Source: a virus (taxonomy: Duplodnaviria > Caudoviricetes). Taken from it: a DNA stretch of 64,000 bases. The translations under genes and the position numbers were made by a program. Position 1 is the first letter of the stretch. Each line of letters opens with the position of its first letter. Under the pieces are notes generated by a model. That model searched no databases, was not told the origin of the DNA, and saw only the letters and a list, made by a program, of their open reading frames with translations. Positions 1-64,000 of this stretch are shown here, one piece after another. Where the stretch lies: the IMG/VR virus record IMGVR_UViG_3300025410_000009. One strand, written 5' to 3'.

Positions 1-1
1 G

Positions 2-1327
2 ACCTGGAGAATCATCACCAGCGACAATTTAAACATCACTGGCACATTTGGCAACTACGAAGGTGACACCAGTGGCACTGGACTAGATGACAATTGGCTG
101 ATACGCTTCTCGTTTGATGGAGCCACTTATACAGCGTTTTATCGCGGCTTGTCGTACATTTTCCAAAGTGCTGGTGAAACCACATTCTACTATGATCCCA
201 AACTAAAAGTTTACGATCCCAAGTCGGGTACTGTGCTACAAGATCAAATCACTGTGCTAAAAACCAATTCGTCGGCTGCAGCACCAACACCCATTGGCAG
301 TGATTACACTTGGTATGTGTACAAAAACTTAATTGCCGATGACGGTTTTGTAAACCAAGACAAAGTTTTTGTAACCTATGCTGACACCAACAATGATGGC
401 ATTCCTGACAATCCTGATCTGTTTGGTGACATTGTTGACGCTCCTGCACAATATGTTTATTTTAAATCAGTCACTGGCTACAACAGATTTAACGATCTAG
501 TGGCAGTGGACAATACCACAGTATGCAGTCTTTATCCGACTCTGATCGCCATTGGCAATCATGTAAATTTATTCACCAATGGTCAGTTGTTTTATGCCAC
601 TGCAGAAGATGCATTCTACCAATTGTCAAGCGGCACGCTGGTGGCATTGAGCAATTACCAAATGCGAGTGGGACGACAAAACTTGATGTTCCAGTATCGC
701 CATAACAGTCCTGATTATCGCAGAATTGATCCTAGCTCGACCAATATTGTCAATTTGTATCTTTTGACTTCGACCTATTCAACCGATTACTTCAACTGGA
801 TACGCGACACCAGCAATACCATTGCCATGCCCAGTCAGCCAACTCCGCAAGAACTAAGCGACAGTTATGGTGCAACACTGACCAATCTACGCAGCATAAG
901 CGACACCATAGTGTTTAATAGTGCAGTCTTTAAACCCATCTTTGGATACAAAGCCGACTATGCTTTGCAGGCAAAATTCCAAGTGATTAAAAACCCTAGC
1001 ATTTCTACCAGCGATAACGATATTAAAACATCAGTGATCAATGCTATCAATGCTTACTTTGATATCAGCAACTGGGACTTTGGCGAAACATTCTACTTTA
1101 GTGAATTGAGCGCTTACTTGCACCAGGCCCTAGTACCCAGCATAGCATCTATCATCATGGTGCCCATGGACAGCTCGGCCACATTTGGCAGTCTGTATCA
1201 AATAAATGCCGAACCCAACGAAATTATTGTTAGTGCAGCCACAGTAGAAAATGTGGAAATAATCACTGCAATCACTGCAAGTCAATTGAACGTAAATCTT
1301 TCAAACATAAACAACAGCGTGTTTTAA
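2..1327 (+). CDS. Baseplate wedge subunit (T4 gp6-like), C-terminal part; 5'-truncated by the window
   Basis: The frame of ORF 149..1327 is open back to nt 2 (TWRIITSDNL...). The C-terminal region (DNDIKTSVINAINAYFDISNWDFGETFYFSELSAYLH) resembles baseplate gp6/J-like C-termini. It lies directly upstream of a giant structural gene. Confidence 0.6.
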   Translation, partial: TWRIITSDNLNITGTFGNYEGDTSGTGLDDNWLIRFSFDGATYTAFYRGLSYIFQSAGETTFYYDPKLKVYDPKSGTVLQDQITVLKTNSSAAAPTPIGSDYTWYVYKNLIADDGFVNQDKVFVTYADTNNDGIPDNPDLFGDIVDAPAQYVYFKSVTGYNRFNDLVAVDNTTVCSLYPTLIAIGNHVNLFTNGQLFYATAEDAFYQLSSGTLVALSNYQMRVGRQNLMFQYRHNSPDYRRIDPSSTNIVNLYLLTSTYSTDYFNWIRDTSNTIAMPSQPTPQELSDSYGATLTNLRSISDTIVFNSAVFKPIFGYKADYALQAKFQVIKNPSISTSDNDIKTSVINAINAYFDISNWDFGETFYFSELSAYLHQALVPSIASIIMVPMDSSATFGSLYQINAEPNEIIVSAATVENVEIITAITASQLNVNLSNINNSVF

Positions 1328-4300
1328 ATGCCAATAACAAGAACCCTAGATTTTTTACCTGGTATATTTCGTACCGAAACAAACAAAAAGTTTCTTTCGG
1401 CCACACTAGATCAGCTGGTCAGCGAACCCGAATTCACCAGACTTAACGGTTACATTGGCAGAAAGTTTGCGCCCACCTACCAAGCCGGCGACAGTTACAT
1501 TGCTGAAGTCAACAGCGACCGCCAGAACTATCAACTTGAGCCCAGTGTGGTTGTGAAAGATAGTTCGAATCAAATCACATACTACAGCAGTTATACTGAT
1601 TTAATCAATATTGTTTCCTACTACGGCGGCAAAACCACCAATCACGACCGACTGTTTGAGTCTGAGTATTACAGCTATGACGGCAAATTTGACTATGACA
1701 AGTTTGTAAACTTTGGTCAATACTACTGGTTGCCCAATGGCCCTGACCCTATTGCTATCAAATCAACCTTGGTTGCCAGCCAAGAAACGTTTGGGGTAAC
1801 TCGCAACACCGGCACAAACGAATTTGTATTGTCGGGTCAGCCAGTGCCCAATCCTGACATTACTCTGCTGCGTGGTGGTCTTTATAAATTTCAAGTCAGC
1901 TCGCCCGGTACTGGATTTTGGATTCAGACCGAACCCGGGGTCGCCGGCTTTAAAAAGTCTGCACCCACAGTTTCAAGCCGCGTGATTGCTGGAGTCACCA
2001 ACAACGGTCGCGACAACGGCACAATCGAATTTTCAGTACCAGCCAGCGACTCACAAGATTTGTATCTTAAAATGCCAGTGGTTGGTTCAATTGATTATGC
2101 CATCGATGTTCCATTTGCTGCGCTTGACAATCTTGATTGGGGAGACGTAGTTCAAAATTACAACGGACTAGATGGCATGACCATCAGCCCAGTTAACAAG
2201 TTGGTTATATTTTTAAACATCAACGGCGATGATGCTGAATGGACTAGACAGGATGGTTCCATAGTCCCAGCAAATCAACGCCGCGGTGTTTGGCGTGTGC
2301 ATCTTGTTGACAATAGATTTACTCTACAGTATGTTAGAGACATACCAGTTAATTCTAAAGTATATGTTCGTAGTGGTCGCACACATGCCGACATTGAATA
2401 CTATCACGACATCATCAATGAATTTATTCCGGTGCCGGCCCTAACTGCACAGCTTGATACCTTGTACTATCAAGATGCTGCCGATCCTGGCATGTATGGT
2501 CGTATTCGTATTGTTGATGAAATACTGGATGCTATCAATGTCACTGAATTTATCCTAGGCAAGCCACGCTACACCAGCCCAAGTGGTGTAGTATTCTCTA
2601 ATGGCATGTTGGTGACTTTTGACAGCAACACTATGCCAGCCCAGTACGCCAATAACACCTTTGTTGTTGAAGGTGTAGGGACTGGTATTACTCTGACTGA
2701 ATTTAGCCGCCTGGTGACTCCTGAGGTCAAACAAGAAGGCGAAACTGTATTGCAACCTGACTATTTTGTTTGCAATCGTGGTAGCTTGGATTTAAATGCA
2801 TGGGCTCGAGGAAATCGTTGGTTCCACAGTGACATCATTATTGCCAGTGCTGCAGCCAATGGTACTGTACCATTGTTTGATCAAACCGCTCGAGCCAAAC
2901 GACCCATCATTGAATTTGAAACAAACTTGCAATTGTTTAACAATGGTAGAATTGGCAAACGTCCAGTTGATCAAATCGTCACCAGTATCACAGATGCATT
3001 TAACCAAGTTGAACACTACAATAAATTGACTGTGGGTGATGTTGTTTTCAACGTTGGTGATAGAGTTTTATTTGTCAATGACATTGATCCGGTGGTACGT
3101 GGCCAAGTGTATGTTGTGGCCTACGGCATTAAGCCCGACCCAACATATCAGTCAATATATGACGGCACTGGCACTGGTACCATTTCAGTTGTGGGTACTG
3201 CAGTGACCGGAACTGACACCGCATTTGTTGCCGAATTACAAGTAGGTAGTTGTTTGTACTCACCTGATTCGGGTATAGTTATCGGTGTTGTGGCCGAAAT
3301 TGCTAGCGATACCGAACTAACTTTGGTTTCAGCTGGCACAGCAACTGACTCGGCATTTTTGTATCGCAATCCCAAATTGCAACTATTGGTATCGCCTGAT
3401 GCTGATGATTCCTTGTTGGAATTTGACACCATAGTGGCCACCAGCGGCAGCAATGCCGGTGTCACATATTGGTATAATGGCACCGTATGGCATGTGGCGC
3501 AACAAAAAACAGCAATAAATCAAGCACCGCAATTTGATGCTTATGACTACAACAATAACAGTTACAGTACTTACCTGTCATCAAATTTCACAGGAACATC
3601 AATTTTTTCTTATGGTGTTGGTAGCGGTGTTACTGATACTGTATTGGGTTTTCCACTGGCCTATAGCAATGGCACTGGTACCATTGCTGACATCAGCTTT
3701 GTCAATAACTTTGATGTTGACACGTTCCAATACACAGTTGGCAAGTCTTTGGTGAAAAAATCTATCAATCTAGGTTACATAAGAAAAAATCTAGATCGTT
3801 ATAACTTTGTTAAAGAGAATGTTTGGAATACTGTAAAAGAAAATACCAAACAGTATCAAATTATCAGCAATACTTTTTCTACAACCAACTACTTTGAAAT
3901 AGATGTGTTGCCCAATACCGCAGCAACCATTCCCTATATCAAAGTATTTGTAAACAATGTATTACAAGACACCGCTAACTATCGTGTGACCACAGTTGAA
4001 TCTATTAATGCTGTGGAAATCTTGACCACTCTTGCAGTTGGCGACAAAATTGATATTTTGATTTATAGCGATAGTACCAGCACACTGGGCTATTATCAAA
4101 TTCCAAGTAACTTGGATTACAACAGTGAAAATCAAAGTTTACCCACTATAACACTGGGTCAAATACGTAACCATATGACCACATTGGCCCAAAACAGTTT
4201 TGGGTTAAACGGTGCAGCGCCTGGAATCCACAATTTTAGAGATCTAAACATTAAATTGCAAGGCGGCGATTTACTGCAGCACTCGGCACCCACAATATAT

Positions 4301-7300
4301 GCCAGCTTGTTCTTGATTGACAATCAAGCAAATTTTGTCAACGGCGTTGACTATGCACGCCGTGAGTATACCAAATTTAAAAACAAATTTGTAGAGCTAG
4401 CAACCACAATGTCAGGCCTAGATCACAACAATGTTTCGGCCAGCGTGGACCAAATTTTAACAACCATTAATCAGGTTAAAAACAATTCGTTTCCATGGTA
4501 CTACAGCGACATGGTACCATACGGACAATACACAAGTACCGCGTATACTGTTGTGACCTTGTTAAGCAAACAATACAAGATCAGTGCAATTTACGATCAG
4601 ACACTACTACAAAGTCGTGCAGTCTTGGTTTATTTGAACAATCGGCTGTTGACAAAAGATCGCGACTACACATTCGATCCAGCTAAACCAGCTATATACA
4701 TATCCGATTCAGTTGAATTGACCATTGGCGCAAAATTAGAAATTCGTGAATACAACACCGACGGAAACTACATTCCTGAAACTCCCACCAAGTTGGGTCT
4801 ATATCCCAAATTCTTACCACAAATTGTTGAGGATGACACCTACCGTACCACAATCAATGTGATACAGGGACATGACGGCAGTTTAACTCCGGTGTTTGGT
4901 GACTATCGTGATGACTTTTTACTAGAACTTGAAACTAGAATCTACAACAACATCAAGGCCAACCATGATATTGCTGCTGTAGATGTTAGATCGTATGTGC
5001 CCGGACGATTTAGAACCACCGACTATTCATTGGCTGAATTCAGTGACATTATTGGATCTGCATTTTTAAAATGGGCCGGCGTAAACTCAGTTGACTACAC
5101 TTCAAATTCCTATTTCTCTAGTAGCGATCCGTTTACCTATAACTATCAGTCGGCCACTGACAAAATTTATAATCAAACTCTGCCTGGATACTGGAGAGGC
5201 ATTTATAGATATTTCTACGACACTGATAGACCGCACACTCATCCCTGGGAAATGTTGGGCTTTAGTCAAATGCCCACGTGGTGGACTGATCAATATGGTC
5301 CTGCACCGTACACATCGGGCAACTTGCCGCTATGGTCCGACCTAGAACTTGGTATCATACAAGCAGGCGAACGTGCTGGCATTGACCCAGTGTATGCTAG
5401 ACCCGGCTTGTCTAAAGTATTACCAGTTGATGACCAAGGCAACTTGTTGCCACCTTTGGGTACACTGACACTACAATTTAGTACCGGCAAAGCCAGTCAA
5501 GCGTTTGCTATTGGCGATGGTGGTCCTGCAGAATCTGCATGGCGCAGATCCAGTGAGTATCCTTATGCATTGCAACAGGCTGTAGCCCTAATGAAACCGG
5601 CAAGATACTTTGCCACAATGTACAATACCAACGAGTATTATAGACATCCCACTATCAATCAGTTTGTGACCACAGACACAAATCGTAGAGTGACACCAGC
5701 TGATATAACACTCAATGGCGAACCAGTCAACGGCACAGTCACTCGTGCCAATGGATATGTTAACTACGTGCTAGATTATTTGACCAGTTTAGGCATATCG
5801 GCCACGACAAAAGTACGTGCCATGTTGGACAACTTGTCGGTGCAGCTCACTTACAAAGTTGCTGGCTATACTGACACTGGGTATTTGACTGTGCTGGCCG
5901 AACAATACAGTCCCACCAGCACCAATGCATCAGTGGTAATACCAGATCAAAATTACAACATCTACTTGAACAAAGGTGTACCGACACGCCGTGTTGCCTA
6001 CAGCGCAATCATTGTTGAAAAGACCACTACTGGTTATAGTGTGCGTGGTTACAACACTGATAATCCTTATTTTATCATGATACCCAGCGAGACCGCTGGG
6101 CCCAGTTACACCATTACATCCGGTACTGTTTCTGCAGTCATATACCAAAATTTTGTGCCCATCACAGTAAGAGTGCCGTATGGTCAACAGTTTGCCACCA
6201 AGCAACAATTGGTTGACTTCTTGATCAGCTATCAACGCTATTTGATATATCAAGGATTTGTATTTGAAGATTATAGTTCAGATCTTGGCCAAACACAAGA
6301 TTGGGCCTTGAGCGCTCTAGAATTCCTGGGTTGGACTCTACAGGGCTGGCGTCCTGGCAGCATACTAGTGTTGAGTCCATGTGAGACTAAACTTACAATC
6401 AACACCAGCTTTGCATCAATTGACGAGATCACCAACAGTGCCAATAACAGTCGAGTACTGGACACCAATTTCAATGTGATCCGCACCACTGAATTAACAG
6501 TCATGCGTGACTTTGATATCAATCAAACTGTAATACAGTCAGTGACTGGACGTACCATTGCATTTGCTGAATTGAATTTGGTACAATTTGAACATGTGTT
6601 GGTGTTTGACAACATTGATATCTTTGGTGATGTTATATACCAACCACAGTCGGGCAGCAGACAATTTAGATTGAAGCTGATTGGTGACAAAACTGCAAAC
6701 TGGGCCGGGGCATTGAACCCACCAGGATTCATCTATAACAGTAACCGTGTTGACAGTTGGCAGCAAGGGTTGGACTATCTCAAAGGAGATGTAGTAACTT
6801 ACAAGAATTACTACTATGTGGCCACACAAGATATACCAGCCGAAACCAGTTTTACAATTGCGTATTGGAAACTGATCAACAAGACCGATATCAAGACAGG
6901 CCTGTTGCCCAACTTTGCCAACAATGCTGGTCGCTTCATTGATTTTTATGATGTTGATGCTACAACACTAAACAAACAGTTTAACCAATACAGTTCGGGC
7001 CTAATAGGATTTAGACCCAGAGCTTATCTAGATGATTTGAGTGTTGACCATAATAGCCAAATCAAGTTCTATCAAGGCTATATCAAAGACAAAGGTACCA
7101 AGAACGCAGTCAATGCGCTACTAAATGCCGAGTTCAACAACTTGTCGAGCGATGTTTCATACTATGAAGAATGGGCTGTGCGTGTGGGCGAGTACGGTGC
7201 ACAGAATACCAATCAGCTGGTGTCCATGATCATCGACGAGTCCATGGTCAAATCCAATCCTGTTGGCTTGGCCATACTCGCCCCGGGCCAAACCGACTCT

Positions 7301-10300
7301 CATTATGGTTTGATCAACATCGCAGATCGCGCCCTATATGATAGACCCCTTGGATCAGCGCCAGTTAGATTCCTAACACGCAACCCCGGGACCAATATCG
7401 AGAACGATATCGAAACTGCAGGCTATGTCAACATCAATGATGTAGATGCCACATTGTTTGATGCATCAGTATCGTTTGCTGGTTTAAGCGCCAGCTTGGC
7501 CGACATTGTCAGCGGCTACAACATTTGGGTCGCTAAAGACATAAACACCGACTGGCAAGTGTATCGAGCCAACGAGACCGACAACGTGGTACTGTCAATT
7601 GCCTACAATCTAGACTCGACTGCCAAAATAACCACAAGAAATCCACATGGGTTTGTGGCCAACGACACCATTGTCATTAAACAATTCAACAGCCTATACG
7701 ACGGATTTTACTCAGTCTCATCAGTGTTGGATTCTTGGTCGTTCTCGGTCTCGGTGTCTAGTACGATTTCGGCAGCACTAAAACCAAAACCAGTTACTGG
7801 CACCGGCATCTTGTTCCAACTATCATCGGTACGCTTCAACAACCCTGGCAATATTGCTAGAGCAGTTCCCAAACATGGCTGGAAAGATGGCGACCGCGCC
7901 TGGGTTGATCGTGACGAGCAGGATCACTGGGCCGTATACCAAAAATCCAATCCTTGGAGTTATACCAATGCAGTATCAATCAGCCATGGTGCTAGAACCA
8001 CTGGTGGCTTGTTTGGCGCATCATTGCGTATAGATCCTGCACAGCGTTATTTGATAGTGGGACAACCATACGGTAATGATTATGGGCGTGTTCGTGTGTT
8101 TGATACCACACAGAATTATCGTGAAGTATCAGTCTTGGATCCTTTAATCACACGCATTGGCGGCCTAGGCACCAGCGTTGACATAGCCAACAATCAGCTG
8201 GTTGCTGGCGCACCAGGCACCAACTACTCGGTTGGTATGGCTGTGTTGTATCAGCTCAATGATAAATTTAGTTTTACTGCTGCACAAGCAATTGTGAACC
8301 CCGACGGTGGCGGTGGTGCAAACTTTGGCTATTGTGTGACCATGAGCTTGGATGCTCAGTGGTTGTACATTGGTTGCCCAGGACTAAATGCTGTTTACAC
8401 TTATAAATTTACCAATGTTGCTGACAACAACACTCCAGATCAATTCAGTATTGATGCAGCCCTGGCTGGATACAATCTAGTTTACAACATCACTGATGAT
8501 CCTGATGCATTGGCAGTTTACAACAACAATATCCTGTTGGTGCGTGATCGTGATTATGCCACTGACGGACATACCATAACACTATTTGGTGGTGCGCTTT
8601 CTAGTGAGTCTGGCAATTTCAATTTGCTGAGCGAAGACAACGATGAAATCGTAACCGAAGCTACTACAGGAGCACCAGGATTCCTAACAGTATATGCTAG
8701 ACCCTACTTTAAATATATCAGCAAAATACAAGGCCCAGCTGGTACACAATTTGGTACCAGTATAAAAACCACCACCAATGGTGGAACAGTGGTAATTGGT
8801 CAACCAGCTGCCACAGTTAATGGATTAGTTGGCGCTGGTCGTGTGTCGGTGTACACCAACAACAATGGTACTTTTACACTTAGACATGTGCTTGCAGAAG
8901 AACAGCCCACTTATGCAGCCCACTTTGGAACCAGTGTGGACATCACTCATGACAATGCCAGCATCATTGTTGGCGCACCTGGATACTCAGACCTAACTAC
9001 TTCAGGTGGCGCAGTATATCGATTTGCCGTGTCAAGCCAATTTGAGCTAATACAAAAACTAACCAAACCCCTGCAGACACAGGGTGAAAATTTTGGTTAT
9101 CGAGTTCGTGTGAGCCCCAGCAACAATACCTTGCTGGTGTCAAGCACCACTGGCACTGTTGAAACCTACGGCACATTTGATGCTGGTAAAACCACATTTG
9201 ACCGTGCTGTAACTAGAACGCTGGATCTTGTGTACGGAAGCGGTGCAGTTTACATTCACGACTATTTGCCTAATCCAGCCGACAGCACCAATCCCCATGG
9301 TGACTTTGTGTTCTCCAATGAATTCAATGCACCAAACATGCACCTTGGTGATCGATTCGGTAGCGATGTAGATATTTCTCAAAATACATTGGTGATCAGT
9401 TCAGCCTACAACAGCGAATACGGTGCCAATTCTGGTCAAGTGTATCACTATTCAAACCCCGCTGGTACAGCTGGTTGGAACAAAATTAGAAGTCAAAACC
9501 CCACTGTGGATGTGACCAGTATCAATCGTGTGTTCTTGTACAGCAATCAGGACAAGAGTACACTGGCCATGTTGGATTACATAGATCCTGCCAAGGGCAA
9601 ATTGTTGGGCATTGTGGATCAGGACATTGATTTTAAATCCAGTCGCGACCCTGCCAATTACAATAATGGTACCGGTACTGACAAAACCATTACAGCTGAC
9701 TATTTCTGGGGGCCGTTGCATGTGGGTCTGGTCTGGTGGAATCTAGACACTGTACGCTATATCAATTACGAGCAGGCTGACCTAAGTTATAGATTAAACA
9801 ACTGGGGACGTTTGTTCCCGGGCAGCACAGTATCGGTCTACGAGTGGGTTGAGAGTTCAGTGCCGCCCAATCAGTATGCCAAATCGGGTGCCATGGGAAC
9901 ACCGCTGTACAGCAACAACGAATACTTTGTAGAAACCACCACGGTTGATCCAGCGACCGGCATCATTGTTACAAAATACTATTACTGGGTACAAGGAATC
10001 ACCACAGTGCCTGCAGGATCTAAGCGAGTCATGAGTGCCAGCAGCTTGGAGGCAACCATACGTGACCCAGCAGCACAGGGTGTGCCGTTTGCAGCAATAC
10101 TGTCCGACAACTCAATTGGCCTTTTCAACTGTCAAAGCTATCTAAGCGGTACTAATACTGTATTACAGATCGATTATGATACTGTGTTGAACAGCAATCT
10201 CTTGCACTCAGAATTTGAATTGGTGCAACAAGGCAACGGCGACAGTGTGATGCCCGAACGCATCATCAACAAGTTGGTAGACAGTATCTCGGGAGCAGAT

Positions 10301-13129
10301 GCTCAAAGCAATCTGGTGCCAGATGTGCATCTACGCCCATCACAGAAAACTGGCTTGGCCATACGTCCTAGACAGACTGTGATACATGATCAATTTGCAG
10401 CGTTAAAAAATGTTGTTCAATATGTAAATGCGGTATTTGCAACCACAACTGCAGCCAGCAAGATACAAAATGTGCAACAATACAGCAATGCCAGTTTCTA
10501 TTTTAAAGATCCCTTACCCAGTGCTGCTGCATACGATTATGTTGCAGCCAATATAACCGAACTTGGGTATGTGCCGCTGGTGGCTGGTACTCGTGTGCTG
10601 GTTGAGTCGGACAGCAATCATGATGATATTTGGACTGTGTATGAAATACAGGATGATTTGTCTTATAAATTGATTTACAATCAATCATATGATACCACTA
10701 AACTTTGGAATTTTGCCACATGGTATGCCACTGACTATGATCCAGCAACCAAAATCACATATGTGGTCAGCACATATGCCGATCTTGAAAAAATAAATAT
10801 TGTTGCCGGTGACATTGTCAAGATTGTAAATGCCGGCAGCAGCGGTTTTGAAATATTAAAATTCATTGATTCATCTACGACCCAGCTGGTTGCAATAGAA
10901 AATGGTACCCTACAACTGAATCGAAATTTATGGGACCTGTCAACCAACAATGTGGGATTAGACAACAGCCCATATGACTCTGTGACGTTTGACTACAACT
11001 TCTCGATTGAAGTTAGAAACATCATGCATGGTCTTGCCAACGATGTCTTGATCGATGATCTAAAAACCAATTACAATCAATTGTTGTTTGTGATAATCAA
11101 CTACATCTTGTCCGAGCAAGTCAATGTGGATTGGATCTTTAAGACCAGTTTTATAAATGTTTTACACAAGATACGTCAATTGATCCAATACCCAAGTTAT
11201 GTCAAAGACAACACCGAGTACTATCTTGATTACATCAACGAAGTTAAACCATATAGAACTCAGGTGCGCGAGTATGTGATCAACTATGACGGCATTGACA
11301 ATGCCTACAGCGGCTTGTCGGACTTTGATTTGCCGGGATACTATGATACTGCATTGGCAGTATATCGCAGCCCAGATGGCACACAACCAGCAACCGACAG
11401 TGCGCTGTTCTTGCAACCACCATGGTCGGCTTGGGCAAACAATTTCTTGTTCTCTATATCAAGCATTGATCTAATCGCAGGCGGTAGTGGCTACACCATT
11501 ACTCCACAAGTTATTATTCTCAGTACCGACAATTCAGGCAGCGGTGCCACTGCCACCTGCACCATAAACAATGCTGGCGCAGTGACCAGTATTACAGTGA
11601 CCAATGGTGGGCAAGGCTATCGTGATGCTCCGTTAATGATAATCAACGGTAACGGTACTGGTGCTCGAGCAGTGGCTCGTATGACCAATGGAAAAATACG
11701 CGGAATCACAACAACATTGAAGTTTGACCGTGTCAGTTATGATACTGCGGTGACCGAATGGTTGCCCGGGCACAATTATGCAGCCGGCAGCAAAGTCAGC
11801 TACTTGCACGAAGGTTATGTTGCTACCGAAGACTTACCAGGCACCGTGACCAGCTATATAACAGCCACAAATGATCAAACTGTGTTTAGAGTGCCCAACG
11901 GCTATTACACCAGCGGTGTTGCAATCAACGGTGTTGCAGTTGGTGGTATACAATCAGTCACAGTTAATGGCACACTGGTCACAGCCAACAACTATACAGC
12001 CACTGACGGAGTATCTGTGGTGTTAACAACACCAACCTATTATGGTGACAATGTGACCATTGTTGCTTACAAAAATGTCAATTCTGCGTTTAATTTTCAT
12101 GTGTTTAGCAAGATCAACAACAGCGATTACACCAGTGCAAACGATCGAATTGCTGCTTTGTACAATCCATTGCCGTCACAGATACCCAAAGAAGTTGATG
12201 CCGATGGTCGCATTGATCTAACTAGATTGATTGACGGTGTGAAATTCACCGGACATAACATAGACAGTGATCTTGTGGTCAATAACGATACCAACTTGGT
12301 GACTTATACATTGTATGACAACAACAGCAACGGCGCTGGCAATATAAATCTAGATGGCGGCTCACTAAATTCAACTGTGCATGCTCCTGAAGAACTAGTT
12401 CCAGGGACCACATACGACAATTTAAACATGCGTGTGTACACCAATTTGAGTAATGGTACTACCGTGGCCTACAGAATAAGTTATGACTCACGTCAGCAAA
12501 CTAGATACAATGTCATTGCAAGAACAAAAACTACATATTTGTTAACAGACTTGAATTGGGACGACACCAGTTTTGAAGTTTCTACCGGATCGGCATTGTC
12601 CATGCCGCAGCCACAAAAATCAATTCCTGGCTTGATATACATCAATGGCGAAGCGATATCATTTTGGAAAATAGTCGGTGGTGTTATCAGTAGAATCACT
12701 CGCGGCGTGGGCGGCACAGGAACTCCTGCAGTACATCTTGCAGGATCTGTGGTAGAAGATGCTGGTAGCACAACAGTGGTACCTGGTACACCGCAAACAC
12801 TTACAACCAAATATACATTTGATCCTGCAGTTGGGGTAGCTACCACCAGCTACACAGTAGCAACCAATTTAAACGAAGTCAAGCATCTTTTGTCGGTCAT
12901 GATCAATATCAACAAATTGCCCATTAATGAATATTATACTGTCAGTATCCATAATGGTCATGCCATGATCACTTTCAGTGATCTTGCCAAACAGGTGATT
13001 CCAGCAGGTACGGTGCTGATGCTAAATTATTACCAGGACCATGTGTGGATCAATTTGGGATCTCATGGCGGCTTGGCCACCAGCACTACCGATCAAGCAG
13101 TATTTTTGAAGAACAACCCATACAATTAA
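1328..13129 (+). CDS. Giant (3933 aa) virion structural protein, baseplate/tail-associated, with FG-GAP beta-propeller and carbohydrate-binding-like modules
   Basis: One uninterrupted ORF rich in T/N/V/G. It has seven FG-x-S-V-x-I...L-x-V-G-A-P-type repeats (about 8000-9450), two W-x4-Y-x2-G-x2-V-x-Y (CBM5/12-like) motifs (about 6758 and 11759) and GGSGY/GGQGY beta-repeats. Structural-gene context. Confidence 0.75.
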   Translation: MPITRTLDFLPGIFRTETNKKFLSATLDQLVSEPEFTRLNGYIGRKFAPTYQAGDSYIAEVNSDRQNYQLEPSVVVKDSSNQITYYSSYTDLINIVSYYGGKTTNHDRLFESEYYSYDGKFDYDKFVNFGQYYWLPNGPDPIAIKSTLVASQETFGVTRNTGTNEFVLSGQPVPNPDITLLRGGLYKFQVSSPGTGFWIQTEPGVAGFKKSAPTVSSRVIAGVTNNGRDNGTIEFSVPASDSQDLYLKMPVVGSIDYAIDVPFAALDNLDWGDVVQNYNGLDGMTISPVNKLVIFLNINGDDAEWTRQDGSIVPANQRRGVWRVHLVDNRFTLQYVRDIPVNSKVYVRSGRTHADIEYYHDIINEFIPVPALTAQLDTLYYQDAADPGMYGRIRIVDEILDAINVTEFILGKPRYTSPSGVVFSNGMLVTFDSNTMPAQYANNTFVVEGVGTGITLTEFSRLVTPEVKQEGETVLQPDYFVCNRGSLDLNAWARGNRWFHSDIIIASAAANGTVPLFDQTARAKRPIIEFETNLQLFNNGRIGKRPVDQIVTSITDAFNQVEHYNKLTVGDVVFNVGDRVLFVNDIDPVVRGQVYVVAYGIKPDPTYQSIYDGTGTGTISVVGTAVTGTDTAFVAELQVGSCLYSPDSGIVIGVVAEIASDTELTLVSAGTATDSAFLYRNPKLQLLVSPDADDSLLEFDTIVATSGSNAGVTYWYNGTVWHVAQQKTAINQAPQFDAYDYNNNSYSTYLSSNFTGTSIFSYGVGSGVTDTVLGFPLAYSNGTGTIADISFVNNFDVDTFQYTVGKSLVKKSINLGYIRKNLDRYNFVKENVWNTVKENTKQYQIISNTFSTTNYFEIDVLPNTAATIPYIKVFVNNVLQDTANYRVTTVESINAVEILTTLAVGDKIDILIYSDSTSTLGYYQIPSNLDYNSENQSLPTITLGQIRNHMTTLAQNSFGLNGAAPGIHNFRDLNIKLQGGDLLQHSAPTIYASLFLIDNQANFVNGVDYARREYTKFKNKFVELATTMSGLDHNNVSASVDQILTTINQVKNNSFPWYYSDMVPYGQYTSTAYTVVTLLSKQYKISAIYDQTLLQSRAVLVYLNNRLLTKDRDYTFDPAKPAIYISDSVELTIGAKLEIREYNTDGNYIPETPTKLGLYPKFLPQIVEDDTYRTTINVIQGHDGSLTPVFGDYRDDFLLELETRIYNNIKANHDIAAVDVRSYVPGRFRTTDYSLAEFSDIIGSAFLKWAGVNSVDYTSNSYFSSSDPFTYNYQSATDKIYNQTLPGYWRGIYRYFYDTDRPHTHPWEMLGFSQMPTWWTDQYGPAPYTSGNLPLWSDLELGIIQAGERAGIDPVYARPGLSKVLPVDDQGNLLPPLGTLTLQFSTGKASQAFAIGDGGPAESAWRRSSEYPYALQQAVALMKPARYFATMYNTNEYYRHPTINQFVTTDTNRRVTPADITLNGEPVNGTVTRANGYVNYVLDYLTSLGISATTKVRAMLDNLSVQLTYKVAGYTDTGYLTVLAEQYSPTSTNASVVIPDQNYNIYLNKGVPTRRVAYSAIIVEKTTTGYSVRGYNTDNPYFIMIPSETAGPSYTITSGTVSAVIYQNFVPITVRVPYGQQFATKQQLVDFLISYQRYLIYQGFVFEDYSSDLGQTQDWALSALEFLGWTLQGWRPGSILVLSPCETKLTINTSFASIDEITNSANNSRVLDTNFNVIRTTELTVMRDFDINQTVIQSVTGRTIAFAELNLVQFEHVLVFDNIDIFGDVIYQPQSGSRQFRLKLIGDKTANWAGALNPPGFIYNSNRVDSWQQGLDYLKGDVVTYKNYYYVATQDIPAETSFTIAYWKLINKTDIKTGLLPNFANNAGRFIDFYDVDATTLNKQFNQYSSGLIGFRPRAYLDDLSVDHNSQIKFYQGYIKDKGTKNAVNALLNAEFNNLSSDVSYYEEWAVRVGEYGAQNTNQLVSMIIDESMVKSNPVGLAILAPGQTDSHYGLINIADRALYDRPLGSAPVRFLTRNPGTNIENDIETAGYVNINDVDATLFDASVSFAGLSASLADIVSGYNIWVAKDINTDWQVYRANETDNVVLSIAYNLDSTAKITTRNPHGFVANDTIVIKQFNSLYDGFYSVSSVLDSWSFSVSVSSTISAALKPKPVTGTGILFQLSSVRFNNPGNIARAVPKHGWKDGDRAWVDRDEQDHWAVYQKSNPWSYTNAVSISHGARTTGGLFGASLRIDPAQRYLIVGQPYGNDYGRVRVFDTTQNYREVSVLDPLITRIGGLGTSVDIANNQLVAGAPGTNYSVGMAVLYQLNDKFSFTAAQAIVNPDGGGGANFGYCVTMSLDAQWLYIGCPGLNAVYTYKFTNVADNNTPDQFSIDAALAGYNLVYNITDDPDALAVYNNNILLVRDRDYATDGHTITLFGGALSSESGNFNLLSEDNDEIVTEATTGAPGFLTVYARPYFKYISKIQGPAGTQFGTSIKTTTNGGTVVIGQPAATVNGLVGAGRVSVYTNNNGTFTLRHVLAEEQPTYAAHFGTSVDITHDNASIIVGAPGYSDLTTSGGAVYRFAVSSQFELIQKLTKPLQTQGENFGYRVRVSPSNNTLLVSSTTGTVETYGTFDAGKTTFDRAVTRTLDLVYGSGAVYIHDYLPNPADSTNPHGDFVFSNEFNAPNMHLGDRFGSDVDISQNTLVISSAYNSEYGANSGQVYHYSNPAGTAGWNKIRSQNPTVDVTSINRVFLYSNQDKSTLAMLDYIDPAKGKLLGIVDQDIDFKSSRDPANYNNGTGTDKTITADYFWGPLHVGLVWWNLDTVRYINYEQADLSYRLNNWGRLFPGSTVSVYEWVESSVPPNQYAKSGAMGTPLYSNNEYFVETTTVDPATGIIVTKYYYWVQGITTVPAGSKRVMSASSLEATIRDPAAQGVPFAAILSDNSIGLFNCQSYLSGTNTVLQIDYDTVLNSNLLHSEFELVQQGNGDSVMPERIINKLVDSISGADAQSNLVPDVHLRPSQKTGLAIRPRQTVIHDQFAALKNVVQYVNAVFATTTAASKIQNVQQYSNASFYFKDPLPSAAAYDYVAANITELGYVPLVAGTRVLVESDSNHDDIWTVYEIQDDLSYKLIYNQSYDTTKLWNFATWYATDYDPATKITYVVSTYADLEKINIVAGDIVKIVNAGSSGFEILKFIDSSTTQLVAIENGTLQLNRNLWDLSTNNVGLDNSPYDSVTFDYNFSIEVRNIMHGLANDVLIDDLKTNYNQLLFVIINYILSEQVNVDWIFKTSFINVLHKIRQLIQYPSYVKDNTEYYLDYINEVKPYRTQVREYVINYDGIDNAYSGLSDFDLPGYYDTALAVYRSPDGTQPATDSALFLQPPWSAWANNFLFSISSIDLIAGGSGYTITPQVIILSTDNSGSGATATCTINNAGAVTSITVTNGGQGYRDAPLMIINGNGTGARAVARMTNGKIRGITTTLKFDRVSYDTAVTEWLPGHNYAAGSKVSYLHEGYVATEDLPGTVTSYITATNDQTVFRVPNGYYTSGVAINGVAVGGIQSVTVNGTLVTANNYTATDGVSVVLTTPTYYGDNVTIVAYKNVNSAFNFHVFSKINNSDYTSANDRIAALYNPLPSQIPKEVDADGRIDLTRLIDGVKFTGHNIDSDLVVNNDTNLVTYTLYDNNSNGAGNINLDGGSLNSTVHAPEELVPGTTYDNLNMRVYTNLSNGTTVAYRISYDSRQQTRYNVIARTKTTYLLTDLNWDDTSFEVSTGSALSMPQPQKSIPGLIYINGEAISFWKIVGGVISRITRGVGGTGTPAVHLAGSVVEDAGSTTVVPGTPQTLTTKYTFDPAVGVATTSYTVATNLNEVKHLLSVMININKLPINEYYTVSIHNGHAMITFSDLAKQVIPAGTVLMLNYYQDHVWINLGSHGGLATSTTDQAVFLKNNPYN

Positions 13130-13135
13130 TCATGA

Positions 13136-13141
13136 TAAATA
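13136..13141 (+). promoter_or_regulatory. T4-like late promoter core TAAATA
   Basis: TAAATA-N5-ATG(13147). Confidence 0.6.
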
Positions 13142-13146
13142 ATAAC

Positions 13147-13806
13147 ATGAATGAAAATCCCAAATTTGAACAACCGGTTGAAACCAAACCCGCACCTGTG
13201 CCCGATGAAAAAACAGGCACTTACATTCGCGGGCATATCAAAATCACCGACCCCGACACCGGGGAAGTTCTAATAGACAAGCCCAATGCAATTCATTATG
13301 AAAATATAAGTCAGGCTATGGCCTATAGTTTGGCCAACAAGGGACAGAATTTTATATTCGAAATGCACTTTGGTAACGGTGGTACCACAGTTGATCCCAC
13401 AGGAGTCATTAACTATTTGCCACCCAATGTTAATACTCAAAACAGCGACTTATACAATCCCACCTACTACAAAACAGTAGATGACACCAGTACTACCAAT
13501 CCTGACCCTATCAATAACAAGATGCAAGTCATGCATGTACCAGGAACCACTTACACTGATATCTTGGTAACTTGTTTGCTGGATTACAATGAACCCAGTG
13601 GTCAAGCCACATTTGACAACAGCTCAAATCTAGCAGGAACTTATGTTTTTGACGAGTTGGGCCTTAAAGGATATACCAGCGCTGGCCCAGGACTAGGGCA
13701 GTTACTGACTCATGTTATTTTTAGCCCTGTTCAAAAAAGTTTAAATCGTAAAATTCAAGTTGATTATACTGTGCGTATACAGTCATTGACAAACCTAACA
13801 GGATAA
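13147..13806 (+). CDS. Virion structural protein (baseplate/tail), 219 aa
   Basis: Start reassigned to the ATG at 13147 (MNENPK), 5 nt after TAAATA. It sits between structural genes and has a beta-rich sequence (FDELGL...LLTHVIFSPVQKSLNR). Confidence 0.55.
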   Translation: MNENPKFEQPVETKPAPVPDEKTGTYIRGHIKITDPDTGEVLIDKPNAIHYENISQAMAYSLANKGQNFIFEMHFGNGGTTVDPTGVINYLPPNVNTQNSDLYNPTYYKTVDDTSTTNPDPINNKMQVMHVPGTTYTDILVTCLLDYNEPSGQATFDNSSNLAGTYVFDELGLKGYTSAGPGLGQLLTHVIFSPVQKSLNRKIQVDYTVRIQSLTNLTG

Positions 13807-13810
13807 TACA

Positions 13811-14677
13811 ATGCCTTACGTAATTCGAAAGACCAATGGCACAAATTTACTCACAATACAAGACGGCTTGGTAGATAATTCTACCGCACTCAGTCTAATT
13901 GGTCGCAGCTATACCAACTACGGCGATCTCATTGCCGACAACTTTGTGCGCCTGATGGAACATTTTGCCAATACCACAGCACCTCAAAACCCCATCGAAG
14001 GCCAACTTTGGTACAATACCTCCATGGGTTATTTTCAGTACTGGCACATAGACCCATCAACACAAAACGGGTCTTGGCAAACGATTTCGCGTATCGGATA
14101 TACTGGCAGCGCGGGTGCCACTGGGCTTACAGGCTATGCTGGCAGCACGGGTGCCACTGGTGCAATTGGCTATACAGGATCAATTGGCATTGGCTATACT
14201 GGATCTGCAAGTACAGCAGCAGGTTACACTGGTTCAACCGGTGCTACTGGCCCTATAGGTTACACTGGATCAGCTGGTCAAGCACAATTTGGTAATCTAA
14301 GCGCCCGCGGTCCCAAAGGACAAACAATAACAGGTCAACTCAACGGCGATATTGCAATCTCGCCCATAGGTGGCGGCAGAGTCGTTGTCACCAGTGATTT
14401 ATTCCCAAGCCTTGATCGACAAATAAACATAGGAAATGCTGGATTACAATTCAGTACTGTTTTCCTTAGCCGTGTTAGATTCACTGATGGATCTGAAATG
14501 ACCACAGCCAAGTCTATACCAGGCACTACACCACCCACCAGCTGTTATGGTAAAGACTTTGACCTACAGGGATGGATAGCAATTGATGCTAACTATCTGT
14601 ATTATTGTGTAGCTGATTACACTGACGGCACTGAAAAAATTTGGGTAAGAATACCTTGGAATCACGACACCTGGTAA
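13811..14677 (+). CDS. Tail fibre-like protein with collagen-like GYTGS/GATG repeats
   Basis: The N-terminal domain (LSLIGRSYTNYGDLIADNFVRLMEHFA...P.NPIEGQLWY) is paralogous to that of the next ORF. Gly-X-Y repeats run from about 14096 to 14275. Confidence 0.65.
   Translation: MPYVIRKTNGTNLLTIQDGLVDNSTALSLIGRSYTNYGDLIADNFVRLMEHFANTTAPQNPIEGQLWYNTSMGYFQYWHIDPSTQNGSWQTISRIGYTGSAGATGLTGYAGSTGATGAIGYTGSIGIGYTGSASTAAGYTGSTGATGPIGYTGSAGQAQFGNLSARGPKGQTITGQLNGDIAISPIGGGRVVVTSDLFPSLDRQINIGNAGLQFSTVFLSRVRFTDGSEMTTAKSIPGTTPPTSCYGKDFDLQGWIAIDANYLYYCVADYTDGTEKIWVRIPWNHDTW
14096..14275 (+). repeat. Collagen-like Gly-X-Y coding repeats (GYTGS, GATG)
   Basis: Translation: GYTGSAGATGLTGYAGSTGATGAIGYTGSIGIGYTGSASTAAGYTGSTGATGPIGYTGSAG. 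Confidence 0.85.
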
Positions 14678-14741
14678 GAATTTACACTGACCCACAGTCA
14701 GTAATACTAGCATAAATAAGTTTAAATGCGGAGCAAAAAGA

Positions 14742-15980
14742 ATGGCATATAATATACAACTATCTAATGGGACAGCACTAGTCACCATAGCCGATGGTAC
14801 AGTTGATGTAAACAACACAAGTTTATCCCTAATAGGTAAAAATTTCGCTGGCTACGGCGCACTGATGAACGAAAACTTTGTTTACTTGCTGGAAAACTTT
14901 TCAGGAGCAGCACAACCAGCCAATCCTTTAACTGGGCAACTTTGGTACGATGCACAAAATCGTGTGATGAATCTGCGTACTGCCAATGGTAACTGGAAAT
15001 CTCTTTGCTCGTCTACTGCATCCGCAAGCAGCCCGCCAGTTCCAGCCATTGGCGATCAGTGGTGGGATACCACAAATCAACAATTGTTTACTTGGACCAG
15101 TACACAATGGAAGCTGGTTGGACCCCTAAATAGTTCAAAGACTGGATTAACCGGCGCCATTCCCGATGTTATCACCAGCACCTCAAACATCGACAATCCT
15201 GTTATTAAATTTTATGTCAACGGCGTTATTGTTGCGATCTGGAGCAACATCGCAGCATATACTGCCAGCACCACATTGCCTGGATTCGATGCCACAATTG
15301 CTCCTGGTTTGACCATGGCCAGTTTGTCGCCTTTGACCAACAACTTGAACGGTACTGCTGCCAATGCACTGGCCTTGGGCGGTGCTCTAGCTCATTATTT
15401 TGTACGCAACGATGATATTGACGTGCAAAACATTTTGGGAACACTATCGTTCCAAAATACCACTGCAGCCATTGAGCTTGCAGGTCCTGTGGCCATTGTT
15501 GATGACAACACATACGACATTGGCGGCCCCAGCAACCGTGTACGCACAGTATATGCAACCAACTTCCATGGTCTTGCCAGTAGTGCATCGTATGCTGACT
15601 TGGCTGAACGTTTCCATGCTGATGCTGAATATCCAGCTGGTACAGTGGTGGCTCTAGGCGGCGATAAAGAAATTACTCGTGTGGTTGATGAATTGAGCGA
15701 TGATGTGTTTGGTGTTATCAGTACCAATGCAGCGTATTTGATGAACGCCGATGCTGGCAACAATGCCACTCACCCACCTATTGCTGTGAGCGGACGTGTT
15801 CCAGTTCAAGTGATTGGACCAGTTAAAAAAGGCGATCGTCTAGTCAGTGCTGGCGACGGTATGGCTCGTGCTGCTAATAAAAACGAAATTACACCTTGGA
15901 ATGTGATTGGTCGTGCACTAGCGCATAAAAAAGATGCCGGCGTTGGCACTGTTGAAGCAATTGTAAAATTAAGTTCTTAA
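14742..15980 (+). CDS. Tail fibre/spike protein with C-terminal intramolecular-chaperone (peptidase G2-like) domain
   Basis: Same N-terminal anchor as 13811 (LSLIGKNFAGYGALMNENFVYLLENFS...NPLTGQLWY). The C-terminus YADLAERF...GTVV...GVIST..AYLMN...P.IA..GRVPV.V.GPVKKGD.LV...G...IGRAL is typical of auto-cleaving chaperone domains. Confidence 0.7.
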   Translation: MAYNIQLSNGTALVTIADGTVDVNNTSLSLIGKNFAGYGALMNENFVYLLENFSGAAQPANPLTGQLWYDAQNRVMNLRTANGNWKSLCSSTASASSPPVPAIGDQWWDTTNQQLFTWTSTQWKLVGPLNSSKTGLTGAIPDVITSTSNIDNPVIKFYVNGVIVAIWSNIAAYTASTTLPGFDATIAPGLTMASLSPLTNNLNGTAANALALGGALAHYFVRNDDIDVQNILGTLSFQNTTAAIELAGPVAIVDDNTYDIGGPSNRVRTVYATNFHGLASSASYADLAERFHADAEYPAGTVVALGGDKEITRVVDELSDDVFGVISTNAAYLMNADAGNNATHPPIAVSGRVPVQVIGPVKKGDRLVSAGDGMARAANKNEITPWNVIGRALAHKKDAGVGTVEAIVKLSS

Positions 15981-15992
15981 AGAGATAACAGC

Positions 15993-17039
15993 ATGACGTA
16001 TGCAACTGGACAGGTAATCCGCGCAGCCGATTACAATCAATTGGTAATTGGCGCAGACACAGCCCCGCTCAACACCGCAGCACCCAGCATAGGCTTGGTA
16101 TGGGGCAACGGATTTGGCGCCCATGGGGTTGGCCAAGACGCCAGTTTTATACATCCAGTTTCGACAGGTGATGTAATTAGAGCCACTGAGTGGGACAACT
16201 TGACCGGTGTTCTACAGGCCATACGTGAACATCAAAGTGGGCCTGGTGCCTATACTGGCCCCGGCGCAGTTTCGGTAGGCAACGTAATTTCACCGCTACC
16301 TGGTCTAGGCCCAATCATACAATCAGCATACAACACTACAGGTACAGCATATGCCAACTCAGATGGCACAGCAAATACCACCAGCTACAGCGGCATATGG
16401 GGCTCAACTGGCTCTAGATCGTTGCACTTTACACAGACTGTTACATTTGCCAGTCCGGACCATGCAAGATATTTTTTCAATGCTGGTGGACGAGTTAAGT
16501 TGTCATTCTCGCATGGATCTGGCGCTGCAACAGCAAGAAATTCTTTTTGGAACAACTTGGCTGCAGCGGCTGGTACTGTTATTGTAGGTTACAACACCAC
16601 CAGCAAAACTGGTGGCAATGGCACATTAGTGGGCATCCCAGGGCACCCCAGCGTGAACAGTTACGGCGGCTATGGCGGCTATTACTCTGGCGGTAACGGT
16701 AACTACTCGTTACCAGGTGCAGGATTTTGGTCCAACACCGCTGGTGTTTCCAGTATGCATTTTAAACAATACGGAACAACTGGTGGATACAGCGACACAG
16801 CCGATTACATTGCAGTATATCTAACAGTTTCGGGTCCAACTGAATCATCGGGCGGCCTAGGTACCGCATTGAATTTTACCACAGTGTTCACTAACGGATT
16901 GGTAGAAACACCATCATCGCAGGATGAAATCTCAGGTACTTCATCGGTGTCTTTGGTATTGAGTAACCCAGTGGCTACCCACTTACCAACCGCTCCTTGG
17001 ACATCAAATACTTTTAGTGGATCAGTGGCACCAGTCTGA
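15993..17039 (+). CDS. Virion structural protein (tail/baseplate), 348 aa
   Basis: G/T/S-rich with internal repeats (GQVIRAADYN / GDVIRATEWD). Last gene of the structural block. Confidence 0.5.
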   Translation: MTYATGQVIRAADYNQLVIGADTAPLNTAAPSIGLVWGNGFGAHGVGQDASFIHPVSTGDVIRATEWDNLTGVLQAIREHQSGPGAYTGPGAVSVGNVISPLPGLGPIIQSAYNTTGTAYANSDGTANTTSYSGIWGSTGSRSLHFTQTVTFASPDHARYFFNAGGRVKLSFSHGSGAATARNSFWNNLAAAAGTVIVGYNTTSKTGGNGTLVGIPGHPSVNSYGGYGGYYSGGNGNYSLPGAGFWSNTAGVSSMHFKQYGTTGGYSDTADYIAVYLTVSGPTESSGGLGTALNFTTVFTNGLVETPSSQDEISGTSSVSLVLSNPVATHLPTAPWTSNTFSGSVAPV

Positions 17040-17040
17040 T

Positions 17041-17060
17041 TAAATACTGCTATAGCAGTA
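17041..17060 (+). promoter_or_regulatory. Late promoter TAAATA overlapping a 16-bp perfect palindrome
   Basis: TAAATA at 17041-17046 and TACTGCTATAGCAGTA at 17045-17060. Confidence 0.55.
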
Positions 17061-17070
17061 ATCGACTACC

Positions 17071-17391
17071 ATGAATCCTCAAGAACTCAAATCTCTCGCA
17101 GATTTTCAATTTGAACGTGCAACATATCTTAAGAATCTCAAAGATTCAATTGATGCTAGACTGACTCTAGTACATCAAGGTGGCATGTTTCAGGTCACAC
17201 CCGAATTCATTGCATTTTTATCTGCGTTTGCAGATGAAACCATGATTGTGGCCGACATCTACAACAACCCAGTAGAAGTCACACGCGAAACATTACTGGC
17301 AACTGCGCTAGATGTTTATCGCACAGTCACCGCCGAGTGGTACGCAGAATTTAACAAAGCATCACGTATACGACGAGCCAGTAATGTCTAA
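17071..17391 (+). CDS. Hypothetical protein, first gene of the late GT cluster
   Basis: 106-aa ORF downstream of TAAATA (17041). Overlaps the start of the next gene. Confidence 0.6.
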   Translation: MNPQELKSLADFQFERATYLKNLKDSIDARLTLVHQGGMFQVTPEFIAFLSAFADETMIVADIYNNPVEVTRETLLATALDVYRTVTAEWYAEFNKASRIRRASNV

Positions 17392-18217
17392 AGGCGTACT
17401 TATTTTTGCCTACAATTCTAAGTTAGACTACACCAGTATTGCATGCCTTGCAGCCCAGCTGGTGCGTAAGCATTTAGATTTGCCAGTCACCTTGGTAACT
17501 GATTCAGATCTTGACCGTGACTACTCGATGTTTGAGCAGGTGATTGTACAGCCCAAAACAGGCACCAGTTATGAACGAGTATTTGAGTTTCCGGGTGGTA
17601 GCCAAGTGGTGCCGTGGCACAACCAAAATCGCAGTAATGCATACGATCTAAGCCCCTATGATCAAACATTATTAATTGATGCAGACTATTTGATTTTTAA
17701 CAGCAGTCTGAAATCGTTGTTTGATACCAATTTGGAATTTGCTTGTCATGATAAAGTCAGTGAATTAACTCAGCAAGGCACGGGTTTAACCAATGCCAGG
17801 GTTGGTATTCCGGGCATTCCCATGCAGTGGGCCACAGTGGTTTATTTTACTCGAAATAAACTGGCTGAAAGTATTTTTGGCTTTATGCAAACAATCAAAC
17901 AAAACTATTTGTACTATGCTGGTGCATACAATTTCAGTACCGCACTATTCAGAAACGATTACACCTTGAGCATTGCCCTGCAGGCACTAACTGGTTATAA
18001 CAACAGGAATTGGACTCCAATACCCGGCCAGCTATTGACCGCAAACACTCTAGTGGAAATACACCAAGCTAGGCCCAACGGCGAAATAGTGTTCACCTGG
18101 TGGCACCATGATCGACAGCAAGTGACTAAAATACGCAACACCAATGTACATGTCATGAACAAAGAGACCATAACCAATCCTGATGTTATATCGCAACTAT
18201 TGGAGTTGGCTGTATGA
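17384..18217 (+). CDS. Glycosyltransferase-like protein (GT-A, GT8-like)
   Basis: Start reassigned to MSKGVLIFAYN (17384). Has a DxD motif in PYDQTLLIDADYL. Paralogous to the next ORF. Confidence 0.6.
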   Translation: MSKGVLIFAYNSKLDYTSIACLAAQLVRKHLDLPVTLVTDSDLDRDYSMFEQVIVQPKTGTSYERVFEFPGGSQVVPWHNQNRSNAYDLSPYDQTLLIDADYLIFNSSLKSLFDTNLEFACHDKVSELTQQGTGLTNARVGIPGIPMQWATVVYFTRNKLAESIFGFMQTIKQNYLYYAGAYNFSTALFRNDYTLSIALQALTGYNNRNWTPIPGQLLTANTLVEIHQARPNGEIVFTWWHHDRQQVTKIRNTNVHVMNKETITNPDVISQLLELAV

Positions 18218-19053
18218 CACGTGGCTATCTTACCTTTGCACAAAACAGTGGCGATTGCGATTATCTTACTATGGCCTATGCTCAAGCCTTGAGTATCAAA
18301 ACCACATGCAAGATCAATCAATATGCAGTGGTAGTAGATGCCTATACCGAATCCTTGATCACTGATCGTCATCGTGCAGTATTTGATCATGTAATACCAA
18401 TTCCGGGCACGGACGAAGCAGCCGGAGATACGTGGAAACTACGCAACGAGTGGAAAGCTCTTGCAGCAACACCGTTTGATGAAACTGTCAAACTGGAAGC
18501 CGACATGCTGATCACCACCAATATTGACTCGTGGTGGGACATAATGGCACAGCGCGATGTTTGTTTTACCACCACAGTATTGGACTATACCGGGCAGGTG
18601 TCCCATGACAGATCCTATAGAAAAGTATTTGATGACAACAATCTCGTGAATGTCTACACCGGATTCTTTTATTTTAATCGCAGCGACACTGCCCGCGAGC
18701 TGTTTGAGCATGCACGCCTGGTGTATGCCAATTGGCCCTTGTTTAGGGATCAAGTGTTGACCAACTGTAGAGAAAGTGAACCCAATACTGATTTGGTTTT
18801 CGCGATCGCAGCTCAGCTGATTGGGCCAGAACGTTGCTACGATCCTGCTGTGGCAGTACCGCGGTTCGCACACATGAAAGGTGCCATCAACGGGTGGGAC
18901 ATGAATGCCAATTGGATGGATTACGTATTGTACCAATTTGACAACACTGATCTTACAGTGGGATTTACACGACAACAAGCGCCGTTTCATTACTACCAAA
19001 AAAACTTTATCACACCTGAGATATTAAAAAATTATGAATCGTCCCTCGTTTAA
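18214..19053 (+). CDS. Glycosyltransferase-like protein (GT-A, GT8-like)
   Basis: PFDETVKLEADML, NVYTGFFYF, NTDLVFAIA and FAHMKG follow the GT8-like motif order. ATGA overlap with the upstream paralogue. Confidence 0.6.
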   Translation: MTRGYLTFAQNSGDCDYLTMAYAQALSIKTTCKINQYAVVVDAYTESLITDRHRAVFDHVIPIPGTDEAAGDTWKLRNEWKALAATPFDETVKLEADMLITTNIDSWWDIMAQRDVCFTTTVLDYTGQVSHDRSYRKVFDDNNLVNVYTGFFYFNRSDTARELFEHARLVYANWPLFRDQVLTNCRESEPNTDLVFAIAAQLIGPERCYDPAVAVPRFAHMKGAINGWDMNANWMDYVLYQFDNTDLTVGFTRQQAPFHYYQKNFITPEILKNYESSLV

Positions 19054-19372
19054 ACGACAGTCGGTGGTCCACGAATATCGTGTGTACTATGATCCCGTCA
19101 GCAAGGTGTGCACTGAGAAATCAGTGACCGAATTGCCCGATAACTCCAACTATGTCATAATTGATAAAACACTATATGACAGCATTGAATTTTGCAGCAA
19201 GTATCGAGTAATTGACGGCCGAGTAGAAAAAGCCGTTACCTATCCATCCAACATACGTTTAACCAAACAAGACACAGGACAGTTCCGTACAATAAAAAAC
19301 AACATGATATTTGTGGTCGGTGACGCATACACCGATCCTGTAGACCGTTGGGAGTATACTACAAATGACTAA
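19034..19372 (+). CDS. Hypothetical protein
   Basis: 112-aa ORF translationally coupled within the GT operon. Confidence 0.6.
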   Translation: MNRPSFKRQSVVHEYRVYYDPVSKVCTEKSVTELPDNSNYVIIDKTLYDSIEFCSKYRVIDGRVEKAVTYPSNIRLTKQDTGQFRTIKNNMIFVVGDAYTDPVDRWEYTTND

Positions 19373-20258
19373 GTTAGCTATAGAAGAATTAGATTGCGTT
19401 TACCTAAGTTACGACGAACCACAAAAAGAAGAATTTTGGGTTAGAATCAAAAACATGGTGCCATGGGCTGTGCGTGTTGATGGAGTCAAAGGTAGCGATG
19501 CGGCTCATAAAGCCGCAGCAGCAGCCAGCCAAACTGAACGATTTGTGCTAATAGATGGTGACAATATCCCCGATCCGGAATTTTTCAATCAATCGTTAAC
19601 ACTCACAGACAGCAATGAAGATCATGTGTTCCGCTGGCGTGCTAGAAACCATATCAACGGGCTAGTATACGGCAACGGTGGTATCAGCTGCTGGACTCGC
19701 GAGTTTGTTAACAGCATGCGTACTCATGAAGCCACTGATGGTAGAAGCCAAACACAAATAGAGTTTTGTTTTGATCCTAAGTATACAGCATTGCACAATT
19801 GTTACAGCACAACCTATCCCAACGGCACAGCGTTTCAAGCATGGAGAGCCGGGTTCCGCGAAGGTGTAAAAATGTGTACCGACCAAGGTGCCCGTGTTTC
19901 TCTAACCGAGTTTGAAAATCGTTTGTGGCACGGTAATCTTAAAAACTTGTATGTATGGCACAATGTGGGAGCCGATGTTGACCATGGTCCGGATGCCATT
20001 GCTGGTGCTAGATTGGGTACATATTTGACCATGTGCACTGACTGGGATTATAGGCAAGTGCAATCGTTTGATACCTTGCAGGCATTATACGACCAAGTCA
20101 ACCAATATGACATGAACGAGGTATCCACCATACTCAAGAAAAAGCTATCCTTACCGATAGCCAATATGGATGCTGATACCAGCAAATTCTTTAAATCATA
20201 TACACTTACACAGCACAAGAACGCAGACATAATGACACCGGCATTTTACGACGTCTAA
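19365..20258 (+). CDS. Glycosyltransferase-like protein (GT-A fold)
   Basis: DCVYLSYDEP...RVDGVKGSDAAHKAAA...FVLIDGDN (DxD). Paralogous to 20808..21710. Confidence 0.6.
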   Translation: MTKLAIEELDCVYLSYDEPQKEEFWVRIKNMVPWAVRVDGVKGSDAAHKAAAAASQTERFVLIDGDNIPDPEFFNQSLTLTDSNEDHVFRWRARNHINGLVYGNGGISCWTREFVNSMRTHEATDGRSQTQIEFCFDPKYTALHNCYSTTYPNGTAFQAWRAGFREGVKMCTDQGARVSLTEFENRLWHGNLKNLYVWHNVGADVDHGPDAIAGARLGTYLTMCTDWDYRQVQSFDTLQALYDQVNQYDMNEVSTILKKKLSLPIANMDADTSKFFKSYTLTQHKNADIMTPAFYDV

Positions 20259-20275
20259 GGTGTAAAAATCAGCAA

Positions 20276-20830
20276 TTACTTGGTGCCGATTAGCATGAAT
20301 CTTGTGAAAGACCAGTCGGGATATACAAAGTCCTTGGCGCCAACAAAATCCACTGTAGATAAATTGTAATCAGCTGCAAACTCTGCGGCTGTGTTGTAAC
20401 TGACACAGTGATCCTCGTGCGGCATGTTGTTTGATTGCAGGACCACTCGAGTGCCTGAGGGAATACTGTCAAACCAAGCACGTGAATCAAAGTGTTCGGT
20501 ACTGGTATTGATCACTATATCCACACCGTCGGGAAATATCATGGTGTTACAATCTCCAGTGAACGCTTTGAATTTCCACTGTTGCCAAACCCATAAATTG
20601 TTAATGTCGTCAGCTATGGCCTGGCATTCGGGATCTTGATCGATACTGCGTATGCTGTTTACTTTGAAATTCCCGCGACTCAACAACAAGAATGCAGTTA
20701 ATCCATACCAGCCGCCGCAGATGTAGGTTTGATTGGACGCCCATCCCAGGCGTTCTAGCTCTTCGCACAACCAAATCTTACTACCAATTTGGCCACTGCT
20801 AAACGCATCACTGTTTAAATTGCTGATCAT
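20276..20830 (-). CDS. Class I SAM-dependent methyltransferase-like protein
   Basis: YICGGWYG (motif I-like), IRSIDQD (acidic end of beta2) and DIVINTSTEH. Confidence 0.6.
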   Translation of the reverse strand: MISNLNSDAFSSGQIGSKIWLCEELERLGWASNQTYICGGWYGLTAFLLLSRGNFKVNSIRSIDQDPECQAIADDINNLWVWQQWKFKAFTGDCNTMIFPDGVDIVINTSTEHFDSRAWFDSIPSGTRVVLQSNNMPHEDHCVSYNTAAEFAADYNLSTVDFVGAKDFVYPDWSFTRFMLIGTK

Positions 20831-21710
20831 AAATTTCCTTTAACCACGCACGATCGTTGATTAATTTTAATTTTTCGGGATCATCGCGATGAGTGCGACC
20901 ATACTCTTCGCCCAGTTTGGCTCCAGCAATGGCATCAGCGCCGTAAGGTTGTTCTTGCCCAAAAGTCTGCCAGGATCTCAATCTAAATGCATTGTCGCTG
21001 CCGATTGAATTTTCAATTATGGCTGCTGCCAACTTGGCACACTCCCTAAAGGCACTGCGCCAAGTGCTGAACGAATCAGTATTGAATGCTGTGATGTTAC
21101 TGACTTGATCAATAGGTATCAATCCCGATGCCACCGACGAAGTGATATCTACATTGTTGGTATCGCTGTACATGACTTGTTGCTTGGGTAATACCTTAAC
21201 ACCGCCATATCCGTATGACAATCGATTAATGGGATTGATTGACCGGTAAACATACGCCGAGTTCCTGTTGAATATGTCTGGTGAAAAAGTGAAATCAAAT
21301 TCATCCACTAGGTATGCATCGCCATCGACTACAAAAAACATGTCGGTCTCGGCCAACTCGGCTGCAGCTCGATGTGCATTTAAAATACCAGCAACACCAT
21401 CAACTCGTTTGGCATTGGGTGCTTTTTGTAAAACTCTTTGCCAATTTTCCTCGGCATTGGATTCGTGATAACTGATAAACACCACATCCAACACTCGAGC
21501 ACATCGTGGGGCGACCGAGCCCATGTCTTTGGTTCCTGCACATGGGCCCTGAGACGGCACATGCCATACCCAAATTCGATCGGGCGAGCTGGTAAATGCC
21601 GGATCTAGGTACCAAACATGATCATACTTGGCATCCCATTCAGGCACAACATAATTGGGAATGTCAAATAATCTTGGCAAACTGTCATTGAGTTCAAATG
21701 TTATTATCAT
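20808..21710 (-). CDS. Glycosyltransferase-like protein (GT-A fold)
   Basis: Start reassigned to MIITFELND (21710). DVVFISYHES...RVDGVAGILNAHRAAA...FFVVDGDA, WRSAFRECAKL and AIAGAKLG match 19365..20258. Confidence 0.6.
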   Translation of the reverse strand: MIITFELNDSLPRLFDIPNYVVPEWDAKYDHVWYLDPAFTSSPDRIWVWHVPSQGPCAGTKDMGSVAPRCARVLDVVFISYHESNAEENWQRVLQKAPNAKRVDGVAGILNAHRAAAELAETDMFFVVDGDAYLVDEFDFTFSPDIFNRNSAYVYRSINPINRLSYGYGGVKVLPKQQVMYSDTNNVDITSSVASGLIPIDQVSNITAFNTDSFSTWRSAFRECAKLAAAIIENSIGSDNAFRLRSWQTFGQEQPYGADAIAGAKLGEEYGRTHRDDPEKLKLINDRAWLKEIYDQQFKQ

Positions 21711-22671
21711 TGATGCGACTCGACCAAAATGGGCTGGTTTTAAACCAGTTGTGGTATCTGCGGAAACCTTCTGCAACATCAACCTGGGGATTGAAATCAA
21801 AGTCCCTACGGGCAGCATCAATGTTTAATGCACCACGGCTAGGGAAATCTAGATCGCGATTGCCGACTTCAATTGATCCTGAACCGGCAATGGACACAGC
21901 CAGTTCGGCAGCCTGTAATAGGGTAGTACTGTTGCTCTTGGTAATGTTATAAATTTTGTTTCGTGCTTGATCATTCGTGGAAGCAGCAGCAATACCGTGA
22001 GCTGCATCTTCAACATAGGTAAAGTCTAATTTTTCGTACGCACCATTGACCTTGAGCACTTGTCCGCGCATGGCTGCTAGCATGAATTTACTGATCACAC
22101 GATCTTCAACATCAAGCTCGCCATATACTGCACTGGGGCGAACAATCACATGATCAAAACATCTACGACGAGTGTAGTCTTGTACCAGGCGTTCGCCCAT
22201 GAGTTTCATGATACCGTACTGTCCTTGTGGGCGGCATTCAAAATCTTCACCAACATCGCTAACAAAATCTCCATACACCATACTGCTACTGACGTAGATG
22301 AATTTTTGTATTGCGTATTTTTTGCTGACTTCCAGCAGGTTAATCAAGCCAGTGCACATGACTTCACTAGCTTCAGCTGGATTAACATTGACCACTTTTT
22401 GTCTAGGAAAGCTGGCCAAATGTATCACTATGTTGGGCTTGAATTTGGCAAAAGTATCGTCTAAACGCCCGGCATCTCTGATGTCGTAAGTGACCAAGGT
22501 GCCAGTAAAGGTTTTAAGACGTTCGTCAACCAAGTAGCGCAACTCGTCAGAATTGACAAAACCGTAATCGGTCAAGCTGTCTACTACACAGCAATCGTGT
22601 CCTTGTTCGGTTAGAATACGTGTGACATGGTGCCCGATAAAACCTGCACCACCAGTTAAAAGAATTTTCAT
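21694..22671 (-). CDS. NAD-dependent nucleotide-sugar epimerase/dehydratase (extended SDR)
   Basis: GGAGFIG, HLAS, SSSMVYG and catalytic YGIMK (YxxxK). Confidence 0.92.
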   Translation of the reverse strand: MKILLTGGAGFIGHHVTRILTEQGHDCCVVDSLTDYGFVNSDELRYLVDERLKTFTGTLVTYDIRDAGRLDDTFAKFKPNIVIHLASFPRQKVVNVNPAEASEVMCTGLINLLEVSKKYAIQKFIYVSSSMVYGDFVSDVGEDFECRPQGQYGIMKLMGERLVQDYTRRRCFDHVIVRPSAVYGELDVEDRVISKFMLAAMRGQVLKVNGAYEKLDFTYVEDAAHGIAAASTNDQARNKIYNITKSNSTTLLQAAELAVSIAGSGSIEVGNRDLDFPSRGALNIDAARRDFDFNPQVDVAEGFRRYHNWFKTSPFWSSRINDNNI

Positions 22672-23570
22672 ACAGCCATCCTTGCATCAATTTTAGACCA
22701 GCTGGTGTAGCCGTCTAGGCGTATATCCGCCATGGTAAATTTAGTAATATCTCGAATTTCGGGGTTAAGCCAAAGTCGTGGGGCAGGTAAGGGTTCACGC
22801 CTTAATTGCTCTTTTACCTGCTCTATGTGATTCAAATATATATGGGCGTCGCCGAGTACGTGAACGAACTCGCCTACATCAAGATCGCACACTTGAGCGA
22901 TCATGGCCGTTAGCAAACTGTAGCTGGCTATGTTAAAGGGTACACCCAAAAACATATCGCAGGACCTTTGATACATTTGACACGACAACCGATTACCGGC
23001 CACATAAAACTGAGCAAGAACATGACACGGTGGGAGAGCCATCTGATCTAACTCTCCAGGATTCCATGCTGATAAGATATGTCTTCGTCCGTATGGGTCC
23101 TGCTTAATGCCCTCAATCAGGGCCAACAACTGATCAACTTCTTTGTAAAAAGGATCAAACCAAGTCTTGCCGTAATCGTCGTCGATGTCAGCAGGTGCAT
23201 TGGGCACATGTGTACGCCAGTGGCGCCATTGCACTCCATAAATCCTGCCTAAATCGCCTGAGTATTTAGCCTTACTGGCCCAATATGGCGCTGTGGCATT
23301 GTCGGACCAAATGGTTGTCTTGCTAGACTCGGCGCTACCATGTAAGATCTCTCGCAGCCGCTTTTCGTCCCCGGACCCTTCAATGAACCACAGCAATTCT
23401 GAAACAACACTACGCCAGGCCAGTTGCTTGGTGGTAACTGCTGGGAAGCCTTGTTGCAAATCATATCTCTGTTGCCGACCAAACACACTGATGGTACCAG
23501 TCCCGGTCCGATCGTCGCGTTGTTGGCCGTTGTCTAATACATCTTGCAACAATTCTAAATATTGTTTCAT
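22668..23570 (-). CDS. thyA: Thymidylate synthase
   Basis: DDRTGTGT, ELLWF, ALPPCH and YQRSCDMFLGVPFNIASY. The dUMP-specifying Asn is retained. Confidence 0.97.
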   Translation of the reverse strand: MKQYLELLQDVLDNGQQRDDRTGTGTISVFGRQQRYDLQQGFPAVTTKQLAWRSVVSELLWFIEGSGDEKRLREILHGSAESSKTTIWSDNATAPYWASKAKYSGDLGRIYGVQWRHWRTHVPNAPADIDDDYGKTWFDPFYKEVDQLLALIEGIKQDPYGRRHILSAWNPGELDQMALPPCHVLAQFYVAGNRLSCQMYQRSCDMFLGVPFNIASYSLLTAMIAQVCDLDVGEFVHVLGDAHIYLNHIEQVKEQLRREPLPAPRLWLNPEIRDITKFTMADIRLDGYTSWSKIDARMAV

Positions 23571-23911
23571 AAGTCTTTTAAAAAGTTATCAGTTATCGGC
23601 TGTAACACTTTGGCCACATCATCAACACTGACATAAAAGTCAACATCTTGAATATACTGATCCAGTTGTTCAAGTTTGTCATTAAGGAACTCTTGCACTT
23701 CAATCTCGGTATTGCCCGAGGACAACAATTCCTTGATGTCAATACTCACCTGAGTGCCGTCAATTAAATTGACTGTGAGTGATTCCAATACACCGATTGG
23801 AACCTCAACTTTTTTGACACTCCTGATTATCTTTTCCCACTTGTCGCGGGAATTGACATTAAGCCGCCGGCGCTTTGGCTTTTTTGGTTTTGGCAGCTCT
23901 TGGTTTGACAT
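23567..23911 (-). CDS. Hypothetical protein
   Basis: 114-aa ORF with 4-nt overlap to the thyA start. Confidence 0.65.
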   Translation of the reverse strand: MSNQELPKPKKPKRRRLNVNSRDKWEKIIRSVKKVEVPIGVLESLTVNLIDGTQVSIDIKELLSSGNTEIEVQEFLNDKLEQLDQYIQDVDFYVSVDDVAKVLQPITDNFLKDL

Positions 23912-24527
23912 TTGATGTAGGATCTAAAGTTGCTGCCTCTTTAATCAATCTTTCAGCCTCAAGAAGCAACTGTGCGGCATTGGCTTTCATTGCTTCAGCT
24001 TGTGATAAACGGCTACGAGCCAAGTCGGCATCTGTTAATACATCACCGACGCTATCAACTTCAGCTGGAAGCGATCTACTTGCTGGGCTTACACCCAATT
24101 CCTTGGGTTCAGCTTTTCTTTTCTTGTTGGTAAATCCGCTGTTCTTGTCAAGTTCAGCTAGACGTCGAATTGCTTCTTCGCCTTGAGCCATTTCGTTAAG
24201 GATACTGTTTAATTCATCCAAACGAATTTTGCTTGCTGGAGTTGGAGTCACAATGACTTGATTGGTTGGGATCTTCTTCATGAGACGATCTTTATGCAAT
24301 GCTTCTAGGCAATTGCGACCATCCGGCATCATGTTTCTGAACAAGGCATCGCTAAAGTTTTCGGCCTGTTGACCCACTGGGCTTTCTAGTACTTTCATGA
24401 CTGCATCGTGATACAGTCTTGGCAGTAGATCACTATATACCACCAGGCACATATGATCCTCGCCGGGAACTTCTCTAAATAAAATTACAATTTTTTTATC
24501 GCCGTGTCGGCCTATGTGCTTTAACAT
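23859..24527 (-). CDS. Hypothetical protein with C-terminal coiled coil
   Basis: 222-aa ORF with an upstream AAGGA Shine-Dalgarno. Confidence 0.7.
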   Translation of the reverse strand: MLKHIGRHGDKKIVILFREVPGEDHMCLVVYSDLLPRLYHDAVMKVLESPVGQQAENFSDALFRNMMPDGRNCLEALHKDRLMKKIPTNQVIVTPTPASKIRLDELNSILNEMAQGEEAIRRLAELDKNSGFTNKKRKAEPKELGVSPASRSLPAEVDSVGDVLTDADLARSRLSQAEAMKANAAQLLLEAERLIKEAATLDPTSNVKPRAAKTKKAKAPAA

Positions 24528-24536
24528 ACGATGTCC

Positions 24537-24767
24537 TTATTCGGTTGTTGGTGTGCTGTCGGGTTTCTTTAGTGCACCGGTCGAATCCAAGAAAGCATAC
24601 AAGCGATCGTACAAACCGCCGACGCCGCTTAATTCCTCGGCTCTAAATGCACCGCGCTGACTGCAAGTGCTGATGATTTGAATCACGTTGACTAAATCTT
24701 GTAGATTTAGCGAAGGCTTCTGAGCTTCTTCGGGTGTTTCGGATTGAAGGTTAACATTATCGGTCAT
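24537..24767 (-). CDS. Hypothetical protein
   Basis: Start MTDNV preceded by GGAG and an upstream TAAATA. Confidence 0.65.
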   Translation of the reverse strand: MTDNVNLQSETPEEAQKPSLNLQDLVNVIQIISTCSQRGAFRAEELSGVGGLYDRLYAFLDSTGALKKPDSTPTTE

Positions 24768-24829
24768 TGATATCTCCATATTAGACTCTAACTATATTTA
24801 CATATAGTTAAGCATGGAGATAATTTTTC

Positions 24830-25129
24830 TTACCAGACCGGACCGGTATCGCGGTTGATTTGATCCAACATGAGTGCAAAGTAGCTGGCCTCGCTGTGCC
24901 GCTCAAACGCCACACAGAACTGCATGTCAATGCCAGACCGATTATTAGATGACACATATACTGTGCCAAGATAAAATCTACCTTCTAGATTGGTGTACAC
25001 CCAATCAGAAATTTCCTTGGAATCAACACGTAGATCAAAATACACCCGCTCAAAATGAGGAGGACAATGTGCAACTGTCCTCAATCCAAAAACATTTAAC
25101 GGGTTGACTTCACCGTGTGCCAGCATCAC
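24830..25129 (-). CDS. Hypothetical protein
   Basis: 99-aa ORF coupled to the upstream ORF by an ATGA overlap. Confidence 0.6.
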   Translation of the reverse strand: MMLAHGEVNPLNVFGLRTVAHCPPHFERVYFDLRVDSKEISDWVYTNLEGRFYLGTVYVSSNNRSGIDMQFCVAFERHSEASYFALMLDQINRDTGPVW

Positions 25130-25380
25130 TCAAAAATTCTAACTTTGAGATCTTGGTTCTCACCTGGCACTGGTATCACCAAACGATCCACCAACTGCTC
25201 GTTTGCGGCAATACGGAAATTCTCTACCAGCTGATACTGTCCGCTAAATTGTGCAATTTCTATTGCACGTGCCAAGTCGTCAAGTGCCTGTTCTCGATTG
25301 AGCAACCGCTCTTGTAGCTCGGCAATGATTTTACGTGCCTCGGTAACTTTTCTTAGAGTGGATGGGTCAATTAGGTCCAT
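25126..25380 (-). CDS. Hypothetical coiled-coil protein
   Basis: 84-aa ORF with AGGA RBS. Confidence 0.6.
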   Translation of the reverse strand: MDLIDPSTLRKVTEARKIIAELQERLLNREQALDDLARAIEIAQFSGQYQLVENFRIAANEQLVDRLVIPVPGENQDLKVRIFE

Positions 25381-25392
25381 GATGTTTCCTGT

Positions 25393-26658
25393 TTAGTTTG
25401 TTTTCTTGTTGTCGTAGTGAGCCCAAATACCAAACTCGGGTTCGGCACTGGGATTGTCTTTGATGATCCAAACTGTATCGCAGTAGTCCTGAACTTCTTC
25501 AGGACTCCAACCATAAAAGCAGTAGTCAGTGAACATGATCAACTTGTTGGGTTGCATGTCGTTTTCTTGTAGCCAACGCCATACACAATGTGGGTCAGTG
25601 CCACCACCGCCTCCGGGCACATACTCGGTGATGTCTTCGCCGGTGTCGCTGGTAAACAATTTGGGATTATACACTTCGGTATCCCAAGTCATAATGTGTA
25701 CACGATAGTCTTGGTAAGTGTCCATGATACCTTTGACTTCGCTAAGGAACAAGCGCAAGTCATCGTCAGAGATACTGCCTGATGTGTCAATAGCCACACA
25801 TACGTCAATGGTGTTCTCGGGCTTCATGCCGGGCATGACAGCGTCCATGTGCCAACCGCGACGGCTGGGGCGAGCCCAAGTGTAATCACTTTTGATGGTG
25901 CTTTGAATTTGTTGTTGCAACAGTTCACGCCAGTTCACTACAGGAGCAGTCAAGTCCTTGATCATGCGCTGAACATTGCCGGGCACATTGCCGGCACCTG
26001 CGGCATTGGCTGCTGCCAGTACAGCTTCTTTGACTTCATCACGAATGGCCTTGCGTTCTTCTTTGGTGAGTTTGGGCCGACCATTGCCTTTGTCGTTGCC
26101 GTCACCATCGCCGTCGCCTTCGTCATCATCACCAAGGTGATCGTCCAACACCTGTTGTGCCAATTTCTTGATGTCAATCTTGTCGGCATTCTTGTAAAGA
26201 TCGTCGTAGACTTCTTCGGCACTCCAGCCATTGTATTTGGTGTTATGCAAAATACCAACCTTGGTGATCTTGTCACCAATGCGTTGAGAGATTAGGTCAC
26301 TGTTGACACAATAGTCATCGGCAATGTTCCACAATTGTGGATCGCGATCACCCCGGCGTCCCATGTGATCATATACCACATGCAACACTTCGTGACCAAA
26401 CAAGAATTCAGTTTCTTTAACACTTAGGCTGGCAATGAACTCGCTGTTGTAATAGAAGTGACGCCCTTCAGTGGCTGCGGTGGGACACCATGCATCAGCA
26501 TTGGTAATGATAAGACGAGTAGCCAAGTTACCAAAAAACGGAGCACGTAACAGCAATCCAATACGTGCCGTAATCAGTTTTTCACGACTGGCAGCATCAG
26601 TTTTGGGATTGGTTACAGTGACTACTTTTGTCTTTTCGGATAAGGTGGTATCGCTCAT
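25393..26658 (-). CDS. Metallopeptidase (HExxH) + VWA-like domain protein (DUF2201-type)
   Basis: FGHEVLHVVYDH (HExxH), acidic linker, MIDAS motif AIDTSGS and GGGGTD. Adjacent to an AAA+ ATPase. Confidence 0.85.
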   Translation of the reverse strand: MSDTTLSEKTKVVTVTNPKTDAASREKLITARIGLLLRAPFFGNLATRLIITNADAWCPTAATEGRHFYYNSEFIASLSVKETEFLFGHEVLHVVYDHMGRRGDRDPQLWNIADDYCVNSDLISQRIGDKITKVGILHNTKYNGWSAEEVYDDLYKNADKIDIKKLAQQVLDDHLGDDDEGDGDGDGNDKGNGRPKLTKEERKAIRDEVKEAVLAAANAAGAGNVPGNVQRMIKDLTAPVVNWRELLQQQIQSTIKSDYTWARPSRRGWHMDAVMPGMKPENTIDVCVAIDTSGSISDDDLRLFLSEVKGIMDTYQDYRVHIMTWDTEVYNPKLFTSDTGEDITEYVPGGGGGTDPHCVWRWLQENDMQPNKLIMFTDYCFYGWSPEEVQDYCDTVWIIKDNPSAEPEFGIWAHYDNKKTN

Positions 26659-26679
26659 GTGTGTTCCTTGTTAGCCTTT

Positions 26680-26708
26680 ATTATAGCACAAAACAATAAC
26701 CCGGTCAA
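26680..26708 (-). promoter_or_regulatory. sigma70-type promoter TTGACC-N17-TATAAT
   Basis: Upstream of the VWA/peptidase gene. The -35 lies inside the terminator hairpin. Confidence 0.75.
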
Positions 26709-26722
26709 GTGCCGGGTTATTG
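26694..26722 (-). terminator. Intrinsic terminator after the AAA+ gene
   Basis: 11-bp stem CAATAACCCGG/CCGGGTTATTG followed by TTTT on the - strand. Confidence 0.75.
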
Positions 26723-26726
26723 CTGT

Positions 26727-27833
26727 TTACTTGGCGCTAGCAGCCAAAATATACTTGCCAAATCGTTTGTGGAACTCGGCAAAACTAGAAATCTTGCCAG
26801 GCACAAACGGTAAGCCGTATGTGGTAAGTGCAACACGAGCACCCATAACCACAAGCTCGGTAGTAAAGTTATCCATCATGAAACGGAAGAAGTTGTCGGC
26901 TTGTGGGTGCCAGTCAGCCAGCTTGCCTTCAGCATTGAGTTTGGTGTACGAATCTTGCAATTCGTAGCACAGGCTAATGGTCAAACTGTAGCAGGCACTG
27001 ACTTCTTTGGTCTTGAGTTCTTTGACCTTGCCGCTCAAGACATCACGGGGCTCGGGCATCTGATCAGACACTTTGCGGTGTGCCATGAACTTGACAGCAA
27101 GACCTTCGCCAATTGTGCCAGCAATAAGGTCCATGTTGGTGCTGTCGTTGTTGCCATCTTCCAACAACTCGCTCACAAAGGTCCATGAGCGTGGTGTAGC
27201 AAAACTACGACCTGAACTACGTGGGTCAAAGTCGTACAAGTCTTGCTTGGCAAAACTCAAGTAACCCACCACGTCTTTGTGGATCTTGTTGTTGACAGCC
27301 CACACTTGCCAAGAATCAAAGTCGGGACGCATTTCTAAGTGAACAAAACGATTTGCCAACGGAGTAGGCATACGGTAGCTGATGCCCTTGTCACTCTCGC
27401 GATTGCCTGCGGCCACGATGACAACATTGTCAGGCAACTTGTACTTACCGACTCGGCGATTCAAAATCAATTGAAACGCGGCACCTTGTACAGCTGGTGC
27501 GGCTTGGTTCATTTCGTCCAAGAACAAGATCACAATGGGATGCTGAGCAGCCATCTCTTCGTCAGGCAGTTCCACAGGAGGAGCCCAATCCATCTTGCCG
27601 CTGTCGCGATTGAAAAACGGAATACCACGGATGTCAGTGGGCTCCATTTGACCCAGGCGCAAGTCGATAGTGATACCGCCCAGTTCTTCGCCAATGCCGG
27701 CCACCAACTCACTCTTGCCAATGCCGGGAGGGCCCCACAAGAACAAGGGACGCTGTTTCTTAAAACAGCGCAAGATGCCGTTGCGGGCATCAACTGCGGT
27801 GACTGTACGGGTTTCACTGATTGCTGTAGACAT
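26727..27833 (-). CDS. MoxR/dynein-related AAA+ ATPase
   Basis: Walker A GPPGIGKS, Walker B ILFLDEMN, AAGNR, PLANRF and TPRSW. Confidence 0.92.
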   Translation of the reverse strand: MSTAISETRTVTAVDARNGILRCFKKQRPLFLWGPPGIGKSELVAGIGEELGGITIDLRLGQMEPTDIRGIPFFNRDSGKMDWAPPVELPDEEMAAQHPIVILFLDEMNQAAPAVQGAAFQLILNRRVGKYKLPDNVVIVAAGNRESDKGISYRMPTPLANRFVHLEMRPDFDSWQVWAVNNKIHKDVVGYLSFAKQDLYDFDPRSSGRSFATPRSWTFVSELLEDGNNDSTNMDLIAGTIGEGLAVKFMAHRKVSDQMPEPRDVLSGKVKELKTKEVSACYSLTISLCYELQDSYTKLNAEGKLADWHPQADNFFRFMMDNFTTELVVMGARVALTTYGLPFVPGKISSFAEFHKRFGKYILAASAK

Positions 27834-27863
27834 TAAATACTCCTGGGTTTAAAACAATAACGT

Positions 27864-27892
27864 ATTATACGACAAATACAAAACCCTGTCAA
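27864..27892 (-). promoter_or_regulatory. sigma70 consensus promoter TTGACA-N17-TATAAT
   Basis: Exact consensus upstream of the AAA+ gene (AGGAG RBS). Confidence 0.9.
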
Positions 27893-27926
27893 TCGTAGGG
27901 TTATTGGTGTTGTATTTTTGCAACAC

Positions 27927-28112
27927 TTATGAATTCACAGTACGGAATGGATCAAAGTCATCGGGGAAGGCATTGTTCCATTCCAAGTTGATGCTTTCAA
28001 CCCATTCATACACGGTGCCAACACTACAGCCCAGCTCGCCGGCAATTTGCTCGGGGCGATAGCCTTCGATGTAGAGTTGTTCAATATCGTAGCTGAAGTT
28101 TTGGGTTTTCAT
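27927..28112 (-). CDS. Small hypothetical protein (possible HTH)
   Basis: YIEGYRPEQIAGELGCSVGTVYEW resembles a helix-turn-helix. Confidence 0.5.
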   Translation of the reverse strand: MKTQNFSYDIEQLYIEGYRPEQIAGELGCSVGTVYEWVESINLEWNNAFPDDFDPFRTVNS

Positions 28113-28576
28113 GCTGCCTCCAATTTGGCGTCTTGAGTCACAGCATCGGCCAACAAGGTCAAAGTCTTGTTGTCGTGATACATGCTACCATAATACCAAA
28201 CACCGTCACGCATGATGTAGTAGTACTCGGCGCCGGAATTTTCACACTGATCAACAAACTCTTTGAATGTGTTTGCCACCTTCCACTCGGTATCAATCTC
28301 GTCTCGATCGCGACCATAAAAGGTGCACATGTCGCCGTAGAGCTTGTCATATTCTTCGCTGGTCAAGTCAGTGCCAAATTGACTAAAGGCGTGCTTTTTG
28401 CCAATGTTGGGACGCAGGCTGCTCAAGTCACCCAACGACACCAGTTCGTTGGCCTTGGCACTGTCATAGTGCTCCAACAAGATAGCACCGTTGTGTTCCA
28501 CATAACCGTCCCAATGACAGTAAACTGATTTAACCTTGTCACCGTGCATGACGCCAATACGTGAACGAGTTGCCAT
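28109..28576 (-). CDS. Hypothetical early phage protein
   Basis: MATRSRIG...SVYCHWDGY...G..LL..Y type sequence, with GGAG RBS and its own sigma70 promoter. Confidence 0.7.
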   Translation of the reverse strand: MATRSRIGVMHGDKVKSVYCHWDGYVEHNGAILLEHYDSAKANELVSLGDLSSLRPNIGKKHAFSQFGTDLTSEEYDKLYGDMCTFYGRDRDEIDTEWKVANTFKEFVDQCENSGAEYYYIMRDGVWYYGSMYHDNKTLTLLADAVTQDAKLEAA

Positions 28577-28609
28577 TTTTAGAGCTCCGTTTAGTTAAAC
28601 AATACGTAA

Positions 28610-28638
28610 ATTATAACTGATTTTGGGCAAGTTGTCAA
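28610..28638 (-). promoter_or_regulatory. sigma70 consensus promoter TTGACA-N17-TATAAT
   Basis: Exact consensus upstream of 28109..28576. Confidence 0.9.
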
Positions 28639-28646
28639 CCAAAATT

Positions 28647-28787
28647 TCAACGTTTTTGGGGTCGAGTGCCTTCTTTTTGTGCAATTTTACCTGAGTATGC
28701 ACCGTTTTTTGCAGTATGGCGCAACACGCCCGGGGCTGGGAAAGTGATAATGCCGCCAGTGCTAGAAGGAATCGAAACGTTTTTCAT
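28647..28787 (-). CDS. Small basic hypothetical protein (46 aa; not in ORF track)
   Basis: Read manually as MKNVSIPSSTGGIITFPAPGVLRHTAKNGAYSGKIAQKEGTRPQKR*. It has a GGAG RBS and a perfect TTGACA-N17-TATAAT directly upstream. Confidence 0.6.
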   Translation of the reverse strand: MKNVSIPSSTGGIITFPAPGVLRHTAKNGAYSGKIAQKEGTRPQKR

Positions 28788-28814
28788 AGTGTGCTCCAGT
28801 GTGTGTAAGTGTTT

Positions 28815-28843
28815 ATTATAACAGCTTTCGGGCTAGCTGTCAA
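28815..28843 (-). promoter_or_regulatory. sigma70 consensus promoter TTGACA-N17-TATAAT
   Basis: Exact consensus upstream of the 46-aa ORF. Confidence 0.9.
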
Positions 28844-28844
28844 G

Positions 28845-28872
28845 AGAAACCCTACATGATGTAGGGTTTTCT
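28845..28872 (-). terminator. Hairpin terminator after the ParB/HNH cassette
   Basis: AAACCCTACAT / ATGTAGGGTTT inverted repeat. Confidence 0.7.
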
Positions 28873-28875
28873 TTA

Positions 28876-29430
28876 TTACACTATGTTGAAATAGTTGTAG
28901 TGATCTTGCAAAGTCCAGGTGCCTAAATCAATTGCATCTCCCTGATGTGTTTCGATTTTGACACCTAAGTCTGCATACCGTTTAAAAAAGTAAGCAATGT
29001 CGGGGGTAGTGGATCCCAGACGAGTCGAGTTCAACTTTTTGTGTTTGGCCTTGCTCAATCTGCAGGTTGGAATATTCAGTGCTTCATCAACAGTGATGCG
29101 TCCAGCCAACAACAGGGCACGAGCCACTGCCGCAGGAGTCACATGCTCAAACTCAGTTTTGTCACTGGCTTTTAGGCCAGTTTCAAAATAATGTGCACCA
29201 ATATTTTCTTTGATACAGTAACCGTGATATCTGCGTAACCAAACATCAATACCGTCACGTATCAACCTGGCTGTTTGATCTTCAACACCCAATTGGCGAT
29301 ACATTTCTACCAATCGTTCAATTTCTGCTCGGCAAAAATTGTATGTGGCATCATAGCTGGGACCACCACGTTTGACTGTGGGTGGCTTCTTTTGCACAAA
29401 GCCGTCTACACGCTCGTTAATGGTTTTCAT
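28876..29430 (-). CDS. Putative His-Me finger (HNH-like) nuclease domain protein
   Basis: Start reassigned to MKTINERV (29430), 1 nt after the upstream stop. FEHVTP...NIPTCRLSKAKHKKLN resembles a beta-beta-alpha-Me core. Confidence 0.4.
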   Translation of the reverse strand: MKTINERVDGFVQKKPPTVKRGGPSYDATYNFCRAEIERLVEMYRQLGVEDQTARLIRDGIDVWLRRYHGYCIKENIGAHYFETGLKASDKTEFEHVTPAAVARALLLAGRITVDEALNIPTCRLSKAKHKKLNSTRLGSTTPDIAYFFKRYADLGVKIETHQGDAIDLGTWTLQDHYNYFNIV

Positions 29431-29431
29431 T

Positions 29432-30619
29432 TTAGAACAAGTCCTTCGCATCAGGTGTGTACACGCTAAACGGTTGTTTAGGGAAGCGGAAGCCAGCGCC
29501 TTTTGTAGGCACCCAAGTGTTGGCCAGCTGGTGCCAGAAAAATGCAATACCTTGTGGGGTGTTCTTGCTGTTGCGTGGAGCATCGGGCCACCTGTGCTTG
29601 GGGATGCCTTGGTTGGCTTTGTTGTAAGCATTAAGGTTGGCTTGGTGCGCGGTACTCCAAAACACACCCTTGGCATCAAAGTTTGCGCCAAACATGTCAA
29701 TACAATGTTGTGCCAAATCTTCGATATCGGCATCACTGTACACAATGTCCTGCTGTTCACACAAGTTTAAAAACTCAATAATGATGGGAATTTCCTTTGT
29801 GTTGATTGGACGTTGTTGGTATCCAACAACATACTTTCCGTATACTGCAAACTGTCGTACCACCTCAACACTGGCATCATCCAGTTCGTTAAGACGACTA
29901 ATAGCACCAATTTGGTCGGTGTCGCCGAACTTCTCAGCTGTTAGAAACATGCCAGCGTTGGCAATGTGCTTCCATTTGCTGTGTGCATTAACCCACTCGG
30001 GTTCGTTAACGCCATCAACCTCAACACCGTAGATCTTTTGCATAAAGATATCAATGATATCCAGGGGCTTTTTGCCTGCATTCTTGCCCACTGTGGTGTT
30101 GTTGTTAATGAAGTTGCTACGAAGTTCGCCACGACTTGCAATGTCGTAGATGTTGATGGGAACCTCAACATCGTCAAAGTTCTCGCCCAGTCCCAATGTA
30201 GCAATTAGGTACAGAGCAATCGAGGTGTGTTGACCATCCCATCCACCCCACTGGTCACCGGCAGCGTACACTTGAATGGGCTGTGCCTGATATGCACGGA
30301 AGTTGGTAATGATGGTAATGATCCAATCCAGGTTGGGCTCTCGTTGCATTGTGGTATCAATCACAATGTCTTTGAGCTTGCCAACCAAGCTCTTGCAAAG
30401 ACGAAAACGTGAACGATCGTTGATGCTCTTTAAGCCAGGATGGTTCTTTTTAAATGTTGCCAGGGCCTTGGCAAGTTTACTTTGCCAATTGCGTCGAGCC
30501 TGCAGGGGCAAGGCAGCAACGGTGTCGTTGTAGCGTTGAACTAGGTCAACAAGATTGGAGGCTGTATTTGTGTAGCGGGCGTTTTTTGTGGCCGCGTAAG
30601 AAGTGTTAAGTGTTGCCAT
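29432..30619 (-). CDS. ParB/Srx-like (DGQH motif; DUF262/DndB-like) protein
   Basis: IDTTMQREPN...IITNF...QPIQVY...WDGQHT follows the ParB/Srx-fold motif order. Confidence 0.55.
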   Translation of the reverse strand: MATLNTSYAATKNARYTNTASNLVDLVQRYNDTVAALPLQARRNWQSKLAKALATFKKNHPGLKSINDRSRFRLCKSLVGKLKDIVIDTTMQREPNLDWIITIITNFRAYQAQPIQVYAAGDQWGGWDGQHTSIALYLIATLGLGENFDDVEVPINIYDIASRGELRSNFINNNTTVGKNAGKKPLDIIDIFMQKIYGVEVDGVNEPEWVNAHSKWKHIANAGMFLTAEKFGDTDQIGAISRLNELDDASVEVVRQFAVYGKYVVGYQQRPINTKEIPIIIEFLNLCEQQDIVYSDADIEDLAQHCIDMFGANFDAKGVFWSTAHQANLNAYNKANQGIPKHRWPDAPRNSKNTPQGIAFFWHQLANTWVPTKGAGFRFPKQPFSVYTPDAKDLF

Positions 30620-30630
30620 GATTGTTTCCT

Positions 30631-31026
30631 TTACGCCACGTGGCGTTGATTATTGAAGTCACCGTTGAGTTGGCCTTTGAGCTTGTGGCAAATAGGGCAT
30701 AGCTCGTCAAGGTTGGTTTTGCGATTATCGCTGTAATTGCCATTTTTATGATCAATTTCAGTCATGCCCTTGGCCCATGCAGGAACCTTGGTCCATTTGA
30801 TCATGCAGTCAAAACCTAGATGTCCATCGGTGTTACTACATTTACCAGTTTTAAAAGGAGTTACGCCTTCTGCATGTGGGTGGCGCCCGTAACTGGCTTT
30901 TTGACAGTGTCCACAATGTATTCGCCAGCGACGATTGCCATATTCGTCTTTGTGGCTGTATGCCACAGGTTTGCTGCAACCGTGATTGATACACGTTGGT
31001 CGCGCAAATTCGTAAATTTTGCTCAA
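30631..31026 (-). CDS. HNH endonuclease with Cys-rich N-terminus
   Basis: EIDHKNGNYSDNRKTNLDELCPICHK plus CxxxxC/CxxC motifs. TTG start with AAGGA RBS. Confidence 0.8.
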   Translation of the reverse strand: MSKIYEFARPTCINHGCSKPVAYSHKDEYGNRRWRIHCGHCQKASYGRHPHAEGVTPFKTGKCSNTDGHLGFDCMIKWTKVPAWAKGMTEIDHKNGNYSDNRKTNLDELCPICHKLKGQLNGDFNNQRHVA

Positions 31027-31122
31027 TTTGATTTCCTTGGTTCGTAACTTTTACAACTCGGTGACCCCGTGTCACGTTGTTGTGTATTAAGTTAGCCGGT
31101 AATAATCTTCTACCGTAAGCCA

Positions 31123-31151
31123 ATTATAACAAAGAATAGTACCACAGTCAA
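31123..31151 (-). promoter_or_regulatory. sigma70-type promoter TTGACT-N17-TATAAT
   Basis: Upstream of the HNH-ParB-like cassette. Confidence 0.8.
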
Positions 31152-31191
31152 GTGTTTTTTTTGAATTATTTTGTTGTATTTTTACAACACT

Positions 31192-31197
31192 TAAATA
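31192..31197 (+). promoter_or_regulatory. Late promoter core TAAATA
   Basis: TAAATA-N5-ATG(31203). Confidence 0.55.
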
Positions 31198-31202
31198 ATT
31201 GA

Positions 31203-31820
31203 ATGAATGAAACCAGCAAAGCAGCCGCAAGAAGATTGAAAAATACCAAATTTGCCACCACATATTTTGTGGGCAACGGCATCGACATCGGGTGCGGTCC
31301 TGATCCAGTTAGTAAATTTGCCGAGGAATTTCCGGCCATGGGCACAGTAAAACCATGGGACTTGGATGATGGTGATGCACAAGTTATGGCTGGAGTTCCG
31401 GATGAAGCTTATGATTTTGTTCACAGCAGTCATTGCCTAGAGCACATGCGAGACCCCACTGAGGCTTTTGCCAATTGGTTGCGTATCTGTAGGCCCGGTG
31501 GTTATGTAATTATCACCATTCCCGACGAAGACCTATACGAGCAAGGTCGTTTCCCCAGCACGTTTAACCGAGATCATAAGACCACATGGACCATTTCAAA
31601 GAGTCAGAGTTGGAGTCCGGTCAGCATCAACTTGTTTAACTTCCTGGGACAATTCGGCAATCAAATTGAAATACTAAAGGTAGAGTTGATCAACGATGCT
31701 TTTGTGTATGATCAACGCCGGCACGATCAAACTTTGTTGGCAGCAGAATGTGCCATTGAATTTGTGGTAAGAAAACGCCCTGCAGACGAACTGGCTCGTT
31801 GCGGGCGGTTACCGTTATAA
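31203..31820 (+). CDS. Class I SAM-dependent methyltransferase (Methyltransf_11-like)
   Basis: GIDIGCG, YDFVHSSHCLEHM and WLRICRPGGYVIITIP. Confidence 0.88.
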   Translation: MNETSKAAARRLKNTKFATTYFVGNGIDIGCGPDPVSKFAEEFPAMGTVKPWDLDDGDAQVMAGVPDEAYDFVHSSHCLEHMRDPTEAFANWLRICRPGGYVIITIPDEDLYEQGRFPSTFNRDHKTTWTISKSQSWSPVSINLFNFLGQFGNQIEILKVELINDAFVYDQRRHDQTLLAAECAIEFVVRKRPADELARCGRLPL

Positions 31821-32561
31821 CACTCGAACAGCGACTTTTTGATGTCGGCTCACACGGCCAATGTATTCGTATTTGACACCATACGAACTCACATACTCTT
31901 GCCAAGCACGGAACTCATCCAGTTGCCATCCTGGGTAATTCATGTACTCGTCAAATATGATGACAGTCCCGGGCACGATGTTGGTTTTTAGTGCATTCAA
32001 CACAGTTTTTGCGCTCGAGTACAAATCGCAATCGATGTGCAGTAGGGCAATATCAGTGTATCTGTGTTTGTTGGGAGTCAGGAACTTGTCTAGGGTTTCA
32101 TCAAACCAGCCCACCACAAGCTCGCAATTTTTTCTCACACGCGGCAGAGCCTTGCGAGCAAAGAACCCACGACGCATACGGCTGGTCCAGTCTTCGGGAA
32201 GACCTTGGAAACCATCAAATCCATATATGGTGTGCTCAGGCAGCAGTCTAGCAAAGTGATTCAGTGTACGGCCAGTGGCAACACCAAATTCAAGTACCAT
32301 ACCGCATTTCAGTAGATCGGGATCCAGCTGTGTACGCACCACCCACTCGTGCAAATCATAGTCGGTGTCAAAGTTGGGCACAGTACGCATGTTGTCTAAC
32401 ACATACTGTGCTGACTCTTCGCTGGCCAGCCGTATGGCAGTGAATTCAGTGTCAATCACATCGGTATAGAGACCCAACAACCTTTTCTCTGTACGACTGG
32501 GTTGCGGATAACGCCACCACTCTTCAATGCGATCTTTGACGCGATACCAGCTGTCAAGCAT
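31815..32561 (-). CDS. TylF/MycF-like sugar O-methyltransferase
   Basis: VLEFGVATG, FDGFQGLPEDW, GWFDETL, LLHIDCDLYSS and IIFDEY. Confidence 0.85.
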   Translation of the reverse strand: MLDSWYRVKDRIEEWWRYPQPSRTEKRLLGLYTDVIDTEFTAIRLASEESAQYVLDNMRTVPNFDTDYDLHEWVVRTQLDPDLLKCGMVLEFGVATGRTLNHFARLLPEHTIYGFDGFQGLPEDWTSRMRRGFFARKALPRVRKNCELVVGWFDETLDKFLTPNKHRYTDIALLHIDCDLYSSAKTVLNALKTNIVPGTVIIFDEYMNYPGWQLDEFRAWQEYVSSYGVKYEYIGRVSRHQKVAVRVL

Positions 32562-32784
32562 GACTCAACTCCTCACTAGGAAACTCGTTTTCTAAATAGT
32601 AACGCAATAGCTCTTTTTGTGTATAAGACGGAATGCTCAGTCCGTTGGGAGCATAGAACAACACCGGCGAGTGCGACCACGAAAAGGTTCGCAAATACTC
32701 GGCCACATATTGTCTGTGATCGGCATTCTCAACGTTGAATGGTACAACTGGTTTGCGATGCATGTCAAGTACAGTATTGTTCAC
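32554..32784 (-). CDS. Hypothetical protein
   Basis: 76-aa ORF with GGAG RBS and its own sigma70 promoter. Confidence 0.6.
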   Translation of the reverse strand: MNNTVLDMHRKPVVPFNVENADHRQYVAEYLRTFSWSHSPVLFYAPNGLSIPSYTQKELLRYYLENEFPSEELSHA

Positions 32785-32805
32785 TTCAGCTCCTTTGTAA
32801 AAATA

Positions 32806-33261
32806 TCAATTATACGACATTTGATCATAGTGGTCAATCTCGTATCTGCCCGCACGTTCGAGACCGTCAATGAGTTGGTTTACCGGCACCGCATGTTGAC
32901 GATAGCCTTCAAACAACATTTCTCGATAGTGCTGGCTGGGCATACACAGCGGGTTACCCGGAGTCATGACATAGACCCAGGCACGGTACAGGTCACCCTG
33001 ACACTCAATGGTGACTTTTTTACGATCGTAATAGCGTGGATAACCTTCTAGCACATCCAAGGCTACTAGCCCAGCCCGGTCCACAGTCCATAATACACCG
33101 TCAACCACATTGCCAATATCGGGTACCACATCAGCATGATAAGCAAATCTAAATTGATAATTACGCAATTGTGCACGGCCCAAACTGGTGCTGGCTGGAC
33201 TGCGGTGGCGCATGCTGTCATTGTTGGTATTCATGCCGTAAGCAAAGTAATACTGTGTCAT
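32806..33261 (-). CDS. Gamma-glutamylcyclotransferase (AIG2-like) family protein
   Basis: YFAYGMN, V.GVLW, LDVLEGYP..Y and AWVYVM. Confidence 0.85.
   Translation of the reverse strand: MTQYYFAYGMNTNNDSMRHRSPASTSLGRAQLRNYQFRFAYHADVVPDIGNVVDGVLWTVDRAGLVALDVLEGYPRYYDRKKVTIECQGDLYRAWVYVMTPGNPLCMPSQHYREMLFEGYRQHAVPVNQLIDGLERAGRYEIDHYDQMSYN
32809..32837 (-). promoter_or_regulatory. sigma70-type promoter TTGACC-N17-TATAAT
   Basis: Within the 3' end of the GGCT gene, upstream of 32554..32784. Confidence 0.7.
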
Positions 33262-33617
33262 GTGTGGCTTTCTAAATCGTCTAGGTATTTCTGTAAATTA
33301 TTGGCATTAAGCGCCAACATTAGTGCAGTTTCTTCATCAAAAACTGCAATTGTGGTAAGGTTTTTTATGTAGTAGGGATATTCTATGTAACGCTCTAGCT
33401 GTAATAAAGTTTTAGGCAGTATCCTAGACTTTAATTCAAATTGATAACTTTTTAATTTTGTAGACAGGAAGCGATAGCCTGGCATGGACAATCGCATGCT
33501 TTTACGATTGGTGGGATTATAAAACAGCGTGGGTCTTGATCGTCCCATTGAGTTCGACATGAACTCGCCTGCCAGTAAGGTCAACCAATCGTGTTGATCA
33601 CGGGAATATTTGTTCAC
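33258..33617 (-). CDS. Hypothetical protein
   Basis: 119-aa ORF coupled to its neighbours. Confidence 0.6.
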   Translation of the reverse strand: MNKYSRDQHDWLTLLAGEFMSNSMGRSRPTLFYNPTNRKSMRLSMPGYRFLSTKLKSYQFELKSRILPKTLLQLERYIEYPYYIKNLTTIAVFDEETALMLALNANNLQKYLDDLESHT

Positions 33618-33885
33618 CTTGAGTCAAGACCACAACACTGAATTTGTCAGTCTTGTATAATGTGTTTAATTTTTTAGCTAGGTTAATGGCGTGGCCGGGA
33701 TTGCTAAACGATACTTTTCTATATTTTGGTCCCGGATACGAGACCAAAATATTGCTAGTCTTCAAGTTAATTGGCTTGGTATCGTAAAACACAGCCCAAA
33801 TGCCTTCGCTGTTCAACACTTGGTCGCACTTGTAGTTATTCTTATTAAGATGCTCGAGTATAACAGTTGGCTTGGGTCTTGACAT
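33598..33885 (-). CDS. Hypothetical protein
   Basis: 95-aa ORF (MSRPKPTVIL...) downstream of TAAATA at about 33907-33912. Confidence 0.65.
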   Translation of the reverse strand: MSRPKPTVILEHLNKNNYKCDQVLNSEGIWAVFYDTKPINLKTSNILVSYPGPKYRKVSFSNPGHAINLAKKLNTLYKTDKFSVVVLTQGEQIFP

Positions 33886-33914
33886 AATAATCTCACTTGA
33901 TATGTTTATTTATC

Positions 33915-34379
33915 TCAGTTTTGTGTGTAGTTAATGATTTCCTGCTCAGCTTGTTCGTGTGTGGCATATGGTCCACGAAATTCGTAACGATTCAATGTGA
34001 TGGCCTTGGGACAAAAGTGTGTGCCCCACTGACCATTGATGCATACTGCATAGTGTCCAGCACAGAAAAAGCTCTTGCTCTTGGCGGTCTTTGTGTAAAA
34101 CGGCAAGCGTTTACGCACATCATAGACTTCGTTAAAGCTCTTGGAATCAATGGGAAAACCATAGATGCTTTTGGTTTTTGCCGCTGGTGTGGGACTGTAT
34201 CGATCGATCTTGATGTTGTAGTTTGCACTCAGCATCTTGAGTGATGGAAACTTTTCGCGGTATTGTTTTTTGACCAAAACAACTCCGTCAGGGCTGGACT
34301 GGATAGTGGCCACAGGCTCACCATCTTCTTCAACAATCCAAAATTTATTCTTTACAACAGGTTTGGCTTTTAATGTCAT
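33915..34379 (-). CDS. Hypothetical protein
   Basis: Start reassigned to MTLKAKPV with AAGGA RBS. Confidence 0.65.
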   Translation of the reverse strand: MTLKAKPVVKNKFWIVEEDGEPVATIQSSPDGVVLVKKQYREKFPSLKMLSANYNIKIDRYSPTPAAKTKSIYGFPIDSKSFNEVYDVRKRLPFYTKTAKSKSFFCAGHYAVCINGQWGTHFCPKAITLNRYEFRGPYATHEQAEQEIINYTQN

Positions 34380-34380
34380 G

Positions 34381-35376
34381 TCATGTTCCTTCGGGGTAGG
34401 CTGCTGATAAAAACTCAGCATAACCACCAGCTTGTTCGCTGATTTTCACTAGATCGTACTTGCCGCAAAACTTTAAGAATTGTGCACCGATCATGGTACG
34501 ATTCAATACAGTTTGTCCAGCCGCAATGGTTTCAGCCATGAGAGCCTTGACATTGTCGGGCTGTGCCTTGAGATCCACCAGCACACGATTGCGATTGTAA
34601 TCATCTAGTACTCGATGCTCAACTCCGTTGTGATCGGACCAGCGTTGAAGCATGAGATTGTTCCAAGCAAATCCTTGTGTACTGCGATCCGCATAGGCTT
34701 CTTGTAAGCCAACTTTGTTCTTGGTACCTTTGGTACGCACACCAGGATAGGCACTAAAGATGTTGTCAGTGGGATCGCCACGCATACATTTCTCAAACAG
34801 AATCCATTCGGGGTCGGGAATACGCTTGGGTTCTTTGGTTTTCTTGTCAATGACCAATTTGCCTTTCTTGTCCAAGATGCCGTCTAGAGTGTGTAACTCG
34901 TCAGCAATGCCATTGTACTGTTTTACATTACTGGCCAATAACTGATAGAAATCGGTGTCGCTACTGACAATCACATGCTCGTCTTGGGGATGGCTCTGTA
35001 TCCAGCCTGCTACCAAGTCGTCGGCTTCTAATTGACCGTGCTGTAAAACAGTACAGTTTGTTTTTTCTTTAAGGAATGTTTTCAGCGTATCGAATGTTTC
35101 CCAGAACAAACGATCTTCTTCAGCTTCGGATTCAGTAAGAGCAGCTCGTGCTACACTTCTATTCTTTTTGTAGGGTTCGTAGAAATCTTTGCGCCAGCTA
35201 CGACCTTCAAGACAGAATACCACGTGGTCGGCTCGTTGTTCACGCCAGGCCTTGTTGACGCTGGCCAGTGTAACATGTATGGCAAAGCCCAGCCGATCCC
35301 ACGTGTCACTTTGACGGTGGGCAGCGTGGCGGGCACGGAAAAATGTGTTAGCAGTGTCAACAATTAGATATTTCAT
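34381..35376 (-). CDS. rnh: 5'-3' exonuclease / flap endonuclease (T4 RNase H-like)
   Basis: LIVDTAN, SWRKDFYEPYKKNR, EADDL, VSSDTDFYQL and H3TH-type GDPTDNI. Confidence 0.88.
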   Translation of the reverse strand: MKYLIVDTANTFFRARHAAHRQSDTWDRLGFAIHVTLASVNKAWREQRADHVVFCLEGRSWRKDFYEPYKKNRSVARAALTESEAEEDRLFWETFDTLKTFLKEKTNCTVLQHGQLEADDLVAGWIQSHPQDEHVIVSSDTDFYQLLASNVKQYNGIADELHTLDGILDKKGKLVIDKKTKEPKRIPDPEWILFEKCMRGDPTDNIFSAYPGVRTKGTKNKVGLQEAYADRSTQGFAWNNLMLQRWSDHNGVEHRVLDDYNRNRVLVDLKAQPDNVKALMAETIAAGQTVLNRTMIGAQFLKFCGKYDLVKISEQAGGYAEFLSAAYPEGT

Positions 35377-35382
35377 ACAGTA

Positions 35383-35411
35383 ATAATAGCATATTACTGT
35401 ATGGTTGTCAA
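35383..35411 (-). promoter_or_regulatory. sigma70-type promoter TTGACA-N17-TATTAT, 6 nt upstream of the rnh ATG
   Basis: Hexamers read directly. Overlapped by a 12-bp inverted repeat at 35374-35403. Confidence 0.7.
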
Positions 35412-35824
35412 CCTATTTCTGAACGTCCGTTGCCCAAATCTCTACGTTCGATCCCACGTGGATTGTTGGCTTCAAACTGTTCGAAATTTTCTAGTAGAAC
35501 ATTTCTGCAGATGTCCTGGAACCACTGGTCAACAATTTGTTGGTCCGTTTTGCCTTTGTATCCAGCACGAACCAACTTGGCCAAAAAGATATCGTTCCAG
35601 TCTAGTTCAAAAGCACCATTGCCCAAGTTATCAGGATCCAGTTCAACTGTGAGCACAGCCACGTAGGGCTCGCCACGTGCTGTATATGAATCCTTGATAA
35701 AAGTAGGTGATACTTCGGGCGCTGGCGGTTTCTTTTTAGCTCTAGGGCGTTTGGGCTTTGCGGGCTCAACAGCCGGTGCAGCCACCGGCTCAGGCTTATT
35801 AAGAAATCGGTCAAAAAGTCCCAT
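35408..35824 (-). CDS. Hypothetical protein
   Basis: Start reassigned to MGLFDRFL, 1 nt after the ahcY stop. Confidence 0.65.
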   Translation of the reverse strand: MGLFDRFLNKPEPVAAPAVEPAKPKRPRAKKKPPAPEVSPTFIKDSYTARGEPYVAVLTVELDPDNLGNGAFELDWNDIFLAKLVRAGYKGKTDQQIVDQWFQDICRNVLLENFEQFEANNPRGIERRDLGNGRSEIG

Positions 35825-35825
35825 A

Positions 35826-37112
35826 TCAATACCTATAAGTGTCTGACTTGAATGGCCCTGTGGTGTTGACACCAATGTATGCTGCCTGTTCATCGGTCAG
35901 TGCAGTTAGTGTAGCATTAATCTTGGCCAAATGCAAGCTAGCAACTTTTTCATCTAGATGTTTAGGCAACAGATACAGTTGGCCTCGAACATATTTGTCA
36001 GCATTGTTGAACATTTCAATCTGAGCAATGGCCTGATTGGTAAATGAATTTGACATAACAAAACTGGGGTGTCCGGTAGCACAGCCAAGATTCACCAAAC
36101 GTCCTTTGGCCAAAACAATGATGCGTTTGCCATCTGGGAATACAACATGATCCACTTGTGGTTTGATTTCTTCCCAGGTCAAGTCTGACAAGCTGGCAAT
36201 ATCAATCTCGCTGTCAAAGTGTCCAATGTTGCACACAATGCTTTGATTACGCATTTGTTCCATGTGTGCACGAGTGATCACATTGATGTTGCCGGTGGCA
36301 GTGACAAAGATGTCGGCCTTGTCGGCAGCATAATCCATTGTGACCACACGATAGCCTTCCATGGCAGCTTGTAGTGCACAGATGGGATCAACTTCGGTTA
36401 CCCATACTTGAGCGCTCAGTGCTCGCAAGGCTGCAGCCGAACCCTTGCCCACATCGCCAAATCCGCACACTACAGCCACTTTGCCAGCAATCATGACATC
36501 AGTGGCACGTTTGATAGCATCCACTAGACTTTCTCTGCAACCATACAAGTTGTCAAATTTGGTCTTGGTCACTGAGTCATTGACATTGATAGCAGGAATA
36601 CGCAAGGTACCGGCAGCAATACGTTCAACCAATTTGTGAATACCAGTGGTGGTTTCTTCGGTGACACCAATGATGCCATCTAGCAATTCGGGATAGAGAT
36701 CGTGTACACGGCCAGTCAAGTCATGTCCGTCGTCTAACAACATGTTGGGAGTCCAACCATCGGGTCCACGAACTGTTTGGTCAATACACCACCAGTATTC
36801 TTCTTCGGTTTCGCCCTTCCAGGCAAACACAGGAATACCCAGATCAGCAATGGCGGCTGCAGCATGATCCTGTGTAGAGAAGATGTTGCAACTGCTCCAA
36901 CGCACACTGGCACCCAAGGCCACCAAGACCTTGATCAAGACTGCAGTTTGAATGGTCATGTGCAATGAACCAGTGATACGTGCACCTGCTAACGGCTGTT
37001 GTGCTTGATATTCTTGCAAGATAGACATCAAGCCGGGCATTTCGCTTTCGGCAATGGCGATCTCTCGATGTCCCCATGCTGCCAGGGAGATGTCTGCTAC
37101 TTTGTAATCCAT
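35826..37112 (-). CDS. ahcY: Adenosylhomocysteinase (SAH hydrolase)
   Basis: [60 protein letters not shown] and [14 protein letters not shown]. Confidence 0.97.
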
Positions 37113-37122
37113 GTTATTCCTT

Positions 37123-37530
37123 TTAATTTTTATGATGTTGCCACACAGTGTCGGATCCACCTAGGTGTCCCCAATCACTGTCTACTGTCAATTTACTTGA
37201 AATGCCACCACGTGGGCGGAACTCAATTTCTAATCTAATACGATCGGGCTCGTAAGCTGCCATCAAGTGCTTGTACATGACATCTAGCGCCCGCTCATAA
37301 CTAATTATGGTACTTCGGTACTGGAACAAATAATTCTTTAGACTCTTGAGTTCTATAGTTTTATCTTTGCCGTAGAACCATATGGTAATAAAGCCAAAGT
37401 CGGGTTGGTCACGAACACCCAGGAAAGTGAATTCTGGGATTGTGATTTTCTGTTCGTAACCACGTGCAGCATTGGGTAGAGATTTTAGGATCGAACCATC
37501 GATCGTGTTCCACAGTTTCTTTTCAGTCAT
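37123..37530 (-). CDS. queF: QueF type I-like T-fold protein lacking the catalytic Cys
   Basis: [14 protein letters not shown] aligns to QueF PEFTSLCPxTGQPDF with C replaced by G. The QueF motif ELKSLKNYL, the downstream conserved Glu (SYE) and F.PRGGIS are retained. Confidence 0.75.
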
Positions 37531-37532
37531 GA

Positions 37533-38624
37533 TTAAAACAAGTTAATTTTTTCCCAAGGCAATTCAACCTTGCCAAAATGTCCGTAATTGGTGGTTGCGC
37601 TGTAGATTGGACGGAACAGATCAAAACGATCAATAATGCCCTTGGGAGTAAGATCCACGTTGTCTTGAATCCACTGAGTCAGTGCACGACTGTTATGATC
37701 ACTTTCAACATAAAAGCTCATGGGATCTTTCATGCCAATGGCATAACTGATCTGCACAGTGGCCCATTTGGCTCGACCAGTGGCCACAATGTTCTTGGCC
37801 AAGTAGCGCATCATGTATGCTGCCGAGCGATCCACCTTGGTGGGGTCTTTGCCCGAGAAAGCACCGCCGCCGTGTGGAGCATAACCGCCATAAGTGTCCA
37901 CAATGATCTTGCGTCCAGTTAATCCGGTATCACCATCAGGTCCACCAATCACAAAACGGCCAGTGGGATTGATAAAGAACTCGGTGTGACTATCAATGTA
38001 CTTGGCTGGAATTGCAGATCTAATGATTTGATCTACTCGTGTACGCACAGTTTCAATATCAACATCGGGTGCATGCTGTGTTGAGCAAACAATCTTGGCA
38101 ATACGCACTGGATTGTTGTTGTCATCGTATTCAAAAGTGACTTGACTCTTGGCATCGGGCCGCAACCAAGTTTCGCCACTTTTTCTAGCAAGTGCAAGTG
38201 CCTGTACCACTTGGTGGCTCCAGTAGATGGCACTGGGCATCAAGTTACCAGTTTCAGTAGATGCATATCCAAACATGAGACCTTGGTCGCCAGCACCAAA
38301 AGTGTCGGTGCCTAGTGTAATGTCAGCACTCTGTCCGTGTAAGAGATTGGTAATCTGCACATCGCGCCAGTCAAAACCTTCTTGTTCATAACCGATATCT
38401 TTGATTACATTACGAATAGTGGTTTCGACTTGAGCGTTGTCTAGTGTGCCCTTATACTCACCGGCCACTATCACTTTGTTAGTGGTAACCAATGTTTCAC
38501 ATGCACACCGCATGGTGGGGTCTTGGTGGGCCATGACCAAATCAAGAATACCATCACTGATGGCATCTGCCACCTTATCTGGATGTCCTTCGCTAACACT
38601 TTCGCTTGTAAATAAGTAACTCAT
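37533..38624 (-). CDS. metK: S-adenosylmethionine synthetase
   Basis: LFTSESVSEGHPDKVADAISD, GAGDQGLMFGYA, DTGLTGRKIIVDTYGG and GGGAFSGKDPTKVDRS. Start at MSYLF. Confidence 0.97.
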   Translation of the reverse strand: MSYLFTSESVSEGHPDKVADAISDGILDLVMAHQDPTMRCACETLVTTNKVIVAGEYKGTLDNAQVETTIRNVIKDIGYEQEGFDWRDVQITNLLHGQSADITLGTDTFGAGDQGLMFGYASTETGNLMPSAIYWSHQVVQALALARKSGETWLRPDAKSQVTFEYDDNNNPVRIAKIVCSTQHAPDVDIETVRTRVDQIIRSAIPAKYIDSHTEFFINPTGRFVIGGPDGDTGLTGRKIIVDTYGGYAPHGGGAFSGKDPTKVDRSAAYMMRYLAKNIVATGRAKWATVQISYAIGMKDPMSFYVESDHNSRALTQWIQDNVDLTPKGIIDRFDLFRPIYSATTNYGHFGKVELPWEKINLF

Positions 38625-38644
38625 ATTTTCCTTTATATATTTTT

Positions 38645-38923
38645 TTAAACTGTAACCAATGCCCATATCAGGTGTTCGTCTCTGCTGTGCCACCGTGTTT
38701 CATAAACTGGTTCACCAGGACCAGTCCATGTTGCGGTGCCTTGATAGCCACGCCGGAACCAAATAAGTTTATCGGTAAGTGCACACCGTTTGGGCAACAG
38801 CGCAAACTTTTCTTTCCATACCGCTCTATGATAAAATGCATCCTGATGGAATTTGTACCAGTGTCCATCACTCATCAGCTCAGGACTTTTTGCAAGTTGG
38901 CCTTCATAGCTGAATCCAAACAT
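38645..38923 (-). CDS. Hypothetical protein
   Basis: Start MFGFSYEG, 1 nt after the queE stop. Confidence 0.5.
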   Translation of the reverse strand: MFGFSYEGQLAKSPELMSDGHWYKFHQDAFYHRAVWKEKFALLPKRCALTDKLIWFRRGYQGTATWTGPGEPVYETRWHSRDEHLIWALVTV

Positions 38924-38924
38924 G

Positions 38925-39773
38925 TCAAGTGCCCCATTCGTTCTTGAATAGCGGTACTTGCAATCGATCACTATAACGCCAACCACGTGTCAGTGCCATT
39001 AAGGCCACTGCTTTGTTGTTTAATGCATATACACTTTCAACACCGCCCACTGGCATCAAATAAACATGTCCAGTAAATCCAGCTCTACGATATTCGTCAA
39101 CTGCTTGCTCGGCATCACGCAAATCTTGCTCGGTGGATACAACAAACTTCAAATAGGTGGTTCCCACTTCTTCGTATGCACACACAATCTCGGGCTTGAT
39201 AGCATCTTCCCACTTCTCGCCGCTTGCTGGAAGTTTAGCACTCACTGAGAATGTGATTTCGTTATCAAAACCAGTACCTATCCATTCAATTAAATAGTCT
39301 TTAAATTCTGGAGTTAAGTTTTGAGTACCATTTGTTTCAAAGGTGATTTCTTTTAGATCTGCCATCTTGGGATGACTTAACAAGTCAGGATAAGCACGTT
39401 GCCAACCCAACAAGGGCTCGCCGCCCGTGATCACCAAATGTTCATCTTTCCACGTACCATGCGGAATAATATCCATAATACGCTCGGCAATTGCGTCAGT
39501 ATCAAGTAAGGGAGATAGATGCTTAAAATCAGGATGCCAACTGGCATAGCTATCACAACCGGTAGTGACAAGAGGAAGTTCTTCATATTTGTTATACAAG
39601 TGCATCACTTGGGCAAGGTCTTCAGCTTCGGTACTCAGCTGGCCTCGTGGCATGCCAAATCCTGCACAGCGGAAATTACAGCCGAAAGTACGTAAAAAGA
39701 CACTAGGTACACCCATGTACCTTCCTTCTCCCTGTACGCTGTAAAACAGTTCTGCAATTTTAATCTTGCTCAT
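38925..39773 (-). CDS. queE: 7-carboxy-7-deazaguanine synthase (radical SAM)
   Basis: ELFYSVQGEG.YMGVPSVFLRTFGCNFRC...GCDS, VITGGEP, ETNGT, YLKFVV and RLQV. Confidence 0.93.
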   Translation of the reverse strand: MSKIKIAELFYSVQGEGRYMGVPSVFLRTFGCNFRCAGFGMPRGQLSTEAEDLAQVMHLYNKYEELPLVTTGCDSYASWHPDFKHLSPLLDTDAIAERIMDIIPHGTWKDEHLVITGGEPLLGWQRAYPDLLSHPKMADLKEITFETNGTQNLTPEFKDYLIEWIGTGFDNEITFSVSAKLPASGEKWEDAIKPEIVCAYEEVGTTYLKFVVSTEQDLRDAEQAVDEYRRAGFTGHVYLMPVGGVESVYALNNKAVALMALTRGWRYSDRLQVPLFKNEWGT

Positions 39774-40038
39774 AGACAGTGGACCATTTCTTTAGTTTTG
39801 CAATTTTGTTGTCGGCAGCTACACTGATCTGTTCACTGCCCACTATGTTGAATTTGATACACAAATCAATCATGGCTTGTAAATCACCCAGCTCTTCGGC
39901 CAAGTGTTCACGGTTGGTTTTAGGCTTACCGGGCTTGACGTTGTCTAAACCAAAACGATTACATTTACTGATGGCTTGTATAACTTCGGCACATTCTTCG
40001 GACAGAATGTTCATGACTTCAACAACTTGTTTATTCAT
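39760..40038 (-). CDS. MazG-like all-alpha NTP pyrophosphohydrolase
   Basis: ILSEECAEVIQAISK...LAEELGDL (ExxE...ExxD). Start reassigned to MNKQVV. Confidence 0.7.
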   Translation of the reverse strand: MNKQVVEVMNILSEECAEVIQAISKCNRFGLDNVKPGKPKTNREHLAEELGDLQAMIDLCIKFNIVGSEQISVAADNKIAKLKKWSTVYEQD

Positions 40039-40174
40039 CATCATGCCGATTGTTTTGTTCAATGCCGTACTGTTCATACAACCACTTGATAAAACGCTCA
40101 ATGTCAAGGCTGGGATATGCATACATTTTGTATGCCACGGTGACTTTCTCTAACCATTCTTTATCTTTTAACAT
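40031..40174 (-). CDS. Small hypothetical protein (47 aa; not in ORF track)
   Basis: Read manually as MLKDKEWLEKVTVAYKMYAYPSLDIERFIKWLYEQYGIEQNNRHDDE*. It has a GAGG RBS and overlaps the start of the next gene. Confidence 0.6.
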   Translation of the reverse strand: MLKDKEWLEKVTVAYKMYAYPSLDIERFIKWLYEQYGIEQNNRHDDE

Positions 40175-40245
40175 GTATACCTCACTACTATATTTTGCTA
40201 TGATAACACAAATTGCTTAAAAAAGCAACAACGAGTTTTACCAAA

Positions 40246-40440
40246 CTAGATTTGGTTCCAGTGGCATATGACGCCGGCTATGATAAAACAATTGGTCATG
40301 ACATACGACAGCACAATCACAGTGCGTATACCAGCAACACGATCGGCTTCTTGATCGGTGTTGCTGGTCTTTTCGCCCAGGGCCTTGGCCCATAGACGCC
40401 AAAGCGTTTTAACCTTCGTAGATAGCCGAATTAGCACCAT
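40246..40440 (-). CDS. Small membrane-associated hypothetical protein
   Basis: WRLWAKALGEK...IRTVIVLSYVMTNCFIIAGVICHW has a hydrophobic C-terminal segment. The start is uncertain. Confidence 0.5.
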   Translation of the reverse strand: MVLIRLSTKVKTLWRLWAKALGEKTSNTDQEADRVAGIRTVIVLSYVMTNCFIIAGVICHWNQI

Positions 40441-40894
40441 GTTCGAATACTTCAACTGATTTGATTCTTACACTGGGGTTAATGGGGTAACGTTGGTCAC
40501 CTTGAGTCAGTAGCTCGGCCATTTTGTCGTAGCACATCTTGGCAAACATTTCGCAACCGACACCAGGCACAATGCGTAAATCGCATACACCGCTGTCTTC
40601 GAATCCACCACCAATGGCGTTCAGTTGCTTGAAAGTTTCCAAGTGTGGATCATCTTCGGCAATGACCAAGGTGTGATCAAACATGGTGTCGGCCCAGGCC
40701 TTGAATCCTTTGAGACCACCAAAGTCCATGCACCAGTTTTTGTCATCCAGTGTGTCGCACTCAAATACGAGCTTGATGCCAATTGAGTAACCATGCAATG
40801 TCGAGCAGTGGCTATGTGAAGCACGCCACTGTCTAAAACAGCAGGACAGCCCTCTGTCGTTACCGTATGTTTTTGTTGAGTAAAATTTTGCCAT
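40409..40894 (-). CDS. queD: 6-carboxy-5,6,7,8-tetrahydropterin synthase
   Basis: CSTLHGY (CxxxHG), W..DFG.LK...FDH and GCE..A...E.FE. Confidence 0.92.
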   Translation of the reverse strand: MAKFYSTKTYGNDRGLSCCFRQWRASHSHCSTLHGYSIGIKLVFECDTLDDKNWCMDFGGLKGFKAWADTMFDHTLVIAEDDPHLETFKQLNAIGGGFEDSGVCDLRIVPGVGCEMFAKMCYDKMAELLTQGDQRYPINPSVRIKSVEVFEHGANSAIYEG

Positions 40895-40911
40895 GTTATT
40901 CTCCTATGTTA

Positions 40912-40975
40912 ATTATAGCATAGGCGGCGGAGTTTGTAAAGCGGGACGATGCCGATAGACCGCTAGAGATATTTA
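40912..40975 (-). promoter_or_regulatory. Dual promoter for queD: late TAAATA (40970-40975) and TTTACA-N17-TATAAT (40912-40940)
   Basis: Both elements read directly upstream of the AGGAG RBS. Confidence 0.6.
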
Positions 40976-41170
40976 TTGCAGGTTGTAGTGGCTGAGAATA
41001 GATTGCTCAGCTTCAACATTTTGCTTTCGTGCAAGATTGGCACATTCGCGCACCAGCAGTTCAGCAAAGTGTTCAAGCATGGCACCACCCACTTCGGGAT
41101 AGTGACTACCGCCTACTTCCAAGGCAAGTTCGATAAATTTGGGATTGGTCATTGTGGGTTTGGTGTTCAT
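40973..41170 (-). CDS. Hypothetical protein
   Basis: 65-aa ORF (FAELLVRECA) coupled by an ATGA overlap. Confidence 0.55.
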   Translation of the reverse strand: MNTKPTMTNPKFIELALEVGGSHYPEVGGAMLEHFAELLVRECANLARKQNVEAEQSILSHYNLQ

Positions 41171-41568
41171 GATGGTTGTTTAAGTAAATGCATGGAAATA
41201 ATTTTGCCCAATTCGCGATCGAAGTTTTTCTTATCGTCGGGGATGATATAAAGTTCAGCCTGTGAATTGCTGGCAGCACAGCGTACCACATAGCCGCCAT
41301 TGGCTTTCACAATCGAAAATGTAAGTTCAGAGTTTTCAAGCATAGTGTTAATCAAGTTTCTTCTAGAAAGGGTGTTTAAGGTATCGGAAAGGTTGAAGTT
41401 ACCATATTGGTTAGTGCCCCAAACACCGGTTTGGTTAGTGGTATAGGTGTATCCGCCACTACCTACGGCACCAATAGTCAATGGTGCAAGTGTTGCACCG
41501 GGAATGACAGTACAGCCGGCAGTATTGCCTGACAGCGTGATGTTGTTTGAAGTTGCCATGTTTGACAT
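41167..41568 (-). CDS. Hypothetical protein; C-terminus resembles 46127..46429
   Basis: Start MSNM with GAGG RBS. C-terminal TFSIVKANGGYVV...FDRELGKIISM. Confidence 0.55.
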   Translation of the reverse strand: MSNMATSNNITLSGNTAGCTVIPGATLAPLTIGAVGSGGYTYTTNQTGVWGTNQYGNFNLSDTLNTLSRRNLINTMLENSELTFSIVKANGGYVVRCAASNSQAELYIIPDDKKNFDRELGKIISMHLLKQPS

Positions 41569-41569
41569 A

Positions 41570-42469
41570 TCAAGCCTCGGGGTCAACAGCCAAGCCTTGC
41601 CAGGCCTTGATTTTGATTTCATCAACATCGGCTACATCTTCGCTCCACGAACTGATCCATCTGGCACCGGTCCATTTGGCTTGATGTGTCCAGCTGTTGC
41701 GTCCAGCAGTTTTAATTGTGTAGATGCCCTCACGTGCTGGTTTGATTTTTTTAGGGAACCACTCGGTCATGGGGTACTCAATGTCATCCATGTTGGTATA
41801 CTTGATGTACTGACCATTGTTGTATTTTTGCGAGCCAGCAATGTAGAAACCAAAGTCGCTGCTCTTACCGTCGGTGCCACCACCGTCGTTGTCGATATCA
41901 ACATCATTGTAGCTGACACCCACAACAAACTCTTCACAATCAAAATCAGTCAACAACAATGTCAATTTAGTGATGTCAAACGGTGCTGTGAGTTCAATAG
42001 CACCCTCGAAGAAAGTGCCCTTTTCGTTACTAGTGCCTACGAATACCACTACATCGTCACCACGTTCGTCGATCCAAATTTCTTCTGTAGTTGACAGTTC
42101 AGGGCCGTCGTCTAAACCATTACAGTCGCCTAGTTCGATTTCCAGTACAGAATTCCCGTTTTCGTCAAATATTTCCATAGAGCCAGCATCTTTACTGACA
42201 CCGTTGATGTGTCCCATGTCATCGCACTCGTACCATGAGCCAGGCGAAAATGGCCACATTTCTTCGGGAATGTTGTTTTCTTCTGCGTATTCGCTGTTCC
42301 ATGCAAAGTCGCTAAGGTCCAGTCTACGACTGCAAAAGTAATCGTAGATTTCTCGCGATACGGTGCCCATGACACGTTCGCCACCATAACCCCACATACT
42401 GACACGATATGTGCGTGGAGTAAACTTTAAAACTTCTAATAGATATTCTTGATCTTCAATTGTGGCCAT
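41570..42469 (-). CDS. Acidic hypothetical protein
   Basis: Start MATIEDQE with AAGG RBS. D/E-rich, with C-terminal module PMTEWFPKKIKPAREGIY. Confidence 0.7.
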   Translation of the reverse strand: MATIEDQEYLLEVLKFTPRTYRVSMWGYGGERVMGTVSREIYDYFCSRRLDLSDFAWNSEYAEENNIPEEMWPFSPGSWYECDDMGHINGVSKDAGSMEIFDENGNSVLEIELGDCNGLDDGPELSTTEEIWIDERGDDVVVFVGTSNEKGTFFEGAIELTAPFDITKLTLLLTDFDCEEFVVGVSYNDVDIDNDGGGTDGKSSDFGFYIAGSQKYNNGQYIKYTNMDDIEYPMTEWFPKKIKPAREGIYTIKTAGRNSWTHQAKWTGARWISSWSEDVADVDEIKIKAWQGLAVDPEA

Positions 42470-42473
42470 GATG

Positions 42474-43220
42474 TTACCTTGGTGCAAATTCTTGCTGTAG
42501 TTTGATGTTGTCAAAAAATTCTTTTTTGGTATTACCGTCGTCTTTAAAAGAACCTTTTAGTACAGTGGTCTGTGTTAGACTAGAGTGTGCCATGATGCCA
42601 CGATTCTCACAGCATCCATGTGTCATCTGCATGTATACACCGATGTCATCTGCGCCTGTGGCCTTGCCTATTTCTTTAGCAATGTCGTTACAAAGTTCCT
42701 CCTGGAGAGTACCCCGTCGGGCACACCATTGTGCAATACGTGTATACTTTGATAAGCCAATAAGTTTCTGAGCCGCAATAATGCCAATATAAGCAACACC
42801 AGTAACGGGTTGGTGATGATGGCTACACATGCTACGAAGCTCACTACGAACCACTAGCATGCCCTCATAACGATCCGCTGAGTCATTTGGAAATGCTGTA
42901 GCGTCGGGTGCTGGGTCATATCTACCTGCCATTACTTCGTTAAAATACATCTTGGCCAGTCTACGTGCTGTACCTTTACTGTTAGGATCGGTTTCGCGAT
43001 CAATGAGTAATCGATCTAGTACTGTTTCAAAAGCCTCTGCGGCTTCGTCAATAAGTTTTTCTTTGAATTCTTCACTAACGTATTCGCTAATGTTATCACC
43101 TGCCCAAAAACGCTTGCCCTCGCGTTTCATTTTAAAGCGAAGGTGATCGCCTAAGTAGGCTTCTTCATATCCGCCATCGCCTGCCATTGCGTCCAGGCCT
43201 GTTTCATTTTTAGTTGTCAA
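42474..43220 (-). CDS. folE: GTP cyclohydrolase I
   Basis: TARRLAKMY, SMCSHHHQP, GLSKYTRI, QEEL and HGCCENRG. Confidence 0.95.
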   Translation of the reverse strand: MTTKNETGLDAMAGDGGYEEAYLGDHLRFKMKREGKRFWAGDNISEYVSEEFKEKLIDEAAEAFETVLDRLLIDRETDPNSKGTARRLAKMYFNEVMAGRYDPAPDATAFPNDSADRYEGMLVVRSELRSMCSHHHQPVTGVAYIGIIAAQKLIGLSKYTRIAQWCARRGTLQEELCNDIAKEIGKATGADDIGVYMQMTHGCCENRGIMAHSSLTQTTVLKGSFKDDGNTKKEFFDNIKLQQEFAPR

Positions 43221-43262
43221 TTTATGGTTCTCCGAGTTAAAGACGAGGATGTCTTTGTGTTT

Positions 43263-43291
43263 ATTGTATAGTATTTAGATCTTGAGGTCAA
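43263..43291 (-). promoter_or_regulatory. folE promoter TTGACC-N17-TACAAT with nested TAAATA (43272-43277)
   Basis: Hexamers and spacing read directly. Confidence 0.65.
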
Positions 43292-43295
43292 GCAA

Positions 43296-44273
43296 TTATG
43301 GCAGTACATTATACCGTTTTTGCCAATTCCATGCAGTTGATATGATATTTTCTATATCACTATTGACCGGACGCCAAGGTGTCGCTGATTGAAATGCTGT
43401 GCTGTCAGCCACCAGTTCATCGGGGTCGCCAGCTCGAGGATCGCCCATTTGATAAGTGATCGGTGCACCAACTACGCGACTACAGCCAGCAACTATTTCC
43501 TGATTAGTGTGCCCACGACCAGTTCCCAAATTATAGATTCTTGACTCACCGGGTGTCATGGTGTGTGCCAGTCGTACTGCTTCTAGGTGTGCTTGAGCAA
43601 TATCGGTCACATGCAGGTAATCACGTATGCAGGTGCCGTCACGAGTGTTGTAGTTGTCGCCGTACAGCGTAAAAGGTTCTTGGCGCTGATGGGCACTCAG
43701 CACTCGCGGAATCATATGCGTATCATCTGCTACATGGCCCAGGTCAACATCGGCATCGGCACCGGCAGCATTAAAATAACGCAGTATCACACCGCGATGT
43801 TGATGTGCTTGGCAGTGATCTTGTATCACTTGCTCGCACATGAGTTTGCTCCACCCATAGGGATTTATGGGCTGTGTTGGTGCAGTCTCAGGGATTGGAC
43901 TGGTGCATTTGTTGCCATATGTGGCTGCACTACTACTGAACACAATAATGCCACGCCAATCGCTTAATTCCACCAACATTTGATTGGTTTTGGCCACATT
44001 ATTGCTATAATATTCGCCAGGATTGCCAATACTGGGACCTACTAGGCTAGTACCGGCACAATGCACAACAACACCAACCTTTTCAAGGTCAGCAGTGGTG
44101 GCAACGAAGTCGGCAAAGTCGCCCATGATCCAGTGGTCCAGGTATTTTGCTGCCTCGGGAATGGTACAATGTCGATCAATCCCAATCACACGGCAACCGG
44201 CCTCTTTGAACACCTTGGCAGTATGAGCACCAATGAATCCTAGAGCGCCGGTAATGATTACAGATCTTGACAT
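43296..44273 (-). CDS. galE: UDP-glucose 4-epimerase
   Basis: GALGFIG, VVHCAG.S.VG.S...P..YY.NN, FSSSAATYG, YGWSK, LRYFNAAGA and DGTCIRDYLHVTDIA. Confidence 0.9.
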   Translation of the reverse strand: MSRSVIITGALGFIGAHTAKVFKEAGCRVIGIDRHCTIPEAAKYLDHWIMGDFADFVATTADLEKVGVVVHCAGTSLVGPSIGNPGEYYSNNVAKTNQMLVELSDWRGIIVFSSSAATYGNKCTSPIPETAPTQPINPYGWSKLMCEQVIQDHCQAHQHRGVILRYFNAAGADADVDLGHVADDTHMIPRVLSAHQRQEPFTLYGDNYNTRDGTCIRDYLHVTDIAQAHLEAVRLAHTMTPGESRIYNLGTGRGHTNQEIVAGCSRVVGAPITYQMGDPRAGDPDELVADSTAFQSATPWRPVNSDIENIISTAWNWQKRYNVLP

Positions 44274-45448
44274 CAGTATTTGGTTTCGCGTGTGTGACGA
44301 CGATAGTCAGTGCCCATACGCAACATGCTGTCACCTTGGCCCTGCAGGATATCAATGATACGATCTACAGTACCATTGTTGCGATCACTGATCCGACCCA
44401 TGTCAGGATGAGGCCATGCCAACAGTTGTTCCAGCTTGTTGAGCGCATCTTCTATGCTCCAAGGCACATAAAGTCTAGTATGGTCGTTGGCAAAAGTTTC
44501 AGGAAAACTACGATAAGCGGGATATAATACATTACATCCAAGAGCATCAGCTTCCGATACAGTATTCGATACCCAGTCTTGTAACGCACAATTAAACACC
44601 ACACGGCTATCGTTGACAATGTTATAGTAATCATTCTTCTCAAGATTCTCGTAGATCTTGAGTTGACCCTGTGCAACCAAGTCGCGTGTGCGTTGCATGT
44701 AGCTTTCGCTGTTGGACTTGAGCCAACCACCGCTACATACACAAAACTCTAGAATTGACCCTGGATGCCGAGCAAAGTATGCTTCAATCAAGTCCATGTA
44801 AAAGTCTGGTTGTTTCTCTTGATCCCAACGTGCGCTGAACACCACACGATGTTTACGATCTTCAAATGGTTTGATATTGGCCACACGACCTTGCACTTCT
44901 GCTTTGCCAAATGCCAGGCCTGAAATGTTGTAGATGGGAGCGGTCCAGCCAGCAACCTTCATGTGCATGACCATTTCTTCGTTGGTGGCTAGTACACCAT
45001 CTACGAACGAGTCAACCATCTTTTCATATGCCGACATCCATTTTGACATGCCCCATACATGAACAAAATCATCTGGATCAATGGATTGAGCAAGACAACG
45101 GACAAAAATCCTAGGACGGTGAAGAGAATCGATTTGATCCAAAATATAAGGCAAGCTCTCGATACCGGGCTGAAACATGTCTTCAAAGTAGACAACATCT
45201 TCATTGTTCAATTCTCCTGCTTTCATCATGCGAATCAAGTTCATGAGCTGGCTCATACCAAAGTAGGTACGACCATGTGCATCCAACACCTGTCCGGTAA
45301 CAATGGCTTGATCGTTACTGAGTGTGTCTCCGGGAACCACAACATAGTCGATACCACGGCGATCAAACACCGCAGTATTCCACTCTTGTAACTGCAGAGT
45401 GTATCTTGCCTTATAGGGCTCTAGGCCCATATAATACAATTTACGCAT
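44273..45448 (-). CDS. GT-B (GT4/alpha-glucosyltransferase-like) glycosyltransferase
   Basis: Start reassigned to MRKLYYMGLE. VVFSARWDQEKQ (R...EK) and DWVSNTVSEADALGC (GT4-type Ex7E region) indicate a retaining GT-B enzyme. Confidence 0.7.
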   Translation of the reverse strand: MRKLYYMGLEPYKARYTLQLQEWNTAVFDRRGIDYVVVPGDTLSNDQAIVTGQVLDAHGRTYFGMSQLMNLIRMMKAGELNNEDVVYFEDMFQPGIESLPYILDQIDSLHRPRIFVRCLAQSIDPDDFVHVWGMSKWMSAYEKMVDSFVDGVLATNEEMVMHMKVAGWTAPIYNISGLAFGKAEVQGRVANIKPFEDRKHRVVFSARWDQEKQPDFYMDLIEAYFARHPGSILEFCVCSGGWLKSNSESYMQRTRDLVAQGQLKIYENLEKNDYYNIVNDSRVVFNCALQDWVSNTVSEADALGCNVLYPAYRSFPETFANDHTRLYVPWSIEDALNKLEQLLAWPHPDMGRISDRNNGTVDRIIDILQGQGDSMLRMGTDYRRHTRETKY

Positions 45449-45671
45449 AGCGACCCTGCTTGATTGCCCAGCCCCAGTTGTCACGGGGCCACTTGCCACG
45501 CTTGGTACGCATGTAGTCACCATATGGGCTACGCTCATTGCCCAAGTCGCTCTCATCAAAGAAGTAACCTTGACGTACACAAAAATCGCGATACTCATCG
45601 AGGGTGTTGAAAATGTTTTCAACCTCGGGTTTCATACGCAAATACTTCTTAATCCATGCTGGCTGTGCCAT
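45441..45671 (-). CDS. Hypothetical protein
   Basis: 76-aa ORF with AAGGA RBS. Confidence 0.6.
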   Translation of the reverse strand: MAQPAWIKKYLRMKPEVENIFNTLDEYRDFCVRQGYFFDESDLGNERSPYGDYMRTKRGKWPRDNWGWAIKQGRYA

Positions 45672-45680
45672 ATTATTTCC

Positions 45681-46130
45681 TTAAACGCTAATAAGTTGAG
45701 GGAGGTGAGTTTCATATTCAATGAAGGCTCCGTTTTCACCATCTTCGGAAACTTCAATCCAGACCGAACGGCCAGGATATCGTGCAGCAATCTGTACATA
45801 CAGATCGTCTGAAATCATTTCACAAGATTTATAATCAAGTTTTAGTACTGCATCTTGGCTATTGTACAACGAAATCAACCAACGTTTGAATTGGATAAAT
45901 TCAATGTCACGATCGTTGTGCAACACGTCGATGGCCACTCTAAAGTGGAACATGTGACGATGTGGGCTGGCCAAAAAAGATACATCATATTCGTCGCCAG
46001 TGGCCAAATAGGGATCTGTGCCGGCTGCCGGGTAGCAGTGAATTCCTTCTTTTTCAAAGGTGACCCAAATTTTACGTCGGGCACGTTGTTTGATACGTTC
46101 GATTTGATCGCGTTCTTGATATGTGGTCAT
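45681..46130 (-). CDS. dpdL: QueD-paralog T-fold protein, DpdL-like (predicted CDG decarboxylase)
   Basis: SFLASPHRHMFHFRV matches the LxxxHRHxF signature I recall for DpdL. Also DRDIEFIQFKRWL and SCEMI. It lies inside the deazaguanine cluster. Confidence 0.65.
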   Translation of the reverse strand: MTTYQERDQIERIKQRARRKIWVTFEKEGIHCYPAAGTDPYLATGDEYDVSFLASPHRHMFHFRVAIDVLHNDRDIEFIQFKRWLISLYNSQDAVLKLDYKSCEMISDDLYVQIAARYPGRSVWIEVSEDGENGAFIEYETHLPQLISV

Positions 46131-46429
46131 GCTCGTAGTCTTTCCATGCTGATAATGTGTGTGAGTTGTTCGTCAAAGGTTTCACCATCGTGTAACACAT
46201 GCAGGTGCCGCACAATTTCGTCTTGCTTTCGATTGTAGTGATGCACATGTATCACACATCCGCCCTGTGCTGGAATCACTTCAAAGTTGATACCGTTGGG
46301 CAAACGTGCCGATTCTCGTTCGCTAGTGCTTGTAAGTTTAGCCGTGACATATTCTATCTTGTCTTTAGTTAGAGACTCTTCGTAATCCCAAGCCCAATGT
46401 AGCAATCTATGCAGGGTTCGTCTAATCAT
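46127..46429 (-). CDS. Hypothetical protein
   Basis: Start MIRRTLH, 1 nt after the upstream stop. Confidence 0.55.
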   Translation of the reverse strand: MIRRTLHRLLHWAWDYEESLTKDKIEYVTAKLTSTSERESARLPNGINFEVIPAQGGCVIHVHHYNRKQDEIVRHLHVLHDGETFDEQLTHIISMERLRA

Positions 46430-46430
46430 G

Positions 46431-46946
46431 TTAAACCTCATCTTTTGAGTATTCACGCCAAGCGGTGAAATTGTCTCGGTTGGTCAAAGAGTGTAGGCTA
46501 TGACACCATACACCAAAATTGGTAGCGGCAAAGTCTTTGTCGTCTAACTTAATTGTAGCATTAAAACCCAGCTGTTGTAAATAGGGCAATTTCACCGAAA
46601 TCATGGGAATAAAATTCATATGTTCGGTTAGGCCACCCTCTAACAAGCCCTCAACTGAAGCAACATCCAGATCCAAAGTGCAGGTATAGCCCAGATCGAG
46701 ACAGCTTCTAATCATGGTTTCCCATGGTCGCCACCCGTCAATGTCATTGATTGACAGTTGAGGGAAACTCATGTTGGCACCAAAATAGATGTGTTCAACT
46801 GGTTGACTGCCATTGGTCAGGGCAGCAGCAATGTCATCTAGTGATTGTACACCAACCACAAACAGGGTATACTGTCCGTATGCAGGTGTACGTTCAATTT
46901 CAGTGCCGTAGAAGAACTGTACATTTTCATGTCCTTGTCGGTTCAT
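46431..46946 (-). CDS. Hypothetical protein in the deazaguanine cluster
   Basis: 171-aa ORF (FFYGTEIERTPAYG..TLFVVG; HIYFGAN) immediately downstream of the TGT-like gene. Confidence 0.65.
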   Translation of the reverse strand: MNRQGHENVQFFYGTEIERTPAYGQYTLFVVGVQSLDDIAAALTNGSQPVEHIYFGANMSFPQLSINDIDGWRPWETMIRSCLDLGYTCTLDLDVASVEGLLEGGLTEHMNFIPMISVKLPYLQQLGFNATIKLDDKDFAATNFGVWCHSLHSLTNRDNFTAWREYSKDEV

Positions 46947-46947
46947 T

Positions 46948-48546
46948 TTAACTCTCCAAATCAGTTAATCGAGTTTCGTCTAGTGTGGGTTCAACATAGG
47001 GTTCTTCTGAGAACAGCATGCCAAACATGGTGTTGGAATTCTTGGCCTTTTTGCCTTTGAATCCACGAGTGCCCACAATCTCCATCCAGTAAGTGTCGTA
47101 CTTTTCAATGATGCTTTCGGCTGTGGCTCGATCGGGTGCAGCAAAAATGCTGTCGACAATGTCTTCAAAATAGGCATAGTCTCCAGTACTGCGTCGCATC
47201 ATGGCCGGATGTTCGCCGGCATCAAAGCGTCGATTGGCCTCCTGAACCGCAGTCAAGTGCATCCATACATTATGACCCATCAACAGCATGTAGCTGAAAC
47301 TGTCCCAGCTGGTTTTGCCCCATTTGCCGTTTTTGTTGAAATCAGGCAGTACTGCATAAAGATCAGGATCTTTAAAGTTTTCTTCTGTGATGGTGACTCC
47401 GGGCTTGGGTGTACCTGCTTTGTAGATACAGATATCACGCATGGTCAACATGTCACTGACTGGACTTTCTTGCCAGTTGTTGTAGATACCGTCAGCCACA
47501 ACACCAGTTGACCACTTGCGTGTGTCAGTGGCATATTTTTTATCATCAGCACTGGGAGCCATACGATAGCTCCATTTGCCATCCTGCGGGAAAACATTTT
47601 CGTAATAGACCTGTCCGTTGGCAGTGGCCAAGAATGGACTGGCACAGTCAAAACTGATTGTGAAATTGGGATTCACATACCGACGAACTGCACGTTGTAT
47701 CACAGTCAGCAACACAGCCCATTCCAGCTTGCTGGTGCCCAAGAAGTGCATCCAGTCGTGCACACCAGTTTGCAGTAGATTATCGTAGCGTAGGGCCACT
47801 AGGCGTTTCAACACAAGATGTACATCACACATGTTTTGACCACCCATGCCCCAGCCGTTGAAATGACGTCCTGGGTACTTTGCAGGATCACAGTAGTCCT
47901 TCATGGTCTGATACCAGTCTTCGGCTTCGTTGTGATTGGCACCCTGTAACACATTCAAGAATCGAGCACCACCATTTTCAATGCCGCGGCGATTGGCAAT
48001 AAAGTATTCGTTGTTGAATTTGGTCGCAGCCACAGCTTGACTGTGTGTGGTGATTTGGCATTTACTACTGGCAAAAGGATCCTTGACCACCCATGTGGGA
48101 ATATCCAGTGTCATTCCGTAATCGGCAATGCCATCTAACCATTTGAGCACAGCCTCACGTTTGGCCTGTGCACGTGGGCAACCGGAGTTGGCTTTCCAGT
48201 CACCTTCCCACAAGCCTTTGGCAATTTGGAATCCGCCCGAGTCACCCAGCACAGTGGTACCAGGTTCACGATTGCGAACCATGTCTTCGCTCCAGTCCTG
48301 TCGAGTAAGATCAAGATTGGCATGTCCACCTGAGTATAGACTCCAACGATACGGGAACAGGGCTTTCTGACTATTGAGCCAGTTCATTTGCTCCATGTCA
48401 ACAAATCCCTGTGGGAATCGTGCAGGATCCACATACGGTTCATTGCGTTGACGACCCACAAACGTGGCATAAAAACCGCTAATGGCCGGTAAGAATACAG
48501 CGTAGTCGTTTTGTTTAGCGGTTAAGTTATCCTGTTGTTGTTCCAT
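46948..48546 (-). CDS. dpdA: tRNA-guanine transglycosylase-fold protein, likely a DNA deazaguanine transglycosylase (DpdA-like)
   Basis: LGDSGGFQI, TLDIP, NVLQG, GWGMGG, HFLGT, nucleophile-bearing SFDCASP and C-terminal GHN. Context: folE/queD/queE. Confidence 0.78.
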   Translation of the reverse strand: MEQQQDNLTAKQNDYAVFLPAISGFYATFVGRQRNEPYVDPARFPQGFVDMEQMNWLNSQKALFPYRWSLYSGGHANLDLTRQDWSEDMVRNREPGTTVLGDSGGFQIAKGLWEGDWKANSGCPRAQAKREAVLKWLDGIADYGMTLDIPTWVVKDPFASSKCQITTHSQAVAATKFNNEYFIANRRGIENGGARFLNVLQGANHNEAEDWYQTMKDYCDPAKYPGRHFNGWGMGGQNMCDVHLVLKRLVALRYDNLLQTGVHDWMHFLGTSKLEWAVLLTVIQRAVRRYVNPNFTISFDCASPFLATANGQVYYENVFPQDGKWSYRMAPSADDKKYATDTRKWSTGVVADGIYNNWQESPVSDMLTMRDICIYKAGTPKPGVTITEENFKDPDLYAVLPDFNKNGKWGKTSWDSFSYMLLMGHNVWMHLTAVQEANRRFDAGEHPAMMRRSTGDYAYFEDIVDSIFAAPDRATAESIIEKYDTYWMEIVGTRGFKGKKAKNSNTMFGMLFSEEPYVEPTLDETRLTDLES

Positions 48547-48895
48547 GGTCTTTGGCTAATGTTATAAGTGTTTGTAAGGCCTGCTTGGCATGTTCGACTT
48601 CGTTTACGGCAGCCATCAAGTGCGGATGTTTTTCAATGATGCTGGCTAGTTCTTTTTCTTCCTGCATTTTTTGCTCGGCCCACTTGAGTATACTGATGGC
48701 GCGACCATCTAACTTGATGTTAGCTGTGCCACCACCAATGTTTGTCCAATTGTTACCATCAAACAATTTCAAGGATTGAGTAGTACAATCAAATGCCACC
48801 ATACCAGTAATTGGCTGGTATGTGTTGACAGTGGGGTAATAACCCTTGTTACTGGTAACGTCTAGAAACTCGCCGCCGGATACGTAGTCAATCAT
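48527..48895 (-). CDS. Hypothetical protein
   Basis: Start MIDYV with an ATGA overlap on the clamp stop. Confidence 0.6.
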   Translation of the reverse strand: MIDYVSGGEFLDVTSNKGYYPTVNTYQPITGMVAFDCTTQSLKLFDGNNWTNIGGGTANIKLDGRAISILKWAEQKMQEEKELASIIEKHPHLMAAVNEVEHAKQALQTLITLAKDHGTTTG

Positions 48896-49629
48896 TTGGT
48901 CTGTGCTGGGATAGTGTAATTCCAAACTGCGATGCCTGAGTCTACTGTGATCTGTGCAGCACCTTCGTCACTGATACGCAACATTTTGTCACCAGGCAAG
49001 TTTAAAATACTGATTACAACATTGATAGGCCAAGACCAAGAACGATTCAATGTGCCGCTAACTCCAGTAGCAAACACAAAGTTACCGGCATGGCTACTAT
49101 GATCACCAAAGTAAAACACCAAGTCGCCTTTATCGGTCTTGGCTGTAAATGTTTCTTGATCGCTGTTGGCGCTGGCTTGAAACTTCAAGCGTTGGATACT
49201 GAGTACGCTGGGCTCAATTTCCACGCCCCATTTGACGCCTTTGAATCTAGTGCTCTTGACCTTTTCATTAATGATGGCCTCGCTCATGAAGCGATAATCA
49301 TTTTTAAAGTCACCGGTCTTGTTTTCAAAGTGAATGCCGTTGGGCACAGTGGTGTCGGGCTCTTTACCTGGCTGTGTGGTAATGGTCAACTGAGCATCTT
49401 CGCGGTACTCGTTGATGTTCAAAATGGTATTCAGCTTGGCCAGGTTTGGCATACCAAACGTGCCAATAAATTCAGGCACTACACCTGCAAACTTTGCATC
49501 AACAACAACCGATTTGTTTTCGGCAATGGCTGCAATTTCTGTGCTGTTTTCAGTGCCAATAACCTTGGCCAAATCAATCACACCCAATCCGTGTGTGTGC
49601 TGTACGATGTCTAAAAGTTGGTCTTTCAT
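48892..49629 (-). CDS. DNA polymerase sliding clamp (T4 gp45-like), putative
   Basis: 245-aa beta-rich two-domain pattern (FGMPNLAKL..IL; MLRISDEGAAQITVDSG...YTIPA). Directly downstream of PolB, with AGGAG RBS. Confidence 0.6.
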   Translation of the reverse strand: MKDQLLDIVQHTHGLGVIDLAKVIGTENSTEIAAIAENKSVVVDAKFAGVVPEFIGTFGMPNLAKLNTILNINEYREDAQLTITTQPGKEPDTTVPNGIHFENKTGDFKNDYRFMSEAIINEKVKSTRFKGVKWGVEIEPSVLSIQRLKFQASANSDQETFTAKTDKGDLVFYFGDHSSHAGNFVFATGVSGTLNRSWSWPINVVISILNLPGDKMLRISDEGAAQITVDSGIAVWNYTIPAQTK

Positions 49630-49649
49630 AAGTTCTCCTGTGTTGATGT

Positions 49650-49679
49650 ATTGTACATGATTGTATTTAGAGAATACAA
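49650..49679 (-). promoter_or_regulatory. Clamp promoter TTGTAT-N18-TACAAT with nested TAAATA (49664-49669)
   Basis: Read directly. Weaker match than the other promoters. Confidence 0.45.
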
Positions 49680-49693
49680 CCGTTATGGTAAAA

Positions 49694-52381
49694 TTAATCC
49701 CATGTAAACAAGCTGTCAAAAGTGGTCTTGATTTCGGTATGGTTGGGAATGTCCCAGTCCAGCACACCCAGCAAGTTTTCTACCTTTTGATCCACAATGC
49801 CAGCTTCCATTTTGTTGTCGTCAAACGGCAATTCTTTGAACCATTGCGGGATGTGACTTTCGTCAGTGGGATAACCCACACTGGTATAACCCATGGGGTT
49901 GTCTCGCAACTTGCACACAATGGTCTTCATGCCATCCACAATGGCCATGCTGTAGTTGTCACCGTGCATGCGACGCAGATTGTTCCAGTTCAGTGCAGCT
50001 CGCACATGTCCGGGCATGTTGGCTTTGCCTGATTTGGCTTCCAGTGCACCGTATTTGGTCAAGTTGTTGACACGTTTGGGTGTGCCCTTCTCCCATGCTG
50101 GGCGATCCTGGAACAGCAATTTAAAGTCGCGAACCTTGTCGTAGATGTGCTCTTTTTCAGCGCCGGTCAAGACATCTAGCAAGATCTCACTTAAAAAGTC
50201 TTGTACCACCTTGGGTGTGTCTGATCGCTTCAAGTCCAAGCCCATGGCCTTGAGTTTGCCTGGCTTGCCGTCTACATCTAGTCGTTTGCCTTCAAGGTCA
50301 TAAATCAAGGCTGCGTAGCGTTTTTTCTTAATAAAAAGACCTTTTGATGCCACCAGTTCTCGACCACCCTTGATCAGGGCACCCATGTCTCTGGGAGCAT
50401 GAAATGCACGTTCCATGAATGCCGGGAAGCTGTTGTTGACCTGTTCGGCAATGTTGTCGTAAAGTTCAACACAGATTTCTCGATTCCATTCCATCTGTCC
50501 GCTTTCAACTTCGTCGCGAATGGCCGGCCATGCACTAAAATACACCGAGTCTGTGTCACCGTAAATGATGGCATCACCCACGTGATTGTACTCGCCAGTG
50601 ACACATTCGTTTACAAATGCATCCATGTGTCTAGCAATCACACGACCAGTCAGTGTGGTACTCTGTCCAATGCGCTTGTCAAAGAATCTGCAATGCGGAT
50701 TAAGAATAGCACCATACAAACTGTTCAAGTTAATCTTTTTAACCAGTTGTCGTTTGTCCCAAAATGCAATTTCTTCGGGTGTGGTTGCTGCTTTCTTTTT
50801 GGCCTGCATTTCCTTACGTTCAGCATACCAGCGTTCCAGCAAGCCGGGCACAATGCCCTTTTGATCGTATTTGAAAATGGTACCGTTGGCACTCAGGATC
50901 CAGGGTTGATTGCTGTTAAACACCATGTTCCAAACATCAGCGGCACTGACCACATTACTGCTGCCATCCTCCCAGTCTATGGTAATCTCGGTACCGATTT
51001 CGCCATTCATGACTGCGGTATACTCCAAGCTGCCAAATGTATCTTCCCATGCATCAGTAAACGAACTGCCTTTCACAGTCTTGCCGTTTACCACTTGATC
51101 AGCCATGCGAGCGGCCAGGTAGTGATCAGTCAGTGTGGGTCGCAATTGGCCAACGATGGTTTCACAGGCCATGTTAAGGGCGCGAATAGCCGAGGGATAG
51201 AGCGAGTTGATGTCAATGGCTCCGATGTATTCGTGGATGCCTTTTTTGGGATAAGCAACATAGGCACCTGCTGCTTGCGAGTCTTCACGGTCATCTTTTC
51301 TACTCCTGTTTTGAACAATTAAACCTTGTTGATGTGCTTCGTTAATGATGGCCTGTTCGGTAACAGCCACAGCGCCCATTGTGGTGGGCAATAGCACAGT
51401 ATTGTCGTGCGCCAATTCGTTGGCTAGATCCAAGAAGCGTAACTTCTTGTCAAATTTGGCCAACAGCATGGTGTCTTGTCGGTTATAGTCAATAAATGTA
51501 GGAAAGTCCTTGTTGTACAGTTGATCTAGAGTACCTTCATATTGAGTCTTGCGCTCGCCTAATTCGTATTCGGCAATGGCATCCAAACTGTAACTATGAC
51601 GTTCTTCATAGGTGTATTTGCGATACAGTTGCATGTAGTCTAGGTGCACACGACCCAACAAGTCGAACGTGATGTTTTCAGCACCAAAGCGTTCAAATGT
51701 GCGTTGTTTGGGCAGTTGGTTCCACAAACACAATCTACGTGTATCATCACGGCTCAATACTTTGGTGATACGCATGACTGTGTAAGGAATATCGAAGCCT
51801 TCACTGTTCCAACCACTAAGGATATCGGCGTCATCGATCAGGTTCAAAAACGTGTCCAGTAGATCTTCTTCGCGATCAAACAGGAAACAGTTGTCGTATC
51901 TATCGGCAATTTCCTGTGCAGTCTCCCAAGAATAACTGCGTGGCGGAACCACTAGTGTGACCAACTTGTCCAACCAGTCTAGATATACTGTAATGGCAGT
52001 GATGGCATTGAAGGGATCTTCGGGCTTGCTGTATCCACGCACCGGATCAAAGTCAACTTCAATGTCGAAAAATGCCGTTTGCAGTCGCGGTGAATTGGCG
52101 CCTAGATAATTTTCTTCCAGGCAACGGAATACCGGATTGATGTCGCTTTCCCAGAGTCTGCGATCGCCATGGTTTCTAAGTTCTTTTTGAAACTCTTTGC
52201 CGTTGCGTGTGCTGAATCTGCCTACAGTGGTTCCGTAGATGGTACGGAACTTGCCACGTGGATCATCGTAATAGAACACATAGTTAGCTGGGTATTCTCG
52301 ATATACCCTTTGACCATCAACTCGCTCCACAATGTGAATACGATCTTTGGCCTTGTCAAAAAGAGCGTCTACATAACTCAT
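49694..52381 (-). CDS. polB: Family B DNA polymerase (T4 gp43-like)
   Basis: ExoI FDIEV, ExoII GWNSEGFDIPY, ExoIII YNRQD, motif A DINSLYPS, motif B KINLNSLYG and motif C YGDTDS. Confidence 0.97.
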   Translation of the reverse strand: MSYVDALFDKAKDRIHIVERVDGQRVYREYPANYVFYYDDPRGKFRTIYGTTVGRFSTRNGKEFQKELRNHGDRRLWESDINPVFRCLEENYLGANSPRLQTAFFDIEVDFDPVRGYSKPEDPFNAITAITVYLDWLDKLVTLVVPPRSYSWETAQEIADRYDNCFLFDREEDLLDTFLNLIDDADILSGWNSEGFDIPYTVMRITKVLSRDDTRRLCLWNQLPKQRTFERFGAENITFDLLGRVHLDYMQLYRKYTYEERHSYSLDAIAEYELGERKTQYEGTLDQLYNKDFPTFIDYNRQDTMLLAKFDKKLRFLDLANELAHDNTVLLPTTMGAVAVTEQAIINEAHQQGLIVQNRSRKDDREDSQAAGAYVAYPKKGIHEYIGAIDINSLYPSAIRALNMACETIVGQLRPTLTDHYLAARMADQVVNGKTVKGSSFTDAWEDTFGSLEYTAVMNGEIGTEITIDWEDGSSNVVSAADVWNMVFNSNQPWILSANGTIFKYDQKGIVPGLLERWYAERKEMQAKKKAATTPEEIAFWDKRQLVKKINLNSLYGAILNPHCRFFDKRIGQSTTLTGRVIARHMDAFVNECVTGEYNHVGDAIIYGDTDSVYFSAWPAIRDEVESGQMEWNREICVELYDNIAEQVNNSFPAFMERAFHAPRDMGALIKGGRELVASKGLFIKKKRYAALIYDLEGKRLDVDGKPGKLKAMGLDLKRSDTPKVVQDFLSEILLDVLTGAEKEHIYDKVRDFKLLFQDRPAWEKGTPKRVNNLTKYGALEAKSGKANMPGHVRAALNWNNLRRMHGDNYSMAIVDGMKTIVCKLRDNPMGYTSVGYPTDESHIPQWFKELPFDDNKMEAGIVDQKVENLLGVLDWDIPNHTEIKTTFDSLFTWD

Positions 52382-52641
52382 TAGAGAGTCTTGCCCACAG
52401 TTTCCAAAATAGTGTTGAGATCTTCGTGATCACGATTGGTTTCGCCCAAGCTGGCTTTGTGTGCAATTCTAATGGCTTTCTTGAGAATAGCGGGCTTGAT
52501 TTCTAGTTCTTCTGCCACAGCCTTGATGGTGTCATTCAAGCCAGCATTAAGATCTTCAATTTCTAGCATGGTACGCATGCCTTCATTGACAATTTGAGTT
52601 AATTTTGCACGTTGCTCGCCGCTAAACATTTTTGCAGTCAT
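52381..52641 (-). CDS. Small dsDNA-binding protein (T4 DsbA/GapR-like)
   Basis: Helical 86-aa protein (IEDLNAGLNDTIKAVAEELEIKPAILKKAIRIAHK) immediately upstream of PolB. Confidence 0.6.
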   Translation of the reverse strand: MTAKMFSGEQRAKLTQIVNEGMRTMLEIEDLNAGLNDTIKAVAEELEIKPAILKKAIRIAHKASLGETNRDHEDLNTILETVGKTL

Positions 52642-52665
52642 AGAAAAGTCTCCAGTAAAAATACT

Positions 52666-52694
52666 AGTATACGCGAATAAGATTGTGATAGCAA
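52666..52694 (-). promoter_or_regulatory. sigma70-type promoter TTGCTA-N17-TATACT for the DsbA-like-polB operon
   Basis: Hexamers and 17-nt spacer read directly, followed by a GGAG RBS. Confidence 0.65.
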
Positions 52695-52722
52695 GTGTAA
52701 TTTTTGCCGTTTTGTGATAAAA

Positions 52723-52812
52723 TGCTCACTTTGGGATTCCCGGTAGCGAATCGGGCCGTCCCGGGCAGCAGCCGCCCCACACCACGGTAACGAGTACCGG
52801 TCCTAAGGCGTG
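52723..52812 (-). ncRNA. Candidate structured non-coding RNA
   Basis: GC-rich island in an AT-rich intergenic region. Three hairpins: CGGTA/TACCG, GGGCGG/CTGCCC and GATTC/GAATC. Strand not proven. Confidence 0.4.
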
Positions 52813-52813
52813 T

Positions 52814-53527
52814 TCATTGAAACAGGTACATGTGACTGGGATGTACTGCTATATAATTGGGGCCCACAAAAGTTTCGTGTGTGAGCATGTAATCTCTAAA
52901 TTCAACACCGTTGGGGCCCAACAAGCCCAATTGATATCCGTATGGTGTCAGTTTGCGATAAGCATCCACCAGTAAAAATCTACTGAGCACATTGGCAAAG
53001 CCGTATTCAAATTGGATAATGCCCACACGGTTGGATGCTATGGTTTCTGCAAACCCGTCAATCACTAGGCCTTCGGCTCCCTCAACATCCAGTTTAAGAA
53101 AGTCAATGCGATCCAGTCTACGACTGTGTGCATATTGGTCACCGGTCATGGTCAGTCCGGTACGCCACTCAAAATTTTCAACTGCCAGTTCAGTTAGGTA
53201 TGTGCTAACTGCATCGAACGTGGTGCAATACTTGATATCTATGGTGCCCTGCTGATCCGATAAACCAAAACCATTGGGTACAATTTTGTTGTCAATGGGA
53301 ATATTGGCCAACAGTTTTCTATAGGTGTCGGGCACAATTTCGAATGTGTGTATTTCAGCGTCGGGATTGAATTCACGTGTCATACGTGTCCATTCGCCAA
53401 TGTTGCTGCCAACATCTAGGACCGTGCCCAACTGTCCTGCCAGCTTACGCATGAGCCAGTCTTCACCGCTTTCTATGAATTCTCGTCTGGCAAATTCTTG
53501 AGTATATGGTTGATTGTAAATGGCCAT
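52814..53527 (-). CDS. FkbM family methyltransferase
   Basis: VLDVGSNIGEW, HTFEIVP, GLSD, IDFLKLDVEGAE and IQFEY. Confidence 0.9.
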   Translation of the reverse strand: MAIYNQPYTQEFARREFIESGEDWLMRKLAGQLGTVLDVGSNIGEWTRMTREFNPDAEIHTFEIVPDTYRKLLANIPIDNKIVPNGFGLSDQQGTIDIKYCTTFDAVSTYLTELAVENFEWRTGLTMTGDQYAHSRRLDRIDFLKLDVEGAEGLVIDGFAETIASNRVGIIQFEYGFANVLSRFLLVDAYRKLTPYGYQLGLLGPNGVEFRDYMLTHETFVGPNYIAVHPSHMYLFQ

Positions 53528-53578
53528 TGCTGCCCTTGATTGATAATAATATTTATTGACCCTGAGACGGGCTGGAAA

Positions 53579-53905
53579 TTAAACGCTGAAACTGGATCCG
53601 CAACCGCATGTGGTTTGAGCATTGGGATTGTTGATGACAAATCTAGAACCCATGATTTCCTCCACATAGTCCACTGTGGCGCCTTGTAGGTATTGCATAC
53701 TCATGGCATCTACTAATATGGTGCAACCGTGTTGCTCAATCACGTAATCGTCTTCGTTGACATCGCTATCAAAAGTAAATCCATAACTGAAACCACTGCA
53801 ACCACCACCTTGCACAAAAGTACGCAATTTCAATGCTGGATCATTTTCTTCAGCTAGCAAATCATTAATTTTTTCACCAGCTGCTTCAGTTAGTATTAGG
53901 TTCAT
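53579..53905 (-). CDS. erpA: A-type Fe-S carrier (ErpA/IscA)
   Basis: [23 protein letters not shown] and [12 protein letters not shown]. Confidence 0.93.
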
Positions 53906-53920
53906 AATATTACTTACTCT

Positions 53921-54919
53921 CTAGTGCGGCAGTCCTAATTTTTTAGCTCGAGCTGGACTGGTGTTGACATGTAATGTTGCATGTGGTACTTGGCCGTTCT
54001 TGCCAACCGCAACCAGTTTACCAGGGTCAGCACCAATGCCATAGTTGATGTCGGGCACAGTTTCATCTAGCGATTTTTCGGCGGCTGGTACATAAGCTGG
54101 TATTGCAGTCATACCGCGCATGCTGGCTGCCAGTGCTCGATGATTACCATCAATGATATATCCATCGGCATCTACCACAATGGGTTTATTTTTAATATCA
54201 TGTGTGGGAATTGCATTAACATGCGATCTGTCAATGTCTAGTACACGATCGTACGGATCTTCTGGTTCGTCTTCACTTGCGGGATCAGGTATATGCAACT
54301 GAGTTAGCGGAACTGTGCGAAGTTCCCAGTGAGGGTGAGCCACCACTAGGCTTTTTAAGAAACCACCGCCTTGCTGGTCACTGGGGTGTATACGTTTAAC
54401 ATATTTCCAAACTTCGGCAGCAGTGAACAATTGTTGCGGTTGTTGGTCTTCGCCAATCTTGTCGTATGCTCTACGGTCAGTGAGATGAAACACCATGCCA
54501 TCAACTGGATCTTTTTTGCTGTACAACTCCCAATTGGGCAACAAACGCTTAATCATCTTGGCATATAATTCAATACGACTATCTTCTTTGGCATTGAATG
54601 TGATTTCTTCTACTTTGTCGATGCCGTATTCTTTTAAGAATGCACGGATAATATCTACTGCGGTTGATAACACTTGTGCAGAATTACCTGTACCAGTCTT
54701 TCCAAACAAATCCAAGTCAGCAGGATCGTTTTCATGATCTCTTAATAAGCGAAATTGTATTTCCCACTTTTTGGGATCGCTACCTGTAAAGGCTTGCCAA
54801 AGATATTCTCTGTTGCCTACCTTAAAAAACGCAGAGGCTTCATCATCGCTGCGACGTGCCCACTCCCAGTTTGTTTTACCAGGTTGAAATACTTCGGCAA
54901 TAAATTCACGTGCTCTCAT
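53921..54919 (-). CDS. Modular putative head-packaged protein: unknown domain + ParB/Srx-like domain
   Basis: N-terminus MRAREFIAE. C-terminal PIVVDADGYIIDGNHRALAASMRG (ParB-like). The N-terminal domain is paralogous to a domain in 54916..56871. Confidence 0.65.
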   Translation of the reverse strand: MRAREFIAEVFQPGKTNWEWARRSDDEASAFFKVGNREYLWQAFTGSDPKKWEIQFRLLRDHENDPADLDLFGKTGTGNSAQVLSTAVDIIRAFLKEYGIDKVEEITFNAKEDSRIELYAKMIKRLLPNWELYSKKDPVDGMVFHLTDRRAYDKIGEDQQPQQLFTAAEVWKYVKRIHPSDQQGGGFLKSLVVAHPHWELRTVPLTQLHIPDPASEDEPEDPYDRVLDIDRSHVNAIPTHDIKNKPIVVDADGYIIDGNHRALAASMRGMTAIPAYVPAAEKSLDETVPDINYGIGADPGKLVAVGKNGQVPHATLHVNTSPARAKKLGLPH

Positions 54920-56871
54920 TTTTTATTGGCCTTTGCTCGTCCTGCCTTCATGTTGGCCAACCAGTGCGCCATACGTGCTTTTTCACCTGTGCTGTGTTTA
55001 GCAGTATTTCTTAAACTACTGACTGACGCTTTGGTATTTACACCCATGCGTTTGGCTAGACCCTTGCGTCCAGGATTTTTGCCATCAGCAAAGTTTTCCG
55101 CTACACTCTGTTCCCATACATTTTTACCAGGCTTGTGTTTGTCCCAAAAGCCGGCACCAGCATCAGTCTGTTGACCACTACGACGTATCTTATAACCTTT
55201 GCTCTTTACGTAGTCATACATTGTTTTAGCAATGCCTTGACCTTGATAGCGTTCTTCAACTTCTAGGTCTTGTGGTAGTAGATATTCACCATCAAATGCA
55301 AATAACACATGACCCAACTCACGACCATCGTTACTGGCAACGACATATAGTACTTGGTTATCGTAGTCGTCATCGTCCACATACTCATCATCTTTTTGTA
55401 TTTCCATAGAGATATCTATGCCATTGAAGTTTTCTGAATCTTCTTTTACTTTTTGTTCATTGCGTGTTAGCTTATATCCTGTTTGTTCAGGATAATCTAT
55501 TTTTTTTAAGTTGTAGCCTAACTGTGTAGCATATCTTTGAACTAATCTATCATATAGTTTTGTTCTGCTGCCAGTGGGATCTTCTTCTTTTACTGCGGAG
55601 AAAAATAGAGTATTGGGTTTTTTCTTTTTAATAAATTTACTAATAGCATTTAATACTGTGGCAAATACTCGTTGAGCATCACCTTCTCCGGTGACCGATT
55701 GACTGTTGCTTCTATAAAATTCAACACCCCAATCATTCTCTGACATGTCAGCAAGATTAAACATGATGCTTAGAGGAGTACCGTCTGGTAATTTAGCCAA
55801 TGCATCAACATCGCCGTAATCACTCTTTTCCCATTTAATCGGATAAGGTTTATCAAATGCTTCTTGCAATGAGTCCTCGTCCAAGTTAAATGCTTTCAAG
55901 TTCTTTTCAATTTGTCCAGGACGAACATCTTTTGTAAGACTCATCGAGTAGCGTGGATCGCGAGCCTGTGCCTTGGTGGCAATGACTCCAGATGCTTCTT
56001 GTACGCCATTGATGATCTTGTCCCATTTGGCCTGTAGGGCATTCTTCAAATCCACTGTGGACTTGATACGATTGGCCTGCATGTATTTTATAATTTCTAC
56101 TACACTAGCACGGTCGCTGGAATTGGGTTTACGCCCATTGCTTAGATCTACAGCCAAGTTGTTGTCCTCGTTGGGGCGGCTGTAGTATCTTATATTTTTC
56201 AACAAGCGTTGTGCACGATCACTAAGGTGTTGCACATTGTTCTTGGTCAGCAATTCAATCCAGGGTTTGACATAGTCAGTGGGCTTGCGCGAGTATCCGG
56301 CTGGTGTTGCACCCTTGAGTACATCTTGTGCTTGGCTGAGACTCTTGGCATGACGTGTGTCCAACAAGCGCCAAGCTGCTTCGTCGGTGTATAAAAAGAT
56401 TGGAAAGCCTTGCTGTTTGGCTGACAAGATCAGTTGGCGAGTTTCGGGGCTGCGATATTCATGCTGTTCTTTTAACAACACATGTATGGATTCAATTGCT
56501 TTGTTGGGTATAGTGGGTTCGGTGCTAAACACACGATCTTCGCTCTCTCTAGAACGTGTGCCATCGCTGTGTAACCAAGCACGTTCCCAGTAGTCAATGG
56601 GTTTAACCACATAGTTGTGATTGAACCAATCACCATTCAACTTGAACATGACACCGCTGGATCCCACAAAGCGATGATAGTCACCAGTGACCGATCTAGT
56701 CAAACTCAAAAAGAATGGACGACCTTTGGGTGCATACTGCTCTTCGCTGCGGTTGCCCACAACACTGGCCAATTCAAAGTTACCCGATTTAAGTATTTTT
56801 AATGCAGCTGGGATGGTGGTATAATGAAATAGTACGCTACTGGCACGTTCAAATAAATCGTGTACAAACAT
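54916..56871 (-). CDS. Polyvalent protein: ADP-ribosyltransferase-like + unknown domain + GNAT + basic C-terminal module
   Basis: LFHYT...FLSLTRS...RESEDR (ART-fold H/S/ExE order). GNAT motif A VEERYQGQGIAKTMY. Linkers VQE/A, LQE/A, VKE/D and VAE/N. Confidence 0.6.
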   Translation of the reverse strand: MFVHDLFERASSVLFHYTTIPAALKILKSGNFELASVVGNRSEEQYAPKGRPFFLSLTRSVTGDYHRFVGSSGVMFKLNGDWFNHNYVVKPIDYWERAWLHSDGTRSRESEDRVFSTEPTIPNKAIESIHVLLKEQHEYRSPETRQLILSAKQQGFPIFLYTDEAAWRLLDTRHAKSLSQAQDVLKGATPAGYSRKPTDYVKPWIELLTKNNVQHLSDRAQRLLKNIRYYSRPNEDNNLAVDLSNGRKPNSSDRASVVEIIKYMQANRIKSTVDLKNALQAKWDKIINGVQEASGVIATKAQARDPRYSMSLTKDVRPGQIEKNLKAFNLDEDSLQEAFDKPYPIKWEKSDYGDVDALAKLPDGTPLSIMFNLADMSENDWGVEFYRSNSQSVTGEGDAQRVFATVLNAISKFIKKKKPNTLFFSAVKEEDPTGSRTKLYDRLVQRYATQLGYNLKKIDYPEQTGYKLTRNEQKVKEDSENFNGIDISMEIQKDDEYVDDDDYDNQVLYVVASNDGRELGHVLFAFDGEYLLPQDLEVEERYQGQGIAKTMYDYVKSKGYKIRRSGQQTDAGAGFWDKHKPGKNVWEQSVAENFADGKNPGRKGLAKRMGVNTKASVSSLRNTAKHSTGEKARMAHWLANMKAGRAKANKK

Positions 56872-56880
56872 GGCCAACCT

Positions 56881-57315
56881 TTATTTTAGGCTGGCCTTGA
56901 GCATCCATCCATGTTTGCGATGTGCATCCATGCGTTCAGCCAGGAAGTTGCTGAAACCGTGCTCGCCGGCAGCTTCGGCCAAATCATAAATCATTTTAAG
57001 CACACGCAACATTTTTTCATTGTCGGCCAGTAATTCTGCAATCATGCCCACTTGATCAGGAACTGCAGTTTCGTCTTCGATTGTGGTCAGCATGCTGAAT
57101 CTAGTGTAGCTGGCAGGAACAAATGCTCCCAGTGCACGAATTTTTTCAGCAAAATCGTCGATGCTGTTGTAGACTTCGTCATATATGACTTCTAGTAGTT
57201 TGTGGTACTCGTAGAAGTCGGGTCCTGTGATGTTCCAGTGGAAATTGTGTGCCTTTAGATAAAAACTAAAAGTACTGGCAAATCCAATTTTGGCAGCTTT
57301 TTGTAATTCTTCCAT
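56881..57315 (-). CDS. dps: Dps / ferritin-like DNA-protecting protein
   Basis: KAHNFHWNITGPDF...H..LE..Y......D.FAEKIRALG and H.KH.WMLKA. Confidence 0.93.
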   Translation of the reverse strand: MEELQKAAKIGFASTFSFYLKAHNFHWNITGPDFYEYHKLLEVIYDEVYNSIDDFAEKIRALGAFVPASYTRFSMLTTIEDETAVPDQVGMIAELLADNEKMLRVLKMIYDLAEAAGEHGFSNFLAERMDAHRKHGWMLKASLK

Positions 57316-57320
57316 ATCGA

Positions 57321-57326
57321 TATTTA
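57321..57326 (-). promoter_or_regulatory. Late promoter core TAAATA for dps
   Basis: TAAATA-N5-ATG(57315). Confidence 0.6.
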
Positions 57327-57333
57327 TTCCGGC

Positions 57334-60300
57334 TTACCAAGCACGGCAACTCCAGTAGTTGGCTTTCCATCTTGGTCCGGGATTCTCACAGTGATGTCTA
57401 GCTCTAAAACTTTTTCTATGCTTGGGCAAATGTTTCTTGATGGTCATGTTTTTGTCGCCAAAGTTGACTTTGACAATTTTGCCGTTGGGCTTTTTGACAT
57501 ATACCTTGCTCTTTTTAACATCGCCCTTCATGGGCTTGCCCAGTGGCACTTTGCGTCCATGGTATTCGGCTTCGGTCAGTTCAACACCGTTGTCGGTCAG
57601 CATGTAGGTTGCGGTGTGATCAAATTCTAGCAAGACGCCGTCTTCGTAAGTTTCTAGTACCACGGTTTCAATTTCTTGATCGCCACATTCGATAATGAAG
57701 CCATCGCCCACTTGAATGCTTTCATTGGGCACACAGTTACGGACTTGTCCACCGTTCTTGCCTTTCTTGGTACCGGCAGCATGATGTCCGGGCCAGCATC
57801 GAGTATAACCATTGCTGTCTTTTTCGCCCTTGCGTATCTCGTTGATATTGCCGTGTGTTTGGCACATGCCGCAGTCGGGGCAGGTCATTTCCATTTCAAC
57901 ACTTTCGTTGTGTTTTTTCTTGCCGGCACAGTGAGCTCGTTGACTAAAGCCTTTTGGATGACTGCAATTGATACTGCGTTTGTATTTTTCACTCCAGGCT
58001 TCGCTCATGGGGTGATTCTCATCGCCCAAGAAAGTATCAGCCAGCATCTTGCACACCTTGACAATGTCTTGGTTGCTGGTTTCTTCCACTGTGAAACCAA
58101 AATCATCGTTGGCTTGTGTGGGATCCATGTAGCCACAGTAGACTTTCTTTACTGGACTGGCATCTATTAAATCAGTGCAACTGCCTTGATAGCGATCAGC
58201 CATGGCGCTATCGCAAGGGCTCAATGTTGTGATTATAATACTGCCTTCGGGAATCTCGCCATAACGGTCTTGGTATGCATTGATGGCATTGCGTTCAGCA
58301 TGACTCCACTTGCCGTCAACATTGGTGCTGGTGCGTGCTACCATACGGTGCTCGGGATCCAACACACAGGCAGCGACCATGCCAAATCGTTCTGAGTCAC
58401 GCTGTTGACCCTTTATGACAAGATCACCCAGTTTGACCAAATAACCATCTAGGTGTTTGCGATCGTGGATTTTAGAATCTTCTGAGCCTTCCGCCACACC
58501 TTGCTCAGGAGCATCCATCCAACTTTTTGTTAATTTAATTTGTGACAACGGTATGCGTTTCTTATCAGCAAGTTTCATTGCGTGACTTCTTGCCTCGTCC
58601 TCAGATGAGAAAATCTCTGGCTTATACTTGGTGTCATTGAGGATTTTACCGTTGACCCGAATATACCAATTGCCTCCAGTGCCCTCCGCCACACCTTGCT
58701 CGTTAATTCTTAATTGTTTCTTTGTGTAGGCGATATTACTATCAAAACTTTTTTGACCTTTTTCTTCTGTGTGTTTAGTTATATCTGAATGAATTTGTTT
58801 TCCACCAGCATAAACTCTTACTTGATATCCCCATGGTGTCTTATGTAGTTCATGTGTGTATGGTCCTATTGTTTCTGAGCGAATAACAGATTCTTTTAGT
58901 GAGCCTTCCGCCACACCTTTTTGTTTGTCCCACTCTTTGTCGGTCTTTACATTATATTCTTTTCCACCTGGGCCAATATCACTAACTCTGGCGCCAATTG
59001 GTTTGTTAGTTTTAACTACTGCAGGATTTCTAAATGCACCAGTTGGGGCTCGACGACCACCTTTTTCCCAACTTACTTCTTGATCGCCAAACATGCCGTT
59101 GCCTTCCGCCACACCTTGTCCTTCCTGTAATCCCGGAATAGGATGTAATCCTTTTGGAATTTGACCAGTCCAATGTTGTGATCCTGGTTTTGCTGGCAAA
59201 TCTCGTATGGCATTATCTTCTGCTAAATCACATAGTTTAGTATGATGCAAGAATATAGTGCTACCGCAATCGTAACAAGGATAGTTATCGGTTGGATCTT
59301 CTCCGTCATCGCCCATCGAGAACTCATTCAAAGAGCCTTCCGCCACACCTTTGTCTAATTCCCATATAGTTCTTAGACTACTGCCGCCATGGTCACTGAG
59401 TAATTCATCGATCATTTCGCTTACATGACTTTCTAATTTACCTTGTGCTTCTAGTCCAGCTCGTTCACCTTTGGCTATATAGATGCTGGCAACTTTCTTT
59501 GCATTGGCAAAATCTTTAGAGTCGTAACCCAACTCGTCATTTTCCGCTTCATATTCAGGTATGTATTTTAATATCATTTGACCAATGGCCGGACCTGGAT
59601 CTGCTTTTGCATCTTTGCCTTGTGCAATGTTAGTGATTTGATTTAGATCTTCAATTTGATTTATATTGCCATTTGCGCCCATACCTTGCCATACATTAGT
59701 TTGATACCCTGGCAGGCCAGTAGCCTGAAGACTGCGGTTCATTTCAGAAAAATATTTGTTGATTGCGGCCACGGTTTTAACTATCATAGCAGCCAGTTGT
59801 TTTTGATTGTGAGTGGTAAATTCTTTATTGGTATCAAAATACACATCGGTATAGCCTTGACCTTGTGCGGGCTCGACCAAATCCCAACCGTATTTTTGAC
59901 CAATGACTGTTAGTTGTTGTTCAATTCGATCAGGGGTAAATTTTAAGTATTTTAAGTCTTTTAACAACTGTCCAGGATCGTCAGTGGTGGCAGGCAAAGC
60001 TCGGCCATTTACTGTAGCACCACTTATCTTTTTAGATGGCTTCTCACTGGCATAACTGACTGCAACATATCCACTGACAGGATCGGGAGTGGTCTTTTGA
60101 ATGGCTCCCATCATCTTTTGGAACTTGGGATCATCGGTTGCGGCCTCCGCCACACCTTCACTTTTAGGTTTCTGATGATGCTTCTTCATGTTGATGGCAA
60201 TGGCGGCTTGCTGCGCTGCATTGGCAGCTTCTGAAACTTTAGGCACCAATCTAACAGTGACATCGCCATTGGGGTGACGGTGTGTTTTTTCAACCGAATA

Positions 60301-60993
60301 GCCCATCTTTTTCAATGCTGTTATCTGTTTGGCCACGTACGGACTTTTGCCAGTGACAACTTTGACTCCGTCTGTGGCAGCTTCGGAGACACTTTCTGTG
60401 TATGGTGACAGTGCTTGTTTGGCTCTAAAGTTACCGGGTTGTGATGCCAACCAAAGACCTAGGTCGCGCTTTTCAAAGTCGGTCAATCTACCACCGCTGT
60501 TGAACTTGTTTAACAGCACTTGGAAGTAGGGATTTTGTATACCTTTTTGTCTACGTGCAATTTCCAAACGATCAGCATAGGCGTCACGTGGTACAGGTTT
60601 AACTGGAGGTTTTTTATTGGTCATGAAACCCAGCACACCTTCATCAACATCAGACTCACCGCGAGCAATTAGTCTTTTTAATTCTTGCATTTGTTTGTCA
60701 ATGCTGTGATTTTGACTCCATACACTATGGTCGTCGCTGTATTGATAATTTTTATCAAAGCCAAGCTCTAATTGTGCTAGTTTTTGTTTGGCAGCAGCAA
60801 CTTGTTCTGCACTTGGTTTAGGCACCGGTGCATTTGCTGCTGCTTGACGTTGTGCCAGCTGTGCTTCGCGATCGGCCTTTAATTCAGCCCAAGTACGTGA
60901 CTTGCCTGAATAGCCTTTTGCACGTAAAATTGCCGCAAAATCGTCTTCAAGACTTTCCGACATACTTTGTTGGAATAAGTTATATAAGTTCAT
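57334..60993 (-). CDS. 1219-aa modular polyprotein with GVAEG linkers, Zn-deaminase domain and small basic/Cys modules
   Basis: Six GVAE(G/A) linkers. Deaminase HAE...TLSPC...C. Modules WSEKYKRSINCSHPKGFSQRAHC, CPDCGMC and CWPGH...NCVPNE, and C-terminal VKVNFGD...RKSFRARH.C...YWSCRAW. Confidence 0.8.
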   Translation of the reverse strand: MNLYNLFQQSMSESLEDDFAAILRAKGYSGKSRTWAELKADREAQLAQRQAAANAPVPKPSAEQVAAAKQKLAQLELGFDKNYQYSDDHSVWSQNHSIDKQMQELKRLIARGESDVDEGVLGFMTNKKPPVKPVPRDAYADRLEIARRQKGIQNPYFQVLLNKFNSGGRLTDFEKRDLGLWLASQPGNFRAKQALSPYTESVSEAATDGVKVVTGKSPYVAKQITALKKMGYSVEKTHRHPNGDVTVRLVPKVSEAANAAQQAAIAINMKKHHQKPKSEGVAEAATDDPKFQKMMGAIQKTTPDPVSGYVAVSYASEKPSKKISGATVNGRALPATTDDPGQLLKDLKYLKFTPDRIEQQLTVIGQKYGWDLVEPAQGQGYTDVYFDTNKEFTTHNQKQLAAMIVKTVAAINKYFSEMNRSLQATGLPGYQTNVWQGMGANGNINQIEDLNQITNIAQGKDAKADPGPAIGQMILKYIPEYEAENDELGYDSKDFANAKKVASIYIAKGERAGLEAQGKLESHVSEMIDELLSDHGGSSLRTIWELDKGVAEGSLNEFSMGDDGEDPTDNYPCYDCGSTIFLHHTKLCDLAEDNAIRDLPAKPGSQHWTGQIPKGLHPIPGLQEGQGVAEGNGMFGDQEVSWEKGGRRAPTGAFRNPAVVKTNKPIGARVSDIGPGGKEYNVKTDKEWDKQKGVAEGSLKESVIRSETIGPYTHELHKTPWGYQVRVYAGGKQIHSDITKHTEEKGQKSFDSNIAYTKKQLRINEQGVAEGTGGNWYIRVNGKILNDTKYKPEIFSSEDEARSHAMKLADKKRIPLSQIKLTKSWMDAPEQGVAEGSEDSKIHDRKHLDGYLVKLGDLVIKGQQRDSERFGMVAACVLDPEHRMVARTSTNVDGKWSHAERNAINAYQDRYGEIPEGSIIITTLSPCDSAMADRYQGSCTDLIDASPVKKVYCGYMDPTQANDDFGFTVEETSNQDIVKVCKMLADTFLGDENHPMSEAWSEKYKRSINCSHPKGFSQRAHCAGKKKHNESVEMEMTCPDCGMCQTHGNINEIRKGEKDSNGYTRCWPGHHAAGTKKGKNGGQVRNCVPNESIQVGDGFIIECGDQEIETVVLETYEDGVLLEFDHTATYMLTDNGVELTEAEYHGRKVPLGKPMKGDVKKSKVYVKKPNGKIVKVNFGDKNMTIKKHLPKHRKSFRARHHCENPGPRWKANYWSCRAW
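58484..60157 (-). repeat. Six dispersed in-frame direct repeats, core TCCGCCACACCT on + (GGT GTG GCG GA on -; encodes G-V-A-E)
   Basis: Cores start at + positions 58490, 58685, 58907, 59105, 59339 and 60146. Spacings are 195, 222, 198, 234 and 807 nt, all multiples of 3. Codons are identical in every copy. Confidence 0.92.
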
Positions 60994-61634
60994 TGTATTG
61001 TGGCCAGTTGTTGTCTTAGAGTATTCAATGCTTTGTTGTAAGCATTAATTTGATCTTGTATGGCTTTACGACGATCGGCTTTTTGTTGTTGAGCATCTGC
61101 AGCATTGGCAGCTGGTGTTGTATCAGTGGTTCCTGCTGCTGGTGGTGTTGTACCAGGTGCGGCTGGTGCACCGGGCAATGCCATACCAGTTACATCATCT
61201 TCAGATACATTTTTAGCAAACTGTGCCATATGGCGTAGGTGTGCATTTTTGCTATGGCTGGCTTTTTCCAATTTACCTTTAGGGATTTTTTCGCCCTGTG
61301 CCACGTGTAGTGCTTTGTGCAAGTCACCTTTGTTGGCTGGATTGACAGCTCGTTGAATCCATTTGTCAGTCTCTTCAACTTTTTCTTTTTCTTTTTCTTC
61401 TTTTTCCTTGGCTTGGATATCTTTCATGTCTTGATATCGCTTGGCCAATTTATCTTCAAGGTTGATTTCTTCGCCCACCAAACGATCATGGAATGGATGT
61501 TGTTTACCACGACTGACTGCTCGGTCAGTGCCGCGTACTTGGTCGCCGGGCTTTTGCTCGGGTTCACCAGCAAATTTAATTTTGTTACTTTCCATCAAGG
61601 TCAGTAGTTTGATCATGTCGCTGTTGTGACTCAT
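60990..61634 (-). CDS. Modular hypothetical protein (basic KWIQ...HKALHV...EKIP module; Ala/Pro/Thr linker)
   Basis: 214-aa ORF with LME/S, VGE/E, VEE/T and VSE/D linkers. Confidence 0.65.
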   Translation of the reverse strand: MSHNSDMIKLLTLMESNKIKFAGEPEQKPGDQVRGTDRAVSRGKQHPFHDRLVGEEINLEDKLAKRYQDMKDIQAKEKEEKEKEKVEETDKWIQRAVNPANKGDLHKALHVAQGEKIPKGKLEKASHSKNAHLRHMAQFAKNVSEDDVTGMALPGAPAAPGTTPPAAGTTDTTPAANAADAQQQKADRRKAIQDQINAYNKALNTLRQQLATIQ

Positions 61635-61993
61635 TTTGCGGTCCTTTTAATTATTTTTTTCTTGCCAAGCAAATTTTGTGGTGGGGCAGCAGCAATATTT
61701 ACACTACTGGTAATGCCACCGTCGGCATCTTCATGTATTGCACCAGCTGATTTAATTTCATATGCCAACCACTCACGCACAGTACGCAAGTAATCATCAG
61801 CCAAGGTAATTTTTTCGGCAGCCCATGCATCAAGGCCTTTTGCAGCATCTAGCTCTTTTAATAACTTGTGCAGTTGAATGGCATTGTTGGCAGCGTTATA
61901 ACATTCTTCACGTGCCATGTGTATTTGTTCACCAGTTACAGTTTTCTTAGCTACTACAACAGGATCTTCTTTAATGAAATCAGACTTTTTCAT
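61631..61993 (-). CDS. Hypothetical late protein
   Basis: Starts MKKSDFIKE, downstream of a full TATAAATA. Confidence 0.65.
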   Translation of the reverse strand: MKKSDFIKEDPVVVAKKTVTGEQIHMAREECYNAANNAIQLHKLLKELDAAKGLDAWAAEKITLADDYLRTVREWLAYEIKSAGAIHEDADGGITSSVNIAAAPPQNLLGKKKIIKRTAK

Positions 61994-62012
61994 GATATCT
62001 CTCTATGTATAA

Positions 62013-62020
62013 TATTTATA
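62013..62020 (-). promoter_or_regulatory. Full T4 late promoter TATAAATA
   Basis: Exact T4 consensus upstream of the 61993-57334 gene run. Confidence 0.75.
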
Positions 62021-62648
62021 TGTTATTATTTGATAACTTGTGTTGCATGATATGTAGCACAGCATCATTGAATCTACCAAACAAATCAGTCACTATTTTC
62101 TTTTGTGTTTCGGGATTGCTGCTAGCAAATAGTGCACGAATTTCAGTAGCACTCTGCATGGGTTTGCCTAATACAGTGAAGTCTACTGTGGGCACAGTTT
62201 TGATATAGGCATGATGCTCAAAGGTGTTCATGTCATTGGGATTGCGTGGCATGGGTTGGAAGTAGGCTGGCGTGCCATCTTTTTTGGTCCACGAGGCAAA
62301 GCGCGGATCTTCGGCCATGTCTTTTTCGCTGACTGCAAAAATCAATCGTGTTGTAGCAGGATCATATCGGCTGACCAATTCTGGTGCTCGATATGGTTGA
62401 TTGGTTTCGATCACACGATCTAGGTGTACACCAGTCAAGGCCATGAACTGTGCCTTGTCGCTAAAGCTAAAAGGACTCTTGGGTGGATCGATTTTGTTGC
62501 TGGTGGCAACAAACACATGGTCGCGACCGTATGTGCGTACTAGGCCATCATAGACTGCTTTGTGACCCTTGTGCCATGGCTGAAAGCGTCCGGGATAAAC
62601 TACCAGGACGCTTTCTTGTACAGATTCAAATAATTCAGCAATTAACAT
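62016..62648 (-). CDS. HxGH nucleotidyltransferase (NMNAT/cytidylyltransferase-like)
   Basis: VVYPGRFQPWHKGH and C-terminal SATEIR (SxT motif). N-terminus MLIAELFE. Confidence 0.8.
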   Translation of the reverse strand: MLIAELFESVQESVLVVYPGRFQPWHKGHKAVYDGLVRTYGRDHVFVATSNKIDPPKSPFSFSDKAQFMALTGVHLDRVIETNQPYRAPELVSRYDPATTRLIFAVSEKDMAEDPRFASWTKKDGTPAYFQPMPRNPNDMNTFEHHAYIKTVPTVDFTVLGKPMQSATEIRALFASSNPETQKKIVTDLFGRFNDAVLHIMQHKLSNNNI

Positions 62649-62667
62649 TTTATTAAGGTTATTGCTG

Positions 62668-62673
62668 TATTTA
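62668..62673 (-). promoter_or_regulatory. Late promoter core TAAATA
   Basis: 19 nt upstream of the nucleotidyltransferase ATG. Confidence 0.55.
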
Positions 62674-62678
62674 GTGTA

Positions 62679-63557
62679 TTATGTATTTTTGTTTACAGCA
62701 TCTGCTGGTGCTGGTGTGGCTTGTGCGCCACTAAAGTCCGGCATCTTGCTCAAGTCACCTTGGTACTCGTAGTGACCAATGTGGTTCAACAGAGTCTTGC
62801 TGTGTGCCCAAATCTCGCCGCCTAACTCTCTCCAGCGTCGGCAGAACAACCAGTCTTCGCTCAAGTAGTGACCTTTGCTGTCAATTTCGCAATCAAAGAT
62901 GGCATACATGTTGGGTTCGTATTCTTTGCCCAAGCCCACATCGTCCACATACTTGCTTTGTGGATGTGCAGCGATCAAGCGTGTGTAAACATCGCGTCTA
63001 AAAATCAAGAAGCCGGTACCGGCTGTGTCTACAGTAAAGATATCGCCTTGGATCTTGGTCTGTGGCAACAAGTTGATCACATAGTTAGTAGGAATGCTTT
63101 TCTTGGGATACAAGCCAGCAATGACTTCTTTTTCGTAAGCCAGCATTTGGAAAATGCTTTCGGGCTGGAAACGAATGTCAGCATCAATAAACATAAAGTG
63201 AGTGGCCTTTTCATTGGTCATCATCTTGGCCATTAGGTTGTTACGACCACGTGTGATCAAACTTTCGTTGACCATGGTGTCCAGGCTCCAGTGTAGACCC
63301 AGTCTAGCGGCCATTAGCACAAAGCGCAACAGGCTGGTCATGGTGGGTTCAGAAACCATGCCACCATAGCATGGAATGCCAATGTGCAAATGAGTCTTGC
63401 TGAAATCATATGGAGTACCAGCAGGTGCAGCAGCATTACTAGACTGCTGTGTGGACTGTTGTTGCTTCATAAGATCTTGAATGCGTTGAACTACTTCAGT
63501 AGCACTTTTGCCAGGGATGGCGTCGCCGTCGGCGAAGGGAGTTGTTTGATCAGTCAT
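62679..63557 (-). CDS. Glycosyltransferase-like protein (GT-A)
   Basis: HIGIPCYGG, ESLITRGRN, THFMFIDADI (DxD), AGTGFLI and YLSEDWLFCRRW. Confidence 0.75.
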   Translation of the reverse strand: MTDQTTPFADGDAIPGKSATEVVQRIQDLMKQQQSTQQSSNAAAPAGTPYDFSKTHLHIGIPCYGGMVSEPTMTSLLRFVLMAARLGLHWSLDTMVNESLITRGRNNLMAKMMTNEKATHFMFIDADIRFQPESIFQMLAYEKEVIAGLYPKKSIPTNYVINLLPQTKIQGDIFTVDTAGTGFLIFRRDVYTRLIAAHPQSKYVDDVGLGKEYEPNMYAIFDCEIDSKGHYLSEDWLFCRRWRELGGEIWAHSKTLLNHIGHYEYQGDLSKMPDFSGAQATPAPADAVNKNT

Positions 63558-63580
63558 TTATTTTCTCGAGTTAAAAAGGG

Positions 63581-63748
63581 TTACGCTGTTTTGATTTCCA
63601 CGATCACATTAGAACCGGCCAATTCTTGTGCCACTTGTTCTAGTGCAGACAAAATGTCGCTGCTTATTGCGGGTTCAGGATTTGGCTCATTGTCTTTTGC
63701 CAATCTGCTAAATGTTATCACTAACGAATCTTGAATTATTTGAGCCAT
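63581..63748 (-). CDS. Small hypothetical protein (55 aa; not in ORF track)
   Basis: Read manually as MAQIIQDSLVITFSRLAKDNEPNPEPAISSDILSALEQVAQELAGSNVIVEIKTA*. It has an AAGGAG RBS and an upstream TAAATA. Confidence 0.7.
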   Translation of the reverse strand: MAQIIQDSLVITFSRLAKDNEPNPEPAISSDILSALEQVAQELAGSNVIVEIKTA

Positions 63749-63771
63749 GTTTACTCCTTGCTTGAATATAT

Positions 63772-63999
63772 CTATTTATTGCTCTGTATCACGGGATGAA
63801 TATTTAAAATAATACCGGGTTCAATTAAACTCAGTGTAGTCGACAAAGTTGCATCGTTGGTGTAAAACCAAGCGCCCCAAATAAAAGAATTGGTGCTTTT
63901 TAACATGTCACTGACTGCACGGCTAACTTTGACATCTTGACCAAGATTGTCTAGATACTTGCCGATTGTGGCCTTGTTGGCAAACTTGCCGTCACGTAG
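63772..63999 (-). CDS. Hypothetical protein, 3' end only (truncated by the window)
   Basis: Open frame LRDGKFANK...HPVIQSNK ending in TAG at 63772. Confidence 0.55.
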   Translation of the reverse strand, partial: LRDGKFANKATIGKYLDNLGQDVKVSRAVSDMLKSTNSFIWGAWFYTNDATLSTTLSLIEPGIILNIHPVIQSNK

Positions 64000-64000
64000 T

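Follow-up and report, generated by a model that had tools for sequence, protein, structure and literature searches.

The locus described here raises the question of why a single phage reading frame should carry the same short DNA sequence six times, each time between modules that have nothing else in common. Injected proteins are a means by which phages disarm host defences, and it is an open question how this arsenal is renewed. A search of the window, meaning the whole 64,000-nucleotide stretch of viral DNA that was analysed, returned six exact + strand copies of TCCGCCACACCT at positions 58490, 58685, 58907, 59105, 59339 and 60146, the same six listed by the first-pass annotation, and the count stayed at six with up to one mismatch allowed. 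By chance 0.18 copies are expected, and none of 100 shuffles reached six. Around this core the repeat extends to 20-28 nt (TGAGCCTTCCGCCACACCTT) at 85-100% identity. All copies lie in one minus-strand ORF (57334-60993, 1219 aa), where they read GGT GTG GCG GA(A/G), or GVAE, within a wider peptide (Q/K/E)-G-V-A-E-(G/A). The spacings of 195, 222, 198, 234 and 807 nt are each a multiple of three, so that the spacers do keep the frame, as had been claimed. The gene and its junctions are given below, with a slash marking the predicted cut and with the points at which metagenome contigs diverge from the window.

57334..60993, minus strand: polyprotein gene P0001, a candidate cargo polyprotein of 1219 aa, whose start overlaps the stop of the upstream gene 60990-61634
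60955..60993, minus strand: N-terminal leader MNLYNLFQQSMSE/S, a candidate capsid-targeting peptide that ends in hydrophobic-x-Glu
60640..60648, minus strand: decayed first junction G-E-S-D-V-D-E/G; the orthologue in contig L132 has G-E-Q-G-V-A-E/G at the same place
60229..60237, minus strand: variant site V-S-E/A, opening the conserved 28-aa peptide AANAAQQAAIAINMKKHHQKPKSEGVAE, which ends at junction 1
60142..60159, minus strand: junction 1, GAA GGT GTG GCG GAG GCC (E-G-V-A-E/A); contigs diverge at 60144 and 60164
59335..59352, minus strand: junction 2, AAA GGT GTG GCG GAA GGC (K-G-V-A-E/G); contigs diverge at 59360 and 59324
59101..59118, minus strand: junction 3, CAA GGT GTG GCG GAA GGC (Q-G-V-A-E/G); one contig diverges at 59101
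58903..58920, minus strand: junction 4, AAA GGT GTG GCG GAA GGC (K-G-V-A-E/G), then a second candidate site SLKE/S; contigs diverge at 58919, 58922 and 58926 (three runs)
58681..58698, minus strand: junction 5, CAA GGT GTG GCG GAG GGC (Q-G-V-A-E/G); contigs diverge at 58678 and 58681 (three runs)
58486..58503, minus strand: junction 6, CAA GGT GTG GCG GAA GGC (Q-G-V-A-E/G); contigs diverge at 58483, 58486, 58505 and 58506
58000..58008 and 57571..57579, minus strand: candidate sites MSE/A and LTE/A in the C-terminal block

The five internal modules delimited by these junctions fall into five different sequence clusters and are therefore mutually unrelated, in line with the initial description of them.

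59338..60144, minus strand: module aa 284-552, 269 aa, with ~70% DNA identity to a module of contig L052
59104..59337, minus strand: module aa 553-630, Cys-rich, a recently exchanged cassette matched in L132
58906..59103, minus strand: module aa 631-696, made of two halves, each found elsewhere with different partners
58684..58905, minus strand: module aa 697-770, AT-rich (GC 0.36, GC3 0.20)
58489..58683, minus strand: module aa 771-835, a cassette present in other contexts in other contigs
57337..58488, minus strand: C-terminal block, a deaminase and three small modules, without GVAE junctions

Several modules had been thought richer in AT than their surroundings. This holds for 58684-58905 (GC 0.36, where the window averages 0.449 with sd 0.041), while the others lie within ~1 sd. 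The AT-rich module has 93% DNA identity to a module in contig L205 (37.7% GC), is covered by metagenome contigs at 3-7 times the summed depth of its flanks, and has a fold predicted by AF2 at pLDDT 77-91; in all, AF2 folded two modules confidently, with confidence dipping at the linkers. The modules of the C-terminal block separately match other contigs and stand-alone marine phage genes, with ends at ~aa 997, 1093 and 1140. The sole Pfam domain of P0001 is a cytidine/dCMP deaminase (aa 871-954). As to cargo function, Pfam and PHROGs name almost only deaminase, GNAT, DUF5872 and ParB-like domains, Atlas gave just unnamed viral clusters with scores <0.8, and the fold search returned small folds of common types, WGR-like ones among them (best Z 7.0), together with many unnamed 60-80-aa phage proteins.

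Related phages exchange modules at the 18-base junction. As the first-pass annotation had anticipated, module content is not fixed among orthologous genes, and breakpoints are located in the repeat. In one case, window positions 59103-59351 match L132:7652-7900 over 249 nt at 99.2% identity, with both mismatches in the left linker, an identical module body and unrelated flanks, compared with just 75% identity in the orthologous N-terminal part. This near-identical block starts inside junction 2 and stops at junction 3, after GGTGTGGCGGAAG. Module aa 771-835 recurs at a DNA identity of 98% in L126/L127, 97% in L138/L139 and 92% in L140, every match running from linker to linker and the neighbours differing among these contigs. 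For matches at >=90% identity, 35 of 51 internal ends lie in a linker (within 12 nt of it), where chance would place 3.4 and never placed more than 11 in 1000 trials, and most of the remaining ends are at variant linkers. The 160 internal modules form 139 clusters and stand in shuffled order. In four lake metagenomes, too, contigs part from the window at linkers, at least 18 of 22 listed loose ends being at the six junctions and one at the V-S-E/A site.

Crossovers occur at differing points within and beside the 18-mer, and some breakpoints are found within modules or at other conserved peptides. Module aa 631-696 has an additional breakpoint near ...NPAVVKTNK..., which is not at a GVAE junction, and the DNA of AANAAQQAAIAINMKKHHQKPKSEGVAE is 80-89% identical in >20 loci, with one metagenome contig diverging at 60232. 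Metagenome contigs also contain joints between junctions (58506 to 60144, 58507 to 58680, and 59360 back to 58891), which are no proof of excision or duplication because their shorter sides are only 21-36 nt. No close DNA relative of the window was found among cultured phages; judged by DNA polymerase, the nearest of these is Sinorhizobium phage Phosso (52% aa identity), which is without the 11-mer, so that a cultured model did not emerge.

What the linker does in the protein can be read in two ways. It may be a cleavage site, or it may be a mere flexible spacer in an uncut multidomain 'polyvalent' protein that is perhaps not packaged, in which case shuffling at the DNA level would still hold. 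In favour of a spacer, cleavage of the polyprotein is read from sequence, and some polyvalent proteins are packaged without processing, an example being the virion RNA polymerase of N4 (PMC5512222). T4 gp21 cleaves after L/I-x-E, an Asp in place of the Glu prevents processing in T4, and T4 internal proteins carry the leader MKTYQEFIAE, which is the capsid-targeting sequence (PMC9026906). The linker, like the T4 sites, ends in Glu after a hydrophobic-x pair, with Val at P3 where the classical T4 sites have L or I. A short leader ending in hydrophobic-x-Glu is found in P0001, in P0003 (a neighbouring gene) and in stand-alone homologues, a resemblance of motif only; the L132 orthologue starts MSSILKGITINE/S. 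Stand-alone homologues of module aa 697-770 are 73-74 aa long and begin MKTF[RK]ELRE/SVIRSE, with a T4-like leader that ends at the same place where the polyprotein reads GVAE/GSLKE/SVIRSE. In contig L138 a Tat signal (SRRGFLK) begins three residues past a linker, and Tat signals do not function unless the N-terminus is free. Four of five large junction-bearing records encode a gp21-type protease (PF03420, E 1e-25 to 1e-29), as does record G001; in the 64-kb window no gene for such a prohead protease (Peptidase_S77) was found, and Pfam detects no peptidase domain in P0001, P0002 or P0003. Stand-alone leaders, the Tat signal, the form of the motif and the proteases of related genomes all argue against a mere spacer, which we consider unlikely, though the least unlikely of the alternatives. 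Cleavage by a T4-type prohead protease under the L/I-x-E rule, with packaging into the head, would be consistent with these features.

At the DNA level, the silent sites of the junction are conserved across the lineage. The use of the same synonymous codons throughout, beyond any need of the protein, had been pointed out at first pass, and it is confirmed by GCG, a rare codon that encodes 4.6% of the alanines in the other ORFs of the window but stands in all six linkers; the chance of six linker sites agreeing at all three codons is ~5.6e-8. In at least 100 IMG/VR phage contigs, (GAG)CAAGGTGTGGCGGAAGGC connects unrelated modules. Exact GGTGTGGCGGAA is found in 63 of 83 GVAE linkers, counted in contigs retrieved via the protein and not via the repeat, against 0.36% expected from codon usage. 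Since the preceding codon is always xAA while its residue varies (Q, E or K), conservation at this position is of the DNA and not of the residue. Neither codon bias nor recent tandem duplication, the two ordinary explanations considered beforehand, accounts for this identity.

The silent sites could instead be fixed for a reason of RNA or translation, exchange at the junction being a by-product, and such a constraint would yield the same pattern; examples are a rare-codon or Shine-Dalgarno-like (AAGG..GGUG..AAGG) folding pause, or an mRNA processing site. The nearly invariable use of rare GCG, the reach of conservation to xAA before the core and GGC after it, and the position of the linker exactly between independently folding units would all suit such a cause. 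It fits less well with other [LIVM]-A-E sites in the window, which use common codons (e.g. GTT GCA GAA in ORF 21694-22671), and no start codon stands at a fixed distance after the junction. The repeat has no match among Rfam families, the junction contexts have no common structure, and a pause would need no identical 18 bases in junction-bearing genomes, which carry exactly the same 18 bases although their proteases are only 67% identical. We regard this explanation as doubtful, and rank it behind the spacer. Uniformity through recent common descent, with linkers copied along with modules and silent sites unconstrained, is improbable: modules do travel with their linkers, and certain exchanges happened very recently, but in homologous module pairs below 90% aa identity (30-90%) third-base sharing at conserved four-fold codons is near saturation in module bodies (0.36-0.51) against 0.67-0.86 in linkers, and the same 12-mer adjoins 139 unrelated module families.

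Two other kinds of signal were tried and rejected. In a genome-wide scan of near-complete relatives (the window itself being 64 kb), each 260-367 kb record has 1-6 copies of the 11-mer, most of them together in one or two genes, which is too few and too clustered for a Chi-like or genome-wide signal. A group II intron-like GUGYG start was set aside, since the reading frame remains open and a length of 195-234 nt is much too small for the modules to be such introns.

The array had also been called integron-like. As in integrons, unrelated cassettes stand in arrays bracketed by a recurring sequence and belong to a large common pool; unlike integrons, there are no separate cassette ORFs, the modules forming one 1219-codon frame translated as one protein. 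The mechanism implied by the label does not hold, as neither a tyrosine recombinase (in 674 kb of five related records), nor a homing endonuclease (in the window ORFs scanned), nor a shared attC-like hairpin was found; six 60-nt junction contexts folded as ssDNA gave z-scores of -0.74, +0.90, -0.34, +1.05, -0.11 and -2.64, with no common structure. Capture of cassettes by a dedicated enzyme specific for the 18-mer, whether a recombinase of integron type or an endonuclease of homing type, is the least probable explanation of all, for although the junction is far more uniform than the peptide requires and is confined to these genes, and although the authors of the PeSL study left a helper protein possible (PMC2839356), PF00589 is absent from five related records (674 kb) and found in 14 of 14 control genomes, no recombinase, HNH or GIY-YIG domain occurs among the 49 window ORFs scanned, the junctions have no inverted repeat or common ssDNA hairpin, and crossover points vary. 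Exchange by general homologous recombination rather than by an integron route is most likely, the best-fitting agent being recombination of this kind that acts on a short stretch of conserved in-frame DNA.

Because module content, breakpoints and codon identity all went against the alternatives posed at the outset, the repeat is best read as a recombination junction that is also a cleavage linker. Of this dual role, already proposed in the first-pass annotation, the recombination half stands on the codon, module-content and breakpoint evidence, while the cleavage half is what we infer from the motif, the leaders, the Tat signal and the proteases of related genomes. We think it probable, though well short of certain, that the gene encodes a head-cargo precursor in a jumbo T4-like freshwater phage, with the linker as both predicted cleavage site and DNA homology patch for exchange. 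Small, independently folding, unrelated modules joined by (Q/K/E)-G-V-A-E/G would be taken into the prohead by the N-terminal leader and cut after Glu in hydrophobic-x-Glu by the prohead protease, and the single proteins so released would be injected along with the DNA. The 18 bases (CAAGGTGTGGCGGAAGGC) would serve as an in-frame, scarless homology patch at which the general recombination of the phage could exchange, insert, delete and reorder modules, within a phage and between co-infecting phages. Cassettes with consensus junctions would be mobile and those with drifted junctions immobile, and this would hold the junction's silent sites constant throughout the lineage. Eighteen bases are short for efficient T4-type recombination. 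Such recombination is described as needing short homology patches only, with genes shuffled at PeSLs (PMC2839356) and at the glycine-rich motifs of gp38 (PMC3157838). A wider reading, which we offer tentatively and hold to be possible rather than probable, is that the 18-base junction is itself under selection as an in-frame recombination signal, which would make head-cargo polyproteins an open cassette system; a lineage of freshwater jumbo phages would then share a pool of well above 100 injectable mini-proteins, cassettes would pass between stand-alone leader genes and fused arrays, and the system would be a counterpart of integrons or polymorphic-toxin cassettes without a dedicated recombinase.

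Repoila et al. (1994) are said to have reported shuffling at conserved leader sequences in T-even internal-protein loci. The T4 proteins IPI, IPII, IPIII and Alt are diverse non-essential cargo, addressed to the prohead by a leader, cut after Glu and injected with the DNA (PMC3012670, PMC9026906). MKTF[RK]ELRE/ of the stand-alone homologues and MRAREFIAE/ of P0003 resemble the T4 leader MKTYQEFIAE; in contrast, T4 cargo is encoded in separate genes with their own leaders, whereas the predicted cargo of the window is fused in one frame with a repeated internal site. In the PeSL (promoter-early stem-loop) cassettes of T4-type phages, non-essential ORFs stand between short repeats of conserved sequence, and general phage recombination between the repeats deletes, inserts and moves cassettes (PMC2839356); excised circles were looked for there by inverse PCR. 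The likeness is in the mode of shuffling only: a PeSL is longer and intergenic, consisting of a promoter and a stem-loop terminator, while the junction is 18 nt, in frame, without a hairpin, and also a peptide linker. The glycine-rich motifs (GRMs) of the gp38 adhesins of T-even phages are in-frame conserved motifs between hypervariable segments, with exchanges within or near the motifs (PMC3157838), but they form the core of one folded domain in fixed order, whereas the junction separates unrelated domains in free number and order. Polyvalent proteins are long proteins with several effector domains, delivered with the invading DNA; Iyer et al. (2017) proposed autoprocessing by a built-in metallopeptidase, and named neither a conserved linker nor shuffling (PMC5512222). 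P0001 has two or more effector domains, namely the deaminase and at least seven unrelated modules, and domains typical of this class (ParB-like, GNAT and DUF6934) are found in the genes next to it. It differs in having no zincin-like MPTase (frequent, though not universal, in the class), in sites that fit the rule of the head protease, and in a junction conserved as DNA. The linker was not found in a phage context in the literature searched.

A scarless in-frame junction would explain how phages swap cargo with one another without breaking its expression, packaging or release. In practice, the 18-mer offers a simple handle for metagenome mining, through which hundreds of small and mostly unknown proteins could potentially be recovered, proteins that are probably delivered into cells and include candidate anti-defence factors. 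The junction further provides a clear example from nature of silent sites that many genomes conserve for a reason other than the peptide, and in engineering the polyprotein could point to a natural way of loading T4-like capsids with several proteins at once.

Further elements related to the junction and to head cargo lie on either side of the polyprotein gene.

55096..55106, plus strand: decayed junction S-V-A-E/N (TTCCGCTACAC; minus strand GTG TAG CGG AA), within the neighbouring polyvalent gene 54916-56877
53921..54919, minus strand: neighbouring gene P0003, which starts MRAREFIAE/V and has a ParB-like domain; a candidate head-internal protein
62013..62020, minus strand: TATAAATA, a T4 late-promoter-like box upstream of genes 61631-61993 and 60990-61634 and of the polyprotein gene

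The decayed junction is the VAEN variant that had been placed at about 55094. The GNAT module upstream of it has a 78% DNA match to L132 that ends at window position 55096, and in L132 this module is flanked by consensus GVAE junctions; P0002 has DUF6934 and GNAT domains. Judging from its sequence, TATAAATA may be a working late promoter.

We found exactly six occurrences of TCCGCCACACCT in a scan of the 64-kb window, all on the + strand and all where the first-pass annotation had placed them, against 0.18 expected by chance; six were reached in 0 of 100 shuffles. The copies lengthen to 20-28 nt and lie in a single reading frame, and the variant that had been noted in the neighbouring gene was also located:

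57334-60993, minus strand: polyprotein ORF, 1219 aa, containing all six copies of the repeat
55096-55106: variant repeat TTCCGCTACAC, in the gene next to the polyprotein

In the polyprotein frame, the copies read GGT GTG GCG GA(A/G) GG(C)/GCC, encoding G-V-A-E-(G/A) after a Q, K or E residue. Successive copies are 195, 222, 198, 234 and 807 nt apart, each distance being divisible by three, in agreement with the earlier claim that the spacers keep the frame. GCG is used in 6/6 window linkers against 4.6% of Ala codons in the window's other ORFs, and agreement of the six sites at all three codons has a chance probability of ~5.6e-8. The five inter-repeat modules fall into five separate sequence clusters, consistent with their description as mutually unrelated and ruling out recent tandem duplication as the origin of the repeat. 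Several modules had been thought AT-rich; this holds for 58684-58905 (GC 0.36, GC3 0.20), the sole clearly AT-rich module, and not for the others, with GC3 spanning 0.20-0.50 over the whole polyprotein gene.

The proposal that the repeat is a site of recombination or insertion gains support from related contigs, in which breakpoints concentrate in linkers and module orders are shuffled. The 160 internal modules of 82 distinct polyprotein frames form 139 clusters, with common modules in differing orders. Where matches with ≥90% identity end internally, 35 of 51 ends are no more than 12 nt from a linker; 3.4 would be expected, and 1000 random trials never gave more than 11. The remaining ends are mostly at variant linkers (e.g. 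GMAE, DMAE, GLAE, VSE); the 18-mer is not the only site of exchange. Window 59103-59351 and 7652-7900 of L132, a related-phage contig, are 99.2% identical over 249 nt, covering module aa 553-630 and parts of both linkers. Identity begins inside the left linker (a Q-D-M-A-E-G variant in L132), which holds the sole two mismatches, and ends in the right linker, past GGTGTGGCGGAAG. On either side the sequences are unrelated, and the orthologous N-terminal part of both genes is just 75% identical. Judging from its DNA, this module was exchanged recently. Module aa 771-835 shows DNA identity of 98% to L126/L127, 97% to L138/L139 and 92% to L140, in matches that extend from linker to linker, and the neighbouring modules differ among contigs.

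Contigs of four lake metagenomes leave the window sequence at 58483/58486, 58505/58506, 58678/58681, 58919/58922/58926, 59101, 59324, 59360, 60144 and 60164, all of which correspond to the six junctions; one additional loose contig end, at 60232, is a VSE|A site (the bar marks a candidate cleavage point). The repeat is shorter than 31 bases, the word size of the Logan assemblies, which would make assembly chimeras induced by it unlikely. Summed metagenome contig depth over the AT-rich module is 3-7 times that of its flanks. Module aa 631-696 (window 58906-59103, minus strand) consists of two halves, each with its own relatives, with a breakpoint at about aa 656, near ...NPAVVKTNK.... The 35-aa tail, TNKPIGTRVSDIGPGGKEYNVKTDKEWDKQK, is found ahead of linkers in many otherwise unrelated contexts. 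Between VSE| and GVAE| lies a 28-aa basic peptide, AANAAQQAAIAINMKKHHQKPKSEGVAE (aa 256-283; window 60145-60228, minus strand), which is 80-89% identical in DNA across >20 contigs, is present again in L132, L175 and L205, and may represent a small, conserved internal peptide and not a spacer.

The exchange mechanism is not integron-like, contrary to the original suggestion: a search of 674 kb from five related records turned up no tyrosine recombinase (14/14 control genomes matched), the 49 window ORFs scanned showed no recombinase or homing endonuclease, and the junction contexts had no ssDNA hairpin in common. No Rfam family matched the junction. The genome-wide scan proposed for the repeat was carried out in near-complete relatives, where records of 260-367 kb have just 1-6 copies of the 11-mer, most of them grouped within one or two genes, ruling out a Chi-like genome-wide signal. 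By analogy, the closest working models are two cases from T4-type phages: PeSL repeats, which like the junction are short repeats with module shuffling, and at which short homology suffices for the general recombination system (PMC2839356), and gp38, shuffled at glycine-rich motifs that are likewise in frame (PMC3157838).

Scanning IMG/VR with GGTGTGGCGGARGGC gave at least 120 matching contigs. The 15-mer encodes GVAEG in frame, inside open frames ≥150 aa long, in 100 of the 120 contigs listed, and in 134 of the 154 individual matches listed. A second scan, by protein instead of linker, gave 76 loci, whose linkers have the consensus (GAG)CAA GGT GTG GCG GAA GGC; the codon preceding the linker Gly is CAA, GAA or AAA, so that the bases AA are constant and the residue (Q, E, K) is variable. 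At these loci, exact GGTGTGGCGGAA is present in 63 of 83 GVAE linkers against 0.36% predicted from codon usage in those ORFs, supporting synonymous conservation of the repeat and eliminating codon bias as its cause. Between homologous modules of <90% aa identity, third-base sharing at conserved four-fold codons is 0.36-0.51 in module bodies versus 0.67-0.86 in end linkers. Plain recent descent also fails to explain this uniformity, because genomes with the junction are substantially divergent, with head proteases 67-91% identical to one another. A constraint on RNA or translation could fix the silent sites of the junction, but common codons at another [LIVM]-A-E site of the window speak against it. 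The best reading is transmission bias, in which only cassettes with the consensus junction could move and hence would be those seen.

We infer that the polyprotein would be cleaved at the linkers and packaged in the head. T4 gp21 cleaves after Glu in L/I-x-E (PMC9026906), and T4 internal proteins carry a 10-residue leader that targets the prohead and is then removed (PMC9026906, PMC3012670); the T4 capsid-targeting sequence is MKTYQEFIAE. No protease gene was found in the 64-kb window; of five large records that bear the junction, four have a Peptidase_S77 gene. Such a gene also occurs in genome G001, where it adjoins those for portal, scaffold and capsid; several x-A-E sites lie in the G001 scaffold, and the G001 capsid protein reads ...YLSE|SATAG. 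The most direct support comes from stand-alone homologues of module aa 697-770, which are 73-74 aa long, start MKTF[RK]ELRE|SVIRSE... and sit behind a late-promoter-like TAAATA; the polyprotein counterpart reads ...GVAE|GSLKE|SVIRSE... at the same point. L205, a relative of low GC (37.7%), encodes a 115-aa mini-polyprotein with the consensus junction, holding this module at 93% DNA identity, in keeping with the module being foreign in composition within the window. At L138:3687-3749, inside a 968-aa polyprotein, a Tat signal, DLSRRGFLKGAGAAGALAGAAGGANA (SRRGFLK), starts three residues past a GVAE linker. Such a position is explicable only if a free N-terminus arises there, and it hints that one released module may be exported to the host periplasm. 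AlphaFold2 modelling of aa 545-840 from a single sequence without alignment gave two modules with pLDDT 77-91 and dips at linkers.

Capsid-targeted cargo, the gp21 rule and shuffling at short repeats are already known. The combination of an in-frame 18-base junction whose silent sites are conserved and which doubles as a predicted cleavage linker is undescribed, and we found no description of the linker in a phage context in the literature searched. For polyvalent proteins a built-in peptidase has been proposed, with linker and shuffling unmentioned (PMC5512222), whereas a conserved linker and shuffling are seen here. In L126 (5653-5950), a polyprotein leader, RYILESETAGATGSGSIATV, resembles KYLSESATAGATSAGNVATL, at which the major capsid protein of a related phage (L198:14767-15939) is predicted to be matured (55% identity over 20 aa, pairwise E 1e-4). 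The gp21-type proteases of the junction-bearing relatives L200-L203 start M(A)LYLKENLTFDRASMVVE|S, possibly a self-cleavage site like the LIE-9 site of T4 gp21 (PMC9026906).

The window's T4-type family-B DNA polymerase (phrog_262, E 1.7e-190) is nearest to jumbo phages (Sinorhizobium phage Phosso, 52% identity; 350-380 kb Escherichia phages, 43%). T4-type baseplate and fibre genes are also carried, and near-identical DNA was found only in freshwater and lake metagenomes. From their sequences, three genes around the polyprotein look like head cargo; their starts can be set beside the T4 capsid-targeting sequence MKTYQEFIAE, and they are listed here with other nearby features:

upstream of the gene run ending in the polyprotein: late-promoter-like box TATAAATA
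53921-54919: head-cargo candidate, starts MRAREFIAE, ParB-like domain
54916-56877: head-cargo candidate, DUF6934 and GNAT domain
56881-57315, minus strand: Dps/ferritin-like gene (PF00210, E 9e-20), lying between the polyvalent genes and having an ATAAATA box of its own
62016-62648: head-cargo candidate, starts MLIAELFE, cytidylyltransferase-like

The syntenic locus L205 has a ferritin gene at the same place. Modules at the end of the polyprotein (57337-58008, minus strand; aa 996-1219) exist as small genes of their own in marine phages, among them Pelagibacter HTVC008M, Roseobacter CRP phages (as 'HVA1 family protein') and cyanophages, and also in freshwater spindle-shaped viruses of Nitrosopumilaceae. 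A 7-deazaguanine synthesis cluster (37123-43187 and 22668-23570; GTP cyclohydrolase I, PTPS/QueD-like, radical-SAM enzyme, QueF-like), alongside SAM synthetase, SAH hydrolase, MazG, several methyltransferases and thymidylate synthase, suggests that the phage DNA may be hypermodified. Elsewhere, one 3933-aa ORF (1328-13129, plus strand) adjoins the baseplate and fibre genes, and 25393-27833 (minus strand) holds a gene pair of DUF2201 (putative metallopeptidase and VWA-like domain) and an AAA ATPase.
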